In this document: piece by piece, positions 1-64,000 of the stretch
Layout: every line of letters begins with the position of its first letter
How positions within the stretch are numbered: the stretch's first letter is position 1
Virus record (IMG/VR): IMGVR_UViG_3300015615_001160
Span: 18,526 to 82,525 of that record
Direction: 5' to 3' (one strand)
Origin: a virus
Taxonomy: Duplodnaviria > Heunggongvirae > Uroviricota > Caudoviricetes
Length of the DNA stretch: 64,000 nucleotides
Notes under the pieces: model-generated
The model's database searches: none
Told to the model about the DNA's origin: nothing
Seen by the model: only the letters and a program-made list of their open reading frames with translations
Translations under genes and position numbers: made by a program

Positions 1-3000
1 TCTCGGCCTTCCCCGGCCTGATCAATGGTCCGGTCGGCACCGGCACGCTCTCGATGGCCTCGGGCACGACGCTGCTCGTCGACAACGCCTCGCGCACGAT
101 TGCCAACACCGTCGTCTTCGCTGGCGACCCAATCTTCAAGAACATCGGCAACGCCGCCGTCAACCTCCTCCTCACCGGCGGACTCACCGTTCCGGACGCG
201 CTGGTGGTCAACGCGGTCACGCCGGGTCTCACCGTGGGTCTCAACGGCCAGATTTCGAATGCCGGCACCATCAGTTCCATCACGAAGAACGGTCTCGGCA
301 ACTTCTCGATCAACCTGACCGGCGTCGGCGCGAGTGTGCCGATCGACATCAACAACGGCGGCAACCTCACGCTGCTGCACGACGGCGACGGCACGGCCTC
401 GTTCGAGACCGTGAACCTCGGCGCGATCTCGTATGACGCCGCGCTCCCGACCGTCACGATCGACCGCGCCGGCACGACGCTTTACAACGCCACCGCGCGC
501 TTCAAGACCATCGCCCCGGCCAGCTTCAATGCGCCGGGTCTCGCAAACGGCCTCAACCTCACCAACAACAACGGTTACGGCCTGCTCCTCACGGACGATA
601 TCGCCTTCAACACCGTCACCGCCAATGTCGGCCCGACCTTCACGGTCTCGGGCGCGAGCGGTCCGCTCGTTCCGCATGGCTTGACCCTCGACGGTCAGCT
701 CACCGGTGGCCCGACTGGCGCGGGCAGCGTGGTGATGATCAAGGCGGGCGCGGGCACGCTCGTCCTCAACGATGCGACCAACAGCTTCGGCGGCGGCGGC
801 TCGGCCATCGACATCCAGGGCGGCTACCTCCAGGTCTCCGATCCGGGCGCCCTCGGCAATTCGGCCAACGTCATTCGCCTCTCCACGAACAGCCTCACGC
901 AGGGCTTCCGCGCGGATGGCACGTTCACGCTGAACAACACGGTCCTGCTCGACCGCGCGTCGAACACCATCGACGTCACCGGCGGCAACGAGATGACGCT
1001 CGGCAATCCGTTCATCTTCTCGAACGCGGCGAATAACCTCCAGAAGAACGACCGCGGCACCCTCGTCCTCGAGGACGCGCAGACGGGCTGGAACGGCAAC
1101 CTGATCGTCACCCAGGGTGTGCTCCGCGTGACCAACGGCGCGGCGCTCGGCACCACGACGGGCAACCTGCAACTCTCGAACCTCGGCAGCTCCCTCGAGC
1201 TCCCGGGCGGCGTCACCATCGCCGACGGCATCACCGTCAACGTCAGCAACAACGTCAACAACAACGGCGTCAACGGCGCCGGCGCGATCCGTAGCACCGG
1301 CGGCACAAACACCCTCTCGGGCCTCGTGCAGTTTGGTGTGACGGCCAACGACACCACCGCGCGTGCGGTCACCATCCTCGCGGATCTCGGCTCGACGCTG
1401 AACATCACCGGCGGCTTGACGGCCACGGTGGGTGGCGGCGGTTCGAACCGCGATGGCTGGTTTGGCATCGGCGGCGCGGGCACGGTCAACCTGACGACGA
1501 CTCCCTCGACCTTCGCGGGCGCTCTCGCCACGGGTGTTTATTGGCTGAACAAGATCGGCACGGGTACTCTGAACATCCAGGTGGCCAACGCGCACAACGG
1601 CCAGAACGTGGTCGTCAAGCAAGGCACGCTGTCGCTGAATGGTGCCGGCTCGCTCGGCGCTCCCGGCACCGGCGGTGGCACCGGTCAGGTCTCGGTCAAC
1701 CCAAGCGGCATCCTCACCCTCGACAACACGGGGACCGACGTCGACAACCGCCTCGGTAGCCGCAACCTGGTCTTCCATCAGGGCAATTTCAACATCCTCG
1801 GCGCCGCGACCGGCACGACGGAAACGACCACCGGCACGATGACCATCAACGCCGGCGCGACGACCTTCACGCTCGACGCCGACGCGGGTGGCGCGCTCGA
1901 CTTCACCACCGGCCAGGTCACGCGTAACGCGGGCAGCACCCTGCTCGTCCGCGCCGACAATCTCGGCAACGCTTCGGGCCCGGGTGTGGCCACCATCCAG
2001 GCTAATGGCGGTACCGCCTACACCTTCACTGCCGGCCAGCTCGGCGGCACGGACAGCACGTTCAAGTCGATCCTGCCGTGGGCGATCGGTGACACTTCGC
2101 TCAGCGGCAGCGGCATTGGCTTCCTCACCGCGAACTCGGCCCTCGCCGGCACGAACACGGGCACGAACCGCCTGCGCCTTCTCTCCGGCTCGGAACAGGT
2201 CACCGGCATCACCATGCCGGTCTCGCTCAACGCGTGGGAAAACCTGAACCTCTCCAGCACGCCGAGCAGCGTGAACCTGAACACGCCGTGGACGGTCAAC
2301 TCGCTCGTCCTTGGATCGAACGTGGACCTCGGCATCACCAACCACGTGCGTGCCTTTGCGATCGATACCGGCGGTTTGATCGCGTTCGGGAATAACGACA
2401 TCACCGGCAACGGCTATCTCTCGACGCTCGGCGGTCGTGAGTTGATCGTTCACGCCCTGGGCAACCTCACGCTCAACGTGCCGATTGCCGGCATCACTAG
2501 CGGTCTCACCAAGTCGGGCACAGGCACACTCGAACTCGCCGCCGGGAACACCTACACCGGCACGACCACCGTCAACAACGGCACCCTCAAGCTCAACGGC
2601 GACTTCAGCATCTTCCCGAACCAGGGCATGCAGTTGCTCGGGGGCATCCTCGACCTCAACGGCAGCTCGCAGCAGTTCAACACCCTGTCTGCGCAGAGCC
2701 AGACGTTCGCTCGTGGCGACCTGTTCCTCGAAGCCGGCGGCGGAAACGTCATCAATACCGCGGGTACGCAGGCGACGCTCGTGCTCGCGAATGCCAACGT
2801 GAGCTTTAATGGCCGTATCGGTAACGATACGCCCTCGGAGAGTAACATTGCCGTGGTGCGTGCGCAGGCCGCCGGCAGCACGAACGAATACAACCTCTAT
2901 TCAAACAACACCTACTCCGGTCCGACGCTCGTCGCTGGTGGCCGTATCCAGTTGATCGATAATGGCCGCCTTTCGGAGACTCCTTCCATCGAGCTGTCGC

Positions 3001-6000
3001 ATTCGACGCTGTTGCTCGGTTCGAACAACCTCTCCACGGAAACCTCGAATATCACTGATCGCGTCAACGACGATGCAACGATCACCCTGCGCGGTGGTAT
3101 GCTGCAAGTCCGCGGCCGTCCCGGCCTCTATGTCACCGAGACGTTCGGCGACGTCTACGTCTCCGAAGGCAACGGCGTTATCGACGTGTCCGAACCGGGC
3201 ACCGCGGTCAACCAGATCGACGTCACCATCGCCAGCCTCCAGCGCACCAATCCGGCTCTGCGCGGCACGCTGCGCATCGCGAATGTGGACGCCAGCATCC
3301 CGGGTCTCGCCCGAGTGTTCATCGACAACGCGCCGTCGCTCGACTCCACCGGCATCATCGGGCCGTGGGCGGTCTTTGATCGCGATTGGGCGACCTACAA
3401 TGACGGCCAGGGTCTCGGTGCCCTGAACACCGCGGGCTACACCGGCTATGCGCCGGCACTGCTCAACAACGCGGGCACCTTCGACAACGTCCGCATCCCG
3501 CTCCCAGTCGGGGGCCAGACCGTGACGCTGAACGGCGACCGGACCGTCTATACGCTGAACGTCGTCGCGGCGGGCGCCTCCACGGCCGGCAGCGCGCTGG
3601 ACCTCGGCGGCAACACCCTTACCCTCCTGGGTGGCGGTTTGATTCTCGCGCCGACCACGGACGGCTTCAATGTCACGCTCCAGAACGGTAATGTGACCGG
3701 CGGCGTCCTCGATTCCAACAGCGACCTCTACATCCACGCGCTGTCCTCCGCCGCGGCTGATGGTGACAACATCGGCAACCGCGATGTGATCATCTCCGCG
3801 AACATCGTGAACAACGGGACGGGCGAACTGACCACCGTCTTTAACAGCGGCCTCGGCCGCGGCACGCAGGTCGCGCTGAATGACACGTTCATCACCGGCA
3901 ACAACACCTACTCGGGCGGCACGTTCTTCAACAGCGGCCAGTTCATCCTGAACACCCCGGGCGCCGATGGCACGACGGTCCGCGCCACGGGCTCGGGTGA
4001 TGTGACCATCGTGGGTGGCACGAGCAACCAGAACGTCGCCTTCGAACATCGCCAGACGACGGTGACCCTGGGTTCGTCCAACCAGCTCGACAACACCGCC
4101 ACAGTCACGATCAAGGGCAGCGCCACGCTGAACCTGGCCAGCTTCAACCAGACGGTGGGTGAAGTGATCTTCGACAACACCGGCGGCAACACGCCGTTGC
4201 TGAATGCGAACAACGGCATCCTGACGCTCGGCGGCAACATCACGGCCAGCGGCCAGAATGTCGGCACCACCTCGACGCTCGGCAGCACGGCGATCGGTGC
4301 TGTGGACCTCGGCGGCAGCACGCGCACGGTCACGGTCAATCCTATCGAATGGAACGGCAAGCTTCTCAGCCCGATCCTGCCGAACCTGAACATCACCGCC
4401 CGCCTCATCGACCAGGCGGGTGAGGGGATCGTCAAGCAAGGCACCGGCATCCTGCAACTCAGCGCCACGACGAGCACCTTCGCGGGTGGCGTGGACCTGC
4501 AACAGGGCGGCCTCGCCATCGGCGGCAGCAGCACGCCGAACGTCCCTGGCAGCCCGGTTACTTCGGGCCCGCTGGGCACCGGCGTCCTGAACATCGGCAC
4601 CGGCACGTTCATCACCTCGAGCGCGTCGGCCAACATCGTCGCCAACGATTACATCATCAACGGCGACTTTTCGTTCCGCGGCAACCAGAACGTGACGCTG
4701 GCCGGCTCGAGCACCCTGCCGGCGGGCAACACCACCATCACGGTGGATCATCTGTTGATGACCGCCACGCTGGGCAGCACCACCGCACTCGGCAGCGTCC
4801 TCGCGGGCACGGACAACACGTCCGGCATCATCAAGCTCGGCCTCGGCACGCTGGCTATCGGCGGCACGAACACCTTCGAGGGCGGTATCACGATCAACGC
4901 GGGCAACCTCGCGCTCGTCGGTGTGAACGGGAACTCGACCTCGCCGGTCCTCGCGGGCACGGCGGTCACGATCAACGCCGAGAACAGCCTCCTGAGCTTC
5001 CTCAACAACGGTCTCGCGAGCAGCGGTGAAATCGCCTACGCCAACGACGTGGTCGTCCACTCCTCGCTCACCAGCGCGGGCATCCACGTGGGGAACAACG
5101 GCGCGAACACCGCCAACACCATCTCGGTGCCGAACCTCACGCTCAATGGCGGCCAGACCCTGAGCATCTCCAGCACGAACAACTACGTGCTGCGTCTCCA
5201 GAACGTCATCGGCGACACAGTCGGCGGCGATGTGCCGCAGATCAATGTGGCCTACGGCACGACCGCGCAGATCTTCAACTACTCGGGCGACAAGCCGGTG
5301 AACATCGGCCTCGGTACCCTGATCTTCCCGGATCTCATCAAGATCGGCCAGACCAACACGCTGCTCGGCGGCGACGCGACGTTCGACGGTAGCTTTACCA
5401 CCTTCCCGATCGTGGTGCAGCGGGCCAACCCGACCCCGGGTGTGGCGCCGGCCGGCTTCACGCAGGGTGGCCTCTCGTCGTCCTTCAGCAGCCTCGGCGC
5501 GGGCCAGGGCGTGGTGACCTCGAACGTGGGGGGCATCGGCCTCTCGGCTTCCGGGGTGACGACCAACCTCATCAGCGACCTCGGCTTCGCCAATCGTCCG
5601 TCTGCCACCAGCGCCGCCGCGGCGAACACCGTGGCGACGTTCAATGGCCTCATCGAGATCACCGCGGCCGGCGAATACTACTTCCGCACCGCGACGGACG
5701 ATCAGTCGGTCCTCTACATCGACGGCCAGCCGGTCGTGACGAACCTCACCGCCAACACGGATTCGACGATTGCCAAGATCGAACTGGAAGCCGGCTTCCA
5801 CACGATCACCTACAAGGCCTACAACGGCGGCGGTAGCGCGGCCTACCGTCTCCTGTATGCGGGCCCGGATACCCTCGGCAACAATCTGTCGGGCAGCCCC
5901 GACCCCGGCTTCGCCGGTGGTTTCCAGGCGATCCCGTCCGACCGGTTCTACTCGACCAGCCAGAACCCGACCGCGGCGAACGGCTACGGCTACGCGGCGC

Positions 6001-9000
6001 TCATCGACAACAACTTCACGGTCAATCCGGGCGTGGCGGGCGCGATCGATACCTTCACCTCGCAGTTCGGTGCGGTGATCAACACGGGCTTCACGCTCAC
6101 GCTGGGCAATAACTCCGTCTTCACCGTGGCCAACGGTCCGGCGGGCAGCCATGGCACCGGCTTCTTCGGCGCGGCGGGCGGCACGACGATCGGCAACGGC
6201 GTCATCATCAACGCCGGCTCGACGGCCACGCAGGGTCCGGGCACGCTGAACCTCATCGGTGCAGTCACCCAGACCGGCACCGGCGCGGACGCCCTCTTCA
6301 AGACGGGCATCGGCACCCTCGCCCTCGGCGCGGACAACTCCGCGACCTTCAGCGGCGAGCTCGTGGTCCAGGGCGGCACCGTGCTGCTCAACAACCCGTC
6401 GGCGCTGCCGACCGGTGGCACCACGATCCGCTTCGACAACTCGCAGGTGACCACCACGCCGACGAACACGCTCGGCACCAACGTCATCAACCTCGGCGGC
6501 ACGGACACCGCGACCTCGCTGCGTTTGCAGGTGGGTATGCAAATCGTGGGCGCCGGCATCCCGACGGGCTCCTTCGTCACCGCGATCAACAGCCCGACGC
6601 AGATCACCATCTCGCAGAACACGACCGCGGCGCTGAACGGGGTGTTGAACTACTTCTTCAATGCTTCCGGCATGCTCGACCTCAACGGGCAGGTGGGCGT
6701 GACGGGTAACATCACGATCAATGGCACCGGCTCGGCGATCCCGGGCACGACCATCGCCCCGACGGCGGTTCTCGCGGCCAATTCCAGTGGCGCGTTGTGG
6801 AACAGCAGCCCGAACCCGGCGAGCCTCGCCAGCCCGCTGACCCTCGGCTTCACCGGCAACAACTCCGTCGGCGGCTACGGCAACCTGACACTCAACGTCA
6901 TCAACTCCGCCTCCGGCCAGAACCTCGTCAAGACGGGCACCAACACGCTCATCCTGAACCAGGACAACGCGTCCACGTTCCAGAGCGGCCTCACGGTGAA
7001 CCTCGGCACCTTGAAGCCGGCTACCGGCATCACGGCCATCGGCAATACGGCTGCTGGGACGACGATCGCTGGCGGTGCGGTGTTCGATCTTAACGGCAAC
7101 GCCTACGGTGCCGAGCCGGTCACGATCTCGGGTGCCGGTTACGGCGGCGCGGGCACCATCACCGGTGTCGGCACCGTCAGTTCGCTCGGTTCGCTGATCA
7201 ATACCGCGAGCGGTGCGGCCAGCCTGGCTGGTCCGCTCACGCTCGGCGCGGCTTCGACCGTCGGCTCGAGCTACATCAACGCCACCAGCGGCGTCACCGA
7301 AGGCGGGGACATCACGCTCAGCGGCAACATCTCCGGCAACCAGACGCTGACCAAGACCGGCACCAACACGCTGTTGATCAACGGCGGCGCCAGCTACACC
7401 TACGACGGCACGACCCTCACCCTCGGCGACATCGTGGTGAGCGGCACCGGCCGCCTCGGTGATGCGGGCACGATCACCATCAACGCGGGCCCGTCCGCTG
7501 GTGGGGTGCCGCTGAATAAGATCACGCTCGACAACACCGGCGTGGCCGGCCTCTCGCGCATGCAGGGCCGTCCGCTGACCATGAACGGCGGCGAGCTCGC
7601 CATCATCAGCGGCACCTCGGCGACCACCGAGGCCACGACGGATCAGAACCTCTTGTTCAACAACGCGTTCAACATCGTTACGCTCAACAACAACTCGAGC
7701 CAGAACATCACGATCGCGCTGGGCGGCACGGGCACCATCGCCCGCGCCAGCCAGGCCACCGGCCTCGTCCGCGGCACCGGCCTCGGCACGGCTGCGGCGG
7801 GCCCCGGCACGACCAATGTGACGGCGGCTGGCACGTTGATCCCGATCGGCGGCGGCGCGGCGACCGACACCTTCGCGGGCGCGAGTGGCGCAACCTCAGC
7901 GGGCATTCTGCCGTGGTTGCTGGTCGACACGAACGCCACCGGCGAGGGCACCAGCTTCGCGACCTACAATGCCACGGGCGGCACGGCGAATACCTTCGGC
8001 CTCCAGGCGCTCTCGACGAGCAATTACGCCACGGCCCTGCCCACGGCGGGCACGGCGAATAACACCGGCGACGTCAACCTCCGCCCGAGCGCGGCCTTGA
8101 CGCAGACCAACACGGTCGGCGTTTACCAGAGCACGGGCATCAACTCGCTGACGCTCAATACCGCCATCGGCGGTTCGGCCCTCACGGTCAATTCCCTCGC
8201 GGCGATCTCGATCGACAGCGGCGGTCTCCTCGTCCTCGCCGACAACACGATCAGCGGCGGCGGTTCGCTCACCACGTTCAACAACCGTGAAGCGATCATC
8301 CACACTGTCGGCACGGGCACCGATCTCACGCTGAACGTCCCGCTCGGCGGCGCGGTGGCTCCGACCATCGGTGGCTTCACCAAGTCGGGCGCGGGCCGCG
8401 TGATCCTCGGCTCCACCACCGGCAACAACTACGCGGGCATCACCCGCATCAACAACGGCACGCTCGAAATCGCAGCCGGCGCGCCGGATACGAACGCGAT
8501 CCTCTACCGCTTCGGCGCCCCGGCGACGCTCACCGCCCTCACCACCACCAGCGGTGGCGATCCGCTCGTCGTGGCGGCGGGCGGCAAGCTCGACCTCAAT
8601 GGCAACTCGCAGATCTTCCAGCACATCCCGACGGCGGGTAGCCTGGCGGGCACGGGTGGCGAAATCACCTCCACACCGGCGGCGACGTTCACCACGAACA
8701 ACAGCACGGCCGCGACGTTTGCCGGCCGAATCACCGGCGGGTTGAACTTCGTCAAGGCGGGCACGGCCGCCCTCACGCTGGTGGATAACAACAGCTACAC
8801 CGGCACGACGACCGTGACGGGCAGCATCCTGTCCCTTGTGGATCAGGGCCGCCTCTCCGGCACCAGCAGCATCAGCATCCGCAATGCGGTCCTGCGCTGG
8901 GACGACTCCGGCATCCAGGCGATGGCCAATCGCCTCGGTGCGACCACTCCAGCGATCTCGCTCGATGGCGGTGCGTTTGAATTCATCAGCCGCAGCGGCA

Positions 9001-12000
9001 CGAATGGCGCCGTGACCCTCGATGATCTCTCCCTCACGGGTGGCGCGAACCTGCTGCGCATCAATGTCGGCGCCACCGGCCTCGGCACGGCCACGCTGAC
9101 AGTGGACGGCACCTTGAGCCGCAGCACCGGCTCGACCCTGAACTTCCAGGGCGTCGGCGGCACCGTCGGCGACAATCCGTTCGTCAAGTTCACCACCACG
9201 CCCACGCTCACCAACGGCATCATCGACGCTGCGTATACCGTCATCGGCCTCGACACGGCGGCGGCCTCGGCGGCCAATGCGGAGTTCGCCACCTACGACC
9301 CGGTCACGGGCGTGCGCGCGCTCTCGCTCTCGCACCTCACCAACTCGTTCCTGTCCTCGACAGCCACGAGCAACCTGCGCCTCGCCGGCGCGGCGAATAC
9401 CAACATCCCGAGTGGCGGCGCGACGGTCAACTCGCTCGCGTGGAACGGCCTCACCGCCGCGCGCACGCTGGTCTTCGACGCCCCGAACGACACGCTCACG
9501 CTGACCAGCGGCGGCTTTGTCGGTGGCCTCGACAACCAGATCCGCACGATCGGCACCCCGGCCGCGCGCGGCAAGATCACCACGCCGAACTCCGAGCTGT
9601 TCCTGCACAATGGCGGCAACACCCTCGTGGTGAACTCCGACATCACCGGCACGTTCAGCCTGGTGCTCGATTCGATGAGCCAGACGGCGAATGCGCCGAC
9701 GATCACGCTCGCCAATGCGAACACCTACGTCGGCACCACCTACGCCAACGCGGTCATCCTGAACCTGCGCAACAACACCGGCGCGGGCAACGCGATCACC
9801 GGCAACCTCATCATCACCGGCGGCAACAACGTCGGCACCGAATCGACGGCGATCACCAATGCGACCACCCGCAACCTCGGCGACCAGCAGATTGCCGATA
9901 CCGGCACGGTCACCGTGCGCGGTGGTGCTCAGTGGGAGCTCTTCGGCTTCGATGAAACCGTGGCGAACCTGAACTTCAACGGCCAGGGCGGCGGCACCGG
10001 CGGCAACGGCCCGACCGTCACCACCGGCTCCGGCGTGCTGAGCCTCACCGGCAACATCAACGCCACAAACCTCGACGACGTCCGCACCATCCCGGCGCTC
10101 CTCGGCCATCTCAGCCTGCCGGGCACCACGACCATCACGGTCGATCCAGTCGCTGGCGGTCTCACGGCGGTCAATGGCAACAGCCAGGTCGGCCTCGCGA
10201 TCAACTCGCACATCGTCAGCAGTGGCACGATCAACAAGGCCGGCAACGGCGTGCTCTCGCTCGGCGGCGTCAGCTACGGCACGAACACGATCAACGTGAG
10301 CGGCGGCGCGCTGGTCCTCGCGACCAACTCGAACTACGGTGACACCGCCGTCGATCTCGGGAACAACACGATCCTCGACCTCCGCGGCCAGACCAACCTG
10401 CAGATCGGCACGATCACCGGCAGCGCGAGCAGCACCGTCAAGAACTTCAGCCTCAACACCGTGGCGACGCTGGTGACCGGCGGCGACGACGGCAGCGGCA
10501 CCTTCGCGGGCACCCTGACCAGCGATTACACCACCGGCGCACTCAGCGTGAGCAAGATCGGCTCGGGCACGTGGACTTTGACCGGCGACAGCCGCAGCCA
10601 GATCCTCGGCGCCCTCACGGTCAACGCCGGCACGGTTTCCGTGGAAGGCGCGAACGGCACCATCGGCTTCGCGGTCCCGACCGTGAATACCGGCGGCAGC
10701 CTGATCCTCGACAACAGCACGAACGCGGTGACGCATCGCCTCGGCGGCAATCTCAACCTGACCAATGCCTTCTCCGGCGCGGCCCGCACCCTCACGGTGC
10801 GCGGCGGCACGTTCGGCATCATCGGCGGCGCCACGGCGGTGAGCGAAAGCGTCAACACCATCGACGTCAATAACGGCGGCGGCATCATCACGCTGAACGC
10901 CGCCGGCACCGGCGGCGTCAATCTCGCCATCTCGGCCGCCGCGACTCCGTTCTCGGCCCCGAACTCCACCGGCACGCTCCTCATCCGTGGCGACGGCCTT
11001 GGCAATGCGGCGGGCGCCAATGTGGCGACCGTCACCGCCAACGGCGCGCTCAACGTGGTCGGCACCCAGGGTGGTTTCACCTCGGGCACCGTCACGATGG
11101 GCATCCGCTCCGACATCCTCGCGGACGATTCCGCGACCGGCTTCGGCGACGGCTTCCTCACCCGCAATACCAATGGCACCCTGCGCGCACTGAACCAGAC
11201 GACGGAACTCGCGGGCGGCACGGCGACCAACTCGGTCCAACTCACCACCGGCACCACCACGACGAACGTCGGCCTCGGCGCGGTCACCTCGACGCTCCAG
11301 AGTAATCTCTACACGAACGTCGGCGTCAACTCGCTGACCCTGCTCTCCGGCAGCGGCTTCGCCAATTTCTTTGGCACGACCGGCGGCAGCTACGGCGCCG
11401 CGGGCTTCCTCACCACCACGGTGAACTCGGCCGGTATCCTCGACCTCGGCGGCGAAGTCGGCGACACCGCGTTGACCTCCGGCAGCACCTCGATGTTCCT
11501 GCACACGCCCGGTGCGAATACACTGACGCTGAACAAGCCGATCATCGGTAGCACCGGCGGCATCCTCAAGGCGGGCAATGGCACGCTGAACTTCGCGACC
11601 GCGCAGTATTACACCGGCGGCACCACGATGAACGGCGGCACGCTGAACCTGACTTCCGGCGCGAACGGCATCCTCGTCAATGCCGGCGCGGCCACACCGA
11701 CGCTCAACGACCTGCGCTTGAACGCGGGCACCGTGGACCTGAACGGCAACAACCAGGCCTTCGGCGCGCTCAGCAGCAGCAACCTCCTCCCCGGCCAGGC
11801 CGGCACGATCCAGAACAGCGGCGCTCTGGCCACCCTCACGGTGGCAGGTGCGGCGACGGACTTCGCGGGTTCGATCACGGGCAACATCAACTTCATCAAG
11901 ACCGGCACCAACACCCTGACCCTGCGCGGGGTGAGCGATTACTCCGGTTCGACCCTCCTGCGCGCGGGCCTGACCCTGCGCGACGACGGCGCCCTCACCG

Positions 12001-15000
12001 GCACCTCGGCCATCGCGGTTAATTACGCCGCCCTCACGCTCGACAACGCAGGCCTCACCGCCAGCACCAGCCGTATCCCGATCGGCGCGAACATCGCGAT
12101 GACCGGCGGCACGTTCTCGCTCCTCGCCCGCCAGGGCAATGAAGCGGTCAGCGTCGGCCCGGTGAGCATCGCCGCAGGCGCCAACGTCATCAACAACGGC
12201 CTGATCAATAGCAACGCCAGCGGCACGGGCGGCTCCGTCCTCACGCTCGCGAGCCTCACGCGCGCCGATAGCGCGGCGACACTGAACTTCACCAGCGCCG
12301 GCGGCACCCTCGGTGCGGCCACGGAAGGTGCGGATGGCAACTTCGCCACGAACGGCGGCGCCAACCCGCAGATCATCGTGGCTGGCGGTGTCACTCTCAC
12401 CGGCGACCTCGTCGGTCCTTGGGCGACGGTCAACGGCGCGGACTGGGCGACCTACACCAACCCGGTCGCCGGCCAGCCGAGCGGCGTGGCTGGCCTCGGC
12501 CAGACCATGCTCACCGCCATCGGCAGCGCGGTCACCACCTCGAACACCGTCACCCTGAACTCGGTCGATGGCCTCTCCGTCGGCATGGGCGTCGTCCTCG
12601 GGGGCGTCATCCAGCCGGGGGCGCGCATTACCGCCATCAACCCGACGCTGAACACGATCACGCTGAGCAGCACGGCCACGGCCACGAACACGCTGGCGAT
12701 GACCTTCACGGCCCGCGGTTATTCGACGAACAACCTCACCAACAGCGTCCTGGCCGACAACATCACGGAAAGCGGCGATCGTTTCGACGTCGTCACCCGC
12801 TCGATGAACACGCTGGCCATCCGCAATACTGGCGCGACCGCGTCGGCGACGATTGGCGCCCGTGCGCTCGACCAGATCCTCACGATCGGCAGCGGCGGTA
12901 TCCTCACGAACAACAACAGCCAGGCGATCAACTTCCAAGGCGGCCGCCTGACGGTCGGCGCGGGCAACCAGAACCTGTATGTGCACGCCAACAGCGGCAC
13001 GGTCACGTTCCAGAACCGCATCGAGAACAACGCCGGCGCGATCAACTTCGTGAAGTCCGGCGCCGCCACCGCGGCCCTCGCCGTTTCGCCGATCATCCGC
13101 CAGGCTTCCACGACGAGCGGCTCGGCCGTCGTCACCACGTCCGGCGCAAACAGCACGGCCGGCCTCGTGGTCGGCATGCGTCCCGGCACGGCGAACAGCA
13201 TTCCGGCGGGCGCGGTCATCACGCAGATCAACAGCGCCACGAGCTACACCATCAGCGTCCCGGTCACCACGAGCGACGCCACCGCGGCGCAGAACGCCAT
13301 GGGTGCCCCGACCACGGAAGTCCTCGGTTTCCAGACGCTGACCAGCGGCGCGAACACCGTCACCGTCCCGGTTGGCACGCGGGTCTATCCGGGCATGGTG
13401 GTGAGCACGGCCTCCGGTTCGACCGGCACGCTCGCGGCGAACACGACCGTCCTCAGCGTCTCCGGCACGACCGTCACGCTGTCCTCGAATGCGACCGCCG
13501 GCGGCACCGCCACGCTGCTCTTCGCCCCGGTGGCGAACCAGACCGGCATCTCCGGCACCACGACGCAGGGCAGCAACGTCCTGACCATCGCGCCGAACAC
13601 GATCGGCTTGAATGTCGGCCAGGTCATCGCGGGCAACGCGAACATCCCGGCGAACACGACCGTCACCGCTTACGACGTCACCACCGGCACCGTCACGCTG
13701 TCGGCCCCGGCGACAGCCTCGGCCACCACGAACACGACCTTCAACGGCGTGGCGGCGGCTTCGTTGATCGCCAGCACGACCAGCGGCAATGCGAACGTCA
13801 AGGTGCTCAGCACCACCGGCCTCTTCGTCGGCCAGCCGTTGCAAGGCGCGGGCATCCCGCGCGGCGCGACCATCCAGTCGATCATCGACGCGAACACCGT
13901 CCAGCTCTCGACCAACGCCACCGCGACGGGTGTGAGCAACGCCTACTTTGGCCCGGCGCCGTTCGGCATCACCGCCACCGGCGATGTCACCAGCGCCAGC
14001 AGCACCATCACCATGGTCAGCACCGCGGGCGTGGTGGCCGGCATGTCCGTCCAGGGCGCCGGCATCCCGCTCGGCGCGGTCGTCGGCAGCGTGGTCAGCC
14101 CGACGCAGATCATCCTCGCGAACTCCACGACGGGTGCGGCGCTCAATGCCACCGCGACCAACACGCAGGGTGAAGGGGTGAACCTCGTCTTCGGCGCGCC
14201 GATCGCGAACTACACGCCGAACCTCACGCAGAACTTCACCACCGGCACGGCAAATGCGACGCTCAGCGCCGGCACGACGACCGCCCTGGCGGTGGGCATG
14301 ACGGTGTCCGGCAACGGCATTCCGGCCGGCACGACGATCACCGCAGTCAACAGCGGCACGCAGATCACCCTTTCGAATACGCCGACCGTGGCCCAGACGG
14401 GCAACTCGCTCACCTTCGGCGCTCCGCTGCCGACGTATTCGAATACCTACACGGGCAACACGATCGTCAATCAGGGCACGCTCAATATCGGCGGCCCCAG
14501 CGGTGGCAGCACCGTGGGCGGCATCTACGTCCCGGGCAACCTGATCCTCAATAACGCCAACGCCACGCAGGTGAACCAGGGTGGCGGCTCGATCGCCTCG
14601 ACCAGCAACGTGACCATCAACGGCGCGGGCACCCTGACGATCCTGGCGGGCACGCAGCAAACGCTCAACACGCTGACCTACAATGGCACCGGTGGCGTCG
14701 GCGCGATCACGGTGACCGGCGGCACGGTCGCCCTTAGCGGCACGACCAACGCGATCACCGCAGTCAACGACAACCTCGGCACCACGCCGACGCTGGCCTC
14801 GCCGTGGGAACTCGCGGGTGCCAACCGCACCGTGACCACGTCCGGCCTCTCGCCGAACAGCTTGGTCATCAGCGGCGCGATCAGCAACACGATCGGCGGC
14901 ACCGCGGCTCCCGCGGGCGTCATCAAGGCCGGCCCCGGTTCGCTGGTGCTCTCCTCGACCGCCAGCAACTTCAATGGCGGCGTGCAACTCAATACCGGCA

Positions 15001-18000
15001 CGCTCATCGTCGGCGGCGGCAATAGCGCCGGCACCCCGGTGACGGCTGGTCCGCTTGGCACGGGCACTCTCACCATCGCGGGCGGCACCACCATCCTCTC
15101 GGATGCCAGCCGCTCGGTGGCGAACCTCGTGACGGTGAACGGCAACTTCTCCTTCGGCGGCCTCGTCGCGGGCAATGCCCTCACGCTGGCCGGCCCGATC
15201 AACTTCGGCAGCGCCACCCGCACGATCACCGTCCCGGCTCCGGCCGTGGTCGGCGTCCTCGGCGGTGCGATCACGGGCAGCGCGGGTGTGGGCCTGACGA
15301 AGGAAGGCAACGGCATCCTGCGCCTCTCCGGCGCCGGCTCGAACTACACGGGTGACACCACGGTCAATGGCGGTGTGCTGCAAGCCGGCATTAGCCTGCT
15401 GCTCACCAACTCCGCCCTCGTGGTCAATCCCGGCGCGGTGTTCGATCTCAACGGCGCCAACACGCCGGTCTTCGCCTCGCTCTCAGGCGACACGCCGACC
15501 ACCGGCGGTCTCGTCACCAACTCCGGCGCATCGGGCACCCTCACCGTCGGTGCGGACGACTCGAACAGCAGCTTCGGCGGCGCCTTCACGGCGGCCACGG
15601 GCACGGCGCAGGGCTTCAACCTGAACAAGATCGGCACCGGTACGCTGGTCCTCACCGGCAGCCGCAGCAATGCGACTGGCGGCACGGCTGGCCTGACTGT
15701 CTCTCGCGGTACGGTCGAGATCAGCGGGGAAGGCGCGACGGCGTTCACCAACAATGTCGTCCTCTCGGGCGGCACGCTGAACCTCGACAACACGACCTAC
15801 GCGATCGAAAGCGAGAACTTCGACACCACCAGCGGCAACGCGACGGTGACGACGGGCTCGACCACCGATCTTCGCGTGGGCATGTCGGTCAGCGGCGCAG
15901 GCATCCCGACCGGCGCCGTGGTCTCGAGCATCCCGAACGGCACGACCTTCGTGCTCTCGATCGCGGCCAACGCCACGAACGCCGCCAGCGCGCTCGACTT
16001 CACGACGAACCGCCTCGGCGGCAACACGAAGAACGTGAACCTCAACGGCGGCACGTTCACGATGAACGGCAACGGCTCGTCGCTCGTGAACGAGACGATC
16101 AACCAGCTCGTGCCGGTCAGCGGCGGCAGCTCGCTCGTCCTCAACGGCGGCGCCGGCGGCAGCACGCGCCTCTCGGTCCTCACGCTTCCGGCCCAGGTGA
16201 CGGGTGCGACCGCGGTTTACAGCGGCCTCAGCACGACGGTCGGCGCGGGCACCGCGAACCTGACGATCAACACGTTCAACCCGCTTGCGAACCAGGGCAA
16301 CGGCCCCGCCGGCACCACCACGATGAGCATTCGCTCCGACATCCTCGGCGATGCGACCGCGGGTGGCGCGGGCACCGGCTTCCTCGTGCGCGATCCGGCG
16401 ACCGGCTTCGTGCGTCCGCTCGATGTGGGCACCGAAGTGGACGCGGCGCTGCCGAATACTTCGTTCGGGATCCATTCCCAGACGAGCGGTAATGCGACGA
16501 TCACTGGCGCTTCGACAGCGGGCCTCGTCGTCGGCCAGGCCGTCAGCGGCGCCGGCATCCCGGCCGGGGCGCGCGTCGCCAGCATCGTCAACGGCAGCAC
16601 CTTCGTGCTCTCGGCGAACACGACCGCCACGAACGCGAACAATGCGCTGACCTTCACGGCCAACCCGCTGGCCAACTACGGCAACTTCAGCGCCGGGGAG
16701 ACCTACAACTCGAACGCCATCGTCAACAGCCTCACGCTGAACACGGCCAATGGCATCACGAGCAGCGGTGGAGGCCAGAGCGGCCAAAACTACGGCCCGA
16801 CCGGCCTGAACACGCTGAGCGTGAACACTGGCGGCATCCTCGCGCTGGCCAGCAGCACGCTCAACGTGGGCGCGCTGAGCACCATCGGCAATGCGCAGTT
16901 CATCTTCCACACGGTGGGCGCCGGCACCACGCTGAACGTCAACGGCTACCTCAATGGCACCACCGGCGGTCTTACCAAGACCGGCGCGGGCACGCTGAAC
17001 ATCAACACCCCGACGTTCCACACCGGCACGACGACCGTGAACAACGGCTCCCTGGTGCTGGCGGGTGGCAATAACACCCTCGTGGTCAGCCCGAGTGCTT
17101 CGGTCCCGACGGTGCAGGCCCTCGTGGTCAATGGCGGCACGCTGAACCTCGGCTCGAACAGCCAGGCGGTGGGCAACATCACCAGCAACAACGCTCTCGC
17201 CAACAGCGGCGGCACGATTACCGGCACCGGCGGCACGCTGACCACCAGCGGCACTGGTAACCCGGCGACCTTCGGCGGCGTCATTGGCGGCTCGCTGAAC
17301 TTCGTCAAGGCGAACACGTCCAACCAGATCCTGACCTCCGCGCAGACCTACAACGGTAGCACCACGGTCATGGGCGGCACCCTGACGCTGCGCGACAGCG
17401 CCACGCTGGCCAGCACGACGATCAACGTCAACGGCGGCACGCTGCTCCTCGATAACGCGCAACTCGGCAACATCGCCAATCGCCTCCCGGCGAATGCGCT
17501 GGTCTCCCTGCGCAACGGCACCCTGCAACTCACTGGCGCGAACGTCGCCACCACCTCGGCGACCGTGGGCGGCACCGGCAGTGTCGCTCTCGCGCAAGGC
17601 GCGAGCACGATCAACGTGACCTCGCCGGTGTTTGCGACCAACAACACCGCGGAGCTGACCATCGGCGACCTGACCCGCGTCGCGGGAACGGCGGTGAACT
17701 TCACCGGCACCAACCTCGGCCAGAACGTGGCGGGCACCGGCCAGATCTTCCTCTCGAAGGTCGGCGGCGCGGCGTTCAACAGCGGCAGCCTCACCAATGG
17801 CCTCATCGGCGGTTGGGCGACGGTCGGCGGCACGGACTTCGCCAGCTACGTCGACTCGAACGCGTTGCAGGGCGGCGTGGGCGCCATGGGCACCACCGGC
17901 TTCCCGGCCTACTCGCTCGTCGCGCTCGGCGCCGGCACGTCCACGGATAACATCAACGCCAGTGGCACCCTTTCGGGCATCACGTCGCGCACGATCAATT

Positions 18001-21000
18001 CGCTGCGCATCCCGGCGGCAGCGACCATCACGATGGCCAGCGGCACCGATCGCCTCACCATCGGCACCGGCGGCTTGCTCGCCAACGGCGCGGCCAGCGT
18101 CATCACCGGCGGTGAACTGACGGCCGGCACGGCCGCGGGCGCCGAACTGTTCGTCTTCGCGAACAACACGGTGACCATCGCCAGCGCGATCGTCGACAAT
18201 GTCGGCGGCGCGGTGACGCTCGTGAAGAACGGCACCAACGCCCTCACGATCACCGGCAACAACGCTCTCGGCTACAGCGGCGGCACCGTCGTCAATGCGG
18301 GCACGCTCACGCTGAATACCGCAAGCGCCGACGGCAGCACGATCACCGCGCTGCGTGGCGACCTCACGATCAACAGCGGCGGCACGGTGACCCTGAGCAC
18401 CGCCAACCAGCTCCAGCAGACGGCGAACGTCGTCATCAACGGCGGCGGCATCCTGAACCTCGTCGGCACGAACACGCTGAGCGGCGCCACCTTCAACGGC
18501 AACAGCAGCACGACGGCCCCGGCGATCAACGTCGGTGACAGCCTCGTGCTCACGGCGGCAGCGCTCACCTCGGTGAACGACAACTTCGCCACCACGCCGG
18601 CCATCGCGGGCCGTCGCCTCGAACTAACGAACGCGACGCCGAGCATCAATACCTCGGGCGCTTCGACCAACAACCTCAACATCACCGCGGGCATCCACGC
18701 CGCGGGCGGCAACGTCGAGAAGACGGGCGCCGGTTCGGTGGTGCTGGCTCCGGCCCTCGCCACCACGGGCAACGCCACGACCTCGGGCAACACCACGGTG
18801 ACCATGGGCTCGACCAACGGCTTCGCCGTCGGCCAGGCCGTCACCGGTGCGGGCATCCCGGCGGGCGCGACCATTGCGGCCATCGTCGACGGCACGCGGA
18901 TCCAGTTGAGCGCGGCGCCCACGGCTACGGCCACGGGGGTGACGCTCACGGTGGCGGGCAGCACGTTCAACACGGGCATGACGCTCAGCGACGGTTCGCT
19001 CATCATCGCCGGCAGCTCGACTTCGATCTCCGGCACGGTGGTTTCCGGTCCGGTCGGCACGGGCACGCTGACGATCAACAGCAGCACCGCCAGCCTCATC
19101 GGCGATGGCGGCGCGGTGCGCACGGTCGGCAACGCCGTGTCGCTGAATACGGACCTCACCTTCGGCGGCACGCTGGCCAACAGCATCAACCTGTCCGGCC
19201 CGGTGAACTTCAACGGTGTGGCGCGCAACATCGCCGTCACCAACCCGAACGTCGTCAGCACGATCAGCGGCCTCATCACCATCCAGCCGGCGCTGGGCGG
19301 TACGGGCCTGACTAAGACGGGCAAGGGCATCCTCGTCCTCAGCGGCGCGAACACCAACGCCAACTTCACGGCGGGCGACACCACGATCGTGGGCACCACG
19401 GTGGCGGACGGCATCCTGCGCCTCGGCGCGAGCAACGCGATCCCGAGCGGCAGCTTGCTGACGATCAATGCGGGCGCTGAGTTCGACATCGCGGGCTTCG
19501 CTCAGACCAGCCTGCAGATCGGCGGCACCGGTCTCGTGACCAACTCGGGCGCGGCGCAGACGCTCACGATCGGCGGCACCACCACCGGCGACGTCACCAC
19601 CGATGTGGACAGCACCTTCGGCGGTGTCCTCCTCAATGGCACGAACGCGCTGAACCTGGCGAAGGTCGGGGCGGGTGATCTCACCCTCACCGGTGCGAAC
19701 CTCTACACGGGCATCGCGACCATCCAATCCGGCAAACTGATCGTCGGCGCGACCAACACGTTGCCGGCAGCCAGCACGGTGCAGGTGGGTAATTCCCTCA
19801 CCACCGCTGGCGTCGTTGCGACGTTCGACGTGACCCAGTTCGACCAGACCATCGCCCGACTCACAGCCGGCGCGACGACCGCGACGGGCACAGCGGTGGT
19901 GGACATCGCCACGGGCCGCACGCTCACCACCACGGGCAACGTGGTGCTGGGTGCGGATGCCGCGGCCTCCTCGACCGTGGTGAACTTCACCGGCGACGGC
20001 TCGTATGTGGCCAATGGCGCCCTCTTCCAGGTTGGCGGCGGCACGGGTGGCACCAATGCCAACTCGGCCACGGTGAGCATGGCGAACCTAGCCAACTTCA
20101 CCGCGAACCTCGGCCCGGCCGGTATCTTCCGCGTCGGTGACAGCAGCACGACCACGACGGCCGGCAACTCGACCCTGACCCTGTCGCCGAACAGCTCCAT
20201 CACCGCGAACCTTATCGGCATCGGCGACAACGCCGGCGGCGACAACGGGGTGCATCGCCTGCGCCTCGGCAGCGGCACGAACGTGCTCAATGCGAACACG
20301 ATCAACGTGGGCTCCGCCGGCATCGGCGGCGCCGCCGCCCGCGCTGATGGGGTGCTCGACTTTGCCGGCGGGACTGGGTCGCTGACGATCCGCAGTCAGG
20401 CCGATCCGGTGAATGGGTATGCGACACTCAATGTCGCCGCGTCGGCTGCGGGCACCGCCGCCGACATCGCTGGGACGTTCGATACGACGGGTCACTTGGC
20501 GGACCTGAACTTCTCCCTGATGAGCATCGGTCAGCGCAGCAACCTTACCGGCACGGCCACGGGCGTATTCAGCTTCGGCAGCGCCGGGTCCACCTTAGTC
20601 GCGTTCAATGCTGTCGCGGGCTACAAGGCCACAGGTTCCACGACCACTGGGATCGTCGATGGCGTCATCAACCTGTCCAGCGGAACATCGACCTTCCACA
20701 ATACGAGCAACCCATTCGCTCTCGGCCAGAACGATACGACCACCGGAACGGGCCGCGGCACGCTGAACATCTCCGGCGATGCGGTGGTAAACGTTGCAGC
20801 AAACGGTGCCATCTCTCAGATCTCCTTTGAGCTGGGTCGCAAGAATAGCACCGGTGCGGCCGTTGGTGTGATCAACATCACCGGTGGTGTGCTGAACTCC
20901 GCAGGCAACATCTACACGTTCGGCAATGGCGATGGAACGGTGAACCTCAACGGCGGCACGCTCAACATGTCCGGCAAAGCGATTGGCCAAGGGGCGAGCC

Positions 21001-24000
21001 CGCTCACGGGCATCTTTGCCTCCGGCACGTTGCAGAACCTCGGTGAGTTCAACGGCGGCGCGACGCTCAGCAAGACCACGGCCGGCACACTCAATATCGG
21101 CGGCACGAACACCTACACTGGCACGACCAGCGTCGCCGGTGGCGTCCTCAACGTCATCAGCACCGCTGCGCTCGGCACGACTGGCGCCGGCACTTCGGTG
21201 ACCGCGGGTGCGACGCTGAACTTTGCTGGCGTCGCCTACGGCAACGAAGCGCTCACGCTTAACGGCAACGGCTTCGGCAGCAACGGCGCCCTCACCGGCA
21301 CCGGGACCGCTTCGCACTCCGGCACGATCAACCTGGCTACCACCAGCAGCATCGGCATTGGCGCAGGCGCGGATACGCTGACCCTCTCCGGCAGCATCAG
21401 CGGCGCGGGCGGCCTCACGAAGGTTGGCGCGGGCACGCTCGTCCTCTCCGGCACAAACAGCTACGCGGGCGCTACGACGATCGATCTCGGCACGCTGAAA
21501 CTCGGCGCGACCGACGTGATCCCGCATGGCGCGGGCACGGGCAATGTGGCCGTCAACGGCGGCACGCTCGACCTCGCCGGCTTCAATGAGGACATCAACG
21601 GCCTCAGCGGCGCGGGCACCATCGACAACTCCGGCGGCGGCACCTCGGTGCTCACCGTGGGCCTGAACGACGCGACCAGCACCTTCAGCGGCACGATCCA
21701 GAATACGACCGGTTCCGTGCAGGTGATCAAGAACGGCACCGGCTCGCTGACCCTCAGCGGCACCACGAGCACCTTCTCCGGCGGCATCACCGTCAACGAC
21801 GGCACGCTGGTGATCGGCGCGAACAGCGTTCCGACGAGCGGCACCGTGACGAGCGGCCCGCTGGGCACTGGCACGCTGACGCTGAACACGGGCGCTTCGA
21901 TCGCCGGCGCGGCCACCACCGTGGCCAACGCGGTGCAGATCGACGGCAGCTTCTCGGTCGTCGGTGCAGGCGCGGCGCAGAACCTCACGCTCAACGGCGT
22001 GACGACGCTGGCCAACGGCACCCACACCATCACGGTCAACGACACCGATGCGACCACGGCCTTCGACGCCGATCTAGTGGCGACGATCGGCGGCGCGGTG
22101 GGCGGCGCGGGCAACATCATCAAGGCCGGCCTCGGCACGCTCGTGCTCTCCGGCTCGAACAACTACGCTGGCTCGACCACGGTCAATGGCGGCATCCTGC
22201 GTGTCGGCTCGACCGGGGCGATCCCGAGCGGTTCGCAGCTCCAACTCGGCAACAGCGGTGTCTTCGACCTCAACGGCTTCAACACCACTGCTGGTTCGCT
22301 CAGCAGCACGACGCCGACCGCGAACACCGCGCAAGTCATCAATACCGGCTCGGCGGCGACGCTGACTGTCGGCGGCGATGGCAATAGCACGGCCTACGGT
22401 GGCACGATTACCGGCCTGACCGCGCTGGTGAAGGAGGGCGTGGGTGCCCTTACGCTGAACAACGGCACGAGCACCTTCACCAATGGCGTCACCGTCAACG
22501 GTGGCACACTCGTCATCGGCGCTAGCAGCGACGCGGGCCCGACACAAGGACCGCTGGGCACCGGCACCCTTACCCTCTCGGCCAACTCCTCGCTCCAAGG
22601 CGCCAACACCAGCGTGAGCAACCCGGTGACCGTCAATGGCGACTTCACCTTCGCCGGCGACGACGACGCGCACAACCTGACGCTCAGCGGCAACGTGCAG
22701 CTCGGCGGCGCGACGCGCACCATCACCGTCGAAGACGATGACAACAGCGGCAACGACCCGCACACCGCGACGCTCAGCGGCAGCATCGACGGCACGATGG
22801 GCTTCATCAAGGCGGGCGACGGTATCCTCGTCGTCTCCGGGGGCAACATCTACACCGGCGACACCACGGTCGATGCGGGCATCCTCCGCGTCGGCGCGGC
22901 GAACTCGCTGCCGACCGGCACGGCGCTCATCATCAACAGCAACGGCAACTTCGACCTCAACGGCTTCAGCCAGCAGGTCGCGTCGCTCGCCGGCTTCGGC
23001 ACGGTGACCAACACCCACGCGACGGCGAACGTCTCGCTCACCGTCGATGGCAGTGCGAACACCAGCTTCTTCGGCGCGATCACGAACGGCATGGGCAGCG
23101 GCAACGTGAGCCTCCTGAAGGCTGGCACCGGCACGCTCACCCTCGGCGGTGTGAACTCCTACAAGGGCGCCACGAGCATCACCGGCGGCATCCTGAGCAT
23201 CAGCAACAGCCTCGCCCTCGGCACGACCGACAACGGCACGAACGTCAACGGCGGCACGCTCGAGTTGCAGAACAACATCACCGTCTCCGGTGAGACGCTC
23301 CTCATCGCCGGCGCCAATAGCGGCAACGGCGCGCTGCGCAACCTGAGCGGTTCCAATACCTGGGCCGGCCCGGTCTTCCTGACCAACGACGCGACGGTGA
23401 ACACCGTGGCGGACGACCTCACCATCTCCGGTGCGATCGACGGCAGCTCGACCCTCACCAAGACGGGCGCGGGCACGCTGGTCCTCAGCGGCACGAACAC
23501 CACGTTCACCGGCCTCATCGAGATCAATGGCGGCACCCTCAGCGCCGGCGCGAGCAACAACCTCGGCGACGCCTCGGCGACCAACTCGCTGGTGATCAAT
23601 GGCGGTACGCTCGAGGCGACGGCGACGTTCGACCTCGGCGCGGACCGCGGCATCACGATCGGCACGAGCGGGGCGGGCATCAAGGTCACGGCCGGCAGCA
23701 ACCTCACGGTGCCCGGTTCGCTGACCAGCGCCACGCCGGGCTCCGGCACGCTGACCAAGACCGATGACGGCACGCTGACCCTCAGCGGCGACAACACGGC
23801 CTTCAGCGGCCCGATCGCCATCAACGGCGGCGTCCTGAGCATCGACGAGAGCATCAACCTCGGCGACGAGTCGGCCACGAATACACTGTCCTTCGCGGGC
23901 GGCACGCTCCGGGCGACCGACAGCATCGATCTCACGGCCTCGCGGACGATCGCCCTCGGCACCGGCGGCGGCACGCTCGACGTAACCGGCTCGAACAACC

Positions 24001-25841
24001 TCACGGTTTCGGGTGCGATCAGCGGTTCGACGGGCCTGACCAAGATCGGCACGGGCACGGCGACGCTGACGGCGAATAACAGCGTCGGCTTCAGCGGCCC
24101 GGTCGCGATCAATGGCGGCACCCTGAGCGTCGGCGCGAGCAACAACCTCGGCGATGCCAGCGCGACCAATACGCTCGCCCTCGCGGGTGGCGGTTCGTTG
24201 CAGGCGACCGCGGGCTTCGACCTCACGACGAACCGCACCGTGGCGATCGGCACCGGCGGCGGCACCTTCGACGTGACCGGCTCGAACAACCTCATCGTCT
24301 CGGGCGCAATCAGCGGCACCGACAGCCTCAGCAAGATCGGCACCGGCATCGCCACGCTCACCGCGGACAACAGCACGTTCAGCGGCTCGGTGGCGATCAA
24401 TGGCGGCACCCTGAGCATCGGCGCGAGCAACAACCTCGGCGACGCCAGCGCGACCAATACGTTGGCCATTGCCGGCGGCACGCTGCGCGCGACGAGCACC
24501 CTCGACCTCACGAGCACTCGCTCGGTCGCGGTCGGCACGGGGGGCGCGACGTTCGACGTGACCGGCTCGAACAACCTCACGGTTTCGGGCGCGATCAGCG
24601 GCACCGCGGGCCTCACGAAGATCGGCACCGGCACCGCGACCTTCTCCGCGGACAACAGCGGGTTCAGTGGCTCGGTGGCGATCAACGAAGGCACCCTGAG
24701 CGTCGGCGCGAGCAACAACCTCGGCGACGCCAGCGCGACCAATACGCTAGCCATCGCGGGCGGCACGCTGCGCGCCACGGCCAGCGTCGACCTCACCGGC
24801 AATCGCACCATCGCAGTCGGCACGGGCGGCGCCAACCTCCAGGTGACCAGCGGCAACACGCTGACCGCCTCCGGCGCGATCAGCGGCAGCGCGGGTCTCA
24901 CCAAGAGCGACGCCGGCACCCTCGTCCTGAGCGGCGACAACAGCGGCTTCTCCGGCGGCACCACCATCACCGGTGGCACGCTCTCGGTCGGCGCGGCGAA
25001 CCACCTCGGCAGCAGCAGCTCCGGCGTCACGTTCAACGGCACCGGCGTGAAGCTGGCGATCACCGAGTCCTTCACCTCGAACCACGGCCTCACCTTCACC
25101 AGCGTCGGCAGCATCGACGTGGCGACGGCCAGGACCCTCACCTACACCGGCACGATCGGTGCGGGTGGCGCGGGCCTGAACAAGACCGGCGCGGGCACGT
25201 TGCTCATCAACAGCAACAACAGCGCTTATACCGGCGCGGTCACGATCGAAGCCGGTACCTTCGGCGGCACCGGCTCGGTCGGTGGCGATGTCAATGTCGA
25301 CGGTGGTGCGTTCATCGCCCCCGGCGCCAGCATCGGCACCCTGAGCATGAGCACGCTGTCGCTCGACGATAGCGCGACCCTGAAGCTCGAGCTCGACCTG
25401 AGCCTGCCGAACACCATCGGCGGTTCCGATCTGCTCCAGCTCACCAGCGCCGGCCCCGGCGTGAAGCTCGACCTCACCGCGATCTCGTTCCTCGAGGTCA
25501 CGTCGCTCGGCACCCCGGGCAGCTACAGCATCGGCGACCACTGGACGATCGCGACCTACAGTGCCACTGGCACGTGGGATGGCGTCTTCCGGGCCCCGGG
25601 CTTCGGCTACGACCTCGTGGACTACACGGGCGATCTCGGCAGCGCGATCACCTTCCAGCTCCCGGGTGGGGGGCCGCTGGTGGCAGTCGACTACAACTAC
25701 GCCGACTCGAACTACCCGGGCGTCAACGCCGTGGCCCTTGTCGTGGTGCCCGAACCGGGCTCCATGGCCACGCTCGCCGGCGCCGCGGGTCTGCTCCTCG
25801 GTCTGCAGCGCTTCCGCCGCCGCAACACCAAGAAGGCGTAA
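1..25841 (+). CDS. Giant surface protein, 5'-partial (more than 8,595 aa). Autotransporter-associated beta-strand repeat protein with a PA14 domain and a C-terminal PEP-CTERM anchor
   Basis: The frame is open from nt 3 (SAFPGLINGPVGTGTL precedes the first Met), so the gene continues upstream of the window. There are hundreds of GTLTLSG.NTYTG.TTVNGGTL-type repeats. A PA14-like segment (GEYYFRTATDDQSVLYIDGQPV...HTITYKAYNGGG) lies at about nt 5600-5960. The C-terminus VPEPGSMATLAGAAGLLLGLQRFRRRNTKKA is a PEP-CTERM motif with a TM helix and a basic tail. Stop codon TAA at 25839-25841. Confidence 0.85.
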   Translation, partial: SAFPGLINGPVGTGTLSMASGTTLLVDNASRTIANTVVFAGDPIFKNIGNAAVNLLLTGGLTVPDALVVNAVTPGLTVGLNGQISNAGTISSITKNGLGNFSINLTGVGASVPIDINNGGNLTLLHDGDGTASFETVNLGAISYDAALPTVTIDRAGTTLYNATARFKTIAPASFNAPGLANGLNLTNNNGYGLLLTDDIAFNTVTANVGPTFTVSGASGPLVPHGLTLDGQLTGGPTGAGSVVMIKAGAGTLVLNDATNSFGGGGSAIDIQGGYLQVSDPGALGNSANVIRLSTNSLTQGFRADGTFTLNNTVLLDRASNTIDVTGGNEMTLGNPFIFSNAANNLQKNDRGTLVLEDAQTGWNGNLIVTQGVLRVTNGAALGTTTGNLQLSNLGSSLELPGGVTIADGITVNVSNNVNNNGVNGAGAIRSTGGTNTLSGLVQFGVTANDTTARAVTILADLGSTLNITGGLTATVGGGGSNRDGWFGIGGAGTVNLTTTPSTFAGALATGVYWLNKIGTGTLNIQVANAHNGQNVVVKQGTLSLNGAGSLGAPGTGGGTGQVSVNPSGILTLDNTGTDVDNRLGSRNLVFHQGNFNILGAATGTTETTTGTMTINAGATTFTLDADAGGALDFTTGQVTRNAGSTLLVRADNLGNASGPGVATIQANGGTAYTFTAGQLGGTDSTFKSILPWAIGDTSLSGSGIGFLTANSALAGTNTGTNRLRLLSGSEQVTGITMPVSLNAWENLNLSSTPSSVNLNTPWTVNSLVLGSNVDLGITNHVRAFAIDTGGLIAFGNNDITGNGYLSTLGGRELIVHALGNLTLNVPIAGITSGLTKSGTGTLELAAGNTYTGTTTVNNGTLKLNGDFSIFPNQGMQLLGGILDLNGSSQQFNTLSAQSQTFARGDLFLEAGGGNVINTAGTQATLVLANANVSFNGRIGNDTPSESNIAVVRAQAAGSTNEYNLYSNNTYSGPTLVAGGRIQLIDNGRLSETPSIELSHSTLLLGSNNLSTETSNITDRVNDDATITLRGGMLQVRGRPGLYVTETFGDVYVSEGNGVIDVSEPGTAVNQIDVTIASLQRTNPALRGTLRIANVDASIPGLARVFIDNAPSLDSTGIIGPWAVFDRDWATYNDGQGLGALNTAGYTGYAPALLNNAGTFDNVRIPLPVGGQTVTLNGDRTVYTLNVVAAGASTAGSALDLGGNTLTLLGGGLILAPTTDGFNVTLQNGNVTGGVLDSNSDLYIHALSSAAADGDNIGNRDVIISANIVNNGTGELTTVFNSGLGRGTQVALNDTFITGNNTYSGGTFFNSGQFILNTPGADGTTVRATGSGDVTIVGGTSNQNVAFEHRQTTVTLGSSNQLDNTATVTIKGSATLNLASFNQTVGEVIFDNTGGNTPLLNANNGILTLGGNITASGQNVGTTSTLGSTAIGAVDLGGSTRTVTVNPIEWNGKLLSPILPNLNITARLIDQAGEGIVKQGTGILQLSATTSTFAGGVDLQQGGLAIGGSSTPNVPGSPVTSGPLGTGVLNIGTGTFITSSASANIVANDYIINGDFSFRGNQNVTLAGSSTLPAGNTTITVDHLLMTATLGSTTALGSVLAGTDNTSGIIKLGLGTLAIGGTNTFEGGITINAGNLALVGVNGNSTSPVLAGTAVTINAENSLLSFLNNGLASSGEIAYANDVVVHSSLTSAGIHVGNNGANTANTISVPNLTLNGGQTLSISSTNNYVLRLQNVIGDTVGGDVPQINVAYGTTAQIFNYSGDKPVNIGLGTLIFPDLIKIGQTNTLLGGDATFDGSFTTFPIVVQRANPTPGVAPAGFTQGGLSSSFSSLGAGQGVVTSNVGGIGLSASGVTTNLISDLGFANRPSATSAAAANTVATFNGLIEITAAGEYYFRTATDDQSVLYIDGQPVVTNLTANTDSTIAKIELEAGFHTITYKAYNGGGSAAYRLLYAGPDTLGNNLSGSPDPGFAGGFQAIPSDRFYSTSQNPTAANGYGYAALIDNNFTVNPGVAGAIDTFTSQFGAVINTGFTLTLGNNSVFTVANGPAGSHGTGFFGAAGGTTIGNGVIINAGSTATQGPGTLNLIGAVTQTGTGADALFKTGIGTLALGADNSATFSGELVVQGGTVLLNNPSALPTGGTTIRFDNSQVTTTPTNTLGTNVINLGGTDTATSLRLQVGMQIVGAGIPTGSFVTAINSPTQITISQNTTAALNGVLNYFFNASGMLDLNGQVGVTGNITINGTGSAIPGTTIAPTAVLAANSSGALWNSSPNPASLASPLTLGFTGNNSVGGYGNLTLNVINSASGQNLVKTGTNTLILNQDNASTFQSGLTVNLGTLKPATGITAIGNTAAGTTIAGGAVFDLNGNAYGAEPVTISGAGYGGAGTITGVGTVSSLGSLINTASGAASLAGPLTLGAASTVGSSYINATSGVTEGGDITLSGNISGNQTLTKTGTNTLLINGGASYTYDGTTLTLGDIVVSGTGRLGDAGTITINAGPSAGGVPLNKITLDNTGVAGLSRMQGRPLTMNGGELAIISGTSATTEATTDQNLLFNNAFNIVTLNNNSSQNITIALGGTGTIARASQATGLVRGTGLGTAAAGPGTTNVTAAGTLIPIGGGAATDTFAGASGATSAGILPWLLVDTNATGEGTSFATYNATGGTANTFGLQALSTSNYATALPTAGTANNTGDVNLRPSAALTQTNTVGVYQSTGINSLTLNTAIGGSALTVNSLAAISIDSGGLLVLADNTISGGGSLTTFNNREAIIHTVGTGTDLTLNVPLGGAVAPTIGGFTKSGAGRVILGSTTGNNYAGITRINNGTLEIAAGAPDTNAILYRFGAPATLTALTTTSGGDPLVVAAGGKLDLNGNSQIFQHIPTAGSLAGTGGEITSTPAATFTTNNSTAATFAGRITGGLNFVKAGTAALTLVDNNSYTGTTTVTGSILSLVDQGRLSGTSSISIRNAVLRWDDSGIQAMANRLGATTPAISLDGGAFEFISRSGTNGAVTLDDLSLTGGANLLRINVGATGLGTATLTVDGTLSRSTGSTLNFQGVGGTVGDNPFVKFTTTPTLTNGIIDAAYTVIGLDTAAASAANAEFATYDPVTGVRALSLSHLTNSFLSSTATSNLRLAGAANTNIPSGGATVNSLAWNGLTAARTLVFDAPNDTLTLTSGGFVGGLDNQIRTIGTPAARGKITTPNSELFLHNGGNTLVVNSDITGTFSLVLDSMSQTANAPTITLANANTYVGTTYANAVILNLRNNTGAGNAITGNLIITGGNNVGTESTAITNATTRNLGDQQIADTGTVTVRGGAQWELFGFDETVANLNFNGQGGGTGGNGPTVTTGSGVLSLTGNINATNLDDVRTIPALLGHLSLPGTTTITVDPVAGGLTAVNGNSQVGLAINSHIVSSGTINKAGNGVLSLGGVSYGTNTINVSGGALVLATNSNYGDTAVDLGNNTILDLRGQTNLQIGTITGSASSTVKNFSLNTVATLVTGGDDGSGTFAGTLTSDYTTGALSVSKIGSGTWTLTGDSRSQILGALTVNAGTVSVEGANGTIGFAVPTVNTGGSLILDNSTNAVTHRLGGNLNLTNAFSGAARTLTVRGGTFGIIGGATAVSESVNTIDVNNGGGIITLNAAGTGGVNLAISAAATPFSAPNSTGTLLIRGDGLGNAAGANVATVTANGALNVVGTQGGFTSGTVTMGIRSDILADDSATGFGDGFLTRNTNGTLRALNQTTELAGGTATNSVQLTTGTTTTNVGLGAVTSTLQSNLYTNVGVNSLTLLSGSGFANFFGTTGGSYGAAGFLTTTVNSAGILDLGGEVGDTALTSGSTSMFLHTPGANTLTLNKPIIGSTGGILKAGNGTLNFATAQYYTGGTTMNGGTLNLTSGANGILVNAGAATPTLNDLRLNAGTVDLNGNNQAFGALSSSNLLPGQAGTIQNSGALATLTVAGAATDFAGSITGNINFIKTGTNTLTLRGVSDYSGSTLLRAGLTLRDDGALTGTSAIAVNYAALTLDNAGLTASTSRIPIGANIAMTGGTFSLLARQGNEAVSVGPVSIAAGANVINNGLINSNASGTGGSVLTLASLTRADSAATLNFTSAGGTLGAATEGADGNFATNGGANPQIIVAGGVTLTGDLVGPWATVNGADWATYTNPVAGQPSGVAGLGQTMLTAIGSAVTTSNTVTLNSVDGLSVGMGVVLGGVIQPGARITAINPTLNTITLSSTATATNTLAMTFTARGYSTNNLTNSVLADNITESGDRFDVVTRSMNTLAIRNTGATASATIGARALDQILTIGSGGILTNNNSQAINFQGGRLTVGAGNQNLYVHANSGTVTFQNRIENNAGAINFVKSGAATAALAVSPIIRQASTTSGSAVVTTSGANSTAGLVVGMRPGTANSIPAGAVITQINSATSYTISVPVTTSDATAAQNAMGAPTTEVLGFQTLTSGANTVTVPVGTRVYPGMVVSTASGSTGTLAANTTVLSVSGTTVTLSSNATAGGTATLLFAPVANQTGISGTTTQGSNVLTIAPNTIGLNVGQVIAGNANIPANTTVTAYDVTTGTVTLSAPATASATTNTTFNGVAAASLIASTTSGNANVKVLSTTGLFVGQPLQGAGIPRGATIQSIIDANTVQLSTNATATGVSNAYFGPAPFGITATGDVTSASSTITMVSTAGVVAGMSVQGAGIPLGAVVGSVVSPTQIILANSTTGAALNATATNTQGEGVNLVFGAPIANYTPNLTQNFTTGTANATLSAGTTTALAVGMTVSGNGIPAGTTITAVNSGTQITLSNTPTVAQTGNSLTFGAPLPTYSNTYTGNTIVNQGTLNIGGPSGGSTVGGIYVPGNLILNNANATQVNQGGGSIASTSNVTINGAGTLTILAGTQQTLNTLTYNGTGGVGAITVTGGTVALSGTTNAITAVNDNLGTTPTLASPWELAGANRTVTTSGLSPNSLVISGAISNTIGGTAAPAGVIKAGPGSLVLSSTASNFNGGVQLNTGTLIVGGGNSAGTPVTAGPLGTGTLTIAGGTTILSDASRSVANLVTVNGNFSFGGLVAGNALTLAGPINFGSATRTITVPAPAVVGVLGGAITGSAGVGLTKEGNGILRLSGAGSNYTGDTTVNGGVLQAGISLLLTNSALVVNPGAVFDLNGANTPVFASLSGDTPTTGGLVTNSGASGTLTVGADDSNSSFGGAFTAATGTAQGFNLNKIGTGTLVLTGSRSNATGGTAGLTVSRGTVEISGEGATAFTNNVVLSGGTLNLDNTTYAIESENFDTTSGNATVTTGSTTDLRVGMSVSGAGIPTGAVVSSIPNGTTFVLSIAANATNAASALDFTTNRLGGNTKNVNLNGGTFTMNGNGSSLVNETINQLVPVSGGSSLVLNGGAGGSTRLSVLTLPAQVTGATAVYSGLSTTVGAGTANLTINTFNPLANQGNGPAGTTTMSIRSDILGDATAGGAGTGFLVRDPATGFVRPLDVGTEVDAALPNTSFGIHSQTSGNATITGASTAGLVVGQAVSGAGIPAGARVASIVNGSTFVLSANTTATNANNALTFTANPLANYGNFSAGETYNSNAIVNSLTLNTANGITSSGGGQSGQNYGPTGLNTLSVNTGGILALASSTLNVGALSTIGNAQFIFHTVGAGTTLNVNGYLNGTTGGLTKTGAGTLNINTPTFHTGTTTVNNGSLVLAGGNNTLVVSPSASVPTVQALVVNGGTLNLGSNSQAVGNITSNNALANSGGTITGTGGTLTTSGTGNPATFGGVIGGSLNFVKANTSNQILTSAQTYNGSTTVMGGTLTLRDSATLASTTINVNGGTLLLDNAQLGNIANRLPANALVSLRNGTLQLTGANVATTSATVGGTGSVALAQGASTINVTSPVFATNNTAELTIGDLTRVAGTAVNFTGTNLGQNVAGTGQIFLSKVGGAAFNSGSLTNGLIGGWATVGGTDFASYVDSNALQGGVGAMGTTGFPAYSLVALGAGTSTDNINASGTLSGITSRTINSLRIPAAATITMASGTDRLTIGTGGLLANGAASVITGGELTAGTAAGAELFVFANNTVTIASAIVDNVGGAVTLVKNGTNALTITGNNALGYSGGTVVNAGTLTLNTASADGSTITALRGDLTINSGGTVTLSTANQLQQTANVVINGGGILNLVGTNTLSGATFNGNSSTTAPAINVGDSLVLTAAALTSVNDNFATTPAIAGRRLELTNATPSINTSGASTNNLNITAGIHAAGGNVEKTGAGSVVLAPALATTGNATTSGNTTVTMGSTNGFAVGQAVTGAGIPAGATIAAIVDGTRIQLSAAPTATATGVTLTVAGSTFNTGMTLSDGSLIIAGSSTSISGTVVSGPVGTGTLTINSSTASLIGDGGAVRTVGNAVSLNTDLTFGGTLANSINLSGPVNFNGVARNIAVTNPNVVSTISGLITIQPALGGTGLTKTGKGILVLSGANTNANFTAGDTTIVGTTVADGILRLGASNAIPSGSLLTINAGAEFDIAGFAQTSLQIGGTGLVTNSGAAQTLTIGGTTTGDVTTDVDSTFGGVLLNGTNALNLAKVGAGDLTLTGANLYTGIATIQSGKLIVGATNTLPAASTVQVGNSLTTAGVVATFDVTQFDQTIARLTAGATTATGTAVVDIATGRTLTTTGNVVLGADAAASSTVVNFTGDGSYVANGALFQVGGGTGGTNANSATVSMANLANFTANLGPAGIFRVGDSSTTTTAGNSTLTLSPNSSITANLIGIGDNAGGDNGVHRLRLGSGTNVLNANTINVGSAGIGGAAARADGVLDFAGGTGSLTIRSQADPVNGYATLNVAASAAGTAADIAGTFDTTGHLADLNFSLMSIGQRSNLTGTATGVFSFGSAGSTLVAFNAVAGYKATGSTTTGIVDGVINLSSGTSTFHNTSNPFALGQNDTTTGTGRGTLNISGDAVVNVAANGAISQISFELGRKNSTGAAVGVINITGGVLNSAGNIYTFGNGDGTVNLNGGTLNMSGKAIGQGASPLTGIFASGTLQNLGEFNGGATLSKTTAGTLNIGGTNTYTGTTSVAGGVLNVISTAALGTTGAGTSVTAGATLNFAGVAYGNEALTLNGNGFGSNGALTGTGTASHSGTINLATTSSIGIGAGADTLTLSGSISGAGGLTKVGAGTLVLSGTNSYAGATTIDLGTLKLGATDVIPHGAGTGNVAVNGGTLDLAGFNEDINGLSGAGTIDNSGGGTSVLTVGLNDATSTFSGTIQNTTGSVQVIKNGTGSLTLSGTTSTFSGGITVNDGTLVIGANSVPTSGTVTSGPLGTGTLTLNTGASIAGAATTVANAVQIDGSFSVVGAGAAQNLTLNGVTTLANGTHTITVNDTDATTAFDADLVATIGGAVGGAGNIIKAGLGTLVLSGSNNYAGSTTVNGGILRVGSTGAIPSGSQLQLGNSGVFDLNGFNTTAGSLSSTTPTANTAQVINTGSAATLTVGGDGNSTAYGGTITGLTALVKEGVGALTLNNGTSTFTNGVTVNGGTLVIGASSDAGPTQGPLGTGTLTLSANSSLQGANTSVSNPVTVNGDFTFAGDDDAHNLTLSGNVQLGGATRTITVEDDDNSGNDPHTATLSGSIDGTMGFIKAGDGILVVSGGNIYTGDTTVDAGILRVGAANSLPTGTALIINSNGNFDLNGFSQQVASLAGFGTVTNTHATANVSLTVDGSANTSFFGAITNGMGSGNVSLLKAGTGTLTLGGVNSYKGATSITGGILSISNSLALGTTDNGTNVNGGTLELQNNITVSGETLLIAGANSGNGALRNLSGSNTWAGPVFLTNDATVNTVADDLTISGAIDGSSTLTKTGAGTLVLSGTNTTFTGLIEINGGTLSAGASNNLGDASATNSLVINGGTLEATATFDLGADRGITIGTSGAGIKVTAGSNLTVPGSLTSATPGSGTLTKTDDGTLTLSGDNTAFSGPIAINGGVLSIDESINLGDESATNTLSFAGGTLRATDSIDLTASRTIALGTGGGTLDVTGSNNLTVSGAISGSTGLTKIGTGTATLTANNSVGFSGPVAINGGTLSVGASNNLGDASATNTLALAGGGSLQATAGFDLTTNRTVAIGTGGGTFDVTGSNNLIVSGAISGTDSLSKIGTGIATLTADNSTFSGSVAINGGTLSIGASNNLGDASATNTLAIAGGTLRATSTLDLTSTRSVAVGTGGATFDVTGSNNLTVSGAISGTAGLTKIGTGTATFSADNSGFSGSVAINEGTLSVGASNNLGDASATNTLAIAGGTLRATASVDLTGNRTIAVGTGGANLQVTSGNTLTASGAISGSAGLTKSDAGTLVLSGDNSGFSGGTTITGGTLSVGAANHLGSSSSGVTFNGTGVKLAITESFTSNHGLTFTSVGSIDVATARTLTYTGTIGAGGAGLNKTGAGTLLINSNNSAYTGAVTIEAGTFGGTGSVGGDVNVDGGAFIAPGASIGTLSMSTLSLDDSATLKLELDLSLPNTIGGSDLLQLTSAGPGVKLDLTAISFLEVTSLGTPGSYSIGDHWTIATYSATGTWDGVFRAPGFGYDLVDYTGDLGSAITFQLPGGGPLVAVDYNYADSNYPGVNAVALVVVPEPGSMATLAGAAGLLLGLQRFRRRNTKKA
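23455..25190 (+). repeat. Six tandem intragenic repeats of about 288 bp (about 96 aa) in the C-terminal part of the giant gene
   Basis: The peptide unit LTKIGTGTATL.ADNS.FSG.VAINGGTLS.GASNNLGDASATNTLA.AGGTLRAT...DLT..R..A.GTGG.TFDVTGSNNLTVSGAISG recurs six times. The repeats are near-identical at DNA level, e.g. gcgagcaacaacctcggcgacgccagcgcgaccaatacg. Confidence 0.7.
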
Positions 25842-25870
25842 GTCGAGAGGCCCTCGCCGAAACAATCACG

Positions 25871-25918
25871 ACCGGTGCCCGGGATCACGCGTCCCAGGCA
25901 CCGGTTTCGTTTTAGGGC
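25871..25918 (+). terminator. Rho-independent terminator of the giant gene
   Basis: Perfect 9-bp stem accggtgcc...ggcaccggt with a structured loop, followed by ttcgtttt. It lies 30 nt after the stop codon. Confidence 0.7.
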
Positions 25919-25966
25919 AGTCGCGGTTAGCGCCCTTCAAGAAGTGTGGTAGCCATCGCGAGCGCG

Positions 25967-26129
25967 CCTCCGCAGAGGCGAAAATGGTGGAACGGGCGCT
26001 CCGAGCCCGTTTGTGCAAGCCCTCTTCGCCGAAGGCGAACTGATCTGTGGGGAAGAGTGGCGGCTGCGCCGCCGGTGTGTTTCCAAACGGGCTCGGAGCG
26101 CCCGTTCCACCATCGTTTGACTGCGGAGG
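25967..26129. repeat. Long inverted repeat in the convergent intergenic region. A 30-bp perfect core plus a 9-bp outer match; the arms are separated by 71 nt
   Basis: Left arm 25967-26013: cctccgcag...atggtggaacgggcgctccgagcccgtttg. The right arm 26085-26129 is its reverse complement. Each arm also holds an internal acgggc/gcccgt palindrome. Confidence 0.7.
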
Positions 26130-26180
26130 CGGGATCGCCGCGGCTACGACTCTATTTCAACCGTTCTGGCGGTGCCAGCA

Positions 26181-26759
26181 TTAACCCAGGAAGTGCGCCC
26201 AGTCGGCTACGCCGTGCTGATTGCGGATGAACGCCGACGCGGGTTTCTCGCGCGGAGCGACCGGGTGCTGGTGCAGGCGCAGCCCGGCCTCGTGCGGCAG
26301 GCGGTCCGCTTTGGCGGAATTCACCTCGCGGTGCGCAAGCACGCAGTTCTCCCAGTTCGTCTTGCCGCCGCGGGAGCGGGGCACGACTTGGTCGATGTTG
26401 CCCTCCTTCGGCGAAAGCTTGCGGCCAGTGTATTGGCACACGCCGCCGTCGCGCTCCCAGATGCCGCGCATCCCAAAGCGCGGGCGGCGCATCGGCACGC
26501 GGGCGTAGTTCATCGCGATGACGACCGTCGGCACGCGCACTGGGCCGCGTGCGGTGTTTACTGCGTAGTCGCACTCCCGCACCGGCAGCGTGAGCCACGC
26601 ACTCCATTTCGTCGGCACAAACGCACCCTCGGAAATATCGAGCGCCGTGGCGGCGTCGGACGCCATCATGCAAAACGCCTCCGCGGGCGTCTTCACGTGG
26701 ATCGCCTGCCAATGCCGATTCAGCACCAGCACGGTCGTTTTGTTGAGGATGTTATTCAT
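26181..26759 (-). CDS. HNH endonuclease domain protein
   Basis: 192 aa. HNH core DQVVPRSRGGKTNWENCVLAHREVNSAKADR. It is the last gene of the minus-strand RtcB block and starts with MNN at 26757-26759. Confidence 0.7.
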   Translation of the reverse strand: MNNILNKTTVLVLNRHWQAIHVKTPAEAFCMMASDAATALDISEGAFVPTKWSAWLTLPVRECDYAVNTARGPVRVPTVVIAMNYARVPMRRPRFGMRGIWERDGGVCQYTGRKLSPKEGNIDQVVPRSRGGKTNWENCVLAHREVNSAKADRLPHEAGLRLHQHPVAPREKPASAFIRNQHGVADWAHFLG

Positions 26760-26870
26760 CGGAAAAAAGTTTAGCTAACAACTGATAGTCATAAGGTAGC
26801 GTGACCGCTTGGTGAATGGCAGCGCGCAGCGCTGCCATTCACCAATCACCGATCACACTTTACAAGTGTC

Positions 26871-28274
26871 TTAGTCTTCCGCGCGGTCACCCGCCGGACA
26901 CATCTTCACGAGTTTCGGGTCGAAGCGGCCGAGCACATCGACGAGGTCCGTCTGCGCCGACATCACTTGCGCGATGTCCTTGTAGACGCCCGGCACTTCG
27001 TCGAGGCCGGCGGAGAGCAGTTCCACGCCAGCGGCGGCGAGTTGTTTCTTCACCGCGCTCCACGTGAACGACTGCAATGCCTTGCTGCGGCTCATCACCC
27101 GGCCCGCGCCGTGCGACGCGCTGTGCAGCGACTCGGGCGAGCCCTTGCCGCGTACGACATAGCCCGGCGATGCCATGGAACCCGGGATAACACCCAGCAC
27201 TCCGGCGCCCGCCGGCGTCGCGCCCTTGCGGTGCACGACGACCTCGCGCTCTTCCCCATTCACGACATGCGTTTCTTTCCACGCGAAGTTGTGATGGTTT
27301 TCGATGTCGAGGATCACATGCCCACCGAGCTTTTTCGCGATGTGCCGGTGGATGAGTGCGTGGTTCGCCGCTGCGTAACGGCCCATCAAGTTCATCGCGG
27401 CCCAGTATTCCTGGCCGTCGGCGTCGTCGAGCGAGAGCCACGCGAGGTGCTTGAGTTCCTTCGGCAGGTGCTCGTGGCGGGCCATCGCGCGCTTGCTGTA
27501 GACTTCGCACACCTTCGCGCCGGTTCCGCGCGAGCCCGAGTGCGAGAGTAGCGCGAGATATTCTCCCGGCTCGAGGCCCAGGGTCTGTGCCTGCTCCGCA
27601 TCGACGGTGAACGCACCGAACTCGACGAAGTGGTTGCCACTTCCGCTCGTGCCGAGCTGCGACCACGCCTTGTCGCGCAGTTGCTTCGTCACGGGCGCCA
27701 CGGACCAGTCTTCGTCCATCACGTCGTGCTCGCGGCGCTGCTTGAACTGGCAGCCCATACCGAACCGCGTCTCGTCTTCGAGGATGTTCGCGAGCCGATC
27801 GCGCTGGCCGGCGAGGGTGCTCGCCTTGCGGTCATACACCGTCAGCTTCATGCGGCACGCGATGTCCACGCCGACGGCGTAAGGAATCACCGCGTTGTCG
27901 GTCGCGAGCACACCGCCGATCGGCAGGCCGTAGCCCACGTGCGCATCCGGCATCAACGCGCCCGCCACCGCGACCGGCAGCGCACACGCATTCGCCATTT
28001 GCTTCACCGCCTCGGCTTCGAGCCCTTCGCCCCACTGACGCCACGGCGCGAGTTCTGCGCGCGGCGTAAACGGCGGGCGATAGATCGCCCGCGCCAGCGG
28101 TGCCCGCAGCTCGTCGGCAAAGAAAGCCGTTGGATTGGCGACGATGTTGAAGATTTCGCCCTCCAGTAACGCGCCGTCATTTCCCCGCGCGATGAAGTTC
28201 TGGATGAACTCGTGCGCAACTTGGATCGGCCCGCCCATCGGCACGCCGAGGCGGATGAGGTCTTTGGTGTTCAT
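26871..28274 (-). CDS. rtcB: RtcB RNA ligase (joins 3'-phosphate/2',3'-cyclic phosphate to 5'-OH)
   Basis: RtcB family signatures MPDAHVGYGLPIGG, GSGNHF, SASHGAGR. Start chosen at MNTKDLIRLGVPMGG (ATG 28272-28274). An in-frame upstream ATG at 28307 would add 11 aa. Confidence 0.9.
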   Translation of the reverse strand: MNTKDLIRLGVPMGGPIQVAHEFIQNFIARGNDGALLEGEIFNIVANPTAFFADELRAPLARAIYRPPFTPRAELAPWRQWGEGLEAEAVKQMANACALPVAVAGALMPDAHVGYGLPIGGVLATDNAVIPYAVGVDIACRMKLTVYDRKASTLAGQRDRLANILEDETRFGMGCQFKQRREHDVMDEDWSVAPVTKQLRDKAWSQLGTSGSGNHFVEFGAFTVDAEQAQTLGLEPGEYLALLSHSGSRGTGAKVCEVYSKRAMARHEHLPKELKHLAWLSLDDADGQEYWAAMNLMGRYAAANHALIHRHIAKKLGGHVILDIENHHNFAWKETHVVNGEEREVVVHRKGATPAGAGVLGVIPGSMASPGYVVRGKGSPESLHSASHGAGRVMSRSKALQSFTWSAVKKQLAAAGVELLSAGLDEVPGVYKDIAQVMSAQTDLVDVLGRFDPKLVKMCPAGDRAED

Positions 28275-28408
28275 AGTGAGTTGGTTTGAAAATGTGCGTC
28301 GCCGCACGCGGACACAATGCGAGTGCGCAGCGGTGTTTGTTCTTTTTGTCGGAAAGTCTGCAGCCGGGAAGGGTTCATGCCCTCCCCGGCTGTACCACTA
28401 CTAGTTCC

Positions 28409-29218
28409 TCAATCGAGGAAGGCGACGTTCGCCATGGTGCGGGTGGTGTTCTCGGTGTTCATCCAGACTTGGTGCCAGCCATGCAGTGTGATGGTGGCGT
28501 GGTCCGGGTGCCGTATCGTGCCGCGCGCATAGACTTGCGCGTCACGTGTTCGGCGTTGCCAGCCCCAGTGGTTGGCTTCTGGCTGCTCCACGATGAGCTG
28601 CTTGTAGTGCTGGACTGTGATCCCATTCGGGAAACGCGCGCAGACATACACTTGCTCACCGCCAGTGCGGAACAGCTCTGCCACCCAGTGCGGCTTGCCA
28701 CCACCACCGCGGCTGATCGGCTCGTGACGATGCACGAGCTTCCCATCCACGTGCAGGCCTGGCACTGGCACGAAGAACCATTCACCCTGACGGATGAAGG
28801 CTCGGTTGTGACGCCGCACGCGTTGCCCGGGGTTCAAGCGAGCCTGATCCGCGGCTTCGCGAACCTTCGGCGGCAGCAGGGCGAGCTTCGCCTGCAATAC
28901 CGTCGAGGCACCGCCTGGCACCGCGGCCACGAACCATTCCCGCTCATCGTGACCACAGAGGAAGCGATCATTCGCTGCCGGTGTCTTGACGAGCAGAAGG
29001 AGGTGTCGGTCGTGTCGGTCGCACTGGAGCACATCCGCATCGAGGTGCGTTTCGCGCTGGGCGCTCAACTGCATCTCGAAAACCTGACCGCGTTTATCGG
29101 CGGCCAGGTCGATGGCATAGTCCGCACGTCGGCGGCTCCACGGTAGATTTTCTGGACGAACGATCCGGAACCGCGCGCCCATGTGGGCGAACTGGTTCGC
29201 GATCGATTTAGAGTTCAT
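28409..29218 (-). CDS. Hypothetical protein (about 270 aa) between rtcB and the nucleotidyltransferase gene
   Basis: Start chosen at MNSKSIANQF (29218). The longer ORF running to 29434 would overrun the tRNA-Lys-like gene and a hairpin. Confidence 0.5.
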   Translation of the reverse strand: MNSKSIANQFAHMGARFRIVRPENLPWSRRRADYAIDLAADKRGQVFEMQLSAQRETHLDADVLQCDRHDRHLLLLVKTPAANDRFLCGHDEREWFVAAVPGGASTVLQAKLALLPPKVREAADQARLNPGQRVRRHNRAFIRQGEWFFVPVPGLHVDGKLVHRHEPISRGGGGKPHWVAELFRTGGEQVYVCARFPNGITVQHYKQLIVEQPEANHWGWQRRTRDAQVYARGTIRHPDHATITLHGWHQVWMNTENTTRTMANVAFLD

Positions 29219-29230
29219 ATCTTGGAATTG

Positions 29231-29252
29231 GGTCGCGCGGCTTGGCGCGACC
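29231..29252. promoter_or_regulatory. Perfect 8-bp stem hairpin just upstream of the hypothetical gene start
   Basis: ggtcgcgc ggcttg gcgcgacc, followed on the plus strand by gattgcgttttctttcc. Confidence 0.3.
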
Positions 29253-29367
29253 GATTGCGTTTTCTTTCCGGGCCTTGCGAGCCCGAGACGACTTGATGCG
29301 GTAGTGGACAGACATTGGTTTTGATGGTGGTGGGTTGGTGAATTCGTGGCGTTGAAGACCACGATGT

Positions 29368-29439
29368 GAAAAAGTGAACCCGTAGGGACTTGCACCCTCC
29401 TCAGCCGCTTAAGAGGCGGCGGCTTCGCTCTCAAAGCTT
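29368..29439 (-). tRNA. tRNA-Lys(CTT)-like gene; non-canonical, no encoded CCA
   Basis: Minus-strand sense gaacccg aa gctt..aagc c gccgc ctcttaa gcggc .. gaggg tgcaagt cccta cgggttc a. Perfect 7-bp acceptor and 5-bp anticodon stem; loop cT-CTT-aa. T-loop is TGCAAGT (G55) and position 8 is A. A paralog with a TTT anticodon lies at 32518-32589. Confidence 0.55.
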
Positions 29440-29472
29440 CGGGTTCTTAAATTAAAGCAGTGGGGAGCGATG

Positions 29473-29513
29473 GCCCCGCCGGTGTTGCCCGATTGCAGTC
29501 ACCGGCGGGGCGT
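29473..29513 (-). terminator. Strong hairpin immediately after the nucleotidyltransferase stop codon (minus strand)
   Basis: 12-bp perfect GC-rich stem gccccgccggtg / caccggcggggc. It begins 8 nt past the TGA at 29521-29523. Confidence 0.5.
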
Positions 29514-29520
29514 CCTCCTC

Positions 29521-30297
29521 TCAAGCGGAGAGCGCGTAACGGCGGAAGAAGCTATTCAGCTCCTCGACGCTGCCTGCGGCGTCGTCGCGCTCGTTGAGCG
29601 CTTCGAGTCTTGGCAGTTCGGCCTCGATGAAGCGCGAGAGCACTTCGACCGGCGGCGCGACCGCCAGTTCGTCGCCGGCCTGTTTGCGCGCGATGAGTTC
29701 ATCGAGCGCGGCGCGCACGTCGGATTCTTCGAGTACACTCTCGACGAGTTGTGCGAAGAGCATGGGCACCTGGCCGAGTTGGCGCTCGATCCAGCGGCAC
29801 GCTAGCAGCGGTCGGAAGACGTAGAGATACTTCTTCAGGCTCACCATCTCGCGCCCGCGGAGGTAGTCGCGCCAGTTGCCGAAGGCCATGTGCAGGTAGT
29901 GGGCGAAGCAGCGCCGCTGCGAATAGAATTCCTCCGCGAGCGCGCCAAACTCGGCACTGAAGACCGGCTCGTGGCGATACACGATCGGTGACTTCAGCCA
30001 CTCGAGCAGCGGCGGGTTGCTCTTGCGGAGCAGGCGCAACGCCTTGCGCAGCTCCCAACCGCTGACGTCGAGATCGTCGGCGAGTGGGCGCTCGATCACG
30101 TCGCGCCGATCCTCGACCGAGAGATACCAGTCGCGCCGATGCACGTAGAGAAAGCGCACGTCGTAGTCGCTGTCGCGCGAGGCAAAGCCCCACGCACGGC
30201 TGCCGCTCTCGCACGCGAAGAGCACGCGGACGTTTCGCTCGGCCTCGACCTGAGCGAGCGCGTCGCGGACGCGCTGGAAAACTTCGTTCCCATTCAT
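29521..30297 (-). CDS. Predicted nucleotidyltransferase (Pol-beta/MNT superfamily) in the RtcB neighbourhood
   Basis: 258 aa. GS...D.D motif in VLFACESGSRAWGFASRDSDYDVRFLYV. A helical C-terminal domain follows. Confidence 0.65.
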   Translation of the reverse strand: MNGNEVFQRVRDALAQVEAERNVRVLFACESGSRAWGFASRDSDYDVRFLYVHRRDWYLSVEDRRDVIERPLADDLDVSGWELRKALRLLRKSNPPLLEWLKSPIVYRHEPVFSAEFGALAEEFYSQRRCFAHYLHMAFGNWRDYLRGREMVSLKKYLYVFRPLLACRWIERQLGQVPMLFAQLVESVLEESDVRAALDELIARKQAGDELAVAPPVEVLSRFIEAELPRLEALNERDDAAGSVEELNSFFRRYALSA

Positions 30298-30372
30298 GGG
30301 AACCTCCTTTCTGTTTGAGATGTGATTGGCGACGGGCGTCGCCGATGTTGTTGATCGCCTTGGCGTGCCTGC

Positions 30373-30900
30373 TTAGATGGGGAGCCGCACTTTTGCGTAG
30401 AGCAGGCCGTCGATGAATTCATCATCGCGGAAGTAGTATGCGCGCAATCGGCCTTCGTGCGTGTAGCCGGCCTTCTCCAGCACCCGAGCGGAAGCCGGGT
30501 TGCGTGCGAAGACATGGGCGTGCAACCGCACGAGGTTTAGCTCTCGGAAGGCCCATTCCGTCATCGCGTCGAGCGCTTCCGTGGCGATCCCGCGGCCCCA
30601 GAGTGTCTCGCCGAGCCAGTAGCCGATTTCCGCGGTATGCTGGCGCGCGGTTACACCGCTGGGGTTCACTTCGACGCCGATGCCACCGACGATCTGGTCG
30701 TCGATGGCGATGCCGAAGTTGGTTTCCGGATCCTGTTTAGTGGCAAAGTCGATCCACCATTCCGCATTCTGCAGCGAATAGGGATGGGGGATGTGTAACA
30801 TATTGCGCGCAACGCTGTAGCTGCCGATGTGCGTGGAAATCGACTCGGCGTCGCCGGGACGAAAGGAACGAATGGTGGATTTGGAGAGGGTGAGTTGCAT
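30373..30900 (-). CDS. GNAT family N-acetyltransferase (RimJ/RimL-like)
   Basis: 175 aa. IGYWLGETLWGRGIATEALDAMTEWAF ... ARNPASARVLEKAGYTHEGRLR matches Acetyltransf_3-type. Confidence 0.75.
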   Translation of the reverse strand: MQLTLSKSTIRSFRPGDAESISTHIGSYSVARNMLHIPHPYSLQNAEWWIDFATKQDPETNFGIAIDDQIVGGIGVEVNPSGVTARQHTAEIGYWLGETLWGRGIATEALDAMTEWAFRELNLVRLHAHVFARNPASARVLEKAGYTHEGRLRAYYFRDDEFIDGLLYAKVRLPI

Positions 30901-30930
30901 GGGGTGGATGGTGAAAGTTTCAGCCCGAAA

Positions 30931-30958
30931 CCCCGGTGGAGACAGAGATCCACCGGGG
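30931..30958. repeat. Palindromic (REP-like) element, copy 1
   Basis: ccccggtgga gacagaga tccaccgggg: a 10-bp perfect stem. It is near-identical in design to copy 2 at 31394. Confidence 0.5.
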
Positions 30959-31393
30959 TTGCGAGGTTACCGGATTGCAGCGCGAACCCGGTGTGCAAGT
31001 TCGGTCGGGCATGAAGTTCGGCGCCGGTGGAAGGGGTGATTTTTGGATTAGTACGATGGTTCGCGTGTTGATGGACGGATCATCAGCGTATCTCTCAGCA
31101 GGGCTCCGGGTCCGGCTCGCTCGCTCAGCAGAATCCGAAGCGGCACGCCCGCCAGCGATGTGCTGTGGGGCAACCGGTCGAACGGAGTTCCTTTGCGAGT
31201 ATGTCTCGCGATAGGCTGAGATCTCAGTCGAACAGCTCCGAGGAGGAAAACCCCGATGAGGATGACGCCATGACCCAGAATGGCTGGGTCGGGCATGGTG
31301 GGTGGGTGGGTTGGAAAATGAGCAAGCCCGCCCGATTGATCTCGGAAGGGATCGAGCGCGGAGAGCCGTGTGGGCGTTCGCGCGGAGGATCAC

Positions 31394-31458
31394 CCCGGCG
31401 GAGCGAGTTCTCCGCCGGGGCTTGTTCCTCCCTCGCAATTTTTTGTTTCACGTTTCGT
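31394..31458 (+). terminator. Palindromic element copy 2 plus a T-tract; a plus-strand rho-independent terminator-like structure
   Basis: ccccggcgga gcgagttc tccgccgggg followed by cttgttcctccctcgcaattttttgtttc. Confidence 0.4.
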
Positions 31459-32245
31459 CCGTCTCCGTTGCGGTTGGCTTGACGCCGCGCGTGTGGAGAG
31501 CGGGGAGCAGGGTCGACAGGTCGTTCATCACGAACGTCTGGCCTGCGGTGGACGCTTCGAGCGTTTGCAGGAAGCGGAGGGTGGCGAGTGCGGGCTGGCC
31601 TTCGATGAGGCGCGCGGCATTGGCGAGGTTGCGCAGCGCGGCGGATTCGGCGCGGGCGCGTTCGAGCGCGGCCTGGCCTTCCTGCTTCGCCTTGAGCACT
31701 TCGCTGAAGGCCTTGCGCAGTTCGCCCGGCAGCATCACATCGCGCACGTCGGCCGCGTGGACTTGCACGCCGACAGCTTCCGCTTGTGGCGCGATGAGTT
31801 CGCGGAGTTGCGCGCCGATGGCGACACGCTGCGTGAGCAGGGCTTCCATCGGCACTCCGGCAACGACGGTGCGAACGGCGGCCTGCGTGGCGTTGTAAAT
31901 GTGGGCCGCGTAGTTGTCCGCAGCCTGCACGCTCTTCGCCGCATCCACGATCTGCGTGGTGAGCACGACGCTGAGCTTCACGCCGACGTTGTCGGCGCTG
32001 AGCACTTCCTGGCCCGCGACCTGGAGGAGCGTCTTGCGGATGTCCACGGCGACGAGGCGGTAGTTGCGGCCCCAGCGGATGTGACGGCCCGCTGGCAGCG
32101 TGCTCACGAGCTGGCCTTCGTGGAAGAGCAGGCCCGCGTAGCCTTCGGTGACGATGAACTCGTGGTGGTAGCGAGTGCACGCAATATTAGTCACGAGCAA
32201 ACCGGCGCCAAGGAGAGCGACGATGAGAATATCTTGGGTGGTCAT
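31448..32245 (-). CDS. Band-7 / SPFH (stomatin-prohibitin) domain membrane protein
   Basis: 265 aa with an N-terminal TM segment (ILIVALLGAGLLVTNIA) followed by an SPFH domain. Band-7 proteins are recurrent partners of RtcB-type RNA repair operons. Confidence 0.8.
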   Translation of the reverse strand: MTTQDILIVALLGAGLLVTNIACTRYHHEFIVTEGYAGLLFHEGQLVSTLPAGRHIRWGRNYRLVAVDIRKTLLQVAGQEVLSADNVGVKLSVVLTTQIVDAAKSVQAADNYAAHIYNATQAAVRTVVAGVPMEALLTQRVAIGAQLRELIAPQAEAVGVQVHAADVRDVMLPGELRKAFSEVLKAKQEGQAALERARAESAALRNLANAARLIEGQPALATLRFLQTLEASTAGQTFVMNDLSTLLPALHTRGVKPTATETDET

Positions 32246-32278
32246 AGTGTGTGTTGGTTGGTGGTGGAAAGATTGCGA

Positions 32279-32292
32279 TCCGTGGCGGTGGC
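32279..32292. promoter_or_regulatory. Perfect 14-bp palindrome gcggtggccaccgc upstream of the band-7 start; a candidate operator
   Basis: Seen directly. It lies about 35-47 nt upstream of the minus-strand start at 32245. Confidence 0.3.
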
Positions 32293-32391
32293 CACCGCTT
32301 GTTCGCGGGCAGCGTGGCGTGAGCCGGCTGCGCAGGACGAAGTCGCGACTGCCTCTCGAGCAAGCTCGGGGCGGGTCACCGTCACGGATCG

Positions 32392-32420
32392 GTGGATGGA
32401 TGGGATTCGAACCCAGTCGG
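32392..32420 (-). other. tRNA 3'-end-like fragment with a canonical T-arm (GGGTTCGAATCCC) and no matching 5' acceptor strand
   Basis: Minus sense ...gactgggttcgaatcccatccatcca. No complementary acceptor strand was found within 120 nt. It may be an att-type remnant or a decayed unit. Confidence 0.3.
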
Positions 32421-32517
32421 CGGTGAGCCGATGACCAGCCGCCGGATGGTCGATGTGCAGGACCAGTCGCGGCGATGCCGCCTGGCTGCGGGTGTATTTT
32501 TCCGGCGGAAGAGGAAA

Positions 32518-32589
32518 TGAACCCGTAGGGACTTGCACCCTCCTCAGCCGCTTAAAAGGCGGCGGCTTCGCTCTCAAAGCTTCGGGTTC
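32518..32589 (-). tRNA. tRNA-Lys(TTT)-like; paralog of the 29368 unit
   Basis: Identical to the 29368 unit except the anticodon loop is cT-TTT-aa. Confidence 0.55.
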
Positions 32590-32594
32590 GGAAA

Positions 32595-32672
32595 TGGATA
32601 GTCGCGGCAGGATTTGCACCCGCACTGGCTGCGTTCTCGACGCAGTGCCTCTTCTCGTTGGGCTACGCGACC
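32595..32672 (-). tRNA. tRNA-like, Leu anticodon GAG, class-I architecture
   Basis: Acceptor ggtcgcg/cgcgact; anticodon stem ctgcg/cgcag with loop tcGAGaa (C33); T-arm gcggg TGCAAAT cctgc. Confidence 0.45.
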
Positions 32673-32753
32673 GTCGGTGATTTTGGAAATAGTCCTCCGG
32701 CATTGGGTGGCCGAAGGCCTGGAGCAAGTCTCGCGAAGCGAGACGCGTGGAAA

Positions 32754-32828
32754 GGCTCCCGTGGTGGGACTCGCACCCACTAGGACTCGTGTGAAAGACG
32801 AGACGCTCGGCTCTTTGCATTCACGGGC
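32754..32828 (-). tRNA. tRNA-Glu(TTC)-like
   Basis: Anticodon stem ctcgt/acgag with loop cT-TTC-ac; T-arm gtggg TGCGAGT cccac. Confidence 0.45.
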
Positions 32829-32840
32829 ATTTGCTGAAAG

Positions 32841-32931
32841 TGGCGGAACGCGGAGGGCATGCTCCCCAACCCGCAACGCGGATCGATCTCCTTAGCACGG
32901 AGTCCCGGCACGCTCGTCCGGTTCACGTTCC
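32841..32931 (-). tRNA. tRNA-Ser(GCT)-like, class II with a long variable arm
   Basis: Acceptor ggaacgt/gcgttcc + G + CCA; anticodon loop gT-GCT-aa; variable arm ccgc gtt gcgg; T-loop AGCATGC. Confidence 0.5.
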
Positions 32932-32937
32932 ACATCG

Positions 32938-33011
32938 TGCCCGCGGCGAGATTTGCACTCGCACTGTCCGAGGTTTGAGCTCGGTGGCTCTGCTCGTTGG
33001 CCTACGCGGGC
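32938..33011 (-). tRNA. tRNA-like, Leu anticodon CAA, class I
   Basis: Acceptor gcccgcg/cgcgggc perfect; anticodon stem ccgag/ctcgg with loop cT-CAA-ac; T-arm gcgag TGCAAAT ctcgc. Confidence 0.5.
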
Positions 33012-33022
33012 GTGGAAAAAAA

Positions 33023-33094
33023 TGCTCCCGGTCGGAGTCGCACCGACACTGCGCGGGGTTTAAGTCCGCTGCCTCTGCGTTGGGCTACGGGAGC
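33023..33094 (-). tRNA. tRNA-like, Leu anticodon TAA, class I
   Basis: Acceptor gctcccg/cgggagc perfect; loop cT-TAA-ac; T-arm gtcgg TGCGACT ccgac. Confidence 0.45.
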
Positions 33095-33103
33095 TTTGAA
33101 AAA

Positions 33104-33990
33104 TGGGACTGCGGGTTGAGACTAAACCCACAGGCATCATCTCCTTCGCGCGGATTATTCGAGGCTTGCGGCCTCTATTCCCGGCTTGTCCTCGGCGACT
33201 GACCCGAAAGTCACATCGACGAGCGATGACACGATTGCCTTTGTTAACGAGGTGGCATTTCCCCGTAGATGGTCAGCTACTCTACCTCCGTCCTACCGCC
33301 AGCCTTGCGGGCTGTGAGAGGCGCGACCCTCGACGTGCGGACTCGGGTAAACTTCGCGGGCCTTGCGGGCCGTGGAAGTCTCCATTGCCTTGCGGCTGAA
33401 GAATTAAATCGTTTTCGCTGACGACCGGCGGCGTCTTTGCATTTTTTTGGCGATGCAGGATTTCTCCTGCGACCTCCGGCTTTCGAAGCCGACGCTCTGT
33501 TCTGAGCTAATCGATAACCCACCACGATGTGCGCCGCCTGTCGTGCCGAATCCTTTTGGGACTCGATATGCGACACACCGTGTGACTTTCCCTTGCGGGT
33601 ACTCATCGTGTCCTGGCGATCGCGTCCGCCTCCTTGCCTTTTGGGCTCGGCAGCGTCCGCTTCCGCGCGACATGCAGCAGGCGCCTCGTTTGCGGCTTGG
33701 CGTCTACTGCTCCCCTTGTTCCCTCAACACTGGACGTTTTGCTGGAAAGGCACGCCTTGCGAAGGGGCGTTCCTGCTCCTACGGAGTTACCCTCGGAACA
33801 GTTTCCCTTTCCCGTCGTCATGTATACCTCGGCCGCATTTGACTGCGACAAGGCTATGGGACCTGGGTTTGCTTGAATGTCCTCGAGTGAACGAGGCGCG
33901 GGCGTGTGGGCCGTTTCCGCTTTTGGCCGTCTCGCGACGGTTTATCTTTCATCCCTTGCGGGACCTGGAGATCAAGCTCCCCAGTTTTTA
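33104..33990 (-). ncRNA. About 880-bp non-coding segment inside the array with a recurring CCTTGCGGG motif; candidate large structured RNA and/or decayed tRNA units
   Basis: No convincing ORF and no regular spacers. CCTTGCGG(G) occurs at 33304, 33361, 33385, 33590, 33764 and 33953. At least one tRNA-like unit (33448-33516) is embedded. Confidence 0.3.
33448..33516 (-). tRNA. tRNA-like unit with a good D-arm (gctc/gagc) and a T-loop-like anticodon loop ttCGAaa
   Basis: The acceptor is imperfect and the assignment is uncertain. Confidence 0.25.
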
Positions 33991-34018
33991 AATAGTGAAA
34001 TGGGTGATAGTAAGAAAG

Positions 34019-34095
34019 TGGTCCCGGCGGCAGGAGTTGCACCCGCACTGGCTCCGGTCTGAGCGGAGTGTCTCTGCTTGTTGGACTACGCCGGG
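34019..34095 (-). tRNA. tRNA-like, Leu anticodon CAG, class I
   Basis: Acceptor cccggcg/cgccggg perfect + A + CCA; anticodon stem ctccg/cggag with loop cT-CAG-ac; T-arm gcggg TGCAACT cctgc. Confidence 0.5.
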
Positions 34096-34104
34096 AAAAA
34101 GGAG

Positions 34105-34180
34105 TGGTGCTCTCGGCAGGAGTTTCGCCCGCAACCTCCGCGTTCGAAGCGCGGCACTCTAGACATTGAGCTACGAGAGC
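34105..34180 (-). tRNA. tRNA-Arg(TCG)-like
   Basis: Acceptor gctctcg/cgagagc; D-stem gctc/gagt; anticodon stem ccgcg/cgcgg with loop cT-TCG-aa; CCA encoded. Confidence 0.5.
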
Positions 34181-34191
34181 ATGGATGGAAA

Positions 34192-34268
34192 TGGCTGCCC
34201 CGGATGGATTCGCGCCATCAACCTCCCGGTTCAGAGCCGGGCGCTCTCGCTGTTTGAGCTACAGGGCA
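34192..34268 (-). tRNA. tRNA-Gln(CTG)-like
   Basis: D-stem gctc/gagc; anticodon stem cccgg/ccggg with loop cT-CTG-aa; T-arm gatgg CGCGAAT ccatc; disc G + CCA. Confidence 0.55.
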
Positions 34269-34273
34269 ACATG

Positions 34274-34345
34274 ATCCGCCAACCGGAGTTGCACCGGTCT
34301 CTCGCCGATACCAGCGGCGTGCGTCGCTCACAACGCTTTGGCGGA
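34274..34345 (-). tRNA. tRNA-Thr(GGT)-like
   Basis: Acceptor tccgcca/tggcgga perfect; D-stem gcgt/acgc; anticodon stem cgccg/cggcg with loop cT-GGT-at; T-arm accgg TGCAACT ccggt. Confidence 0.5.
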
Positions 34346-34355
34346 GTTTGAAATG

Positions 34356-34429
34356 ATCAGGCACCTCGGTGCTGCCCCGAGTATCTCGCCGATCCGAACG
34401 GCGCGGATTGCTGTCTTCCTCGTGCCTGA
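34356..34429 (-). tRNA. tRNA-Pro(CGG)-like
   Basis: Acceptor tcaggca/tgcctga perfect; anticodon stem cgccg/cggcg with loop tT-CGG-at; T-arm ctcgg GGCAGCA ccgag. Confidence 0.5.
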
Positions 34430-34431
34430 AT

Positions 34432-34572
34432 GAAATAACTGGAGCCACGGGGAATGCTCGCGCGGCAGCGCTTCGACACGAGTCGTGGAGCGCTGGCTGC
34501 ATAGCGGCAGGAGCCGCAATCGCACCCCGATCTGCGCAATGCCAATGCGTCGTCTGGCTATTGGACTATGGC
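34432..34572 (-). ncRNA. About 140-nt structured repeat. It has a nested-hairpin 5' half and a tRNA-like 3' half (possible Ala GGC loop). It is a paralog of the element at 35940-36080
   Basis: The ggagcgctggctgcat and caatcgcacc blocks are shared with the 35940 copy. There is a nested hairpin cagcgct...cgac acga gtcg...agcgctg. Confidence 0.3.
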
Positions 34573-34579
34573 CCCGACA

Positions 34580-34655
34580 TGGACGCGCGCCCCGGACTCG
34601 CACCGGGTAATTCGGTTTTGCAGACCGATGGTTCGACGGCTTTGCCTTGCGCGCG
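34580..34655 (-). tRNA. tRNA-Cys(GCA)-like
   Basis: Acceptor cgcgcgc/gcgcgcg; anticodon stem tcggt/accga with loop cT-GCA-aa; T-arm cccgg TGCGAGT ccggg; T + CCA. Confidence 0.5.
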
Positions 34656-34667
34656 TTTTTTTGTGAT

Positions 34668-34743
34668 GGGGGTGACCGTCGGGATTCGCACCCGAATCTT
34701 CTGGTTCACGGCCAGAAACTCTGACTCTTGAGCTACGGCCACA
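34668..34743 (-). tRNA. tRNA-His(GTG)-like
   Basis: Acceptor gtggccg/cggtcac (one G.U); anticodon stem tctgg/ccaga with loop cc-GTG-aa (C33); T-arm tcggg TGCGAAT cccga. Confidence 0.4.
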
Positions 34744-34766
34744 GCTTCTTCCTGTGTTGTGGAAAG

Positions 34767-34843
34767 TGGATCCTCCGGCCGGCGCTGCCCCGGCATGGTC
34801 TTCTTTACGAGAGAAGTGCATTGCTGGCCTCTGCCACGGAGGA
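34767..34843 (-). tRNA. tRNA-Thr(CGT)-like
   Basis: Acceptor tcctccg/cggagga perfect; anticodon stem cttct/agaag with loop cT-CGT-aa; T-arm gccgg GGCAGCG ccggc; T + CCA. Confidence 0.5.
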
Positions 34844-34853
34844 ACGGGATGAA

Positions 34854-34930
34854 TGGTGCTCCCGCGAGGACTTGCACCTCGAGCTTCCGCCTTCGCAGGG
34901 CAGCGTGCAGGACTCTTACACTTCGGGAGC
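34854..34930 (-). tRNA. tRNA-Arg(GCG)-like
   Basis: Acceptor gctcccg/cgggagc; anticodon stem ctgcc/ggcgg with loop cT-GCG-aa; T-arm cgagg TGCAAGT cctcg; A + CCA. Confidence 0.5.
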
Positions 34931-34939
34931 TAATGAAAA

Positions 34940-35014
34940 TGGTGCGCCATGCCGGTGCCGCCCCGGCGCTGTGTCTTTGGAAGAGACGCGTGCTCGCTGT
35001 TACACCAATGACGC
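34940..35014 (-). tRNA. tRNA-Gly(TCC)-like
   Basis: Acceptor gcgtcat/atggcgc; anticodon stem cgtct/agaca with loop cT-TCC-aa; T-arm gccgg GGCGGCA ccggc; A + CCA. Confidence 0.5.
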
Positions 35015-35024
35015 TTTGGAAAAA

Positions 35025-35099
35025 TGGTGGCTGCTTCCGGTATCGCGCCGGACTCCCCTCGGCTTCAGCGAGGTGCTAATCTATCTCAGCTACACAGCC
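35025..35099 (-). tRNA. tRNA-Phe(GAA)-like
   Basis: D-stem gctg/tagc; anticodon stem cctcg/cgagg with loop cT-GAA-gc; T-arm tccgg CGCGATA ccgga; A + CCA. Confidence 0.5.
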
Positions 35100-35153
35100 G
35101 TTCGACAGGCTCACGGCCTGCGGCCCTTCGACGAAGTTTCGTCTTTGGGCAAA
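35100..35153. other. Short non-tRNA spacer with two small hairpins (ggcc tgc ggcc; gacga agtt tcgtc followed by tttggg)
   Basis: It does not fold as a cloverleaf. It may be an intra-array processing or terminator-like element. Confidence 0.3.
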
Positions 35154-35154
35154 G

Positions 35155-35228
35155 TGGTCCCTCCGCGCGGTATCGCGCCGCGGTCTCTCGCTTATCGGGC
35201 GAGGGCTCTGCTTTTGAGCTACGGAGGG
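35155..35228 (-). tRNA. tRNA-Ile(GAT)-like
   Basis: Acceptor ccctccg/cggaggg perfect; D-arm gctc aaaagca gagc; anticodon stem ctcgc/gcgag with loop cc-GAT-aa (C33); T-arm cgcgg CGCGATA ccgcg; A + CCA. Confidence 0.5.
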
Positions 35229-35237
35229 TTTTGGAAA

Positions 35238-35311
35238 TGGTCGCTCGAGGTGGTAACGCTCCACCGTTTGTCGGATGTCGGCCGGCCGTTCTGCTTTTGA
35301 ACTATCGAGCG
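35238..35311 (-). tRNA. tRNA-Val(GAC)-like
   Basis: Acceptor cgctcga/tcgagcg + A + CCA; D-arm gttc aaaagca gaac; loop cc-GAC-at; T-arm ggtgg AGCGTTA ccacc. Paralog of the next unit, with compensatory stem changes. Confidence 0.5.
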
Positions 35312-35322
35312 ATGCGAAAGAA

Positions 35323-35396
35323 TGGTCGCCCGACGTGGTAACGCTCCACGGTCTTCCGGATGTGAGCCGGCCGTTCTCCTTTTGAACTATCAGGCG
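35323..35396 (-). tRNA. tRNA-Val(CAC)-like
   Basis: Acceptor cgcctga/tcgggcg; T-stem cgtgg/ccacg (compensatory relative to ggtgg/ccacc in the previous unit); loop cT-CAC-at. Confidence 0.5.
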
Positions 35397-35409
35397 AAAA
35401 TGAAAATGA

Positions 35410-35481
35410 TACCCGCGCCCGGTAATGCTCCGGGGTTTTCTGATGAAGAATCAGCCGTGCTGACGATTGCACCATGCGGGT
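35410..35481 (-). tRNA. tRNA-like unit, anticodon region ambiguous (possibly CTT)
   Basis: D-stem gtgc/gcac perfect; T-arm cccgg AGCATTA ccggg. The anticodon stem and loop can be drawn two ways (ttCTTca with a 4-bp stem, or a 5-nt loop). Confidence 0.3.
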
Positions 35482-35489
35482 TTTTGAAA

Positions 35490-35564
35490 TGGCTCCTCCC
35501 CTTGGCATCGCACCAAGCTCACACCGCTTAACAGGCGGGCCGCACACTCTGTGCGTTGAGAGGA
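35490..35564 (-). tRNA. tRNA-Asn(GTT)-like
   Basis: Acceptor tcctctc/gggagga; D-stem cgca/tgcg; loop cT-GTT-aa; T-arm cttgg TGCGATG ccaag; G + CCA. Confidence 0.45.
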
Positions 35565-35575
35565 ATGTGTCGTTT

Positions 35576-35650
35576 TACTCCCGGCAGGAGTTGCACCTGC
35601 GTAGTTCCATTTAGAAGATGGATGCCTATGTACTGCTCGGCCACGGGAGC
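35576..35650 (-). tRNA. tRNA-Arg(TCT)-like
   Basis: Anticodon stem tccat/atgga perfect with loop cT-TCT-aa; T-arm gcagg TGCAACT cctgc; no CCA. Confidence 0.45.
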
Positions 35651-35661
35651 GTGGATAGAAA

Positions 35662-35736
35662 GGGTCGCGCGCCTCGGTGCTGCCCCGAGTGTCTCCTCGT
35701 CCCAAGCGAGGCGGGTTGCTGTCTCCCTCGCGCGCG
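35662..35736 (-). tRNA. tRNA-Pro(TGG)-like
   Basis: Acceptor cgcgcgc/gcgcgcg; anticodon stem cctcg/cgagg with loop cT-TGG-ga; T-arm ctcgg GGCAGCA ccgag. Confidence 0.45.
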
Positions 35737-35759
35737 TCACGGTGTCGTGTCGTGTGAAA

Positions 35760-35836
35760 TGGCGGCCTGTGCGGGCTTTGCTCCCGCGCCCTTCCGCTCG
35801 ACAGGCGGCTGCTCTTCGTGGCTGAGCTAACAGGCC
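35760..35836 (-). tRNA. tRNA-Asp(GTC)-like
   Basis: Acceptor ggcctgt/acaggcc perfect; D-stem gctc/gagc; loop cT-GTC-ga; T-arm gcggg AGCAAAG cccgc; G + CCA. Confidence 0.5.
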
Positions 35837-35846
35837 ATGGTGAAAT

Positions 35847-35935
35847 TGGTGGGTTGTGTCGGTAATGCTCCGACGCTGGTCCGGCTGGACATCCGCTTTA
35901 CAGGCGGCTCGCGATCTTTACGTGACTAACAACCC
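35847..35935 (-). tRNA. tRNA-Tyr(GTA)-like, class II
   Basis: Acceptor gggttgt/acaaccc perfect + A + CCA; loop cT-GTA-aa; variable-arm hairpin gtcc agcc ggac; T-arm gtcgg AGCATTA ccgac. Confidence 0.5.
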
Positions 35936-35939
35936 GAAA

Positions 35940-36160
35940 TGGTTGCGGGACGTGGAATGCGTGGCGCGGTAGCGCCGTTGCTGGACGACGCGGAGCGCTG
36001 GCTGCATGGACGCCGGAGCGTCAATCGCACCACGATACGAGGGCGTATGAAACTCTCTTGGTTTTGCCGCTCCGGCGGCTATGCGAAGTGCGCTCCGCGT
36101 CCATGGTGTGAACGTGCTTGCGCGCGAGTGCATTCAACCTTCCCGCGATTGAATGGTGAA
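35940..36160 (-). ncRNA. Structured repeat(s) not resolved as tRNA; includes the paralog of the 34432 element
   Basis: Shares ggagcgctggctgcat...caatcgcacc with 34432-34572. Contains hairpins ggcgc ggta gcgcc and gcgctccg/cggagcgc. Confidence 0.3.
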
Positions 36161-36161
36161 A

Positions 36162-36236
36162 TGGTGGACCGCCACGGCTTTGCACCGTGCTCTTCCGCTT
36201 GCGAGGCGAATGACCTCCTGAATGATCGAGCGGCCC
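36162..36236 (-). tRNA. tRNA-Ala(CGC)-like
   Basis: Acceptor gggccgc/gcggtcc; anticodon stem ttcgc/gcgga with loop cT-CGC-aa; T-arm cacgg TGCAAAG ccgtg; A + CCA. Confidence 0.45.
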
Positions 36237-36244
36237 AGGAAAAT

Positions 36245-36321
36245 TGGTAGCGGGGGCCGGATTTGAACCGGCGAATTGACGGCTTATGAGGCCGTTGCCT
36301 TAACCACTTGGCGACCCCGCA
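36245..36321 (-). tRNA. tRNA-Met(CAT); the most canonical unit (GG in the D-loop, TTCAAAT T-loop), with a 1:72 mismatch (initiator-like)
   Basis: gcggggtcgccaaGTGGTTAAggca acggc cT-CAT-aa gccgt ... gccgg TTCAAAT ccggc ccccgct A CCA. Confidence 0.6.
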
Positions 36322-36333
36322 GTCTGTGGAAAG

Positions 36334-36408
36334 TGGCACAGCGTCTCGGTGCTGCCCCGAGCCCGCGGAGTTTTGGAGACTCTGCTGCGCGAGCTGGCGC
36401 CCGCTGTG
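36334..36408 (-). tRNA. tRNA-like unit (acceptor and T-arm clear; body unresolved)
   Basis: Acceptor cacagcg/cgctgtg; T-arm ctcgg GGCAGCA ccgag. Confidence 0.3.
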
Positions 36409-36426
36409 TTTCACGATTGGAAAAAT

Positions 36427-36500
36427 TGGTGCGGTCAGCCGGACTTGCACCGGCATCCTCTGATTGGCACTCAGACATCCTTCTCTTGAACGATGACCGC
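36427..36500 (-). tRNA. tRNA-Gly(GCC)-like
   Basis: Acceptor gcggtca/tgaccgc perfect + A + CCA; anticodon stem tctga/tcaga with loop gT-GCC-aa; T-arm gccgg TGCAAGT ccggc. Confidence 0.5.
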
Positions 36501-36502
36501 AT

Positions 36503-36544
36503 AGGAGCGGCGCGGGCTGCGATTCTGTGCGCACCCGCGCCGCT
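36503..36544. promoter_or_regulatory. 12-bp perfect-stem hairpin at the upstream (right) end of the array
   Basis: gagcggcgcggg ...17 nt... cccgcgccgctc. Confidence 0.3.
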
Positions 36545-37621
36545 CTTCTGACAAAAAAGAACAAACACCGCTGCCTCCCTTCCGACATAGTCGGGGACGC
36601 ACCCGCAGGATTGTTTCACGGCGGATCTTTCGGTGTTTCAGGCACACCTCCCGGTGCACGGATATGATAGTTATCCATGCGAAGCCTCTGGACTGGAAAA
36701 GCCAGGGGCGAGAAATCAGACAATGCAGACCTGCGAACGAGTGATAGCTATCGACTCGCTTGACAGTTTCACCATGAGCTGCCACCATTCGGTGGTTACT
36801 AACTCACGATCGTCTCGGCTAGGGACTTATCTGGATTGGTGACCGATTTCACCCCGTCGTCAGTTGCCGCTGGCGGCGGGGTTTTTATCGCCCACGTGGT
36901 GGTTTGAAATGTGGTGTTCGTTCGGTGGGGTTTTGTTGTGGGGTTAGGAGGCGGCAAGGCCGCGGCTGGAGAAAGTGGGAAAAACCCTCGGAAAATGAGA
37001 AACCCTGCTGGGCTTTTCGGCCGAGCAGGGTTCTCGAAATCTACGGATCTGGATGAGATCGTGAGTTACCTGCTGGCCTCCTTGGTAATGTTTTCTTCGG
37101 CGAAACTCGGTCGCGAATTGGTTGCCTGGGCATCGGACGTATAGCCGACCCAACCGTTGCCACGGAGCATACCCGAGCAACGCAACCTGTCGGTCGCCTG
37201 CGTATGTATGGGTGATGTTCTTAGTGGCTTCATTGGTAGTGAATGTGACGTTTGATAGACCCGTAAAATGAATGGGTCAATAGCAATTTTTAAAAAAGTT
37301 TAAGGGGAGATATGTTAGTGATGGATAACAAATGTGGAAATGCTCCGGCGCTGGAGAGCGTGAGGATATGAATTTTCATGGCCCAAGACGAGTGCAGTCT
37401 GCGGTGTGTCTTATGCGACTTAATTCGGCGGGATATTTGCGGGAATGGATGATAGTTCGAGATCGAACTTTAATCTGTCTGGGCGGCGAGAATCGAGTGT
37501 CTGTCGCAGGCGCGCGAGTGGCCTGGCTCTGGCAGCCGGATATGCGGCGACCGCTGGGCGTGTCGATGGCCACTACAGTTTCGTGGTTTGAGCACACGGA
37601 TGAAGCCTCCGTGTGTATCCC

Positions 37622-38434
37622 TTACTGCGGTTCTGGAAGTTCGGCCTCCGGCTCGATCGATGGTTGTGGGAGCGGCAGCTCGGGCGGGGGCACCTCGTCC
37701 GGGTCGAAGATCCCGCCAAACCAATTTTCGAGCCAGTTCGCGGCGGCGACACCCCCGACGAAGATGAAGCCGAAAAACATGAGCGTGAGGATGAACATGA
37801 CGATTCCGGCGATGACAAAGTAGCCGTCGCGCTCCATGAGGGCGGCGGCGAGGCAGATGATGGTCAAACCGGGCAGGAGATTGCTGAATGGAATCGGCAA
37901 CGGAAGCAGCAGGAGCATGCCGCTGATGAAGATCATCGCGCCGTATAGATGATGGAGGAGCACCCAATCGACGAGGACGCACCATCGCGGCTTGAGCAGC
38001 ACCTCGAGCCCGCGGGCCACGCCACGCGACGCGCGCAGAATGCGTGCGACGGTTGAGCCGGAAAGCGGTGCATCGAGCACTCGTGCGGGAAGCCACGGGT
38101 CGAGGCGCAAACTCAAGCGCAGCCCGATGATGGCGACGACAAAGCCGAGAGCTGTGGATAGGCCGGGTAACGGGAGCGGCAGGCAGAACGGCAGCGAAAG
38201 CAGGATCAACAACAGCGTGTAAGCCCGCCCATGGACGACGCGGATGATTTCGCGCAGGGTCACCACTCGTTCGCCGACCGCCTCGAGCAAGCCTTCAATT
38301 TCCTGCGACAGACGCCGAGGCCGCTGGGCCGATGGAGGGCCTGCGGTTTCGGTGGGTGTTTCGGTCGGCGTTTCAATCACTGGGCACCATTCTGCACGCA
38401 TCGAGCGAACTCGCCAACTCGCCCCGTCTGTCAC
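37622..38434 (-). CDS. ExoD-like exopolysaccharide synthesis membrane protein
   Basis: Pattern typical of ExoD: LLLILLSLPFCLPLPLPG ... LKPRW ... LLLLPLPIPFSNLLPG ... MERDG. Confidence 0.55.
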   Translation of the reverse strand: MTDGASWRVRSMRAEWCPVIETPTETPTETAGPPSAQRPRRLSQEIEGLLEAVGERVVTLREIIRVVHGRAYTLLLILLSLPFCLPLPLPGLSTALGFVVAIIGLRLSLRLDPWLPARVLDAPLSGSTVARILRASRGVARGLEVLLKPRWCVLVDWVLLHHLYGAMIFISGMLLLLPLPIPFSNLLPGLTIICLAAALMERDGYFVIAGIVMFILTLMFFGFIFVGGVAAANWLENWFGGIFDPDEVPPPELPLPQPSIEPEAELPEPQ

Positions 38435-38838
38435 CAGTCAAATTCCGCCGGGACGCCCTCGTGAAAAATCGCGCGATGAAGCCGGGTGCGCCGAGGGGTC
38501 GAGATGCCGTTGCTGCGTTGACGCAGTCTCGCCGTGGGTCTTTGCAAACGGGACACGGCTCAGTTCGCAGCGTTTGGCTGGAGGGGAGGTCGCAGACGCG
38601 ACTGGCGATGGCTCCTGAGGTAGGGATCGGTCGTAGTTCCTTCTGTAAGAGGCATTAACATACCACACCCAACAGAAGTAATCAAGCATACTCGGGAACT
38701 GCTTACGCTGGCACTTTCACCCCTCGGCACTGACAGTTTCACTGACACTTTAGTCGAGTCTCTCAGCCTTAACGGTCAGCGGCAGATTACCCGAAAAAAG
38801 AGGCCGGTCCAGCCTCGCAACTTTGTTCTTCGGAAAGC

Positions 38839-40083
38839 ATGCGAAGATCATGCTCCTGTTCGACCAACTCGAAACCCAGACGCCGTGTTGATGGTGGCCT
38901 GCCCGCGCGCGTCGTCGATAAGTTGACCAAAGACTCACTGCGCACTGCGGGTGTGGACCTGCGACAGTTGCGCAAGGAGCGAGTAAGGGGTGTGGGAGTA
39001 GTGCTAAGGCCGGGCACGATGACCGCCATCAAGAACGGAACTCGGGAGGAGCGTCATTGGGAGGAATACAAGAGGGTGTGGGCTTTGATAGGGGGCGAAA
39101 GACGGTTGCTCAAACGCCTCCGTGACCCGCTCCGTCACTTCGTCCGCAGCCATGACCGTGTATGGACTGGAGTGGCCACATTGAAGCAGCGGTCTGGGCG
39201 CACATGCCGGATAGCGGACGTGGGCAAGGTAAGGCGGCAACTTGTGCGAGCCGTCCGGCAGTTTTTCGAGGAGGTTGAGCGTCGGCGGCCCAAATCCTCA
39301 AGGACCGCTCCGGGTGAGAAGCGATACCCCGTCGAGCACTTTTTCTCGGTCGTGGAGGAAACCTTCAAGAAGCGAAAGGGTGAGGTCCAGCACCACGTCC
39401 ATGTCCACTTTCTGTTCTTGGTTGAGGATGCCGAGCACGACCCGCTTACCTCACGCTGGTATCGCAGCTTCTTACAGCGCTTCGGACAGGGCAGCGGGGT
39501 CCAGAAGGTCAAATCCAAGCAGCGGTTCGTCAGCTATCTCTTCAAGCGGCAGGAACGGAAATTCTTGGTGGATCACGGCTTGTTCGCCAACTGGTGCGAA
39601 CAGGTCAAAGGCACTCAGCGCGTGGCCGCCTACGGTTCCTTCGTCGAGCAGATGCGGGAACACGCCAAGAAAAAGGTAGCGCCCGTCATGTGCAGGCACC
39701 AGCGGAAGCTCCGTGTGCTTCCAGTGGTGAAGAAAAAGAAGAGGCCGGGGCCGGTCTTCGGCTCGTGCCGGTCACACACTCCCGGCGTGACCGCGCCAGA
39801 TACCTACCTTGGTAAACGGCGCACGACAAACCCTGATGGGAGCTGGAGCTACTGGGATTTCTTCCGAAACAAACAGAGCGCCACGGCGGCACTGTATCGA
39901 CGGCTCGGTATCAAGGAGCTTGCGGACGAGGCGACGGGACTGCGCGGATACTTGTCCTCAAACTACCACACCGCTGTGCCGCAAAAAGCATCCCGTCCGA
40001 CGATCACCTGCCAGCGGGCGACGATGAAAATCCCCATCGCTCCGACCGACCCCACCGAGCCCGACTTGGCCCGCGCAGCTTGA
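38839..40083 (+). CDS. HUH-motif protein; candidate rolling-circle replication initiator or relaxase-like
   Basis: VQHHVHVHFLFLVE fits an HUH motif, and there are downstream Tyr candidates (YLFKRQ). The start is uncertain; an alternative start is MTAIKNG at 39019. Confidence 0.35.
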   Translation: MRRSCSCSTNSKPRRRVDGGLPARVVDKLTKDSLRTAGVDLRQLRKERVRGVGVVLRPGTMTAIKNGTREERHWEEYKRVWALIGGERRLLKRLRDPLRHFVRSHDRVWTGVATLKQRSGRTCRIADVGKVRRQLVRAVRQFFEEVERRRPKSSRTAPGEKRYPVEHFFSVVEETFKKRKGEVQHHVHVHFLFLVEDAEHDPLTSRWYRSFLQRFGQGSGVQKVKSKQRFVSYLFKRQERKFLVDHGLFANWCEQVKGTQRVAAYGSFVEQMREHAKKKVAPVMCRHQRKLRVLPVVKKKKRPGPVFGSCRSHTPGVTAPDTYLGKRRTTNPDGSWSYWDFFRNKQSATAALYRRLGIKELADEATGLRGYLSSNYHTAVPQKASRPTITCQRATMKIPIAPTDPTEPDLARAA

Positions 40084-40233
40084 ACACAATGTCCTTATTG
40101 CCTGCTGTCGTCGTGACGGGGAAAGCTTGCCAACGGGGAGGGGTGCAGGGGAGTCGTCAGAAACCCCTTTCCAAAGGGATTTGCCGCGCTCTGCGCGGCA
40201 CTTTTCGTTGCCCGTATGCCCAGTGCAATTCCC

Positions 40234-40734
40234 TCAAGCCCCCTCGACGAGACGCGGCTTCGTAGAGTCGATGCACTCGACCCAGACGGGAGACCGTAGG
40301 GTTAGCTGCTGAACAATCAATGCAATGTCATCGTCTTGGACAGACGCTTCTCTCGCCCAGAATGAAATGACGGCTGCGAGGCCGAGGCCATCTAGCTGCA
40401 CGCCGCTCCAGAGCCGTGCCGACCGAGTTCTCTCCCGCAGTTCGCCCATGTCGCCGACGACGTTTGCGCAAAACCAGCGCAGGTCTTCCGCGTCGGGCAG
40501 GCGGGGGCGGAACTCGATGCCGTAGTCGGAATAGACAGTCTCGGGATCACCGCCTGAGACGACGCGCCGTAAGGCGTTGAAAATATAAGGATGCGTCCGT
40601 CTCGTGGTAGCAAGCACCTTTCCGATTACGGCTAAGGTTACAGCGTTTGGGTGCTGATGTTCGCCCACCACTCCTCCGGCCAGCCGAATCTCCTCTGGGC
40701 TTCGGGTAATCCGAGCGGTTGTGGGATTACTCAT
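40234..40734 (-). CDS. Hypothetical protein
   Basis: ORF with internal start MSNPTTARITRSPEE. Confidence 0.35.
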   Translation of the reverse strand: MSNPTTARITRSPEEIRLAGGVVGEHQHPNAVTLAVIGKVLATTRRTHPYIFNALRRVVSGGDPETVYSDYGIEFRPRLPDAEDLRWFCANVVGDMGELRERTRSARLWSGVQLDGLGLAAVISFWAREASVQDDDIALIVQQLTLRSPVWVECIDSTKPRLVEGA

Positions 40735-41062
40735 CGTTGGGTGTGGGCTGGCAGGTGTTGGGCGAAGAGCCAAGGGTGAGCAGGTTCCCCGCCGTATCGA
40801 AGCGGACAGCCTCACCCGAGACAGTCCGAAAGCGGTAGCTGACCACGCGGCCAAACGGAGTGACGATCTGCGGATCGTAATGCCGCTCGATGGTCGCCCG
40901 GATAACTTCCACCTGTTCAGGCCACGGGCGGCTCATCAAGTCGGCGGGCAATACCACTTGCCTAGCGATGCTGTAGGCCATGAGCAACGGCGTAGCCATT
41001 CGCTCTGGGCGCTGATGTTCGTATTCGATGCTAAGGTGAGGTCGCCGCGTGTCAGGACTCAT
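40727..41062 (-). CDS. Hypothetical protein
   Basis: ORF co-oriented and overlapping its neighbours by a few nt, which suggests an operon. Confidence 0.3.
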   Translation of the reverse strand: MSPDTRRPHLSIEYEHQRPERMATPLLMAYSIARQVVLPADLMSRPWPEQVEVIRATIERHYDPQIVTPFGRVVSYRFRTVSGEAVRFDTAGNLLTLGSSPNTCQPTPNDE

Positions 41063-41372
41063 TGCGCTCGATGGTCACGGTGAGCTTGTAGCCTTCGAGC
41101 CGCTGCTGTATCAGCTCCGCCCGCTCCAACGTAGTGAGGGCGATCACGCCTTTGCCTCGCCGATGAATCAAAGCGGTAAGGTGGAAGGCCCGGTGCCGTG
41201 GCAAGCCAAGGACAGCCTGCAACGCCATAACGGGCGTCTCGAAATGGATGCGGTCGTCGTTCCACAGCAGCACCCGGCGCATGGGCGAAAAGGCAGCGCG
41301 AATGGCGTCCTCGATTTCAACATCCGGCACGGCGACGGAGCTAGTGAAGGCTAGGCGGGGCTTCATTGGTTC
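41052..41372 (-). CDS. clpS: ClpS-like Clp protease adaptor
   Basis: RRVLLWNDDRIHFETPVMALQAVLGL...AFHLTALIHRRGKGVIALTTLERAELIQQRL matches the ClpS core. Start taken at MKPRL. Confidence 0.55.
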   Translation of the reverse strand, partial: EPMKPRLAFTSSVAVPDVEIEDAIRAAFSPMRRVLLWNDDRIHFETPVMALQAVLGLPRHRAFHLTALIHRRGKGVIALTTLERAELIQQRLEGYKLTVTIERNES

Positions 41373-41896
41373 GGCTGCCAGCACTGCACGAGACGAACTT
41401 GGGACCGAGTCTCTGGAGAAGGCCGAGTAAGACCATACCGCAAGCGCAGCACCGCAAGTGCTTGGATGGCCGCCTCTCCTTGAGCGATACCATGCCGGGC
41501 CAACCAGCTTCCGACCGCCACCCCAGACCTGCCGCGAGCACCAATGCAATGCAAAAACACGCGCTCGTCAGCAGCGAGAGCAACGTCGATAACATTGAGG
41601 ATGCCCGCTACACGCTCGGCATGGGGTGTCGCCCCGTTGCGCCACAGGAACATGTGCTGGCGTTTCAATCGCGGTGCCTCCTCCCACAACCACGGCTCAA
41701 GCATCTCATTCATGCCGGGACACAGATGCAGCTCTTCTCTAGCGATCAGGCTGACCACGACCTGCACACCGGCGGCCAGTAATGCTTCGACGCGATCGTA
41801 GGTGGTCTCCGGGTCGAGACTGAATGGCGTCGGTCCCACCAAAAACTGTTCGTTCACCCGGTAACAACCGTCATACGGCACCGGGGGCCACGTCAC
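41363..41896 (-). CDS. Cys-based protein phosphatase (dual-specificity/PTP-like, CX5R P-loop)
   Basis: VFLHCIGARGRSGVAVGSW contains HCxxGxxRS. Confidence 0.6.
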   Translation of the reverse strand: MTWPPVPYDGCYRVNEQFLVGPTPFSLDPETTYDRVEALLAAGVQVVVSLIAREELHLCPGMNEMLEPWLWEEAPRLKRQHMFLWRNGATPHAERVAGILNVIDVALAADERVFLHCIGARGRSGVAVGSWLARHGIAQGEAAIQALAVLRLRYGLTRPSPETRSQVRLVQCWQPNQ

Positions 41897-42219
41897 CCCG
41901 CCTCCTCCTCATCATCCGGGTGAATCAGAACCTCTTGAAGAGATTCTTTGCCACCCTCCTCGATGATCTCGAAGACCCGAAGATTACGCGCCCACGCCGT
42001 TTCAAAGGCCAACTCCGCGTCGGCAAAGCGTAAGGCGTCACTGATATTTTGGTCATCCGCACACGGCGCACCTTCAATCGGCACGAGTGTGCAAAATCCA
42101 TCACCGGCGGAGCCAATGACGAACGCGCGAGACTGTGCTCGCGCTGCGGTGCGAAGCACCTTGTCTTTTGCTCTCTGACGGATGGCTTCGTTGATCGAGT
42201 TGGGTGTCTCGCGGTTCAT
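41893..42219 (-). CDS. Hypothetical protein
   Basis: ORF with start MNRETPNSINEAIRQRAK. Confidence 0.3.
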   Translation of the reverse strand: MNRETPNSINEAIRQRAKDKVLRTAARAQSRAFVIGSAGDGFCTLVPIEGAPCADDQNISDALRFADAELAFETAWARNLRVFEIIEEGGKESLQEVLIHPDDEEEAG

Positions 42220-42265
42220 GTGGGTGGCTTCGACTGCGAAAAAGAGGTGGCCTGAGCACAACCTC

Positions 42266-42520
42266 TCACATTAGGTAACGAGCTTGGTCGGGATGAAATG
42301 GTAGTCGCTGATAAGACTTCACTGCCGTCCCCTTCGGGTCAGGCGGGAAGTCATTTTGGCTCTGAGTTGTCTCGGCGGGTATATCCTCCGCTGAGTTAGC
42401 CGGTCCCGTTGTGCCGCCGCCGGACTTCGTATCAGTTTCGGGTGCGTCCTCGGCGGGCACGCCCGCAACTATAGCAGAATGGCTAACAAAAGTCAATGGA
42501 GCGCTCTGCCCGGTCTTCAT
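42266..42520 (-). CDS. Small hypothetical protein
   Basis: 84-aa ORF in the operon. Confidence 0.25.
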   Translation of the reverse strand: MKTGQSAPLTFVSHSAIVAGVPAEDAPETDTKSGGGTTGPANSAEDIPAETTQSQNDFPPDPKGTAVKSYQRLPFHPDQARYLM

Positions 42521-42714
42521 CGGGTGAGAAGGGTGCCGAGAAGATTTCCCTGCCCGATTATGTTGAACCGGGCATCCTTGGTCTGGTTGCTGCGCGGATC
42601 GTAGTATCCTCGAATGTTGTAGTGGGCATCCTTCAACACCAGTGTGCCGTTGGGCTGCGTCTCGATATAGCCGATGATGTTGTAGTTCTTATCTTTGAGG
42701 ACTTGTTTACTCAT
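42517..42714 (-). CDS. Small protein with three YNIIGY-type beta-strand repeats
   Basis: KNYNIIGYIE / AHYNIRGYYD / ARFNIIGQGN. Confidence 0.3.
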   Translation of the reverse strand: MSKQVLKDKNYNIIGYIETQPNGTLVLKDAHYNIRGYYDPRSNQTKDARFNIIGQGNLLGTLLTR

Positions 42715-42748
42715 CTTCGTGGTCAGTTCGTTGCGGGCATTGCGGCAG

Positions 42749-43414
42749 CTAAGTGGCCCACTCGCGCAACGGCACTGGATCGGTTTGCGATCCGTCTGGG
42801 GCGACGTGAATGATCTCTTCTATCCCGAGCACCCTGACGTTGGCCGGTCGCAAAGAGAATTCGCCAAGGAGTTCCCGCTTCAAAGTCTCGCCGTATGCCG
42901 GGGATGGCGTCTGCGAACCGAAAATTGCCCTTGGGCCGTCCTTAATGACGTAGCTCCAGCCGTTGGTAAGAGCGCTTCGCCGAAGACTCTCCAGAGCGTG
43001 ACGTTGTGCGCAAGCGCGTGAAGGGTCCATGGTGTCGAAGATGTCCTCTCCGTGGGTTTCCACGATCAGCTTGAGCACCTTCGGAATCCAAGGAAAGTGC
43101 CGGGCCAGCATTTCGATGTTGGCGACGATGGCCCATGCCGGTTCCGAGTCCCCTTGAGCGGTAAAGGCCCCACCGCCGCGTGCCAGCAGGATGGTGTAGT
43201 GGCGCAGAAGCTTTAGTTTGAAATAAAAGGACTCATCGCCACCACCGTCGAACTCGACCGTGGGAAGCACCCAGTATCCTGCCGCCTCTGCGGACGCCGC
43301 CGAGGTGTTCGGGGAGAGAGGCTTCGGTGTTGGGGAGAGGCTTTGTCCGCCGTCGCTACTCACGACTGCGACCACGACGACGAGGCCGACAATAATCGCA
43401 ACGATCAGGAGCAT
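42749..43414 (-). CDS. Membrane-anchored hypothetical protein
   Basis: N-terminal TM segment LLIVAIIVGLVVVVAVV. It is the first gene of the minus-strand operon. Confidence 0.4.
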   Translation of the reverse strand: MLLIVAIIVGLVVVVAVVSSDGGQSLSPTPKPLSPNTSAASAEAAGYWVLPTVEFDGGGDESFYFKLKLLRHYTILLARGGGAFTAQGDSEPAWAIVANIEMLARHFPWIPKVLKLIVETHGEDIFDTMDPSRACAQRHALESLRRSALTNGWSYVIKDGPRAIFGSQTPSPAYGETLKRELLGEFSLRPANVRVLGIEEIIHVAPDGSQTDPVPLREWAT

Positions 43415-43565
43415 GTGGTTATGCGGTTGGAGAAAATGGAGGTTGCGAGGAAGAGGGCTGTCCTCCGCGACGACCTGCGCTTTTAGCAGGTGAGGTCGGG
43501 GAACGTCAATGCTCCCTTAAGGGCGCACCAAGACAGCGAGCGACTCTTACGGTCCCGCTCCGCTG

Positions 43566-43871
43566 ATGGAGCAACGCCCGCCAATCAACATCGTTGGCCC
43601 GCAGATAAAATATCTGCGCGAACAGGCTGGTCTGACGCAGGATATGCTCGCCGCGCGCTTGCAGGTCGTGGGTTGCGATCTTACGCGAGGAACGATTGCG
43701 AAGATTGAAGGTCGAATCCGGGGCGTCTCGGATCACGAGTTGCCATTCATTGCGGCTGCCCTCCGAGTCCCGATAGCCTCCCTTTTTCCTCCGAAGCCGG
43801 TTTCAGTTTACCGCAAGCCGAGGAATCCGGGCAGCACCCGTCGAACGCGACCCTCTCGGAAGGGTCGATAA
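43566..43871 (+). CDS. XRE-family helix-turn-helix transcriptional regulator
   Basis: IKYLREQAGLTQDMLAARLQV...TIAKIEGRIRGVSDHEL. It is divergent from the upstream operon. Confidence 0.65.
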   Translation: MEQRPPINIVGPQIKYLREQAGLTQDMLAARLQVVGCDLTRGTIAKIEGRIRGVSDHELPFIAAALRVPIASLFPPKPVSVYRKPRNPGSTRRTRPSRKGR

Positions 43872-44310
43872 GCAGCTCGGTTTAGACCAAAAACCGAGCG
43901 TCAAACTGTCAATCTGGAAGAGCCTACCCCCTCAGGCGCGCACGAGGGGACGGGTGGGCGAGGCCCCGAGGTCACGCACGACAAATAAAGCCTGCAATCT
44001 CAATGAATTTTGGCAGTCGTGTCGGTGTCTCCAAGCCCTTATACAAAGTGCTTAATTGCCGGGCAGATCGTCGCAGCACAGAGGAACGCCAGCGGGGCGC
44101 TGCCCGTTTTCAAAATTTTGTCCAGCTTCCGGGCCGTCTGACGCCCACCCTGTTATCCTTGGTCAGCGAATGAGACGGGGTGTGCTCAAAAAATCATTCG
44201 CTGAATTCCACCGACCGGCACACAGGGAGGAGACGGCCATTGTCGGGGGGTGTGGCGTATTCACAAAACCAGTTGATTATTTGAATACAGCGTGGTAGCT
44301 TTGTCGCTTA

Positions 44311-44961
44311 ATGAGCAGCTCGAAAACGCCTGTCGTCCTCCTAGTCAGAGTATCCACAGTTCGGCAAGAGACCTCACGCCAGATTTCGGAGTTGGAGGCT
44401 TACGCTGCCAGCAAGGGCTACGAGGTCGTCGAACTGTGCAAGGAGACGATCTCGGGCCGGGCTGACGAGGACGACCGCCACGGGTTGAAGCGAGCCGAAG
44501 CACTCGCCCGCGCTGGAGCGATCAAGAAAGTCCTCGTCCACGAGGTTTCCCGTTTGGCCCGGCGGAACAGCATCACACATCGGTTCGTTGAGGTGTTGGA
44601 GGAATGCGGAGTTTCGCTCTACTGGCACGCGCAGGGGATTGAAACCCTCCTGCCGAGCGGCAAGCGAAACCCAGCAGCGGGCATCATGCTCGCGCTGCTC
44701 GCCGAAATGGCGCGCGGGGAGGTTGAGACGCTGCGGGAGCGGATCAAGTCCGGGTTGGCCGAAGCTCGGCGCAAAGGGGTGAGGCTGGGCAGGCCGGAGG
44801 GCACATCGCTCGACCGGGACATCTTCCTTCAAAAGCACAAGGACATCGCACGATGGCTCAAGGCTGGTCAGTCGATCCGCAACGCTGCCAAGATCACGGG
44901 GAAGGGTATCTCGACGGTGCAGCGCGTGAAGACGGCGCTCGCCGAGCATGCATGCGCATAG
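44311..44961 (+). CDS. Small serine recombinase (resolvase/invertase family)
   Basis: N-terminal VVLLVRVSTVRQ with the catalytic Ser, and a C-terminal HTH. Confidence 0.8.
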   Translation: MSSSKTPVVLLVRVSTVRQETSRQISELEAYAASKGYEVVELCKETISGRADEDDRHGLKRAEALARAGAIKKVLVHEVSRLARRNSITHRFVEVLEECGVSLYWHAQGIETLLPSGKRNPAAGIMLALLAEMARGEVETLRERIKSGLAEARRKGVRLGRPEGTSLDRDIFLQKHKDIARWLKAGQSIRNAAKITGKGISTVQRVKTALAEHACA

Positions 44962-45455
44962 CGATGGGAACAAACCTTGAACTACCTAACTGGACAGCGG
45001 ATGCAGGCGGAAGAGAGCGATGGCTGGCTTGGATCGAGTCTCAGACCAAGCGGTGCTATCGTCGAGCAAAGGAGTGGGTAGCTCGATGCGACTCGAATAG
45101 ATCGTTACCCACGCGCTCCGAGTGGAGAGCAGCAATTACCAAGGCAGTGCGTGAGTCGGATGGGGTGGCATTTTTTTCTCGGCTACCGCTCTCGCTCGGG
45201 ACGGAACGAACCAACACTCATGCGCTCTGGCCGTCGGTCGATCACTGCGAGCACCCTACTGTGGCAGCCGTCGTGATCGAAACGCGGCTCATAAACGACA
45301 TGAAGACGATCCTGTCGCAGACGGAATTCCGTGAGGTGATTGCTCACCTCGCCGTGACTCTTCAAATCCAGCCGCAGCAACTACCGTCCGACTGGAAGAG
45401 CAACAGAAGCTTTGCGAGAGAACAGATCACTGACGAGCCACCGCTCCCTGCCTGA
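44952..45455 (+). CDS. Hypothetical protein
   Basis: ORF starting MRIAMGTNLELPNWT, overlapping the recombinase stop. Confidence 0.35.
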   Translation: MRIAMGTNLELPNWTADAGGRERWLAWIESQTKRCYRRAKEWVARCDSNRSLPTRSEWRAAITKAVRESDGVAFFSRLPLSLGTERTNTHALWPSVDHCEHPTVAAVVIETRLINDMKTILSQTEFREVIAHLAVTLQIQPQQLPSDWKSNRSFAREQITDEPPLPA

Positions 45456-45466
45456 GTCTCTGGAGG

Positions 45467-46240
45467 TCAATTCAGCACCGCGACTCCCAGCCGGGCCGCC
45501 ATTTCGGCGACGAATGCTGCCATTTCGGCGGGAACGCTCGACCGCCATGCAGACAAATGTTCCGACAAGGTTTGCCCGGTAGTTCGCTTGCCGAGGCGTA
45601 GAAAAGCGAGAGACTTCCACCCGGAGGGTTTTTCCTCGAAGAGGGGGAGCAGTTCCATCGCGACGATGAAGTTTCTGTCCCGAAGGATCGAATCCAGCCG
45701 CATCGCTGGTTCGTTATCTGACAGCCAATCCCCGAAGACCTTTCCATTTCTGCTGTGCTCGGGCTTCGCGATGAGGTTCGCCACGTATGCCCACATTCGG
45801 GGAGCGATGCCCACACACTCCTCCCATGGCGGCTCTTCCCTCCATGATGTGGCCAATTTTCGCATGGCGAAAAGAGCTGCGAGTTCGCAGAGACTCTCTT
45901 CCAGCCACATGTTGGGGTGCTTCCCGCGCGGCTTAGAGGCCGAATCATCCGTGTGGGTTGTGAGGACGTGGCAGAACTCGTGACCGAATTGGTAGGCAAG
46001 TTGCAGCCAGTCGGAATCTCGGCTTTTGATTAGGACTTGAGCATGACCTGCCCCGCTGTGTGCGTCCACACAGCGGGGGCCGTAGTCGCTGCGGATCACG
46101 TCAATCGGCAGCACCCCTATCCCTGCGCAGTGCTTCCAGATTTCAAAAGCGGTTGACTGGCAGGTCAAATGCACCCGTTCGGACGGGGACGTGCCCCAAT
46201 CGCCGGGCAGGACGTTGAAGTTTAGTGTTGGCGCGGTCAT
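45467..46240 (-). CDS. HExxH-motif protein; putative zinc metallopeptidase
   Basis: AYQFGHEFCHVL. Confidence 0.4.
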   Translation of the reverse strand: MTAPTLNFNVLPGDWGTSPSERVHLTCQSTAFEIWKHCAGIGVLPIDVIRSDYGPRCVDAHSGAGHAQVLIKSRDSDWLQLAYQFGHEFCHVLTTHTDDSASKPRGKHPNMWLEESLCELAALFAMRKLATSWREEPPWEECVGIAPRMWAYVANLIAKPEHSRNGKVFGDWLSDNEPAMRLDSILRDRNFIVAMELLPLFEEKPSGWKSLAFLRLGKRTTGQTLSEHLSAWRSSVPAEMAAFVAEMAARLGVAVLN

Positions 46241-46372
46241 GAGATTGCGAGGCTGGATCGGGTGGCGGAGCTGGCATCCGATTCTAGCCCCTCGGACTGA
46301 TGTGTATTTGTTCCCTTATCAGAACAAAACCTTGTCGTTTCGCTCAGTGGTAGATATTACGCGCTGAGTCCT

Positions 46373-47632
46373 ATGAAAGCCAATCGGATAACCCTCAGTG
46401 CGGCCATCATTGCAGTGGTGACATTGCCTTCTAGTGGTGCCAGTGAGCGCGAAACAATGGAAGAGGGGGCGAAGGCAGGAAGCGCTCACGCTCAAGCGTG
46501 GCTCGCGCGGCGCTACTTTTATGGTGATGTGCTGGGTCTTGATCTCAACCGCGCACGCCAGTGGGCCAAGGCCGCTGCGGCTCAGGGAGACCCTCTCGGC
46601 ATCTTCATGTCCGCGCAGTTTGCGGGGAGCAATGACGTGCAAGCCAGTCTCAATGCGAGTGCGGCCTACACTCGGTGCTTGCCCGGATTGAAAGCACTTG
46701 CTGACGAAGGTGATGCCGACGGTCAAGCCGCTCTCGGGTTCCTCTACCTGATGGGGCTCGCGGTTCCGCAGGACGCGAAGGAGGCGTTGAGACTGTTTCG
46801 GGCCGCCGCCGAACAAGGGGATGCCGTAGGCGAAACCTCATTGGCCATGATGTATAGCGATGGTTTAGGCGTCGCAAAAGACTCAGCGGAGTCTTTGAGG
46901 TGGTGGAGAAGAGCTGCTGAGCGAGGGCACGCTTTCGCTCAGACGGCGCTGGGTGTAAGTTATGTGCGCGGCGAAGGCACGCCGCGCAACGTCGAAGAAG
47001 GCGCGCGTTGGCTACGCATGAGTGCAGAGCAGGGCGTCGCGGACGGACAATACGAGCTAGCCTGTTTGTATGATCGAGGATTGCTCCGGTCCAACAACGC
47101 ATTCGCGGTCACCGTTCAACTGCTCGGGATGGCCGCGCGCCAAGGACACGCCAATGCCAAAACGAGGCTTTCACAAATGCTTTCCGCACGGGATGTGGAC
47201 CAACTTATCAGTGGAAACAAAAGTGCGCGAAGTGCCAATGCCACGACCACAGTGCCGAGAGTCAACGTAGGCAAGTCCACGAGCGCGGCTTCGTCGCAAA
47301 CTCGACCTTCGGCACCTACGCCGCAGCCGCTACGACCAGCCAACCCGGACAGCAGTATTCCCCGCGCCGAACCGCGCGCTGATGCCGCCGAGGGACCAAG
47401 CGACGAGGCTGTGCGAAAGAAGCTATCGCTGTTGTTCGGCTCGGGAGCGAGCGAGTTCACAAGTTTCAAACGCGGCACCGTGGTCCAAGGTGCTGGTGGT
47501 CTCATACCCAAGGGAGTGCCAGTCTATCCGATTCGGATCGAAAAGCAGGGACATCCGTTCGACATCTACTTTTTCCAAGACGAGTTCGGCGACTGGAAGT
47601 GCAACCTCAAGGGGACGCGGCTTGTTCAGTGA
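46373..47632 (+). CDS. Sel1-repeat (TPR-like) protein with a signal peptide
   Basis: Multiple Sel1 units (AQ..LG..Y..G.GV..D...A..W...AA.QG) and an N-terminal signal MKANRITLSAAIIAVVTLPSSGA. Confidence 0.75.
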   Translation: MKANRITLSAAIIAVVTLPSSGASERETMEEGAKAGSAHAQAWLARRYFYGDVLGLDLNRARQWAKAAAAQGDPLGIFMSAQFAGSNDVQASLNASAAYTRCLPGLKALADEGDADGQAALGFLYLMGLAVPQDAKEALRLFRAAAEQGDAVGETSLAMMYSDGLGVAKDSAESLRWWRRAAERGHAFAQTALGVSYVRGEGTPRNVEEGARWLRMSAEQGVADGQYELACLYDRGLLRSNNAFAVTVQLLGMAARQGHANAKTRLSQMLSARDVDQLISGNKSARSANATTTVPRVNVGKSTSAASSQTRPSAPTPQPLRPANPDSSIPRAEPRADAAEGPSDEAVRKKLSLLFGSGASEFTSFKRGTVVQGAGGLIPKGVPVYPIRIEKQGHPFDIYFFQDEFGDWKCNLKGTRLVQ

Positions 47633-47690
47633 ACGCCGCGCGAGACTGGCTGTTTTGCTGCCGCTTCTTGATTCGCCTCCCCGATGTAAG

Positions 47691-48578
47691 CTACAAGCTC
47701 TGGAGCATGGGCGGGATTTCGCCGTCACGTTCCACCACGACGCCTTTTTCGATGAAGAAGTCGTCGAGAGCACGACCGAGGTCCGAACGAATCGCCTCAC
47801 GGCTGCGTTCCTGCGAGGTTTCGACGAGCGCATCCGGCAGCATTGCCTTAATGGTTTCTTCTACCGCAATAGCTTCGGTTTCGACCAAGTGGGGCGAGAT
47901 GAGGACTTCTTTGATAAGTGCCCCAGCATCTACTGGTAGGATGACTCCGCTCCGTCCGCTGTCGTCCGCGAACGCGAAGCGCACCTCCTTTTCGTGCTGG
48001 TAGCAACGCTGCTTGAAAAAGTATGGTCGCCACAAAAGTGCCTCGTGGTGAAAGAGTGAGTGAGGCCGTATGCGGTCCACATACTCAACTCGTCCGCAGA
48101 GAGCCTCAATGTCGCACTTGGAGAACGCAGCCTCAATCGACTGGATGTCGCTGCGGACGGCGACACCCTGATGTGCGTAGATGTGCCAAAGAGCCATCGA
48201 CTCGATGTCAGCAGCGTGCCAGCACCAAACGCATCGACGGGCGGCCAGTTCACGGAGCCAGATTTGCAGGATGATTCTTTGCCAAGCGTTGGAGTCCCCG
48301 TTGTTCTTGATGAAGGAGGTTTCCCACCTTTCGGCGCGTCCCAAAAACCATTCCGAATGGTCTGTCAGGTCGGCCAGCCGAGGCACCATCGTAAAATCGG
48401 CGTCGGCGGGAATGCAGGCCTCATTCGGATCGTCCTTCTGTAGCTGACGAACCGTGGGAATGAAGATTCGACCTTGGAGCAGCAACAGCAAAGTGCTCAA
48501 ACGCATGTAACGCCAGAGTGGCTCTGTATCTCTGACGCTTCGCTCTGGATGCTCGGGGAAAACTTGATGGATTTTCAT
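47691..48578 (-). CDS. DUF2971-like hypothetical protein
   Basis: The N-terminus MKIHQVF...LWRYMRLSTLLLLLQGRIFIP...DDPNE resembles the DUF2971 signature. Start at ATG 48576-48578. Confidence 0.4.
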   Translation of the reverse strand: MKIHQVFPEHPERSVRDTEPLWRYMRLSTLLLLLQGRIFIPTVRQLQKDDPNEACIPADADFTMVPRLADLTDHSEWFLGRAERWETSFIKNNGDSNAWQRIILQIWLRELAARRCVWCWHAADIESMALWHIYAHQGVAVRSDIQSIEAAFSKCDIEALCGRVEYVDRIRPHSLFHHEALLWRPYFFKQRCYQHEKEVRFAFADDSGRSGVILPVDAGALIKEVLISPHLVETEAIAVEETIKAMLPDALVETSQERSREAIRSDLGRALDDFFIEKGVVVERDGEIPPMLQSL

Positions 48579-48658
48579 GAACTGGTCGAGTGAGTGCGTC
48601 GTCGAACCGTCGCAGCGTGGCCGCAGCGTGCCCTTGAATCGTTTTGCATCGTCACGCG

Positions 48659-49660
48659 CTATAGCAAATGCACTCGGGCTTCGACCTTTTTGGCCGGGAA
48701 TAGCTTCGAGAGCAATTCGATGGCCACTTCCACGTCGTCCTGACCGGTATGTCTGAGGCTTGCGTGCGCCCCTACGATATGGTTGACGGTTCCCAGCAGA
48801 TGCTGCGTAGCGGTTACGAGGTTTGCAGGATTGGAGACTGCATCCGCCAACCAAGCAGCAAATTGCTCCCCGATTTTGGCGAGGCGGTTGATGGCACGTT
48901 GCGGGTCGGTGGCGACCAGTTGACGCGGCTCAGAACCCTCGTTCTGCGCGACGGCAGGTGCTGGAGATGCGATTTCGGCCTCACGCTGCGGCGGGAACAT
49001 TGAGGTCACGGAAGCCTTGACGATTTTTGCGGTCACGGGTCCGGGAGCAGAAGCGCAGGCATGCTGCCACGCCGCAACTTGGTTTGCGGGACTTAATCCT
49101 ACGAGCGGCCTGATCTGGGACTCATGCGTCGGCAGTGGCATGTCGCCAATTGGCAACAGATTCGCCGCGACCTCCGCCGCCTGCATCCACCGATATGCTT
49201 GGGAGCGGTGAACCTCGAACCTGTCGCGGACATACTCCTCGAACGTCTCATGGGTCCGCAGGAAGAGCCGCTGGTCGCGGATTTGTTTTAAGGCTTCCCC
49301 GGCTTCCCACGCACACTTGAAGCCGCGTTCGACGACCTCCTCATATTGCGCCAAGGTCATGCTGCGTTCGTCTGCCTCGGCTGTGCTCGGCTCTGGCGCT
49401 GATGTCGACGAGTCGACCATAGGCTGCATGATCTCGGCTTCATTTCGCCACGTCCGCCACGCGGTCAAAACCTCGACTGCACGTTGATGCCCCCTTAGTC
49501 TGAGGGGCCGGACGAGGGCGCTTGGCGTGATCGCGACGCCCTGTGCTTGCAGGGCTTCAATCGCACCGAAATGCTTCTCCATTTCAGCAGATGGGTGCCG
49601 AGAGACCTCGTGTCGCACGGTGGCTTGGGCACTTTGGATTTCGTGTAAGGGTGTAGTCAT
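48659..49660 (-). CDS. Hypothetical protein
   Basis: ORF with start MTTPLHEIQSA. Confidence 0.4.
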   Translation of the reverse strand: MTTPLHEIQSAQATVRHEVSRHPSAEMEKHFGAIEALQAQGVAITPSALVRPLRLRGHQRAVEVLTAWRTWRNEAEIMQPMVDSSTSAPEPSTAEADERSMTLAQYEEVVERGFKCAWEAGEALKQIRDQRLFLRTHETFEEYVRDRFEVHRSQAYRWMQAAEVAANLLPIGDMPLPTHESQIRPLVGLSPANQVAAWQHACASAPGPVTAKIVKASVTSMFPPQREAEIASPAPAVAQNEGSEPRQLVATDPQRAINRLAKIGEQFAAWLADAVSNPANLVTATQHLLGTVNHIVGAHASLRHTGQDDVEVAIELLSKLFPAKKVEARVHLL

Positions 49661-49701
49661 TCCATGTAAGAACAAGAAATGCGGAGCAAGAATGTGACGA
49701 T

Positions 49702-50061
49702 TTAAGCCGCCGCTGCGCTCTCGGTCAGACAAGGACGCAGCGCTGGCTTCCGGGTGGCAGGAGCGTTCTTTTCTGCCCAGTGCTTCGTGATTGCTTTGGT
49801 TGCTTTGGAAAGCCACTCGGCGCTTTGGGCTATTCCTTCCACGTGGACCGCCGCGAAATACTTGGGCGCGTTGGCGGCTGGGCTACCTAAGGGTTTGAGC
49901 AGTCCTGCCCGGTTCAGGATTGGAATGTCGTGCGGCAGGAAGCCGAGCAAGAAGGCTGTCTGCTCTACGTTGAGACGCGCTGGCAACCTCGTGGCGTTCA
50001 ACACGAATTGCGGAGGCAGGGACTGCGCGGATGGCGAATGCGCAGGTGGATTGAGATTCAT
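49702..50061 (-). CDS. Excisionase/AlpA-like helix-turn-helix DNA-binding protein
   Basis: A small HTH protein immediately downstream of the integrase on the same strand. Confidence 0.45.
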   Translation of the reverse strand: MNLNPPAHSPSAQSLPPQFVLNATRLPARLNVEQTAFLLGFLPHDIPILNRAGLLKPLGSPAANAPKYFAAVHVEGIAQSAEWLSKATKAITKHWAEKNAPATRKPALRPCLTESAAAA

Positions 50062-50261
50062 TGGTCACTTCTGACGATGCGAACACCCGCAACGGCCTCA
50101 AGCTCTCGCCCAGTTTCCGAGAAAGAGGCTACGCGCATGTCCAAATTCGGTTGTTAAACTGAACTGGGCGTCAGAAGGCTCCCGCGCAGCCTCCGGCTGC
50201 TTGCTACCTTTAGCTATGCTTTGGGAAGAGGCGCTTGCGGCTTGGCGGCGTGGCCCCTGTT

Positions 50262-51470
50262 CTAGCTGGCTTGTGACGCCGGGTCATTCACGTCGGTCGC
50301 GGTTCCTGTCAAATTGTTTCCCGCTGGAGCTTCAAAAGGCACGATTTTCGACGTGTTTGGCTCCCACGTTTCAAGAGGTGGGCATTCCACTTTGGCGCTG
50401 CGGGCGTAGGCGCGATGGACGGCTTTGCTGGCGTGTCCGAGGGCTGCTTGGGCGAACCTTTCCGGGTATCCGTTCGCGTAGGCGCGTTCCGCCCACCCGT
50501 ATCGAAAACTGTGGAGGCTGATGCCAGTGATTCGGAGGACCCTGCACCTCCGCCGAAATTCAGAAGAACGGCGGCCAGCGTCTTCGCGAGTGATGATCGG
50601 AAACAGTGCCCCAGTTCTCGGGAGAGTGTGAAGTAACGCTTCGAGGGTTGGACCGATCTTGAGGCGGCATGGCGCGCTGTCGTTCCTCAGTTTTTTTCGG
50701 GAGTAGATCAGCACGCGGTTCGCCCAGTCGATGTTCTCCGCCGTCAGCATAGCGGCGTCGGTCTGGGCGGCCCCAGTCTCCCAAAGCAGTCGGTAATAGG
50801 CGCATCGTTCGGCGTTCTTCTCCGCCGCTACAATCGCCTCGAATTGCTCTCGCGTGATCCCTTTTCTTCTGGTTGCGGGCAATGACGGCCACGCCTTTGG
50901 TGGGAGAATCGGCCCGAGAAGCCATCCGAGATTCAGCGCGAGATTGTGGAAGCGTCGCAGGTAGTTATTCGTGGCGGCTCCGCCGCCTTTGAGGACCGCC
51001 AATAAATCTTCCGCCTCCGTTTCAATGATGACCTTGTCGCGGATCGAATCGAAGCTTCGGCTGGCGGCTGCCCGGCGACTGCGTTCCTGCGATGATTCAC
51101 GCCCATGGCTGGCGAACATCGCGAATGCCTCACTCCATGTCCGTTTCAGCATCTTCGGGTCTTGCGCGGCTAGAAACGCCTTTGCCATCGCTCGGTTCAA
51201 GATTGGCTGCTGGGCCGCCATGTTTTTGGCCACCAAGATGGTTACGCGCACGCGTTCGCCCTTCGCGTTGATCATCGTGAATCGCTTCGACGCCTTCTGC
51301 GCGGCTTCGAGGCCGGCGAAGAACGCCGCTTCCAGCGCGGCCTCGACGAGCCAGACGGCGTGCTCGTGAAAATCGAGGCTGTCGCTCTTGCGGGCATCGA
51401 GCGTTTCGAGTCCGAGGACGTTCTTGGCGATGTCCTCGATGGTCTTGCGGTGGTGCTTGGGCAGGCTCAT
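50262..51470 (-). CDS. Tyrosine site-specific recombinase (phage integrase family)
   Basis: C-terminal catalytic region LHSFRYGWAERAY...LGHASKAVHRAYARS, which supplies the R/H/R/Y residues. Confidence 0.85.
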   Translation of the reverse strand: MSLPKHHRKTIEDIAKNVLGLETLDARKSDSLDFHEHAVWLVEAALEAAFFAGLEAAQKASKRFTMINAKGERVRVTILVAKNMAAQQPILNRAMAKAFLAAQDPKMLKRTWSEAFAMFASHGRESSQERSRRAAASRSFDSIRDKVIIETEAEDLLAVLKGGGAATNNYLRRFHNLALNLGWLLGPILPPKAWPSLPATRRKGITREQFEAIVAAEKNAERCAYYRLLWETGAAQTDAAMLTAENIDWANRVLIYSRKKLRNDSAPCRLKIGPTLEALLHTLPRTGALFPIITREDAGRRSSEFRRRCRVLRITGISLHSFRYGWAERAYANGYPERFAQAALGHASKAVHRAYARSAKVECPPLETWEPNTSKIVPFEAPAGNNLTGTATDVNDPASQAS

Positions 51471-51844
51471 TTCGTGGCTCCTTTCTTCGCGAGCTTCGCG
51501 GCGGCGATTTGCCGCGCTTTGTCAAAGCCGACCCACTTCGCGCTCTCGTCCTGCCCGCGCGCTGCCAGCTCGATGATCGCGAGCGCGTTGAGGTCGAGTT
51601 CGCCGCGGGCGACCGCGGCGAGCGCCGCGCTGCCCATGCATTGAAGCTGCCCGCTCGCTTCGTTTTCGGCGTCAAAATACCCGCCCGCGAGGAACGCTTC
51701 GACGTGGTCTTGGGTCTTGAGGCCGGGCTTCGCGCTCGGCGCTTTTGGCTGGCGTGGAGTGGTTTTCATCGTGGCGACGTGTTCGCTCCACGCCCGAAAA
51801 CCAGCAAGGTAATCACCCCGATTTATCTCCCATTTTGGGTGCAT
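51467..51844 (-). CDS. Hypothetical protein overlapping the integrase start
   Basis: The 4-nt overlap suggests translational coupling with int. An alternative start is MKTTPRQ at 51769. Confidence 0.35.
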   Translation of the reverse strand: MHPKWEINRGDYLAGFRAWSEHVATMKTTPRQPKAPSAKPGLKTQDHVEAFLAGGYFDAENEASGQLQCMGSAALAAVARGELDLNALAIIELAARGQDESAKWVGFDKARQIAAAKLAKKGATK

Positions 51845-51910
51845 TGATGCGCGAAGTGGCGCAGATGTTGATTAGTTGGCCGACCAGATCGCCCGGACTT
51901 TCTTTCCCGA

Positions 51911-54900
51911 TTGAAGCAGGCGTCTGTATGGTTCTCGCCCGTATGGCCACTTCCGATGGAAATAATCGACAACATCAACCACCTGCTCGGCGATAGCCTG
52001 AAGCAGACGATCACGCCGGGGGCGAAGCTCAAGATCGCCGCGTCGTGTTTTTCGATTTACGCGTTTGAAGCGCTCAAGGCCGAGCTGGAGAAAATCGAGT
52101 CGCTCCATTTCATTTTCACCTCGCCGACGTTCGTGCCCGGCGATGTCACCGACAAGGTCAAGAAGGAGCACCGCGAATTTCATATTCCGAAGCTCGAACG
52201 CGAGCGGAGTCTTTACGGCAGCGAGTTCGAGGTTCGGCTCCGCAATGAACTGACGCAAAAGGCTATCGCCAAAGAGTGCGCGACGTGGATGCGAGACAAG
52301 GCGGTTTTTCGCTCGAATCGCGGGTGCGCCCCGATGCAGCAGTTCGCGGGTGTCAGCGCGGACGGCAAAGAGTCCGTCTATCTCCCGCTTCACGGATTCA
52401 CGGCCGTCGATCTCGGCTACGAGAAGGGCAACGCCATCTCGAACTTCGTGAATCGAATGGACGAGCAGCCGCTCACCACGACCTACCTCTCGCTGTTCGA
52501 TCAAATCTGGAACGACCCGGAGAAGCTGGAGGACGTGACCGCGAAGCTCTGCGAGCACATCGCGTCCGTGTATCAGGAGAACTCGCCGGAGCGCATCTAC
52601 TTCCTGATGCTCTACAACATCTTCAGCGAGTTTCTGGAGGACATCAGCGCGGACGTGCTGCCGAACGACCGCACCGGCTACCAGGACAGCCTCGTTTGGA
52701 AGAAGCTCTACAACTTCCAGCGCGACGCGGCGACGGGCGTGATCAACAAGCTGGAGACTTACAACGGCTGCATCCTTGCCGACAGCGTGGGCCTCGGGAA
52801 GACGTTCACCGCGCTGGCCGTGGTGAAATACTACGAGCTGCGAAACAAGTCGGTGCTCGTCCTCTGCCCGAAGAAGCTGGCCGACAACTGGCTCACTTAC
52901 AAAGGCAACCTCGTCACGAACATCTTCGCCAAAGACCGCTTCGGCTACGACGTGCTCTGCCACACCGATCTCCTCCGCGAGAGCGGTTACTCGTTCGGCA
53001 TGGCGCTCAATCGCGTGAACTGGGGCAACTACGACCTCGTCGTCATCGATGAGTCGCACAATTTCCGCAACAACACGGCGTTCGAGGATCGCGAGACGCG
53101 GTATCAGCGCCTGCTGAACCAAGTAGTCCGGCAGGGCGTGAAAACGAAAGTGCTCATGCTCTCGGCGACCCCGGTGAATAATCGCTTCACCGACCTGCGG
53201 AATCAGCTTGCGCTCGCCTACGAGGGCGACCCGGAAAACCTGAGCGCGAAGCTGAAATCGAAGAAGACGATTGATGAAATCTTCCGGCGCGCACAGACGG
53301 CGTTCAACGCATGGTCGCTGCTCCCCGCCGAGCAGCGCACCGCCGCAGCCATCCTCGATGCGCTCGACTTCGATTTCTTCGAGGTGCTCGACAGCGTGAC
53401 GATTGCGCGCTCGCGCCGACACATCCAGACCTACTACGACACGAAGGACATCGGCACCTTCCCTGAGCGATTGAAGCCGCTGTCCTTCCACTGCCAGCTC
53501 ACTCACCGCAAGGACGTCATCGGCTTCAACGAAATCTTCGCGCGCCTGAGTATGCTCACGCTCGCAGTGTATGCGCCGTTGAGCTACGTGCAGCCGAGCC
53601 GGTTGCGGAAATACGAAGAGCTTTACGATCCGGGCGATGAGATCGGTCACGGCAACCTCGGGCAGTCAGGACGCGAGAAGGGCATCCAGGCCCTGATGAC
53701 CGTGAACCTGCTCAAGCGCCTCGAAAGCTCCGTGCATTCGTTCCGCCTCACGCTCCAGAGTCTTGCGGACAATCACGAGCGCACGCTGGCGAAAATCGCC
53801 GCGTTCAAGAAGACCGGTCGCGACGCCACGTTTGCCGATGTCTCGCCTGCTTTCGCCGACGTGGAGCCGGAGGACGACGACGAAATTCCCGATCCGGACG
53901 ACGCGCAGATTGGGAGCAACGTGCAGATCAATCTCTCCGACATGGATCTCCCGCGCTGGGAGCACGAACTGCGCGCCGACCTCGCCATCATCGAAGCATT
54001 GCTCGCCGAGATGCGGAAGATTACGCCCTCTGACGACGCGAAGCTCCAGCACATCAAGACGACGATCCTCAGCAAACTGGCGTCGCCCATCAATTTGGCG
54101 AACAAGAAAGTCCTGGTGTTCACCGCCTTCGCCGACACTGCGGATTACCTCTATGAGCATCTCGCGCCGTTCTTCCTCGAAAAGGCAGGGCTTCAATCCG
54201 GCAAGGTCACGGGTGCGGGCAGCCCGAAGAGCACGCTGAAAAAGAGCTACGACTTCCAGTCGTTGCTCACGCTGTTTTCTCCACGCTCAAAGGAGAAAGC
54301 GGCCATTCTGCCCAAAGAGCCCGGCGAGATTGATCTACTCATCGGCACCGACTGCATTTCCGAGGGGCAGAACCTCCAGGACTGCGACTACCTCATCAAC
54401 TACGACATCCACTGGAACCCCGTCCGCATCATCCAGCGCTTCGGGCGCATCGACCGCATCGGCTCGCAGAACCGCTGCATCCAGCTCGTGAACTACTGGC
54501 CGGACATCACGCTCGACGAATACATCAACCTCAAGGAGCGCGTCGAAAGCCGCATGGTCATCGCCGACGTCACTGCCACGGGCGACGACAATCCCCTCGA
54601 CGCCAAGGCCAATGATGTCGCCTACCGTCGCGAGCAGCTTCGCCGTCTTCAGGAGGAAGTCATCGAACTGGAAGACCTCAAGACCGGCATCTCCATCACC
54701 GATCTCGGCTTGAACGATTTCCGCATGGACTTGGTGAACTACGTGAAAACGCACAGCGACCTCGCCAGCCTGCCAAACGGAATGCACGCCGTTGTCCCTG
54801 CGGCTCCCGAACGCGGCCTCGTCCCCGGCGTCATCTTCGCCCTGCGGAATCGCAACGACGGCGTGAACATCAACCAGCAGAACCGCCTGCACCCCTACTA

Positions 54901-55240
54901 CCTCGTCTATGTCGCGCAGGACGGTAGCGTCGTCGTCAACCACACTGACGCCAAGCGCCTCCTCGATCTTGCCCGCGCCGCTTGCAAAGACCGCAGCGAA
55001 CCAATCACGGAGGTCTATCAGCCGTTCAATCTCGCCACGAAGGACGGACGCCGCATGGACGCATATTCCGCGCTGTTGCAAAAGGGCATCCAGTCCATGA
55101 TCGCGCTGAAGGAGGAGAAGGACATTGATAGTCTCTTCAGCGGCGGCCCCGGCGGCAAGACCACCGCGTTGTTGAACACGATCACCGGCCTTGGCGACTT
55201 CGAGTTGATCGCCTTCCTCGTGGTGCAGCCCCGCGCATGA
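51911..55240 (+). CDS. SNF2/RAD54-family helicase
   Basis: DSVGLGKTFTALAV (motif I), VVIDESHNFRN (motif II), LMLSATPVNNRF, LIGTDCISEGQNLQDCDYLINYDIHWNPVRIIQRFGRIDRIGS (motifs V-VI). Confidence 0.85.
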   Translation: MKQASVWFSPVWPLPMEIIDNINHLLGDSLKQTITPGAKLKIAASCFSIYAFEALKAELEKIESLHFIFTSPTFVPGDVTDKVKKEHREFHIPKLERERSLYGSEFEVRLRNELTQKAIAKECATWMRDKAVFRSNRGCAPMQQFAGVSADGKESVYLPLHGFTAVDLGYEKGNAISNFVNRMDEQPLTTTYLSLFDQIWNDPEKLEDVTAKLCEHIASVYQENSPERIYFLMLYNIFSEFLEDISADVLPNDRTGYQDSLVWKKLYNFQRDAATGVINKLETYNGCILADSVGLGKTFTALAVVKYYELRNKSVLVLCPKKLADNWLTYKGNLVTNIFAKDRFGYDVLCHTDLLRESGYSFGMALNRVNWGNYDLVVIDESHNFRNNTAFEDRETRYQRLLNQVVRQGVKTKVLMLSATPVNNRFTDLRNQLALAYEGDPENLSAKLKSKKTIDEIFRRAQTAFNAWSLLPAEQRTAAAILDALDFDFFEVLDSVTIARSRRHIQTYYDTKDIGTFPERLKPLSFHCQLTHRKDVIGFNEIFARLSMLTLAVYAPLSYVQPSRLRKYEELYDPGDEIGHGNLGQSGREKGIQALMTVNLLKRLESSVHSFRLTLQSLADNHERTLAKIAAFKKTGRDATFADVSPAFADVEPEDDDEIPDPDDAQIGSNVQINLSDMDLPRWEHELRADLAIIEALLAEMRKITPSDDAKLQHIKTTILSKLASPINLANKKVLVFTAFADTADYLYEHLAPFFLEKAGLQSGKVTGAGSPKSTLKKSYDFQSLLTLFSPRSKEKAAILPKEPGEIDLLIGTDCISEGQNLQDCDYLINYDIHWNPVRIIQRFGRIDRIGSQNRCIQLVNYWPDITLDEYINLKERVESRMVIADVTATGDDNPLDAKANDVAYRREQLRRLQEEVIELEDLKTGISITDLGLNDFRMDLVNYVKTHSDLASLPNGMHAVVPAAPERGLVPGVIFALRNRNDGVNINQQNRLHPYYLVYVAQDGSVVVNHTDAKRLLDLARAACKDRSEPITEVYQPFNLATKDGRRMDAYSALLQKGIQSMIALKEEKDIDSLFSGGPGGKTTALLNTITGLGDFELIAFLVVQPRA

Positions 55241-55246
55241 TTCCCC

Positions 55247-55903
55247 ATGTTCGCTTACCCGAAACAAGCCGAATTCAATCGCGTGGTTCCGAAGAACAAG
55301 ATCTACGCGCACGCAAAAGCGTCGAAGCGCGTCCGGGAATTGTTTGTGGCCGAGGTCGGAGAGATTCTCTGGAAATACAAACTCTCCCCGGAAACGATCA
55401 ACCTCCCGGCGCGCCACGGCATCACCGAGATTCAGGTTTTTGAAATTGCCCTCAAAACTCCCGCACTCGACGAGGTGGTGATTCAGGCGATGGACAAGGC
55501 TATTCCGTTTCCGCTGCTCTTCCACTTCATCCACGGTGGTCAGGTTCGCTTCGCCGCCTCCTACAAGCGGCCCAGCGATGCGGATTCGTCGAAGTGGGTC
55601 ATCGAGGCGAGCTTTCAGACCGAGCCACAGCCGCTCGCAGCCGAGCGCCCGCCGCTGCCTGTCGCGCTCGATCTCGCCAGTCTCTACGAACAGATTGTCC
55701 GCTGCCACATCCCGCTCTCTCCGCGCACGGGCGAAAGCCTCGGGGAGCAGGTCACCCGCTACCGCGCGATTCAGTCGAAGCAGCACGAGCAGCGGCAGCT
55801 TGAGGCGCGGCTCGAAAAAGAAATTCAATTCAACCGCAAGGTGGAACTAAATGCGATTTTGCGTTCGGTCTCGAATGATCTCCGGACTTTGAACAAGATT
55901 TAA
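55247..55903 (+). CDS. DUF4391-like protein
   Basis: A 218-aa protein immediately downstream of the SNF2 gene, with gene order typical of SNF2-DUF4391 defence modules. Confidence 0.45.
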   Translation: MFAYPKQAEFNRVVPKNKIYAHAKASKRVRELFVAEVGEILWKYKLSPETINLPARHGITEIQVFEIALKTPALDEVVIQAMDKAIPFPLLFHFIHGGQVRFAASYKRPSDADSSKWVIEASFQTEPQPLAAERPPLPVALDLASLYEQIVRCHIPLSPRTGESLGEQVTRYRAIQSKQHEQRQLEARLEKEIQFNRKVELNAILRSVSNDLRTLNKI

Positions 55904-55912
55904 GACGACTCG

Positions 55913-56974
55913 ATGAACATCACAATTCACACGCAACTTCCCGCCTGTCCGAAGGCGGATACACTCGACCAGACAATCTCCATTCTATCATCGAGCCAGC
56001 AGTGGGAGCAGTTGTCTGTGGCGGTCGCTTATTCGTCGTTGGCGGGGGTCGCTCGGCTCCACGAGGTTGTGTATACGGCTCACCCCGACGCATCATTTCG
56101 TTGGCTGCTTGGTCTCGACGACTATGTGACCCAGCCGGGTGCAATCGACTTCTGTTGTTCGATCAAGAACGCAGATGTGCGGGTGTATTCGTCCAAGCGT
56201 CCGAATACACGCTTTCATCCAAAAGTGCTGCTTTTTGATGCTCCCAAAAAGGGGGCGGTATCATCGATGCTAATCGGTTCAGCCAACTTGACCTTTGCAG
56301 CACTGAACCGAAACTGCGAGGCAGTCGCGGTCATCGAAGCGCAGCGCCGAGCGGAGCGAATGGTGATGCGCGCCCGCTTCGAATCACTCTGGTCTTTGGG
56401 CGCCGCGCCCACTGGAAAGACCTTGTCAGATTACAAGCAGCAATTTGAAAAGCTCCGAAAATCGCGGTCGTTTCTCTTGGACGTGGAGTCTGAGCCACCT
56501 GCAACGCCAAAAACTATACTGCATTCTGACTCGGCTCAGATCAATCCGGGAACCGCCACTGTATGCTGGATTGAAGTCGGCAAGAACACTGCGATGGGCA
56601 GAGAGCTTGAAGTAAAAGGAGAGCAAGCGTGGTTCTTTGGACTTGAACCCACTGGTGGCACTGCCGCTTTCCGTGATTTCCTTGTCTCCAGCGGAGACAC
56701 AGTGCCATTGCGCTTAAAGTATCAGGGCAATGCGATGTGGCGCTTACAACTGCGCGCAGGAGTTCCAGAGGTCGATGCAGGGCTTCGACCGGTAATCAAC
56801 GGAAAACTTGGCAGAAGTCCATATGTGGCTGTTTTTAAGCGGACGCAAACCAAAGGCCTGTTCACGCTTTCGTTCCCGCGGCGAGATTCAAGAGCATTTG
56901 AAGCTATCCGTAAACAGTCAGAGAAAACCGGGACGATTGGGAGCACCGCTGCCCGCGAATATGGCTGGTATTGA
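55913..56974 (+). CDS. PLD-family (HKD) nuclease, NgoFVII/Nuc-like
   Basis: RFHPKVLLFD........MLIGSANLT is a single HxK(x4)D(x6)GSxN motif. Confidence 0.7.
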   Translation: MNITIHTQLPACPKADTLDQTISILSSSQQWEQLSVAVAYSSLAGVARLHEVVYTAHPDASFRWLLGLDDYVTQPGAIDFCCSIKNADVRVYSSKRPNTRFHPKVLLFDAPKKGAVSSMLIGSANLTFAALNRNCEAVAVIEAQRRAERMVMRARFESLWSLGAAPTGKTLSDYKQQFEKLRKSRSFLLDVESEPPATPKTILHSDSAQINPGTATVCWIEVGKNTAMGRELEVKGEQAWFFGLEPTGGTAAFRDFLVSSGDTVPLRLKYQGNAMWRLQLRAGVPEVDAGLRPVINGKLGRSPYVAVFKRTQTKGLFTLSFPRRDSRAFEAIRKQSEKTGTIGSTAAREYGWY

Positions 56975-58853
56975 ACTGATTGGCATGACTAAACTCAAAC
57001 TCCACACCACTGACGGCATCAAGGAGCAGGCAAGCAGGCTTGCCGCTCTATTCCCCCAATGCATCACCGAGGCAAAAAATGCGGATGGTGAAATTGTCGC
57101 GGCACTAGATTTCGACCTGCTTCGCCAAGAACTATCATCTGTCATCGTTGATGGCCCGTCCGAACGATATGGCTTAAATTGGCCGGGGAAGCGGGAATCG
57201 CTGATTACCGCAAATCTACCTGTGGCAAAGACCCTGCGACCGTCTCGGGCAGAAAGCATTGATTTTGAGACTACGCGCAACCTCTTTATCGAAGGTGACA
57301 ATCTCGATGGACTCAAGCTCCTCCAAGAGACTTTCCTCAATCGAATCAAAGTCATCTGCATCGATCCTCCCTACAACACAGGCCACGATTTTCTCTATGA
57401 GGACGACTTCGCTGAGGATGTCGCAAGTTACTTGGAAAAGAGCAATCAGAAGGACGAGGCTGGCAGTCGGCTTGTTACGAACGCCGAATCAAACGGACGT
57501 TTTCATTCGGACTGGCTTTCGATGATCTATCCGCGACTCCGATTGGCGCGTAACCTACTACGAGATGATGGTGTCATCTTTATTACGATCTCTGACGTAG
57601 AGGTGGGGAACCTTAGGAAGGTGTGCGACGAGGTCTTCGGAGAAGGAAATTTTGTTGCGAACATTGTTTGGCAAAAAAAATATACGCGCGCGAATGACGC
57701 GAAATGGTTTTCCGACAACCATGACCACGTCCTTTGTTTTGCGAGAGACAAAGCCAGTCTTCGACTGAACAGCCTTCCGCGGAACGAGGAACAACTTAGT
57801 GCCTATTCAAACCCGGATAATCATCCCAAGGGCCGATGGAAAGCCACTCCACTCCACGCGAAGAGCGGAACAAACACTAATGCCTACATATTCCGCAATG
57901 GCGTTACGTGGACGCCGCCCGCTGGGACTTTCCGTCGTTTTAATGACGAGTCGATGCGGACAATGGATGAGGGCAACGAGATTTGGTTCGGTTCGGACGG
58001 GAAGCAAATCCCAAGCAGGAAGAGCTTTCTTAGTGAAATCAAAGATGGGGTCGTGCCAGTAACCATCTGGCCCTACGAGGAAGTCGGACACAATCACGAA
58101 GCTAACAACGAACTTAAGGAGTTGGGGCTAAACGGCGTGTTTGATAATCCCAAGCCATCGCGATTGTTCAAACGAGCCATTTATTTGGCGAGTTCAGCGG
58201 AGAAGGATGATATCATTCTCGATTTCTTTGCAGGCTCATCCACAACGGCGAGTGCGGTGATGTCGCTGAACGCAGAGGATGGTGGAACACGGCGCTTTAT
58301 CATGATGCAATTGCCGGAACCGTGCGATCAGGCTTCGGAGGCATTTAAGGCGGGATTCACTTCAATCGTTGAGGTTAGCAAGGAGCGCATTCGTCGTGCA
58401 GGGGCAAAAGTCAAAGCGGCCAACGCCACCACTGCACCGCGTCTTGATACTGGTTTCCGTGTCCTGAAGATCGACACATCAAACATGGCGGACGTATATT
58501 ACGCGCCGGACGCGGTTAAGCAGGCCGACCTCGTGGCGCACACGGACAACATCAAACCGGATCGCACGCCGGAAGACCTGCTCTTTCAAGTGCTGGTGGA
58601 TTGGGGCGTGGACTTGTCCTTGCCCATCACGCAGGAGACCATCGCCGGAAAGATGGTCTTCTTCGTGGATGGGAACGCCCTTGCCGCCTGCTTCGACCCG
58701 AAGGTGAGCGAAGACCTTGTGAAGGAACTAGCGAAGCGCAAGCCGTTGCGTGCCGTCTTCCGCGACAGCAGCTACGACAGCGACAGTGTGAAGATCAACG
58801 TGGAGCAAATCTTCAAGCTCCTCAGCCCCGAGACCGAAGTGAAGTCGCTGTAG
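56961..58853 (+). CDS. mod: Type III-like adenine-specific DNA methyltransferase (Mod)
   Basis: VICIDPPYNTGHDF (DPPY motif IV) and ILDFFAGSSTTASAV (motif I). The start overlaps the PLD stop; an alternative start is at 56988. Confidence 0.8.
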   Translation: MAGIELIGMTKLKLHTTDGIKEQASRLAALFPQCITEAKNADGEIVAALDFDLLRQELSSVIVDGPSERYGLNWPGKRESLITANLPVAKTLRPSRAESIDFETTRNLFIEGDNLDGLKLLQETFLNRIKVICIDPPYNTGHDFLYEDDFAEDVASYLEKSNQKDEAGSRLVTNAESNGRFHSDWLSMIYPRLRLARNLLRDDGVIFITISDVEVGNLRKVCDEVFGEGNFVANIVWQKKYTRANDAKWFSDNHDHVLCFARDKASLRLNSLPRNEEQLSAYSNPDNHPKGRWKATPLHAKSGTNTNAYIFRNGVTWTPPAGTFRRFNDESMRTMDEGNEIWFGSDGKQIPSRKSFLSEIKDGVVPVTIWPYEEVGHNHEANNELKELGLNGVFDNPKPSRLFKRAIYLASSAEKDDIILDFFAGSSTTASAVMSLNAEDGGTRRFIMMQLPEPCDQASEAFKAGFTSIVEVSKERIRRAGAKVKAANATTAPRLDTGFRVLKIDTSNMADVYYAPDAVKQADLVAHTDNIKPDRTPEDLLFQVLVDWGVDLSLPITQETIAGKMVFFVDGNALAACFDPKVSEDLVKELAKRKPLRAVFRDSSYDSDSVKINVEQIFKLLSPETEVKSL

Positions 58854-58856
58854 CCC

Positions 58857-61800
58857 ATGAAGCTGAAATTCAAACAGCAGGCATTCCAGACAGACGCCGT
58901 GAAGGCGGTGGTGGATTGCTTCGCCGGACAGCCGAAGAGCACCGGCTCCAAGTATGCGATTGACCGTGGACACGAGGACGCTGGGGGCCAGCAGATGCTC
59001 CGCAGCGTGGACGCGGACGGTTTTGCCAATGCAAACCTCGGGATCGCGCCCAAGCAGCTTTTGGAGAATGTGCAGACGGTGCAGCGACGGCAGGGACTGC
59101 CCGTTGCTCCCGAGCTGGTGGTCTCGTCCGTAAGCAAGGTGAACCTCGACATCGAGATGGAGACGGGGACGGGCAAGACCTACTGCTACATCAAAACGAT
59201 GTTCGAGCTGAACCGTGACTACGGATGGAGCAAGTTCATCGTGGTGGTGCCGAGCATCGCCATCCGCGAAGGGGTGCTGAAGTCCTTCGAGATCATGGCG
59301 GAACACTTCCACGAGGAATACAAAAAGAAGGCGCGGTATTTCGTCTATAACTCGAAGCAGCTTCACAATCTGGAGAGCTTCTCGTCGGACGCTGGGATCA
59401 ACGTGATGATTATCAACGTGCAGGCATTCAACGCGCGCGGCGAGGACGCGCGACGCATCTACCTGGAGTTGGATGATTTTCAGTCACGCCGACCGATTGA
59501 CGTCATCAAGAAGAACCGGCCCATCCTCGTCCTCGACGAGCCGCAGAAGATGGAGGGCAAGGCCACGACGGAGAAGCTGACGGAGTTCGACCCGCTGATG
59601 ATCCTGCGCTACTCCGCCACGCACAAGACAGAGCACAACAAGGTGTATCGGCTCGATGCGATTGACGCCTACAACCAGAAGCTCGTGAAGAAGATCGCCG
59701 TGCGCGGCATCACGGTGCGCGGGTTGGCTGGGACGAACGCCTACCTTTACCTCGAAGGCATCCGCATCGCGACGACCAAGCCGCCGGAAGCCCGCGCGGA
59801 ACTGGAAATCCAGCAGAAGAGCGGCATCAAGCGCGTGCTGCGTATGCTGCGGAAGAACGACAATCTGCACGACCTGTCCGACGGGCTGGAGCAGTATCGC
59901 GGCTTCGTGGTGTCGGACATCAACGCCATCGAGAACACGATCAGCTTCACTAACGGCGTGGTGCTCGGCGCTGGCGAGGCTACGGGGGATGTGAACGAAT
60001 CCGCCCTGCGGCGCATCCAGATCCGCGAGGCAATCAAAGCGCACTTCGAAAAGGAGAAGGCGCTCTTTGCCCAAGGAGTGAAGGTGCTCTCACTGTTCTT
60101 TATTGATGAGGTCGCGAAGTATCGCAGCTACGACGAGGCCGGTGAAGTCGCGGGCGAATACGCGCAGATGTTCGAGGAGGAATACAACAGCCAGCTTAAT
60201 GAGGTGCTGACGCTGGAGGACACGCCCTACAACCGCTACCTGCGCGGCATCACTGCCACCAAGACGCACAACGGCTACTTCTCCATTGATAAGAAAACGA
60301 AGCGACTGGTGAACCCGGACGTGAAGACTCGTGGCGAATCCGCCGGGGAGGCCGACGACGTGGACGCCTACGATCTCATTTTGAAAGACAAGGAACGGCT
60401 GCTGACCTTCGCCGAGCCGGTGCGGTTCCTATTTTCCCACTCGGCGCTGCGCGAAGGCTGGGACAACTCGAATGTCTTCGTGATCTGCACGCTCAAGCAC
60501 AGCGACAACACGATTTCGCGCAGGCAGGAAGTCGGGCGCGGGATGCGCTTGGCGCGCAACCAGAGCGGAGATCGGATCGACGACCCTGCCATCGTGCATC
60601 AGGTGAACGTGCTCACGGTCGTGGCCAACGAGAGCTACAAGGACTTCGTGGCCGGACTGCAAAAGGACATCAGCGCCTCGCTCTCCGCACGCCCGAAGCA
60701 GGCCAACGCTGAGTATTTCCAAGACAAGGTGCTCAAGACGCCAACCGGCGACGTGAAGGTGACGCCACAGTTGGCGAAGCTGATCGAGCGATACCTCGTG
60801 AAGAACGACTACTCGGACACGGACGAGCGGATCACTGAGGAGTATCACGCTGCAAAGAAGGAAGGCACGCTCGCGGCTTTGCCTGCCGAACTGGAGCCGT
60901 TAAAAGAGCAGGTCTTCCAACTGATCGACAGCGTCTTCAGCACCGCCCAGCTTCCTGAGATCGAGGACGACCGAAAGGGCAAGGTGAACCCGCTCAATGC
61001 GAACTTCGAGAAGCGGGAGTTCCAAGAGCTATGGAGCCGGATCAACCGCAAGGCCATCTACGCGGTGGATTTTCAAACCAGTGAGCTGATCGAGAAGTGC
61101 ATCGCGGCGCTCGACAAGGAACTCAAGGTGACGCCGCTCCAATACACGGTGACCGCTGGCGAGCAGACCGAGGAAGCAACCTACGATGCGGTGAAGAAAG
61201 GCGAGGCGTTTGTGGTGAAAGAAAACGAAACGGATCATCTGACGAGTTCAGCGCGTTCCGCTGTGAAGTATGACCTCATCGGCAAACTGGCGGAGGACAC
61301 TCAACTCACGCGCCATACCGTCGCGACCATCCTGCAAGGCATCAACGTCGCTGTCTTTGCCCAATACAAAACGAATCCCGAGGACTTCATCCTCAAAGCG
61401 GGCACGCTGATCAACGAGCAGAAGGCCACTGTGATCGTCGAGCACCTCGCCTACAACCCGGTGGAGGACACGCACAGCACCGACATTTTCACCCAGCAGA
61501 AGAAGGAAGACCTCAGCCGGGGTTTCCGTGCGACTCGACACATCTACGACTACGTCTTCACCGATTCGACGAACGAGCGAACCTTCGTCGGCGAACTGGA
61601 TGCCAGCAGCGAAGTGGTCGTCTATGCGAAGCTGCCCAAGAGCTTTCACATCCCAACGCCTGTCGGAAACTACAACCCCGATTGGGCCATCGCCTTCGAA
61701 GCCGGCAAGGTGAAGCACGTCTATTTCATCGCGGAGACGAAAGGCTCAATGTCCTCGATGGACTTGCGGAAGATCGAGGAATCCAAGATCGAATGCGCCC

Positions 61801-61886
61801 GGAAGTTCTTCAGCAAAATCACGTCCGACAAAGTGAAATATGAGGTGGTGAACAGTTACGGGAAGCTGATGGAACTGGTGAAATAG
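58857..61886 (+). CDS. res: Type III restriction enzyme Res subunit (SF2 helicase-nuclease)
   Basis: [17 protein letters not shown] (Walker A) and LVLDEPQKM (DExx). About 1,009 aa, located 3 nt after the Mod stop. Confidence 0.85.
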
Positions 61887-61981
61887 GCAGCGCGCGCAAG
61901 CCATTGCAGCAGGTCGGTGAAACCGGGAATCGCCCCGGAAGTCCTCGCCTGACTGCGGCCTTAGAGCTACGTCTCGCGCGG

Positions 61982-62557
61982 ATGCCACGACGCAAGAAAC
62001 CTGCACCCAAAACGCTCGACGCTCTCGTCGCCTGCGCCCGCGATTACGCGGAGTTCGCCATGCGAAACATCGGGCGCGTTCCGCCGACGATGTTCGCCGC
62101 CACGCCCGGAGGACTGCTCAACTTTCTGCCCGAAAGTTTGGAGAACGAACGCGCCAAGACGGACTTCGCCAATACGGGCCGGATGATCTGCGTGGCGTTC
62201 GGCGCGGAGGCGGTCGTGATGGTGCTAGAGTCGTGGGTGACGTTCGCCAAGCCGGGCGAATCGCTCGACATGACGCCACCGTCCGAGTCGTTCGAGCGAA
62301 AGGAATTCGTGGTGCTGATGGCCGAGGAGCGCGGCGCGCAGCAGCAGCAGCTACTGCCGATCCTCCGCACCGACGCGGGCGGTTTCTTCGGTTTCGGCGA
62401 GTTCGACGCATCGAAGTTCGACGGCTTCCAAGGCCGCTTCGCTGGAATGCTGCCGCCAAAAGCTCCGACCGACGAGATGCGCGCCGTCGCGCAGGCCGTC
62501 CTCGCTGTAATGGGTGTCACCCGCGATTCGCTGACGCCGAAACTCGGAAACAACTGA
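61982..62557 (+). CDS. Hypothetical protein
   Basis: ORF starting MPRRKKPAPKTL, downstream of res. Confidence 0.35.
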   Translation: MPRRKKPAPKTLDALVACARDYAEFAMRNIGRVPPTMFAATPGGLLNFLPESLENERAKTDFANTGRMICVAFGAEAVVMVLESWVTFAKPGESLDMTPPSESFERKEFVVLMAEERGAQQQQLLPILRTDAGGFFGFGEFDASKFDGFQGRFAGMLPPKAPTDEMRAVAQAVLAVMGVTRDSLTPKLGNN

Positions 62558-62563
62558 GCCGCG

Positions 62564-62854
62564 TCACCTCTTCAGCCGCTCCTTGAGTTGCTCCATCACC
62601 ACCGAGTTGTGGGCGATGATCTCGCTGCTCTTCGTGAGCGCGGCGACCATCTCGGCGTTCGCGGTTTTCAGGTGCTCCTCAAACTCGCTACGCGTAGCGA
62701 CAATTTCCCGCTGCAAGGCCTCGATCTGCCGCATGAAGTAGCGGGCGAGCACGAAGACCGTAATCAGCCCGATCACGAGCAGCGCGACGAACATCCAGCG
62801 GTCGTCCATGCTGGCGGCGTGATCGATGGTCTTGATGGCTTCGTTGACGTCCAT
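62564..62854 (-). CDS. Small membrane protein (one TM segment)
   Basis: WMFVALLVIGLITVFVLA. Confidence 0.35.
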   Translation of the reverse strand: MDVNEAIKTIDHAASMDDRWMFVALLVIGLITVFVLARYFMRQIEALQREIVATRSEFEEHLKTANAEMVAALTKSSEIIAHNSVVMEQLKERLKR

Positions 62855-62887
62855 GCCCGATGCCGGGTGTCAAACTGCAAGCGCCGG

Positions 62888-63625
62888 TCAGACGCAGTCC
62901 TCGAAACGAATCCGCCCGTGCTGCTGCCAGTAGGCGAGGAATCGCTCCGACTCGTGACCCCACTGGTAGGCGGTGCGCTCCCGCAGCGCGAGGCGCTCGG
63001 CGAGATGGTCGAGCACGATGGCGTTCCACTTGTAGTGCAAGACTCGGCCGCTGCGCGGGAACAGTCGCTCGTCCGGCATGCTGTGGTGACCGCGTGCGAC
63101 GGATTGGAAACCGCGAGTGAGGATCAGCTTCCGGTCGCAGCCGCCGAGGATGCGCTTGGTGATGCGCGTCTCGACGGGGAACTGCTCGCGGATCGGAACG
63201 TCGTCACGGATCAGCGGCAGCGAACCGTCGGCGGCAATGCGATCCACGAACCAGCCTTGGACGCAGTTCGCTTCGCCAGCAGTCGCCGCGAGGTCGGCCA
63301 GAGGCAGCGGGTTTTCGTAAAACTCGTCGAGATCAGCCTGCGCCGACCATTCGTGGCGATCCTCGACGTAGCGCGCCCGCAGCCCGTTCAGGACGGCGGT
63401 GTCGCGACCATTGTCGAAGACGCCGCTGTAGAGCGGCTCGACGTGAACCGTGGCATCGCCTGCGGCTTCGCGGATCATCGCCCACGGAATGTCCCGGCAC
63501 AGATCGCCCGCCGCGAGCACCACATCGGTGAACCCCAGCGCAGCGTAGTGCCGGACGAAGTGCGCGAGCAGCGGCGTCGGGCGATAGATGACGGTGAATA
63601 CTTTCCAGCGGGTCTGCGTGTTCAT
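62888..63625 (-). CDS. Hypothetical protein (possible glycosyltransferase-like)
   Basis: Start MNTQTRWKVFTVIYRPTPLL. There is an ATGA start/stop overlap with the upstream gene. Confidence 0.35.
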   Translation of the reverse strand: MNTQTRWKVFTVIYRPTPLLAHFVRHYAALGFTDVVLAAGDLCRDIPWAMIREAAGDATVHVEPLYSGVFDNGRDTAVLNGLRARYVEDRHEWSAQADLDEFYENPLPLADLAATAGEANCVQGWFVDRIAADGSLPLIRDDVPIREQFPVETRITKRILGGCDRKLILTRGFQSVARGHHSMPDERLFPRSGRVLHYKWNAIVLDHLAERLALRERTAYQWGHESERFLAYWQQHGRIRFEDCV

Positions 63626-64000
63626 GATTTGAGATGCCTCACCACTTCCGTGCAGTGCTTCTGCCGCCCCTCGACGTCGTAGTTGCTGTAACGATGCCGG
63701 GCGATGTCGGAGTCGCCGAGCGCCTGCCAGATGAGATTCGGGAACGCGGCGTAAGTCGGGAGCTTTTCGTGGAGCGAGGTCAGCAGCACATCCGTGCATT
63801 GGCCGCGTGCAGTCGTGCGCCCTCGCATGACCTTTCGCACTTCGCGGTAAGCACTGCGCCGAAACGCCACCGCGTGCGTGTCGAGAGCGCGGGCGACGCG
63901 CACGACGCCTTCATTCACGCGCTTCGGCGGCGCGAGGTGCTGACAGCCGAAATAGAAAATCTCCCAGTCGTCCGGCAGTTCGAGCGCGGCCACGCGTTCG
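63622..64000 (-). CDS. 3' part of a gene that continues beyond the window (glycosyltransferase family 25-like C-terminus)
   Basis: The ORF is open to the window's right edge on the minus strand. Confidence 0.3.
   Translation of the reverse strand, partial: ERVAALELPDDWEIFYFGCQHLAPPKRVNEGVVRVARALDTHAVAFRRSAYREVRKVMRGRTTARGQCTDVLLTSLHEKLPTYAAFPNLIWQALGDSDIARHRYSNYDVEGRQKHCTEVVRHLKS

Follow-up and report, generated by a model that had tools for sequence, protein, structure and literature searches.

A mobile SNF2-DUF4391-Mod-Res cassette, probably an extended form of Type III restriction-modification

Results

A five-gene operon next to an integrase

The window, a 64,000-nucleotide stretch of DNA from a virus of the class Caudoviricetes, contains five separate, co-directional open reading frames on the plus strand between positions 51956 and 61886, in the order SNF2, DUF4391, PLD/HKD, Mod and Res, with all catalytic motifs intact (Table 1). 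The original prediction described a fused, co-directional run of genes that are tightly packed or overlapping. Co-directionality and tight packing stand, with intergenic gaps of 6, 9, 10 and 3 nt, but there is no literal fusion and, once the starts of SNF2 and Mod are corrected, no overlap. The SNF2 gene almost certainly begins at ATG 51956 (M16 of the listed frame) instead of TTG 51911, because all homologues begin at MEIIDN. By the same kind of comparison, the start of Mod is assigned to ATG 56985 (M60 of the listed frame) instead of 56808, because all homologues and the PADLOC model begin there.

The neighbouring integrase noted in the original prediction is a genuine one, with matches to two domain families; it is transcribed divergently from the operon and is context, outside the defense system. 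No convincing direct repeats that would mark att sites or island borders were found flanking the integrase and the operon, and a scan for sigma-70 promoters and terminators gave results no better than those for shuffled sequence. A 592-aa antisense frame (51872-53650) was discarded as a shadow ORF within the SNF2 gene. The nearest relatives are metagenome-assembled genomes of Chthoniobacterales/Verrucomicrobiota.

Table 1. Genes of the operon and its integrase-side flank (positions in the window)
Feature	Position	Strand	Basis
Tyrosine integrase with DUF6900 N-terminus	50262..51470	-	Phage_integrase E 1e-10, DUF6900 E 4.5e-19
125-aa ORF preceding the integrase	51467-51844	-	ORF layout
SNF2-family ATPase/translocase, 1094 aa from M16	51956..55240	+	Pfam, PADLOC, motifs
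DUF4391 protein, 218 aa	55247..55903	+	Pfam PF14335
PLD/HKD-family nuclease, 353 aa, facultative accessory gene	55913..56974	+	PLDc_2 and RE_NgoFVII N-terminal PLD domain
Type III Mod subunit (beta-class N6-adenine DNA methyltransferase with target-recognition domain), 622 aa	56985..58853	+	N6_N4_Mtase, PADLOC MTase_III
Type III Res subunit, 1009 aa, SF2 helicase-like ATPase and C-terminal PD-(D/E)XK endonuclease	58857..61886	+	ResIII, DEAD, RE_endonuc, PADLOC REase_III

The SNF2 ATPase and the DUF4391 protein

The identification of the first gene product as an SNF2 helicase is borne out by matches to the Pfam families SNF2-rel_dom, Helicase_C and ResIII and by the intact motifs GLGKT (279), DESH (365) and QRFGRIDRIG (827). 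The helicase core is preceded by a conserved N-terminal domain of about 260 aa and followed by a C-terminal extension of about 250 aa. Among PADLOC families, C3a139 'HKD+Snf2' (PDLC01075; E 2.6e-122) matches best, with residues 195-1105 aligned to positions 163-947 of the 948-position model, that is, to the helicase core and the C-terminal region; model positions 1-162, the 'HKD' part, are unaligned. The name of this family, together with some sequence resemblance, suggested that the N-terminal domain of the SNF2 protein could be an inactivated PLD domain. This domain is conserved in an alignment of 22 homologues, in which the HxK..D motif is absent, and it has neither a Pfam match nor a PDB profile match. 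C3a139 has been listed merely as a gene near type III CRISPR-cas loci (Shah et al. 2018, PMC6546367), and it differs from the protein described here in that it was reported with no link to Type III restriction-modification (R-M) or DUF4391, as well as in the N-terminal HxK that the window protein lacks.

The 218-aa protein proved to be a near full-length DUF4391 domain (PF14335; E 3.8e-53, 181.2 bits against a cut-off of 29.9, model positions 1-230 of 232), as originally proposed. A confident structure model shows an alpha/beta domain over residues 1-155 and, after it, two antiparallel helices (165-217) that form a C-terminal hairpin. The protein has no catalytic motif, and a search of solved structures yielded no significant match. 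The family is large, with 1410 clusters at 50% identity, and is found on plasmids of clinical Enterobacterales, Acinetobacter, Listeria and Enterococcus. The literature mentions DUF4391 just as a list entry and as a typo for DUF7941, PF14335 appears in no paper, and no PADLOC or NCBIfam model describes the domain. PADLOC 2.0 ignores both SNF2 and DUF4391, which NCBI names 'helicase-related protein' and 'DUF4391 domain-containing protein', respectively. Two unusual proteins considered as functional clues were set aside: P0396, where the N-terminal half of SNF2 is fused to DUF4391, looks like the product of an internal deletion, as in locus L038, and the 500-aa extension of DUF4391 in P0420 is unannotated and is not Mod.

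The Mod-Res pair

The assignment of the last two genes to a Type III Mod/Res pair was upheld at full length. Mod matches N6_N4_Mtase (E 4e-33) and PADLOC MTase_III (E 8e-226) and contains the motifs DPPY (127) and FAGS (415). Res matches ResIII, DEAD and RE_endonuc (E 2e-34) in Pfam and PADLOC REase_III (E 0, 1094 bits), with intact GTGKT (104), DEPQ (227) and PD...ETK (941-962) motifs. Against NCBIfam PRK15483, Res scores 389 bits, under the cut-off of 564, and therefore represents a subfamily different from that of StyLTI.

Type III R-M systems are treated as two-subunit machines, with the mechanism worked out on EcoP1I and EcoP15I. They cleave DNA in an ATP-dependent manner, for which two unmethylated sites in inverse orientation are needed, and their Mod subunit hemimethylates. 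The pair in the window resembles EcoP1I, EcoP15I and StyLTI (Mod2Res1-2) in its gene order, with mod immediately before res, in the DPPY and FxGS motifs of Mod, a beta-class N6-adenine methyltransferase, and in the combination of SF2 ATPase motifs with a C-terminal PD-(D/E)XK nuclease in Res. Homology to the canonical two-gene EcoP1/P15-type Res proteins is more remote, with about 32% of residues identical over 55% of the length. Unlike those systems, the lineage in the window is accompanied by upstream SNF2 and DUF4391 genes and, in the window itself, also by the PLD gene.

A conserved four-gene core

Peptide patterns from close relatives of the DUF4391 protein were used to retrieve 67 related genome loci, and the counts that follow therefore describe that DUF4391 subfamily. 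Where a full DUF4391 gene and enough flank were available, SNF2 and Mod were each present at 58 of 58 loci and Mod together with Res at 45 of 45, always on a shared strand and in the order SNF2-DUF4391-Mod-Res. These loci span Verrucomicrobiota, Acidobacteriota, Beta-, Gamma- and Deltaproteobacteria, Planctomycetota and Bacillota. The distant cases are represented by about a dozen plasmids; plasmid-borne copies of the four genes, with Res identity reaching down to about 35%, occur in E. coli, Citrobacter, Acinetobacter, Mycolicibacterium, Desulforapulum, Leuconostoc, Shewanella, E. faecium and B. cereus. Thus, the locus is no one-off: the hybrid or variant DISARM-like/Type III system suggested originally gives way to an arrangement that is strictly conserved across phyla, with DUF4391 as its signature gene.

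Among the genome loci, the identities of SNF2, Res and DUF4391 to their counterparts in the window co-vary (r 0.87-0.94), in contrast to that of Mod (r 0.3-0.4). Mod is only about 50-60% identical to its homologues, even at loci whose SNF2 and Res reach about 90% identity, as expected if specificity domains are shuffled. No SNF2-DUF4391 pair without mod and res was seen at any locus with enough flank. A small E. faecalis plasmid carries Mod-Res of the cassette lineage without SNF2 and DUF4391, and the Mod-Res pair can therefore persist alone.

The three slots between the genes of the core carry variable cargo: PIN, Fic, HipA, DUF1016, AlbA_2, OLD-like proteins, AAA+RloB-like pairs and a complete SIR2-HerA system. 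Because such unrelated cargo is admitted, adjacency within the cassette is by itself no proof of common function. A literature search on SNF2 plus Type III and on the COG numbers returned nothing relevant, and ARMADA/YprA and HmaA, as described in the literature, are other systems. The four-gene core is widespread in bacteria and horizontally mobile, and it appears to be unnamed and unstudied.

A facultative PLD nuclease

The 353-aa protein was predicted to be a PLD nuclease, and profile searches agree (PLDc_2, 36.7 bits against a cut-off of 27; RE_NgoFVII N-terminal PLD domain, 26.5 against 23.8). The motifs HPKVLLFD (102) and GSAN (122) are intact and invariant in 17 homologues, and the family profile matches the PLD domain of SauUSI (7clg) at 6e-15. 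A C-terminal domain of about 150 aa is nearly invariant across the same 17 homologues; the C-terminal 174 aa have no Pfam match at E<=10 and no PDB profile match. With a single HKD motif per chain, the protein is similar to BfiI, the R-subunit of NgoFVII/NgoAVII and the N-terminal domain of SauUSI, but whereas enzymes of the BfiI/NgoFVII type have a C-terminal B3-like DNA-binding domain, its own C-terminal domain has no sequence match to any known DNA-binding domain. Furthermore, with the exception of locus L093, its family is embedded in Type III/SNF2 operons instead of being paired with a Type II methyltransferase, as PLD-type restriction nucleases are.

In this slot of the cassette, the PLD gene is present at one of the 67 related genome loci (L005), in one metagenome locus (L092) and probably in another locus (L112); it is a facultative add-on, not core to SNF2-DUF4391-Mod-Res. 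We dropped the notion that it is a random passenger: its homologues consistently lie beside methyltransferase genes in SNF2/Type III operons. Among 211 homologues, a methyltransferase gene adjoins PLD in every arrangement seen (SNF2-PLD-Mod-Res, SNF2-Mod-PLD-Res, DUF4391-PLD-Mod, Mod-PLD-Res and MTase-MTase-PLD).

The operon is a mosaic. The GC3 of PLD (0.565) is close to that of the N-terminal and TRD parts of Mod (0.54-0.57), against 0.81-0.84 for SNF2 and Res, and Mod proteins at least 75% identical to that of the window occur only in the PLD-bearing loci of the window type (L005, L092 and L112). The low GC3 suggests that PLD and the N-terminal/TRD region of Mod may have been imported together, which could be simple hitch-hiking of neighbors.

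Relationship to DISARM and a sister cassette

Like the operon described here, class 1 DISARM (DrmD, DrmMI, DrmA, DrmB and DrmC) brings the genes of an SNF2 ATPase, an adenine methyltransferase and a PLD nuclease together in one operon and relies on methylation to tell self from non-self, as the window operon is predicted to do. The differences are substantial. DrmA and DrmB were said to be missing, and tblastn with the Bacillus cereus pair found no match in the window at E<0.9 and none within 10 kb in 80 related genome loci; profile searches detected no DrmA or DUF1998 above noise among the five proteins of the operon. Instead, the window has a Type III Res and DUF4391, and the PLD gene is optional. 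The suggested correspondence of SNF2 to DrmD and of PLD to DrmC is not supported. SNF2 scores 139 bits against the NCBIfam DrmD model NF038317 (cut-off 610) and 103 against NF038318 (cut-off 950), and its matches to PADLOC DrmD models are no better than E 1e-33. For PLD, the DrmC model NF038319 gives 27.5 bits (cut-off 133), with PADLOC DrmC models at E 5e-5 or weaker.

Most of the PLD homologues belong to a second cassette, HTH - DrmD-like SNF2 - PLD - Mod - Res, found, for example, in Noviherbaspirillum humi and Paraburkholderia sp. SUR17, for which we found no name. The PLD proteins of the two cassettes are of the same family (43-49% identity over the full length), and the overall logic is shared, with an SNF2 protein, PLD adjoining Mod, and a Type III-like Res. 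The SNF2, Mod and Res of the second cassette, however, are of other lineages (SNF2 is 24% identical and Res barely alignable), and DUF4391 is missing, its position being held by PLD. Its SNF2 matches PADLOC DrmD at 7e-198 and scores 668 bits in NCBIfam, under the respective cut-off of 950. One B. cereus plasmid carries drmA and a DUF1998 gene (drmB) directly upstream of SNF2-DUF4391-Mod-Res. Because PLD recurs with a DrmD-like SNF2, and because drmA-drmB adjoins the cassette on this plasmid, the locus and DISARM are members of one loose family of methylation-based SNF2/PLD systems, yet the locus is not itself a DISARM.

Discussion

With modest confidence, we consider the locus to be a single operon encoding an extended Type III R-M system that consists of a conserved, mobile four-gene core, part of which forms an accessory motor module, plus a second nuclease that is optional. 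For all of the operon's proteins, we infer both physical interactions and activities. By analogy with EcoP15I, Mod would mark host sites and supply sequence recognition, whereas Res would bind Mod and cut unmethylated foreign DNA. SNF2 and DUF4391 would be obligatory partners of this Res/Mod lineage, forming the motor module. In this module, DUF4391, with no catalytic signature and with its coiled-coil hairpin, is probably an adaptor to the Mod-Res complex, and SNF2 may move along dsDNA as a translocase and in this way extend or license restriction, for instance, by displacing bound proteins or by loosening the dependence of cleavage on two head-to-head sites. PLD, probably a homodimer with a single active site, would provide a second, metal-independent nuclease linked to Mod.

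A more far-reaching version of this scheme is possible, although we advance it tentatively. ATP-dependent restriction enzymes would then include a distinct, ancient class with SNF2 and DUF4391 as true third and fourth subunits, in which a chromatin-remodeller-type translocase, coupled to the Mod-Res complex through the DUF4391 adaptor, alters the licensing of cleavage, for example, by abolishing the need for two head-to-head sites or by stripping the proteins that protect phage DNA. PLD would be an alternative, Mod-docking nuclease common to two unrelated SNF2/Type III lineages.

The window could, alternatively, contain two or three independent systems of a defense island, namely, an ordinary Type III pair, an SNF2+DUF4391 system and a stand-alone PLD nuclease, which share only the operon and horizontal transfer. 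Res and Mod hold every motif required for autonomous Type III activity and look fully competent alone, so that SNF2-DUF4391 could be a separate, merely tightly linked system. The tolerance of unrelated cargo, the complete SIR2-HerA included, the plasmid with Mod-Res alone and the listing of the SNF2 family near type III CRISPR loci, a typical pattern for genes that are co-located in islands, are all compatible with this possibility. Nevertheless, we regard it as unlikely, given that co-occurrence, order and orientation are constant throughout the subfamily sampled (45/45 to 58/58 loci) and hold down to the most divergent plasmid-borne Res, that SNF2, DUF4391 and Res diverge jointly, and that the SNF2-DUF4391 pair was not seen apart from mod and res.

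Slightly less plausible still is a role for SNF2-DUF4391, PLD or both as a second-line guard that is silenced by Mod-Res and released when a phage inhibits the restriction enzyme, as exemplified by PrrC within the EcoprrI Type I operon. The location of the module inside an R-M operon, the typical back-up toxins in the slots of the cassette (PIN, HipA, Fic and AAA+RloB-like pairs) and the invariable placement of PLD beside a methyltransferase gene would all fit such a role. SNF2 and DUF4391, however, contain no toxin-like or effector domain, the N-terminal domain of SNF2 has no HKD motif, and neither universality nor co-divergence across an entire R-M lineage is expected of a guard.

Finally, a DISARM variant that kept DrmD, DrmC and DrmMI and replaced DrmA/DrmB with a Type III Res seems improbable: the weak matches of SNF2 and PLD to DrmD and DrmC models, the strong PADLOC DrmD match of the SNF2 that usually accompanies PLD homologues and the drmA-bearing B. 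cereus plasmid speak for it, but the defining DrmA/DrmB core is absent, SNF2, PLD and even the sister-cassette SNF2 fall below the NCBIfam cut-offs, nearly all DUF4391 cassettes lack PLD, and DUF4391 is not a DISARM component.

The analysis points to a large lineage of mod-res genes, broadly distributed across phyla, whose members are co-inherited with genes for an SNF2 ATPase and the uncharacterized DUF4391 protein. Should all four proteins cooperate, they would represent a new sub-class of restriction enzyme, and DUF4391 would gain a function. If this is the case, the cassette would also offer a simple, clonable model for the role of SNF2 motors in DISARM, BREX, Dpd and ARMADA. Moreover, the cassette is a scaffold with three slots that collect other defense genes and is therefore useful for the discovery of further systems.

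Gene organization and surroundings of the locus

Five co-directional open reading frames occupy the flagged stretch of the window, and profile searches upheld every domain assigned to them in the original prediction (Table). Comparison with homologues and profiles places the starts of SNF2 and Mod at M16 and M60 of their respective frames; with both starts corrected accordingly, no two genes overlap, and the gaps between the five genes are, in order, 6, 9, 10, and 3 nt. The tight packing described originally is thus confirmed but the overlap is not, and this spacing is what one operon looks like. The catalytic motifs are all intact: in SNF2 (GLGKT, DESH, QRFGRIDRIG), PLD (HPKVLLFD, GSAN), Mod (DPPY, FAGS), and Res (GTGKT, DEPQ, PD...ETK).

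Features of the window, with coordinates and supporting evidence
Feature	Position	Strand	Evidence or remark
Giant ORF, 8595 aa	54-25841	+	passenger-associated-transport (PATR, autotransporter-type) repeats
RtcB RNA ligase	26871-28307	-	E 3.5e-87; adjoins tRNA array
15 tRNA genes	29374-36500	nearly all -	within lower-G+C stretch
Serine recombinase/resolvase	44311-44961	+	upstream of integrase
Sel1-repeat protein	46373-47632	+	upstream of integrase
Tyrosine integrase	50262-51470	-	divergent from operon
SNF2/Helicase_C ATPase	51956-55240	+	profile search; start ATG 51956
DUF4391 protein	55247-55903	+	profile search, E 3.8e-53, 181 bits (cut-off 29.9)
PLD/HKD nuclease	55913-56974	+	PLDc_2, 36.7 bits (cut-off 27); RE_NgoFVII N-terminal PLD domain, 26.5 (cut-off 23.8)
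Type III Mod methyltransferase	56985-58853	+	PADLOC MTase_III, E 8e-226; start ATG 56985
Type III Res	58857-61886	+	PADLOC REase_III, E 0, 1094 bits; RE_endonuc domain

The integrase noted beside the locus is indeed present. Several ORFs of 257-414 aa near the resolvase and Sel1 genes (44311-47632) have no Pfam match, and a search around the integrase region found no island borders. Across 26 to 62 kb of the window, G+C is below that of the flanks. The RtcB gene and the tRNA array within this stretch look like mobile-element cargo, with tRNA repair and spare tRNAs directed against anticodon nucleases. The region of the giant ORF has a G+C of 0.66-0.69, a GC3 of 0.90, and a strongly negative GC skew, a composition that fits a Verrucomicrobiota-like host.

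SNF2, DUF4391, Mod, and Res form a conserved cassette

One genome per prokaryotic species was scanned with a DUF4391 protein alignment. The 80 loci obtained were then searched by tblastn with the five window proteins, and presence was counted. A full DUF4391 gene is found in 67 of these loci. The SNF2 gene accompanies it wherever there is sufficient upstream sequence (58/58), Mod wherever there is sufficient downstream sequence (58/58), and Mod and Res are both present in 45 of 45; in the counted loci, the order is invariably SNF2-DUF4391-Mod-Res on a single strand. The hosts span Verrucomicrobiota, Acidobacteriota, Beta-, Gamma-, and Deltaproteobacteria, Planctomycetota, and Bacillota. Identity to the window proteins co-varies among SNF2, Res, and DUF4391 (r 0.87-0.94), whereas that of Mod does not follow the other genes (r 0.3-0.4), as is expected under shuffling of the specificity domain.

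In far more distant relatives, all four genes are also found on annotated plasmids of E. coli (IncFIB), Citrobacter, Acinetobacter sp. NEB149, Mycolicibacterium, Desulforapulum, and Leuconostoc (DUF4391 about 27% identical), as well as of Shewanella, E. faecium, and B. cereus, with Res about 34% identical. Still more distant is the Res of classical two-gene P1/P15-type systems, which aligns over 55% of the length at about 32% identity. An E. coli copy of the four-gene cassette lies on plasmid pLAO18 (NZ_OP242248.1, 3154-12215), and of 5426 complete E. coli genomes, 10 carry the E. coli version. In a library of 1.8 billion proteins, DUF4391 forms 1410 clusters at 50% identity, almost all of stand-alone proteins of about 220 aa.

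Decayed copies, with an internal deletion or frameshifts in SNF2 or a truncated DUF4391, were observed at several related loci (L023, L038, and L075-L080). One database protein (P0396) joins the N-terminal half of SNF2 to DUF4391, a fusion that probably arose through a deletion of this kind. Public records name some DUF4391 proteins (P0050, P0196) "methyl-accepting chemotaxis protein", which looks like propagated misannotation.

Variable slots and alternative interpretations

The three inter-gene junctions of the cassette are either tight or, in related loci, occupied by inserted genes, among them PIN toxins, four-helix-bundle proteins, AlbA_2-type proteins, DUF1016 nucleases, Fic, HipA, RhuM, HicAB, and AAA+RloB-like pairs. 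Between DUF4391 and Mod, a Citrobacter plasmid (L082, 9680-12972; WYL regulator upstream) carries an OLD-like ATP-dependent endonuclease with DUF2130, and a metagenome contig (L125, 847-11009) carries SIR2 with HerA (DUF87); these inserts are complete known defence modules inside the cassette. The cassette thus serves as a scaffold on which further genes for defence or toxins accumulate, a behaviour known from Type I operons.

Such tolerance of cargo would also suit independent systems merely packed together, as would the apparent autonomy of Mod-Res; as an exception, Mod and Res of the same lineage occur without SNF2 and DUF4391 on one small E. faecalis plasmid. The universal co-occurrence and the co-divergence of the cassette genes, however, make this explanation unlikely. 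A PrrC-like guard module is slightly less probable again, given that SNF2 and DUF4391 lack an effector domain.

The original prediction of a DISARM-like hybrid is not borne out. A single junction of the DISARM core with the DUF4391 cassette was observed, on the B. cereus plasmid NZ_AP022858.1 (195907-209649; L120, L123), where drmA, DUF1998 (drmB), SNF2, DUF4391, Mod, and Res run in one direction in what may be a natural composite. Despite this junction and the usual partnership of the PLD family with a DrmD-like SNF2, a DISARM variant is highly improbable, because scores fall far short of the DISARM cut-offs and DrmA/DrmB, already noted as missing, are absent from the window and all 80 related loci.

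The PLD gene and a sister cassette

The PLD family comprises 211 members of about 350 aa. Conservation is higher in the C-terminal domain (about 150 aa) than in the catalytic domain, which is similar to the PLD domain of SauUSI, a Type IV enzyme (7clg, profile E 6e-15). Among the 67 genome loci, PLD occupies the window-type slot only in L005; metagenome locus L092, and probably L112, share this arrangement, and in L001 and L002 distant relatives lie between Mod and Res. The commonest context of the family is a sister cassette, HTH_17-SNF2 (957 aa)-PLD-Mod (562 aa)-Res (911 aa), found in L088-L091, L095, L100, L103, and L116, for which we found no name. Its SNF2, Mod, and Res belong to lineages other than those of the window, with SNF2 24% identical and Res barely alignable. 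The sister SNF2 is DrmD-like (PADLOC E 7e-198; NCBIfam DrmD_b 668 bits, under the cut-off of 950), and its Res partially matches the NCBIfam "BPTD_3080 family restriction endonuclease".

The family also occurs as SNF2-Mod-PLD-Res and PLD-Mod...Res, and in every arrangement observed a methyltransferase gene directly adjoins PLD. A first reading of PLD as cargo was dropped in view of these contexts. On an Elusimicrobiales contig (L093, 6218-11038), a 347-aa N6_N4_Mtase and a 918-aa Eco57I-like N6_Mtase precede the PLD homologue; tblastn found no Res or SNF2 match within 10 kb, nor did Pfam on neighbouring ORFs, and PLD may be the sole restriction nuclease there.

In PLD-bearing loci of the window type, Mod is 85%, 82%, and 75% identical to that of the window, compared with about 50-62% elsewhere; among window-type cassettes, identity of at least 75% is confined to PLD-bearing loci. 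Within the window, GC3 is 0.54-0.57 in PLD and the N-terminal/TRD parts of Mod, and 0.81-0.84 in SNF2 and Res. These patterns are most simply explained by recombination of a PLD-Mod block into an SNF2/DUF4391/Res backbone.

Proposed mechanism

In Type III enzymes such as EcoP15I, a Mod dimer reads a short asymmetric site, one strand of which it methylates; Mod-bound Res spends ATP to enter a sliding state and cleaves when two complexes meet at inversely oriented unmethylated sites. From family membership, we infer that Mod and Res of this locus would act in the same way. Comparative genomics suggests that this Mod-Res lineage has SNF2 and DUF4391 as obligate partners.

The AlphaFold2 model of DUF4391 is confident (pLDDT 90.6) and comprises an alpha/beta domain (residues 1-155) followed by a C-terminal antiparallel helical hairpin. 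Foldseek returned no PDB match below E 0.2, and no solved structure was found among sequence relatives. The coiled-coil hairpin and the lack of a catalytic signature fit a putative adaptor.

The N-terminal 260 aa of SNF2 are highly conserved, with no HxK motif and no Pfam or PDB match. The best PADLOC family for this protein, C3a139 "HKD+Snf2", stems from a list, published in 2018 (PMC6546367), of genes observed close to type III CRISPR loci. SNF2 might be a translocase on dsDNA whose role is to extend, license, or protect restriction. PLD has a single HKD motif and hence probably forms a dimer that shares one active site; it would serve as an additional nuclease whose function is linked to Mod. 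We lean, by a little, toward the overall picture of an extended Type III system with SNF2/DUF4391 partners and a Mod-tied PLD nuclease; any specific role for SNF2 is far less secure.

Relation to known systems

We encountered no account of the SNF2-DUF4391-Mod-Res cassette in the mainly open-access literature, PADLOC 2.0, or NCBIfam release 20. The two databases contain no DUF4391 model, the two papers found to mention DUF4391 were uninformative, and PF14335 was not found in the literature; RefSeq names the cassette genes "helicase-related protein" and "DUF4391 domain-containing protein". The systems treated in recent studies of DISARM relatives (ARMADA, YprA helicases) are different ones. The cassette is a methylation-based restriction system and not a new principle; it represents a widespread, apparently unstudied, and clonable extension of Type III restriction.
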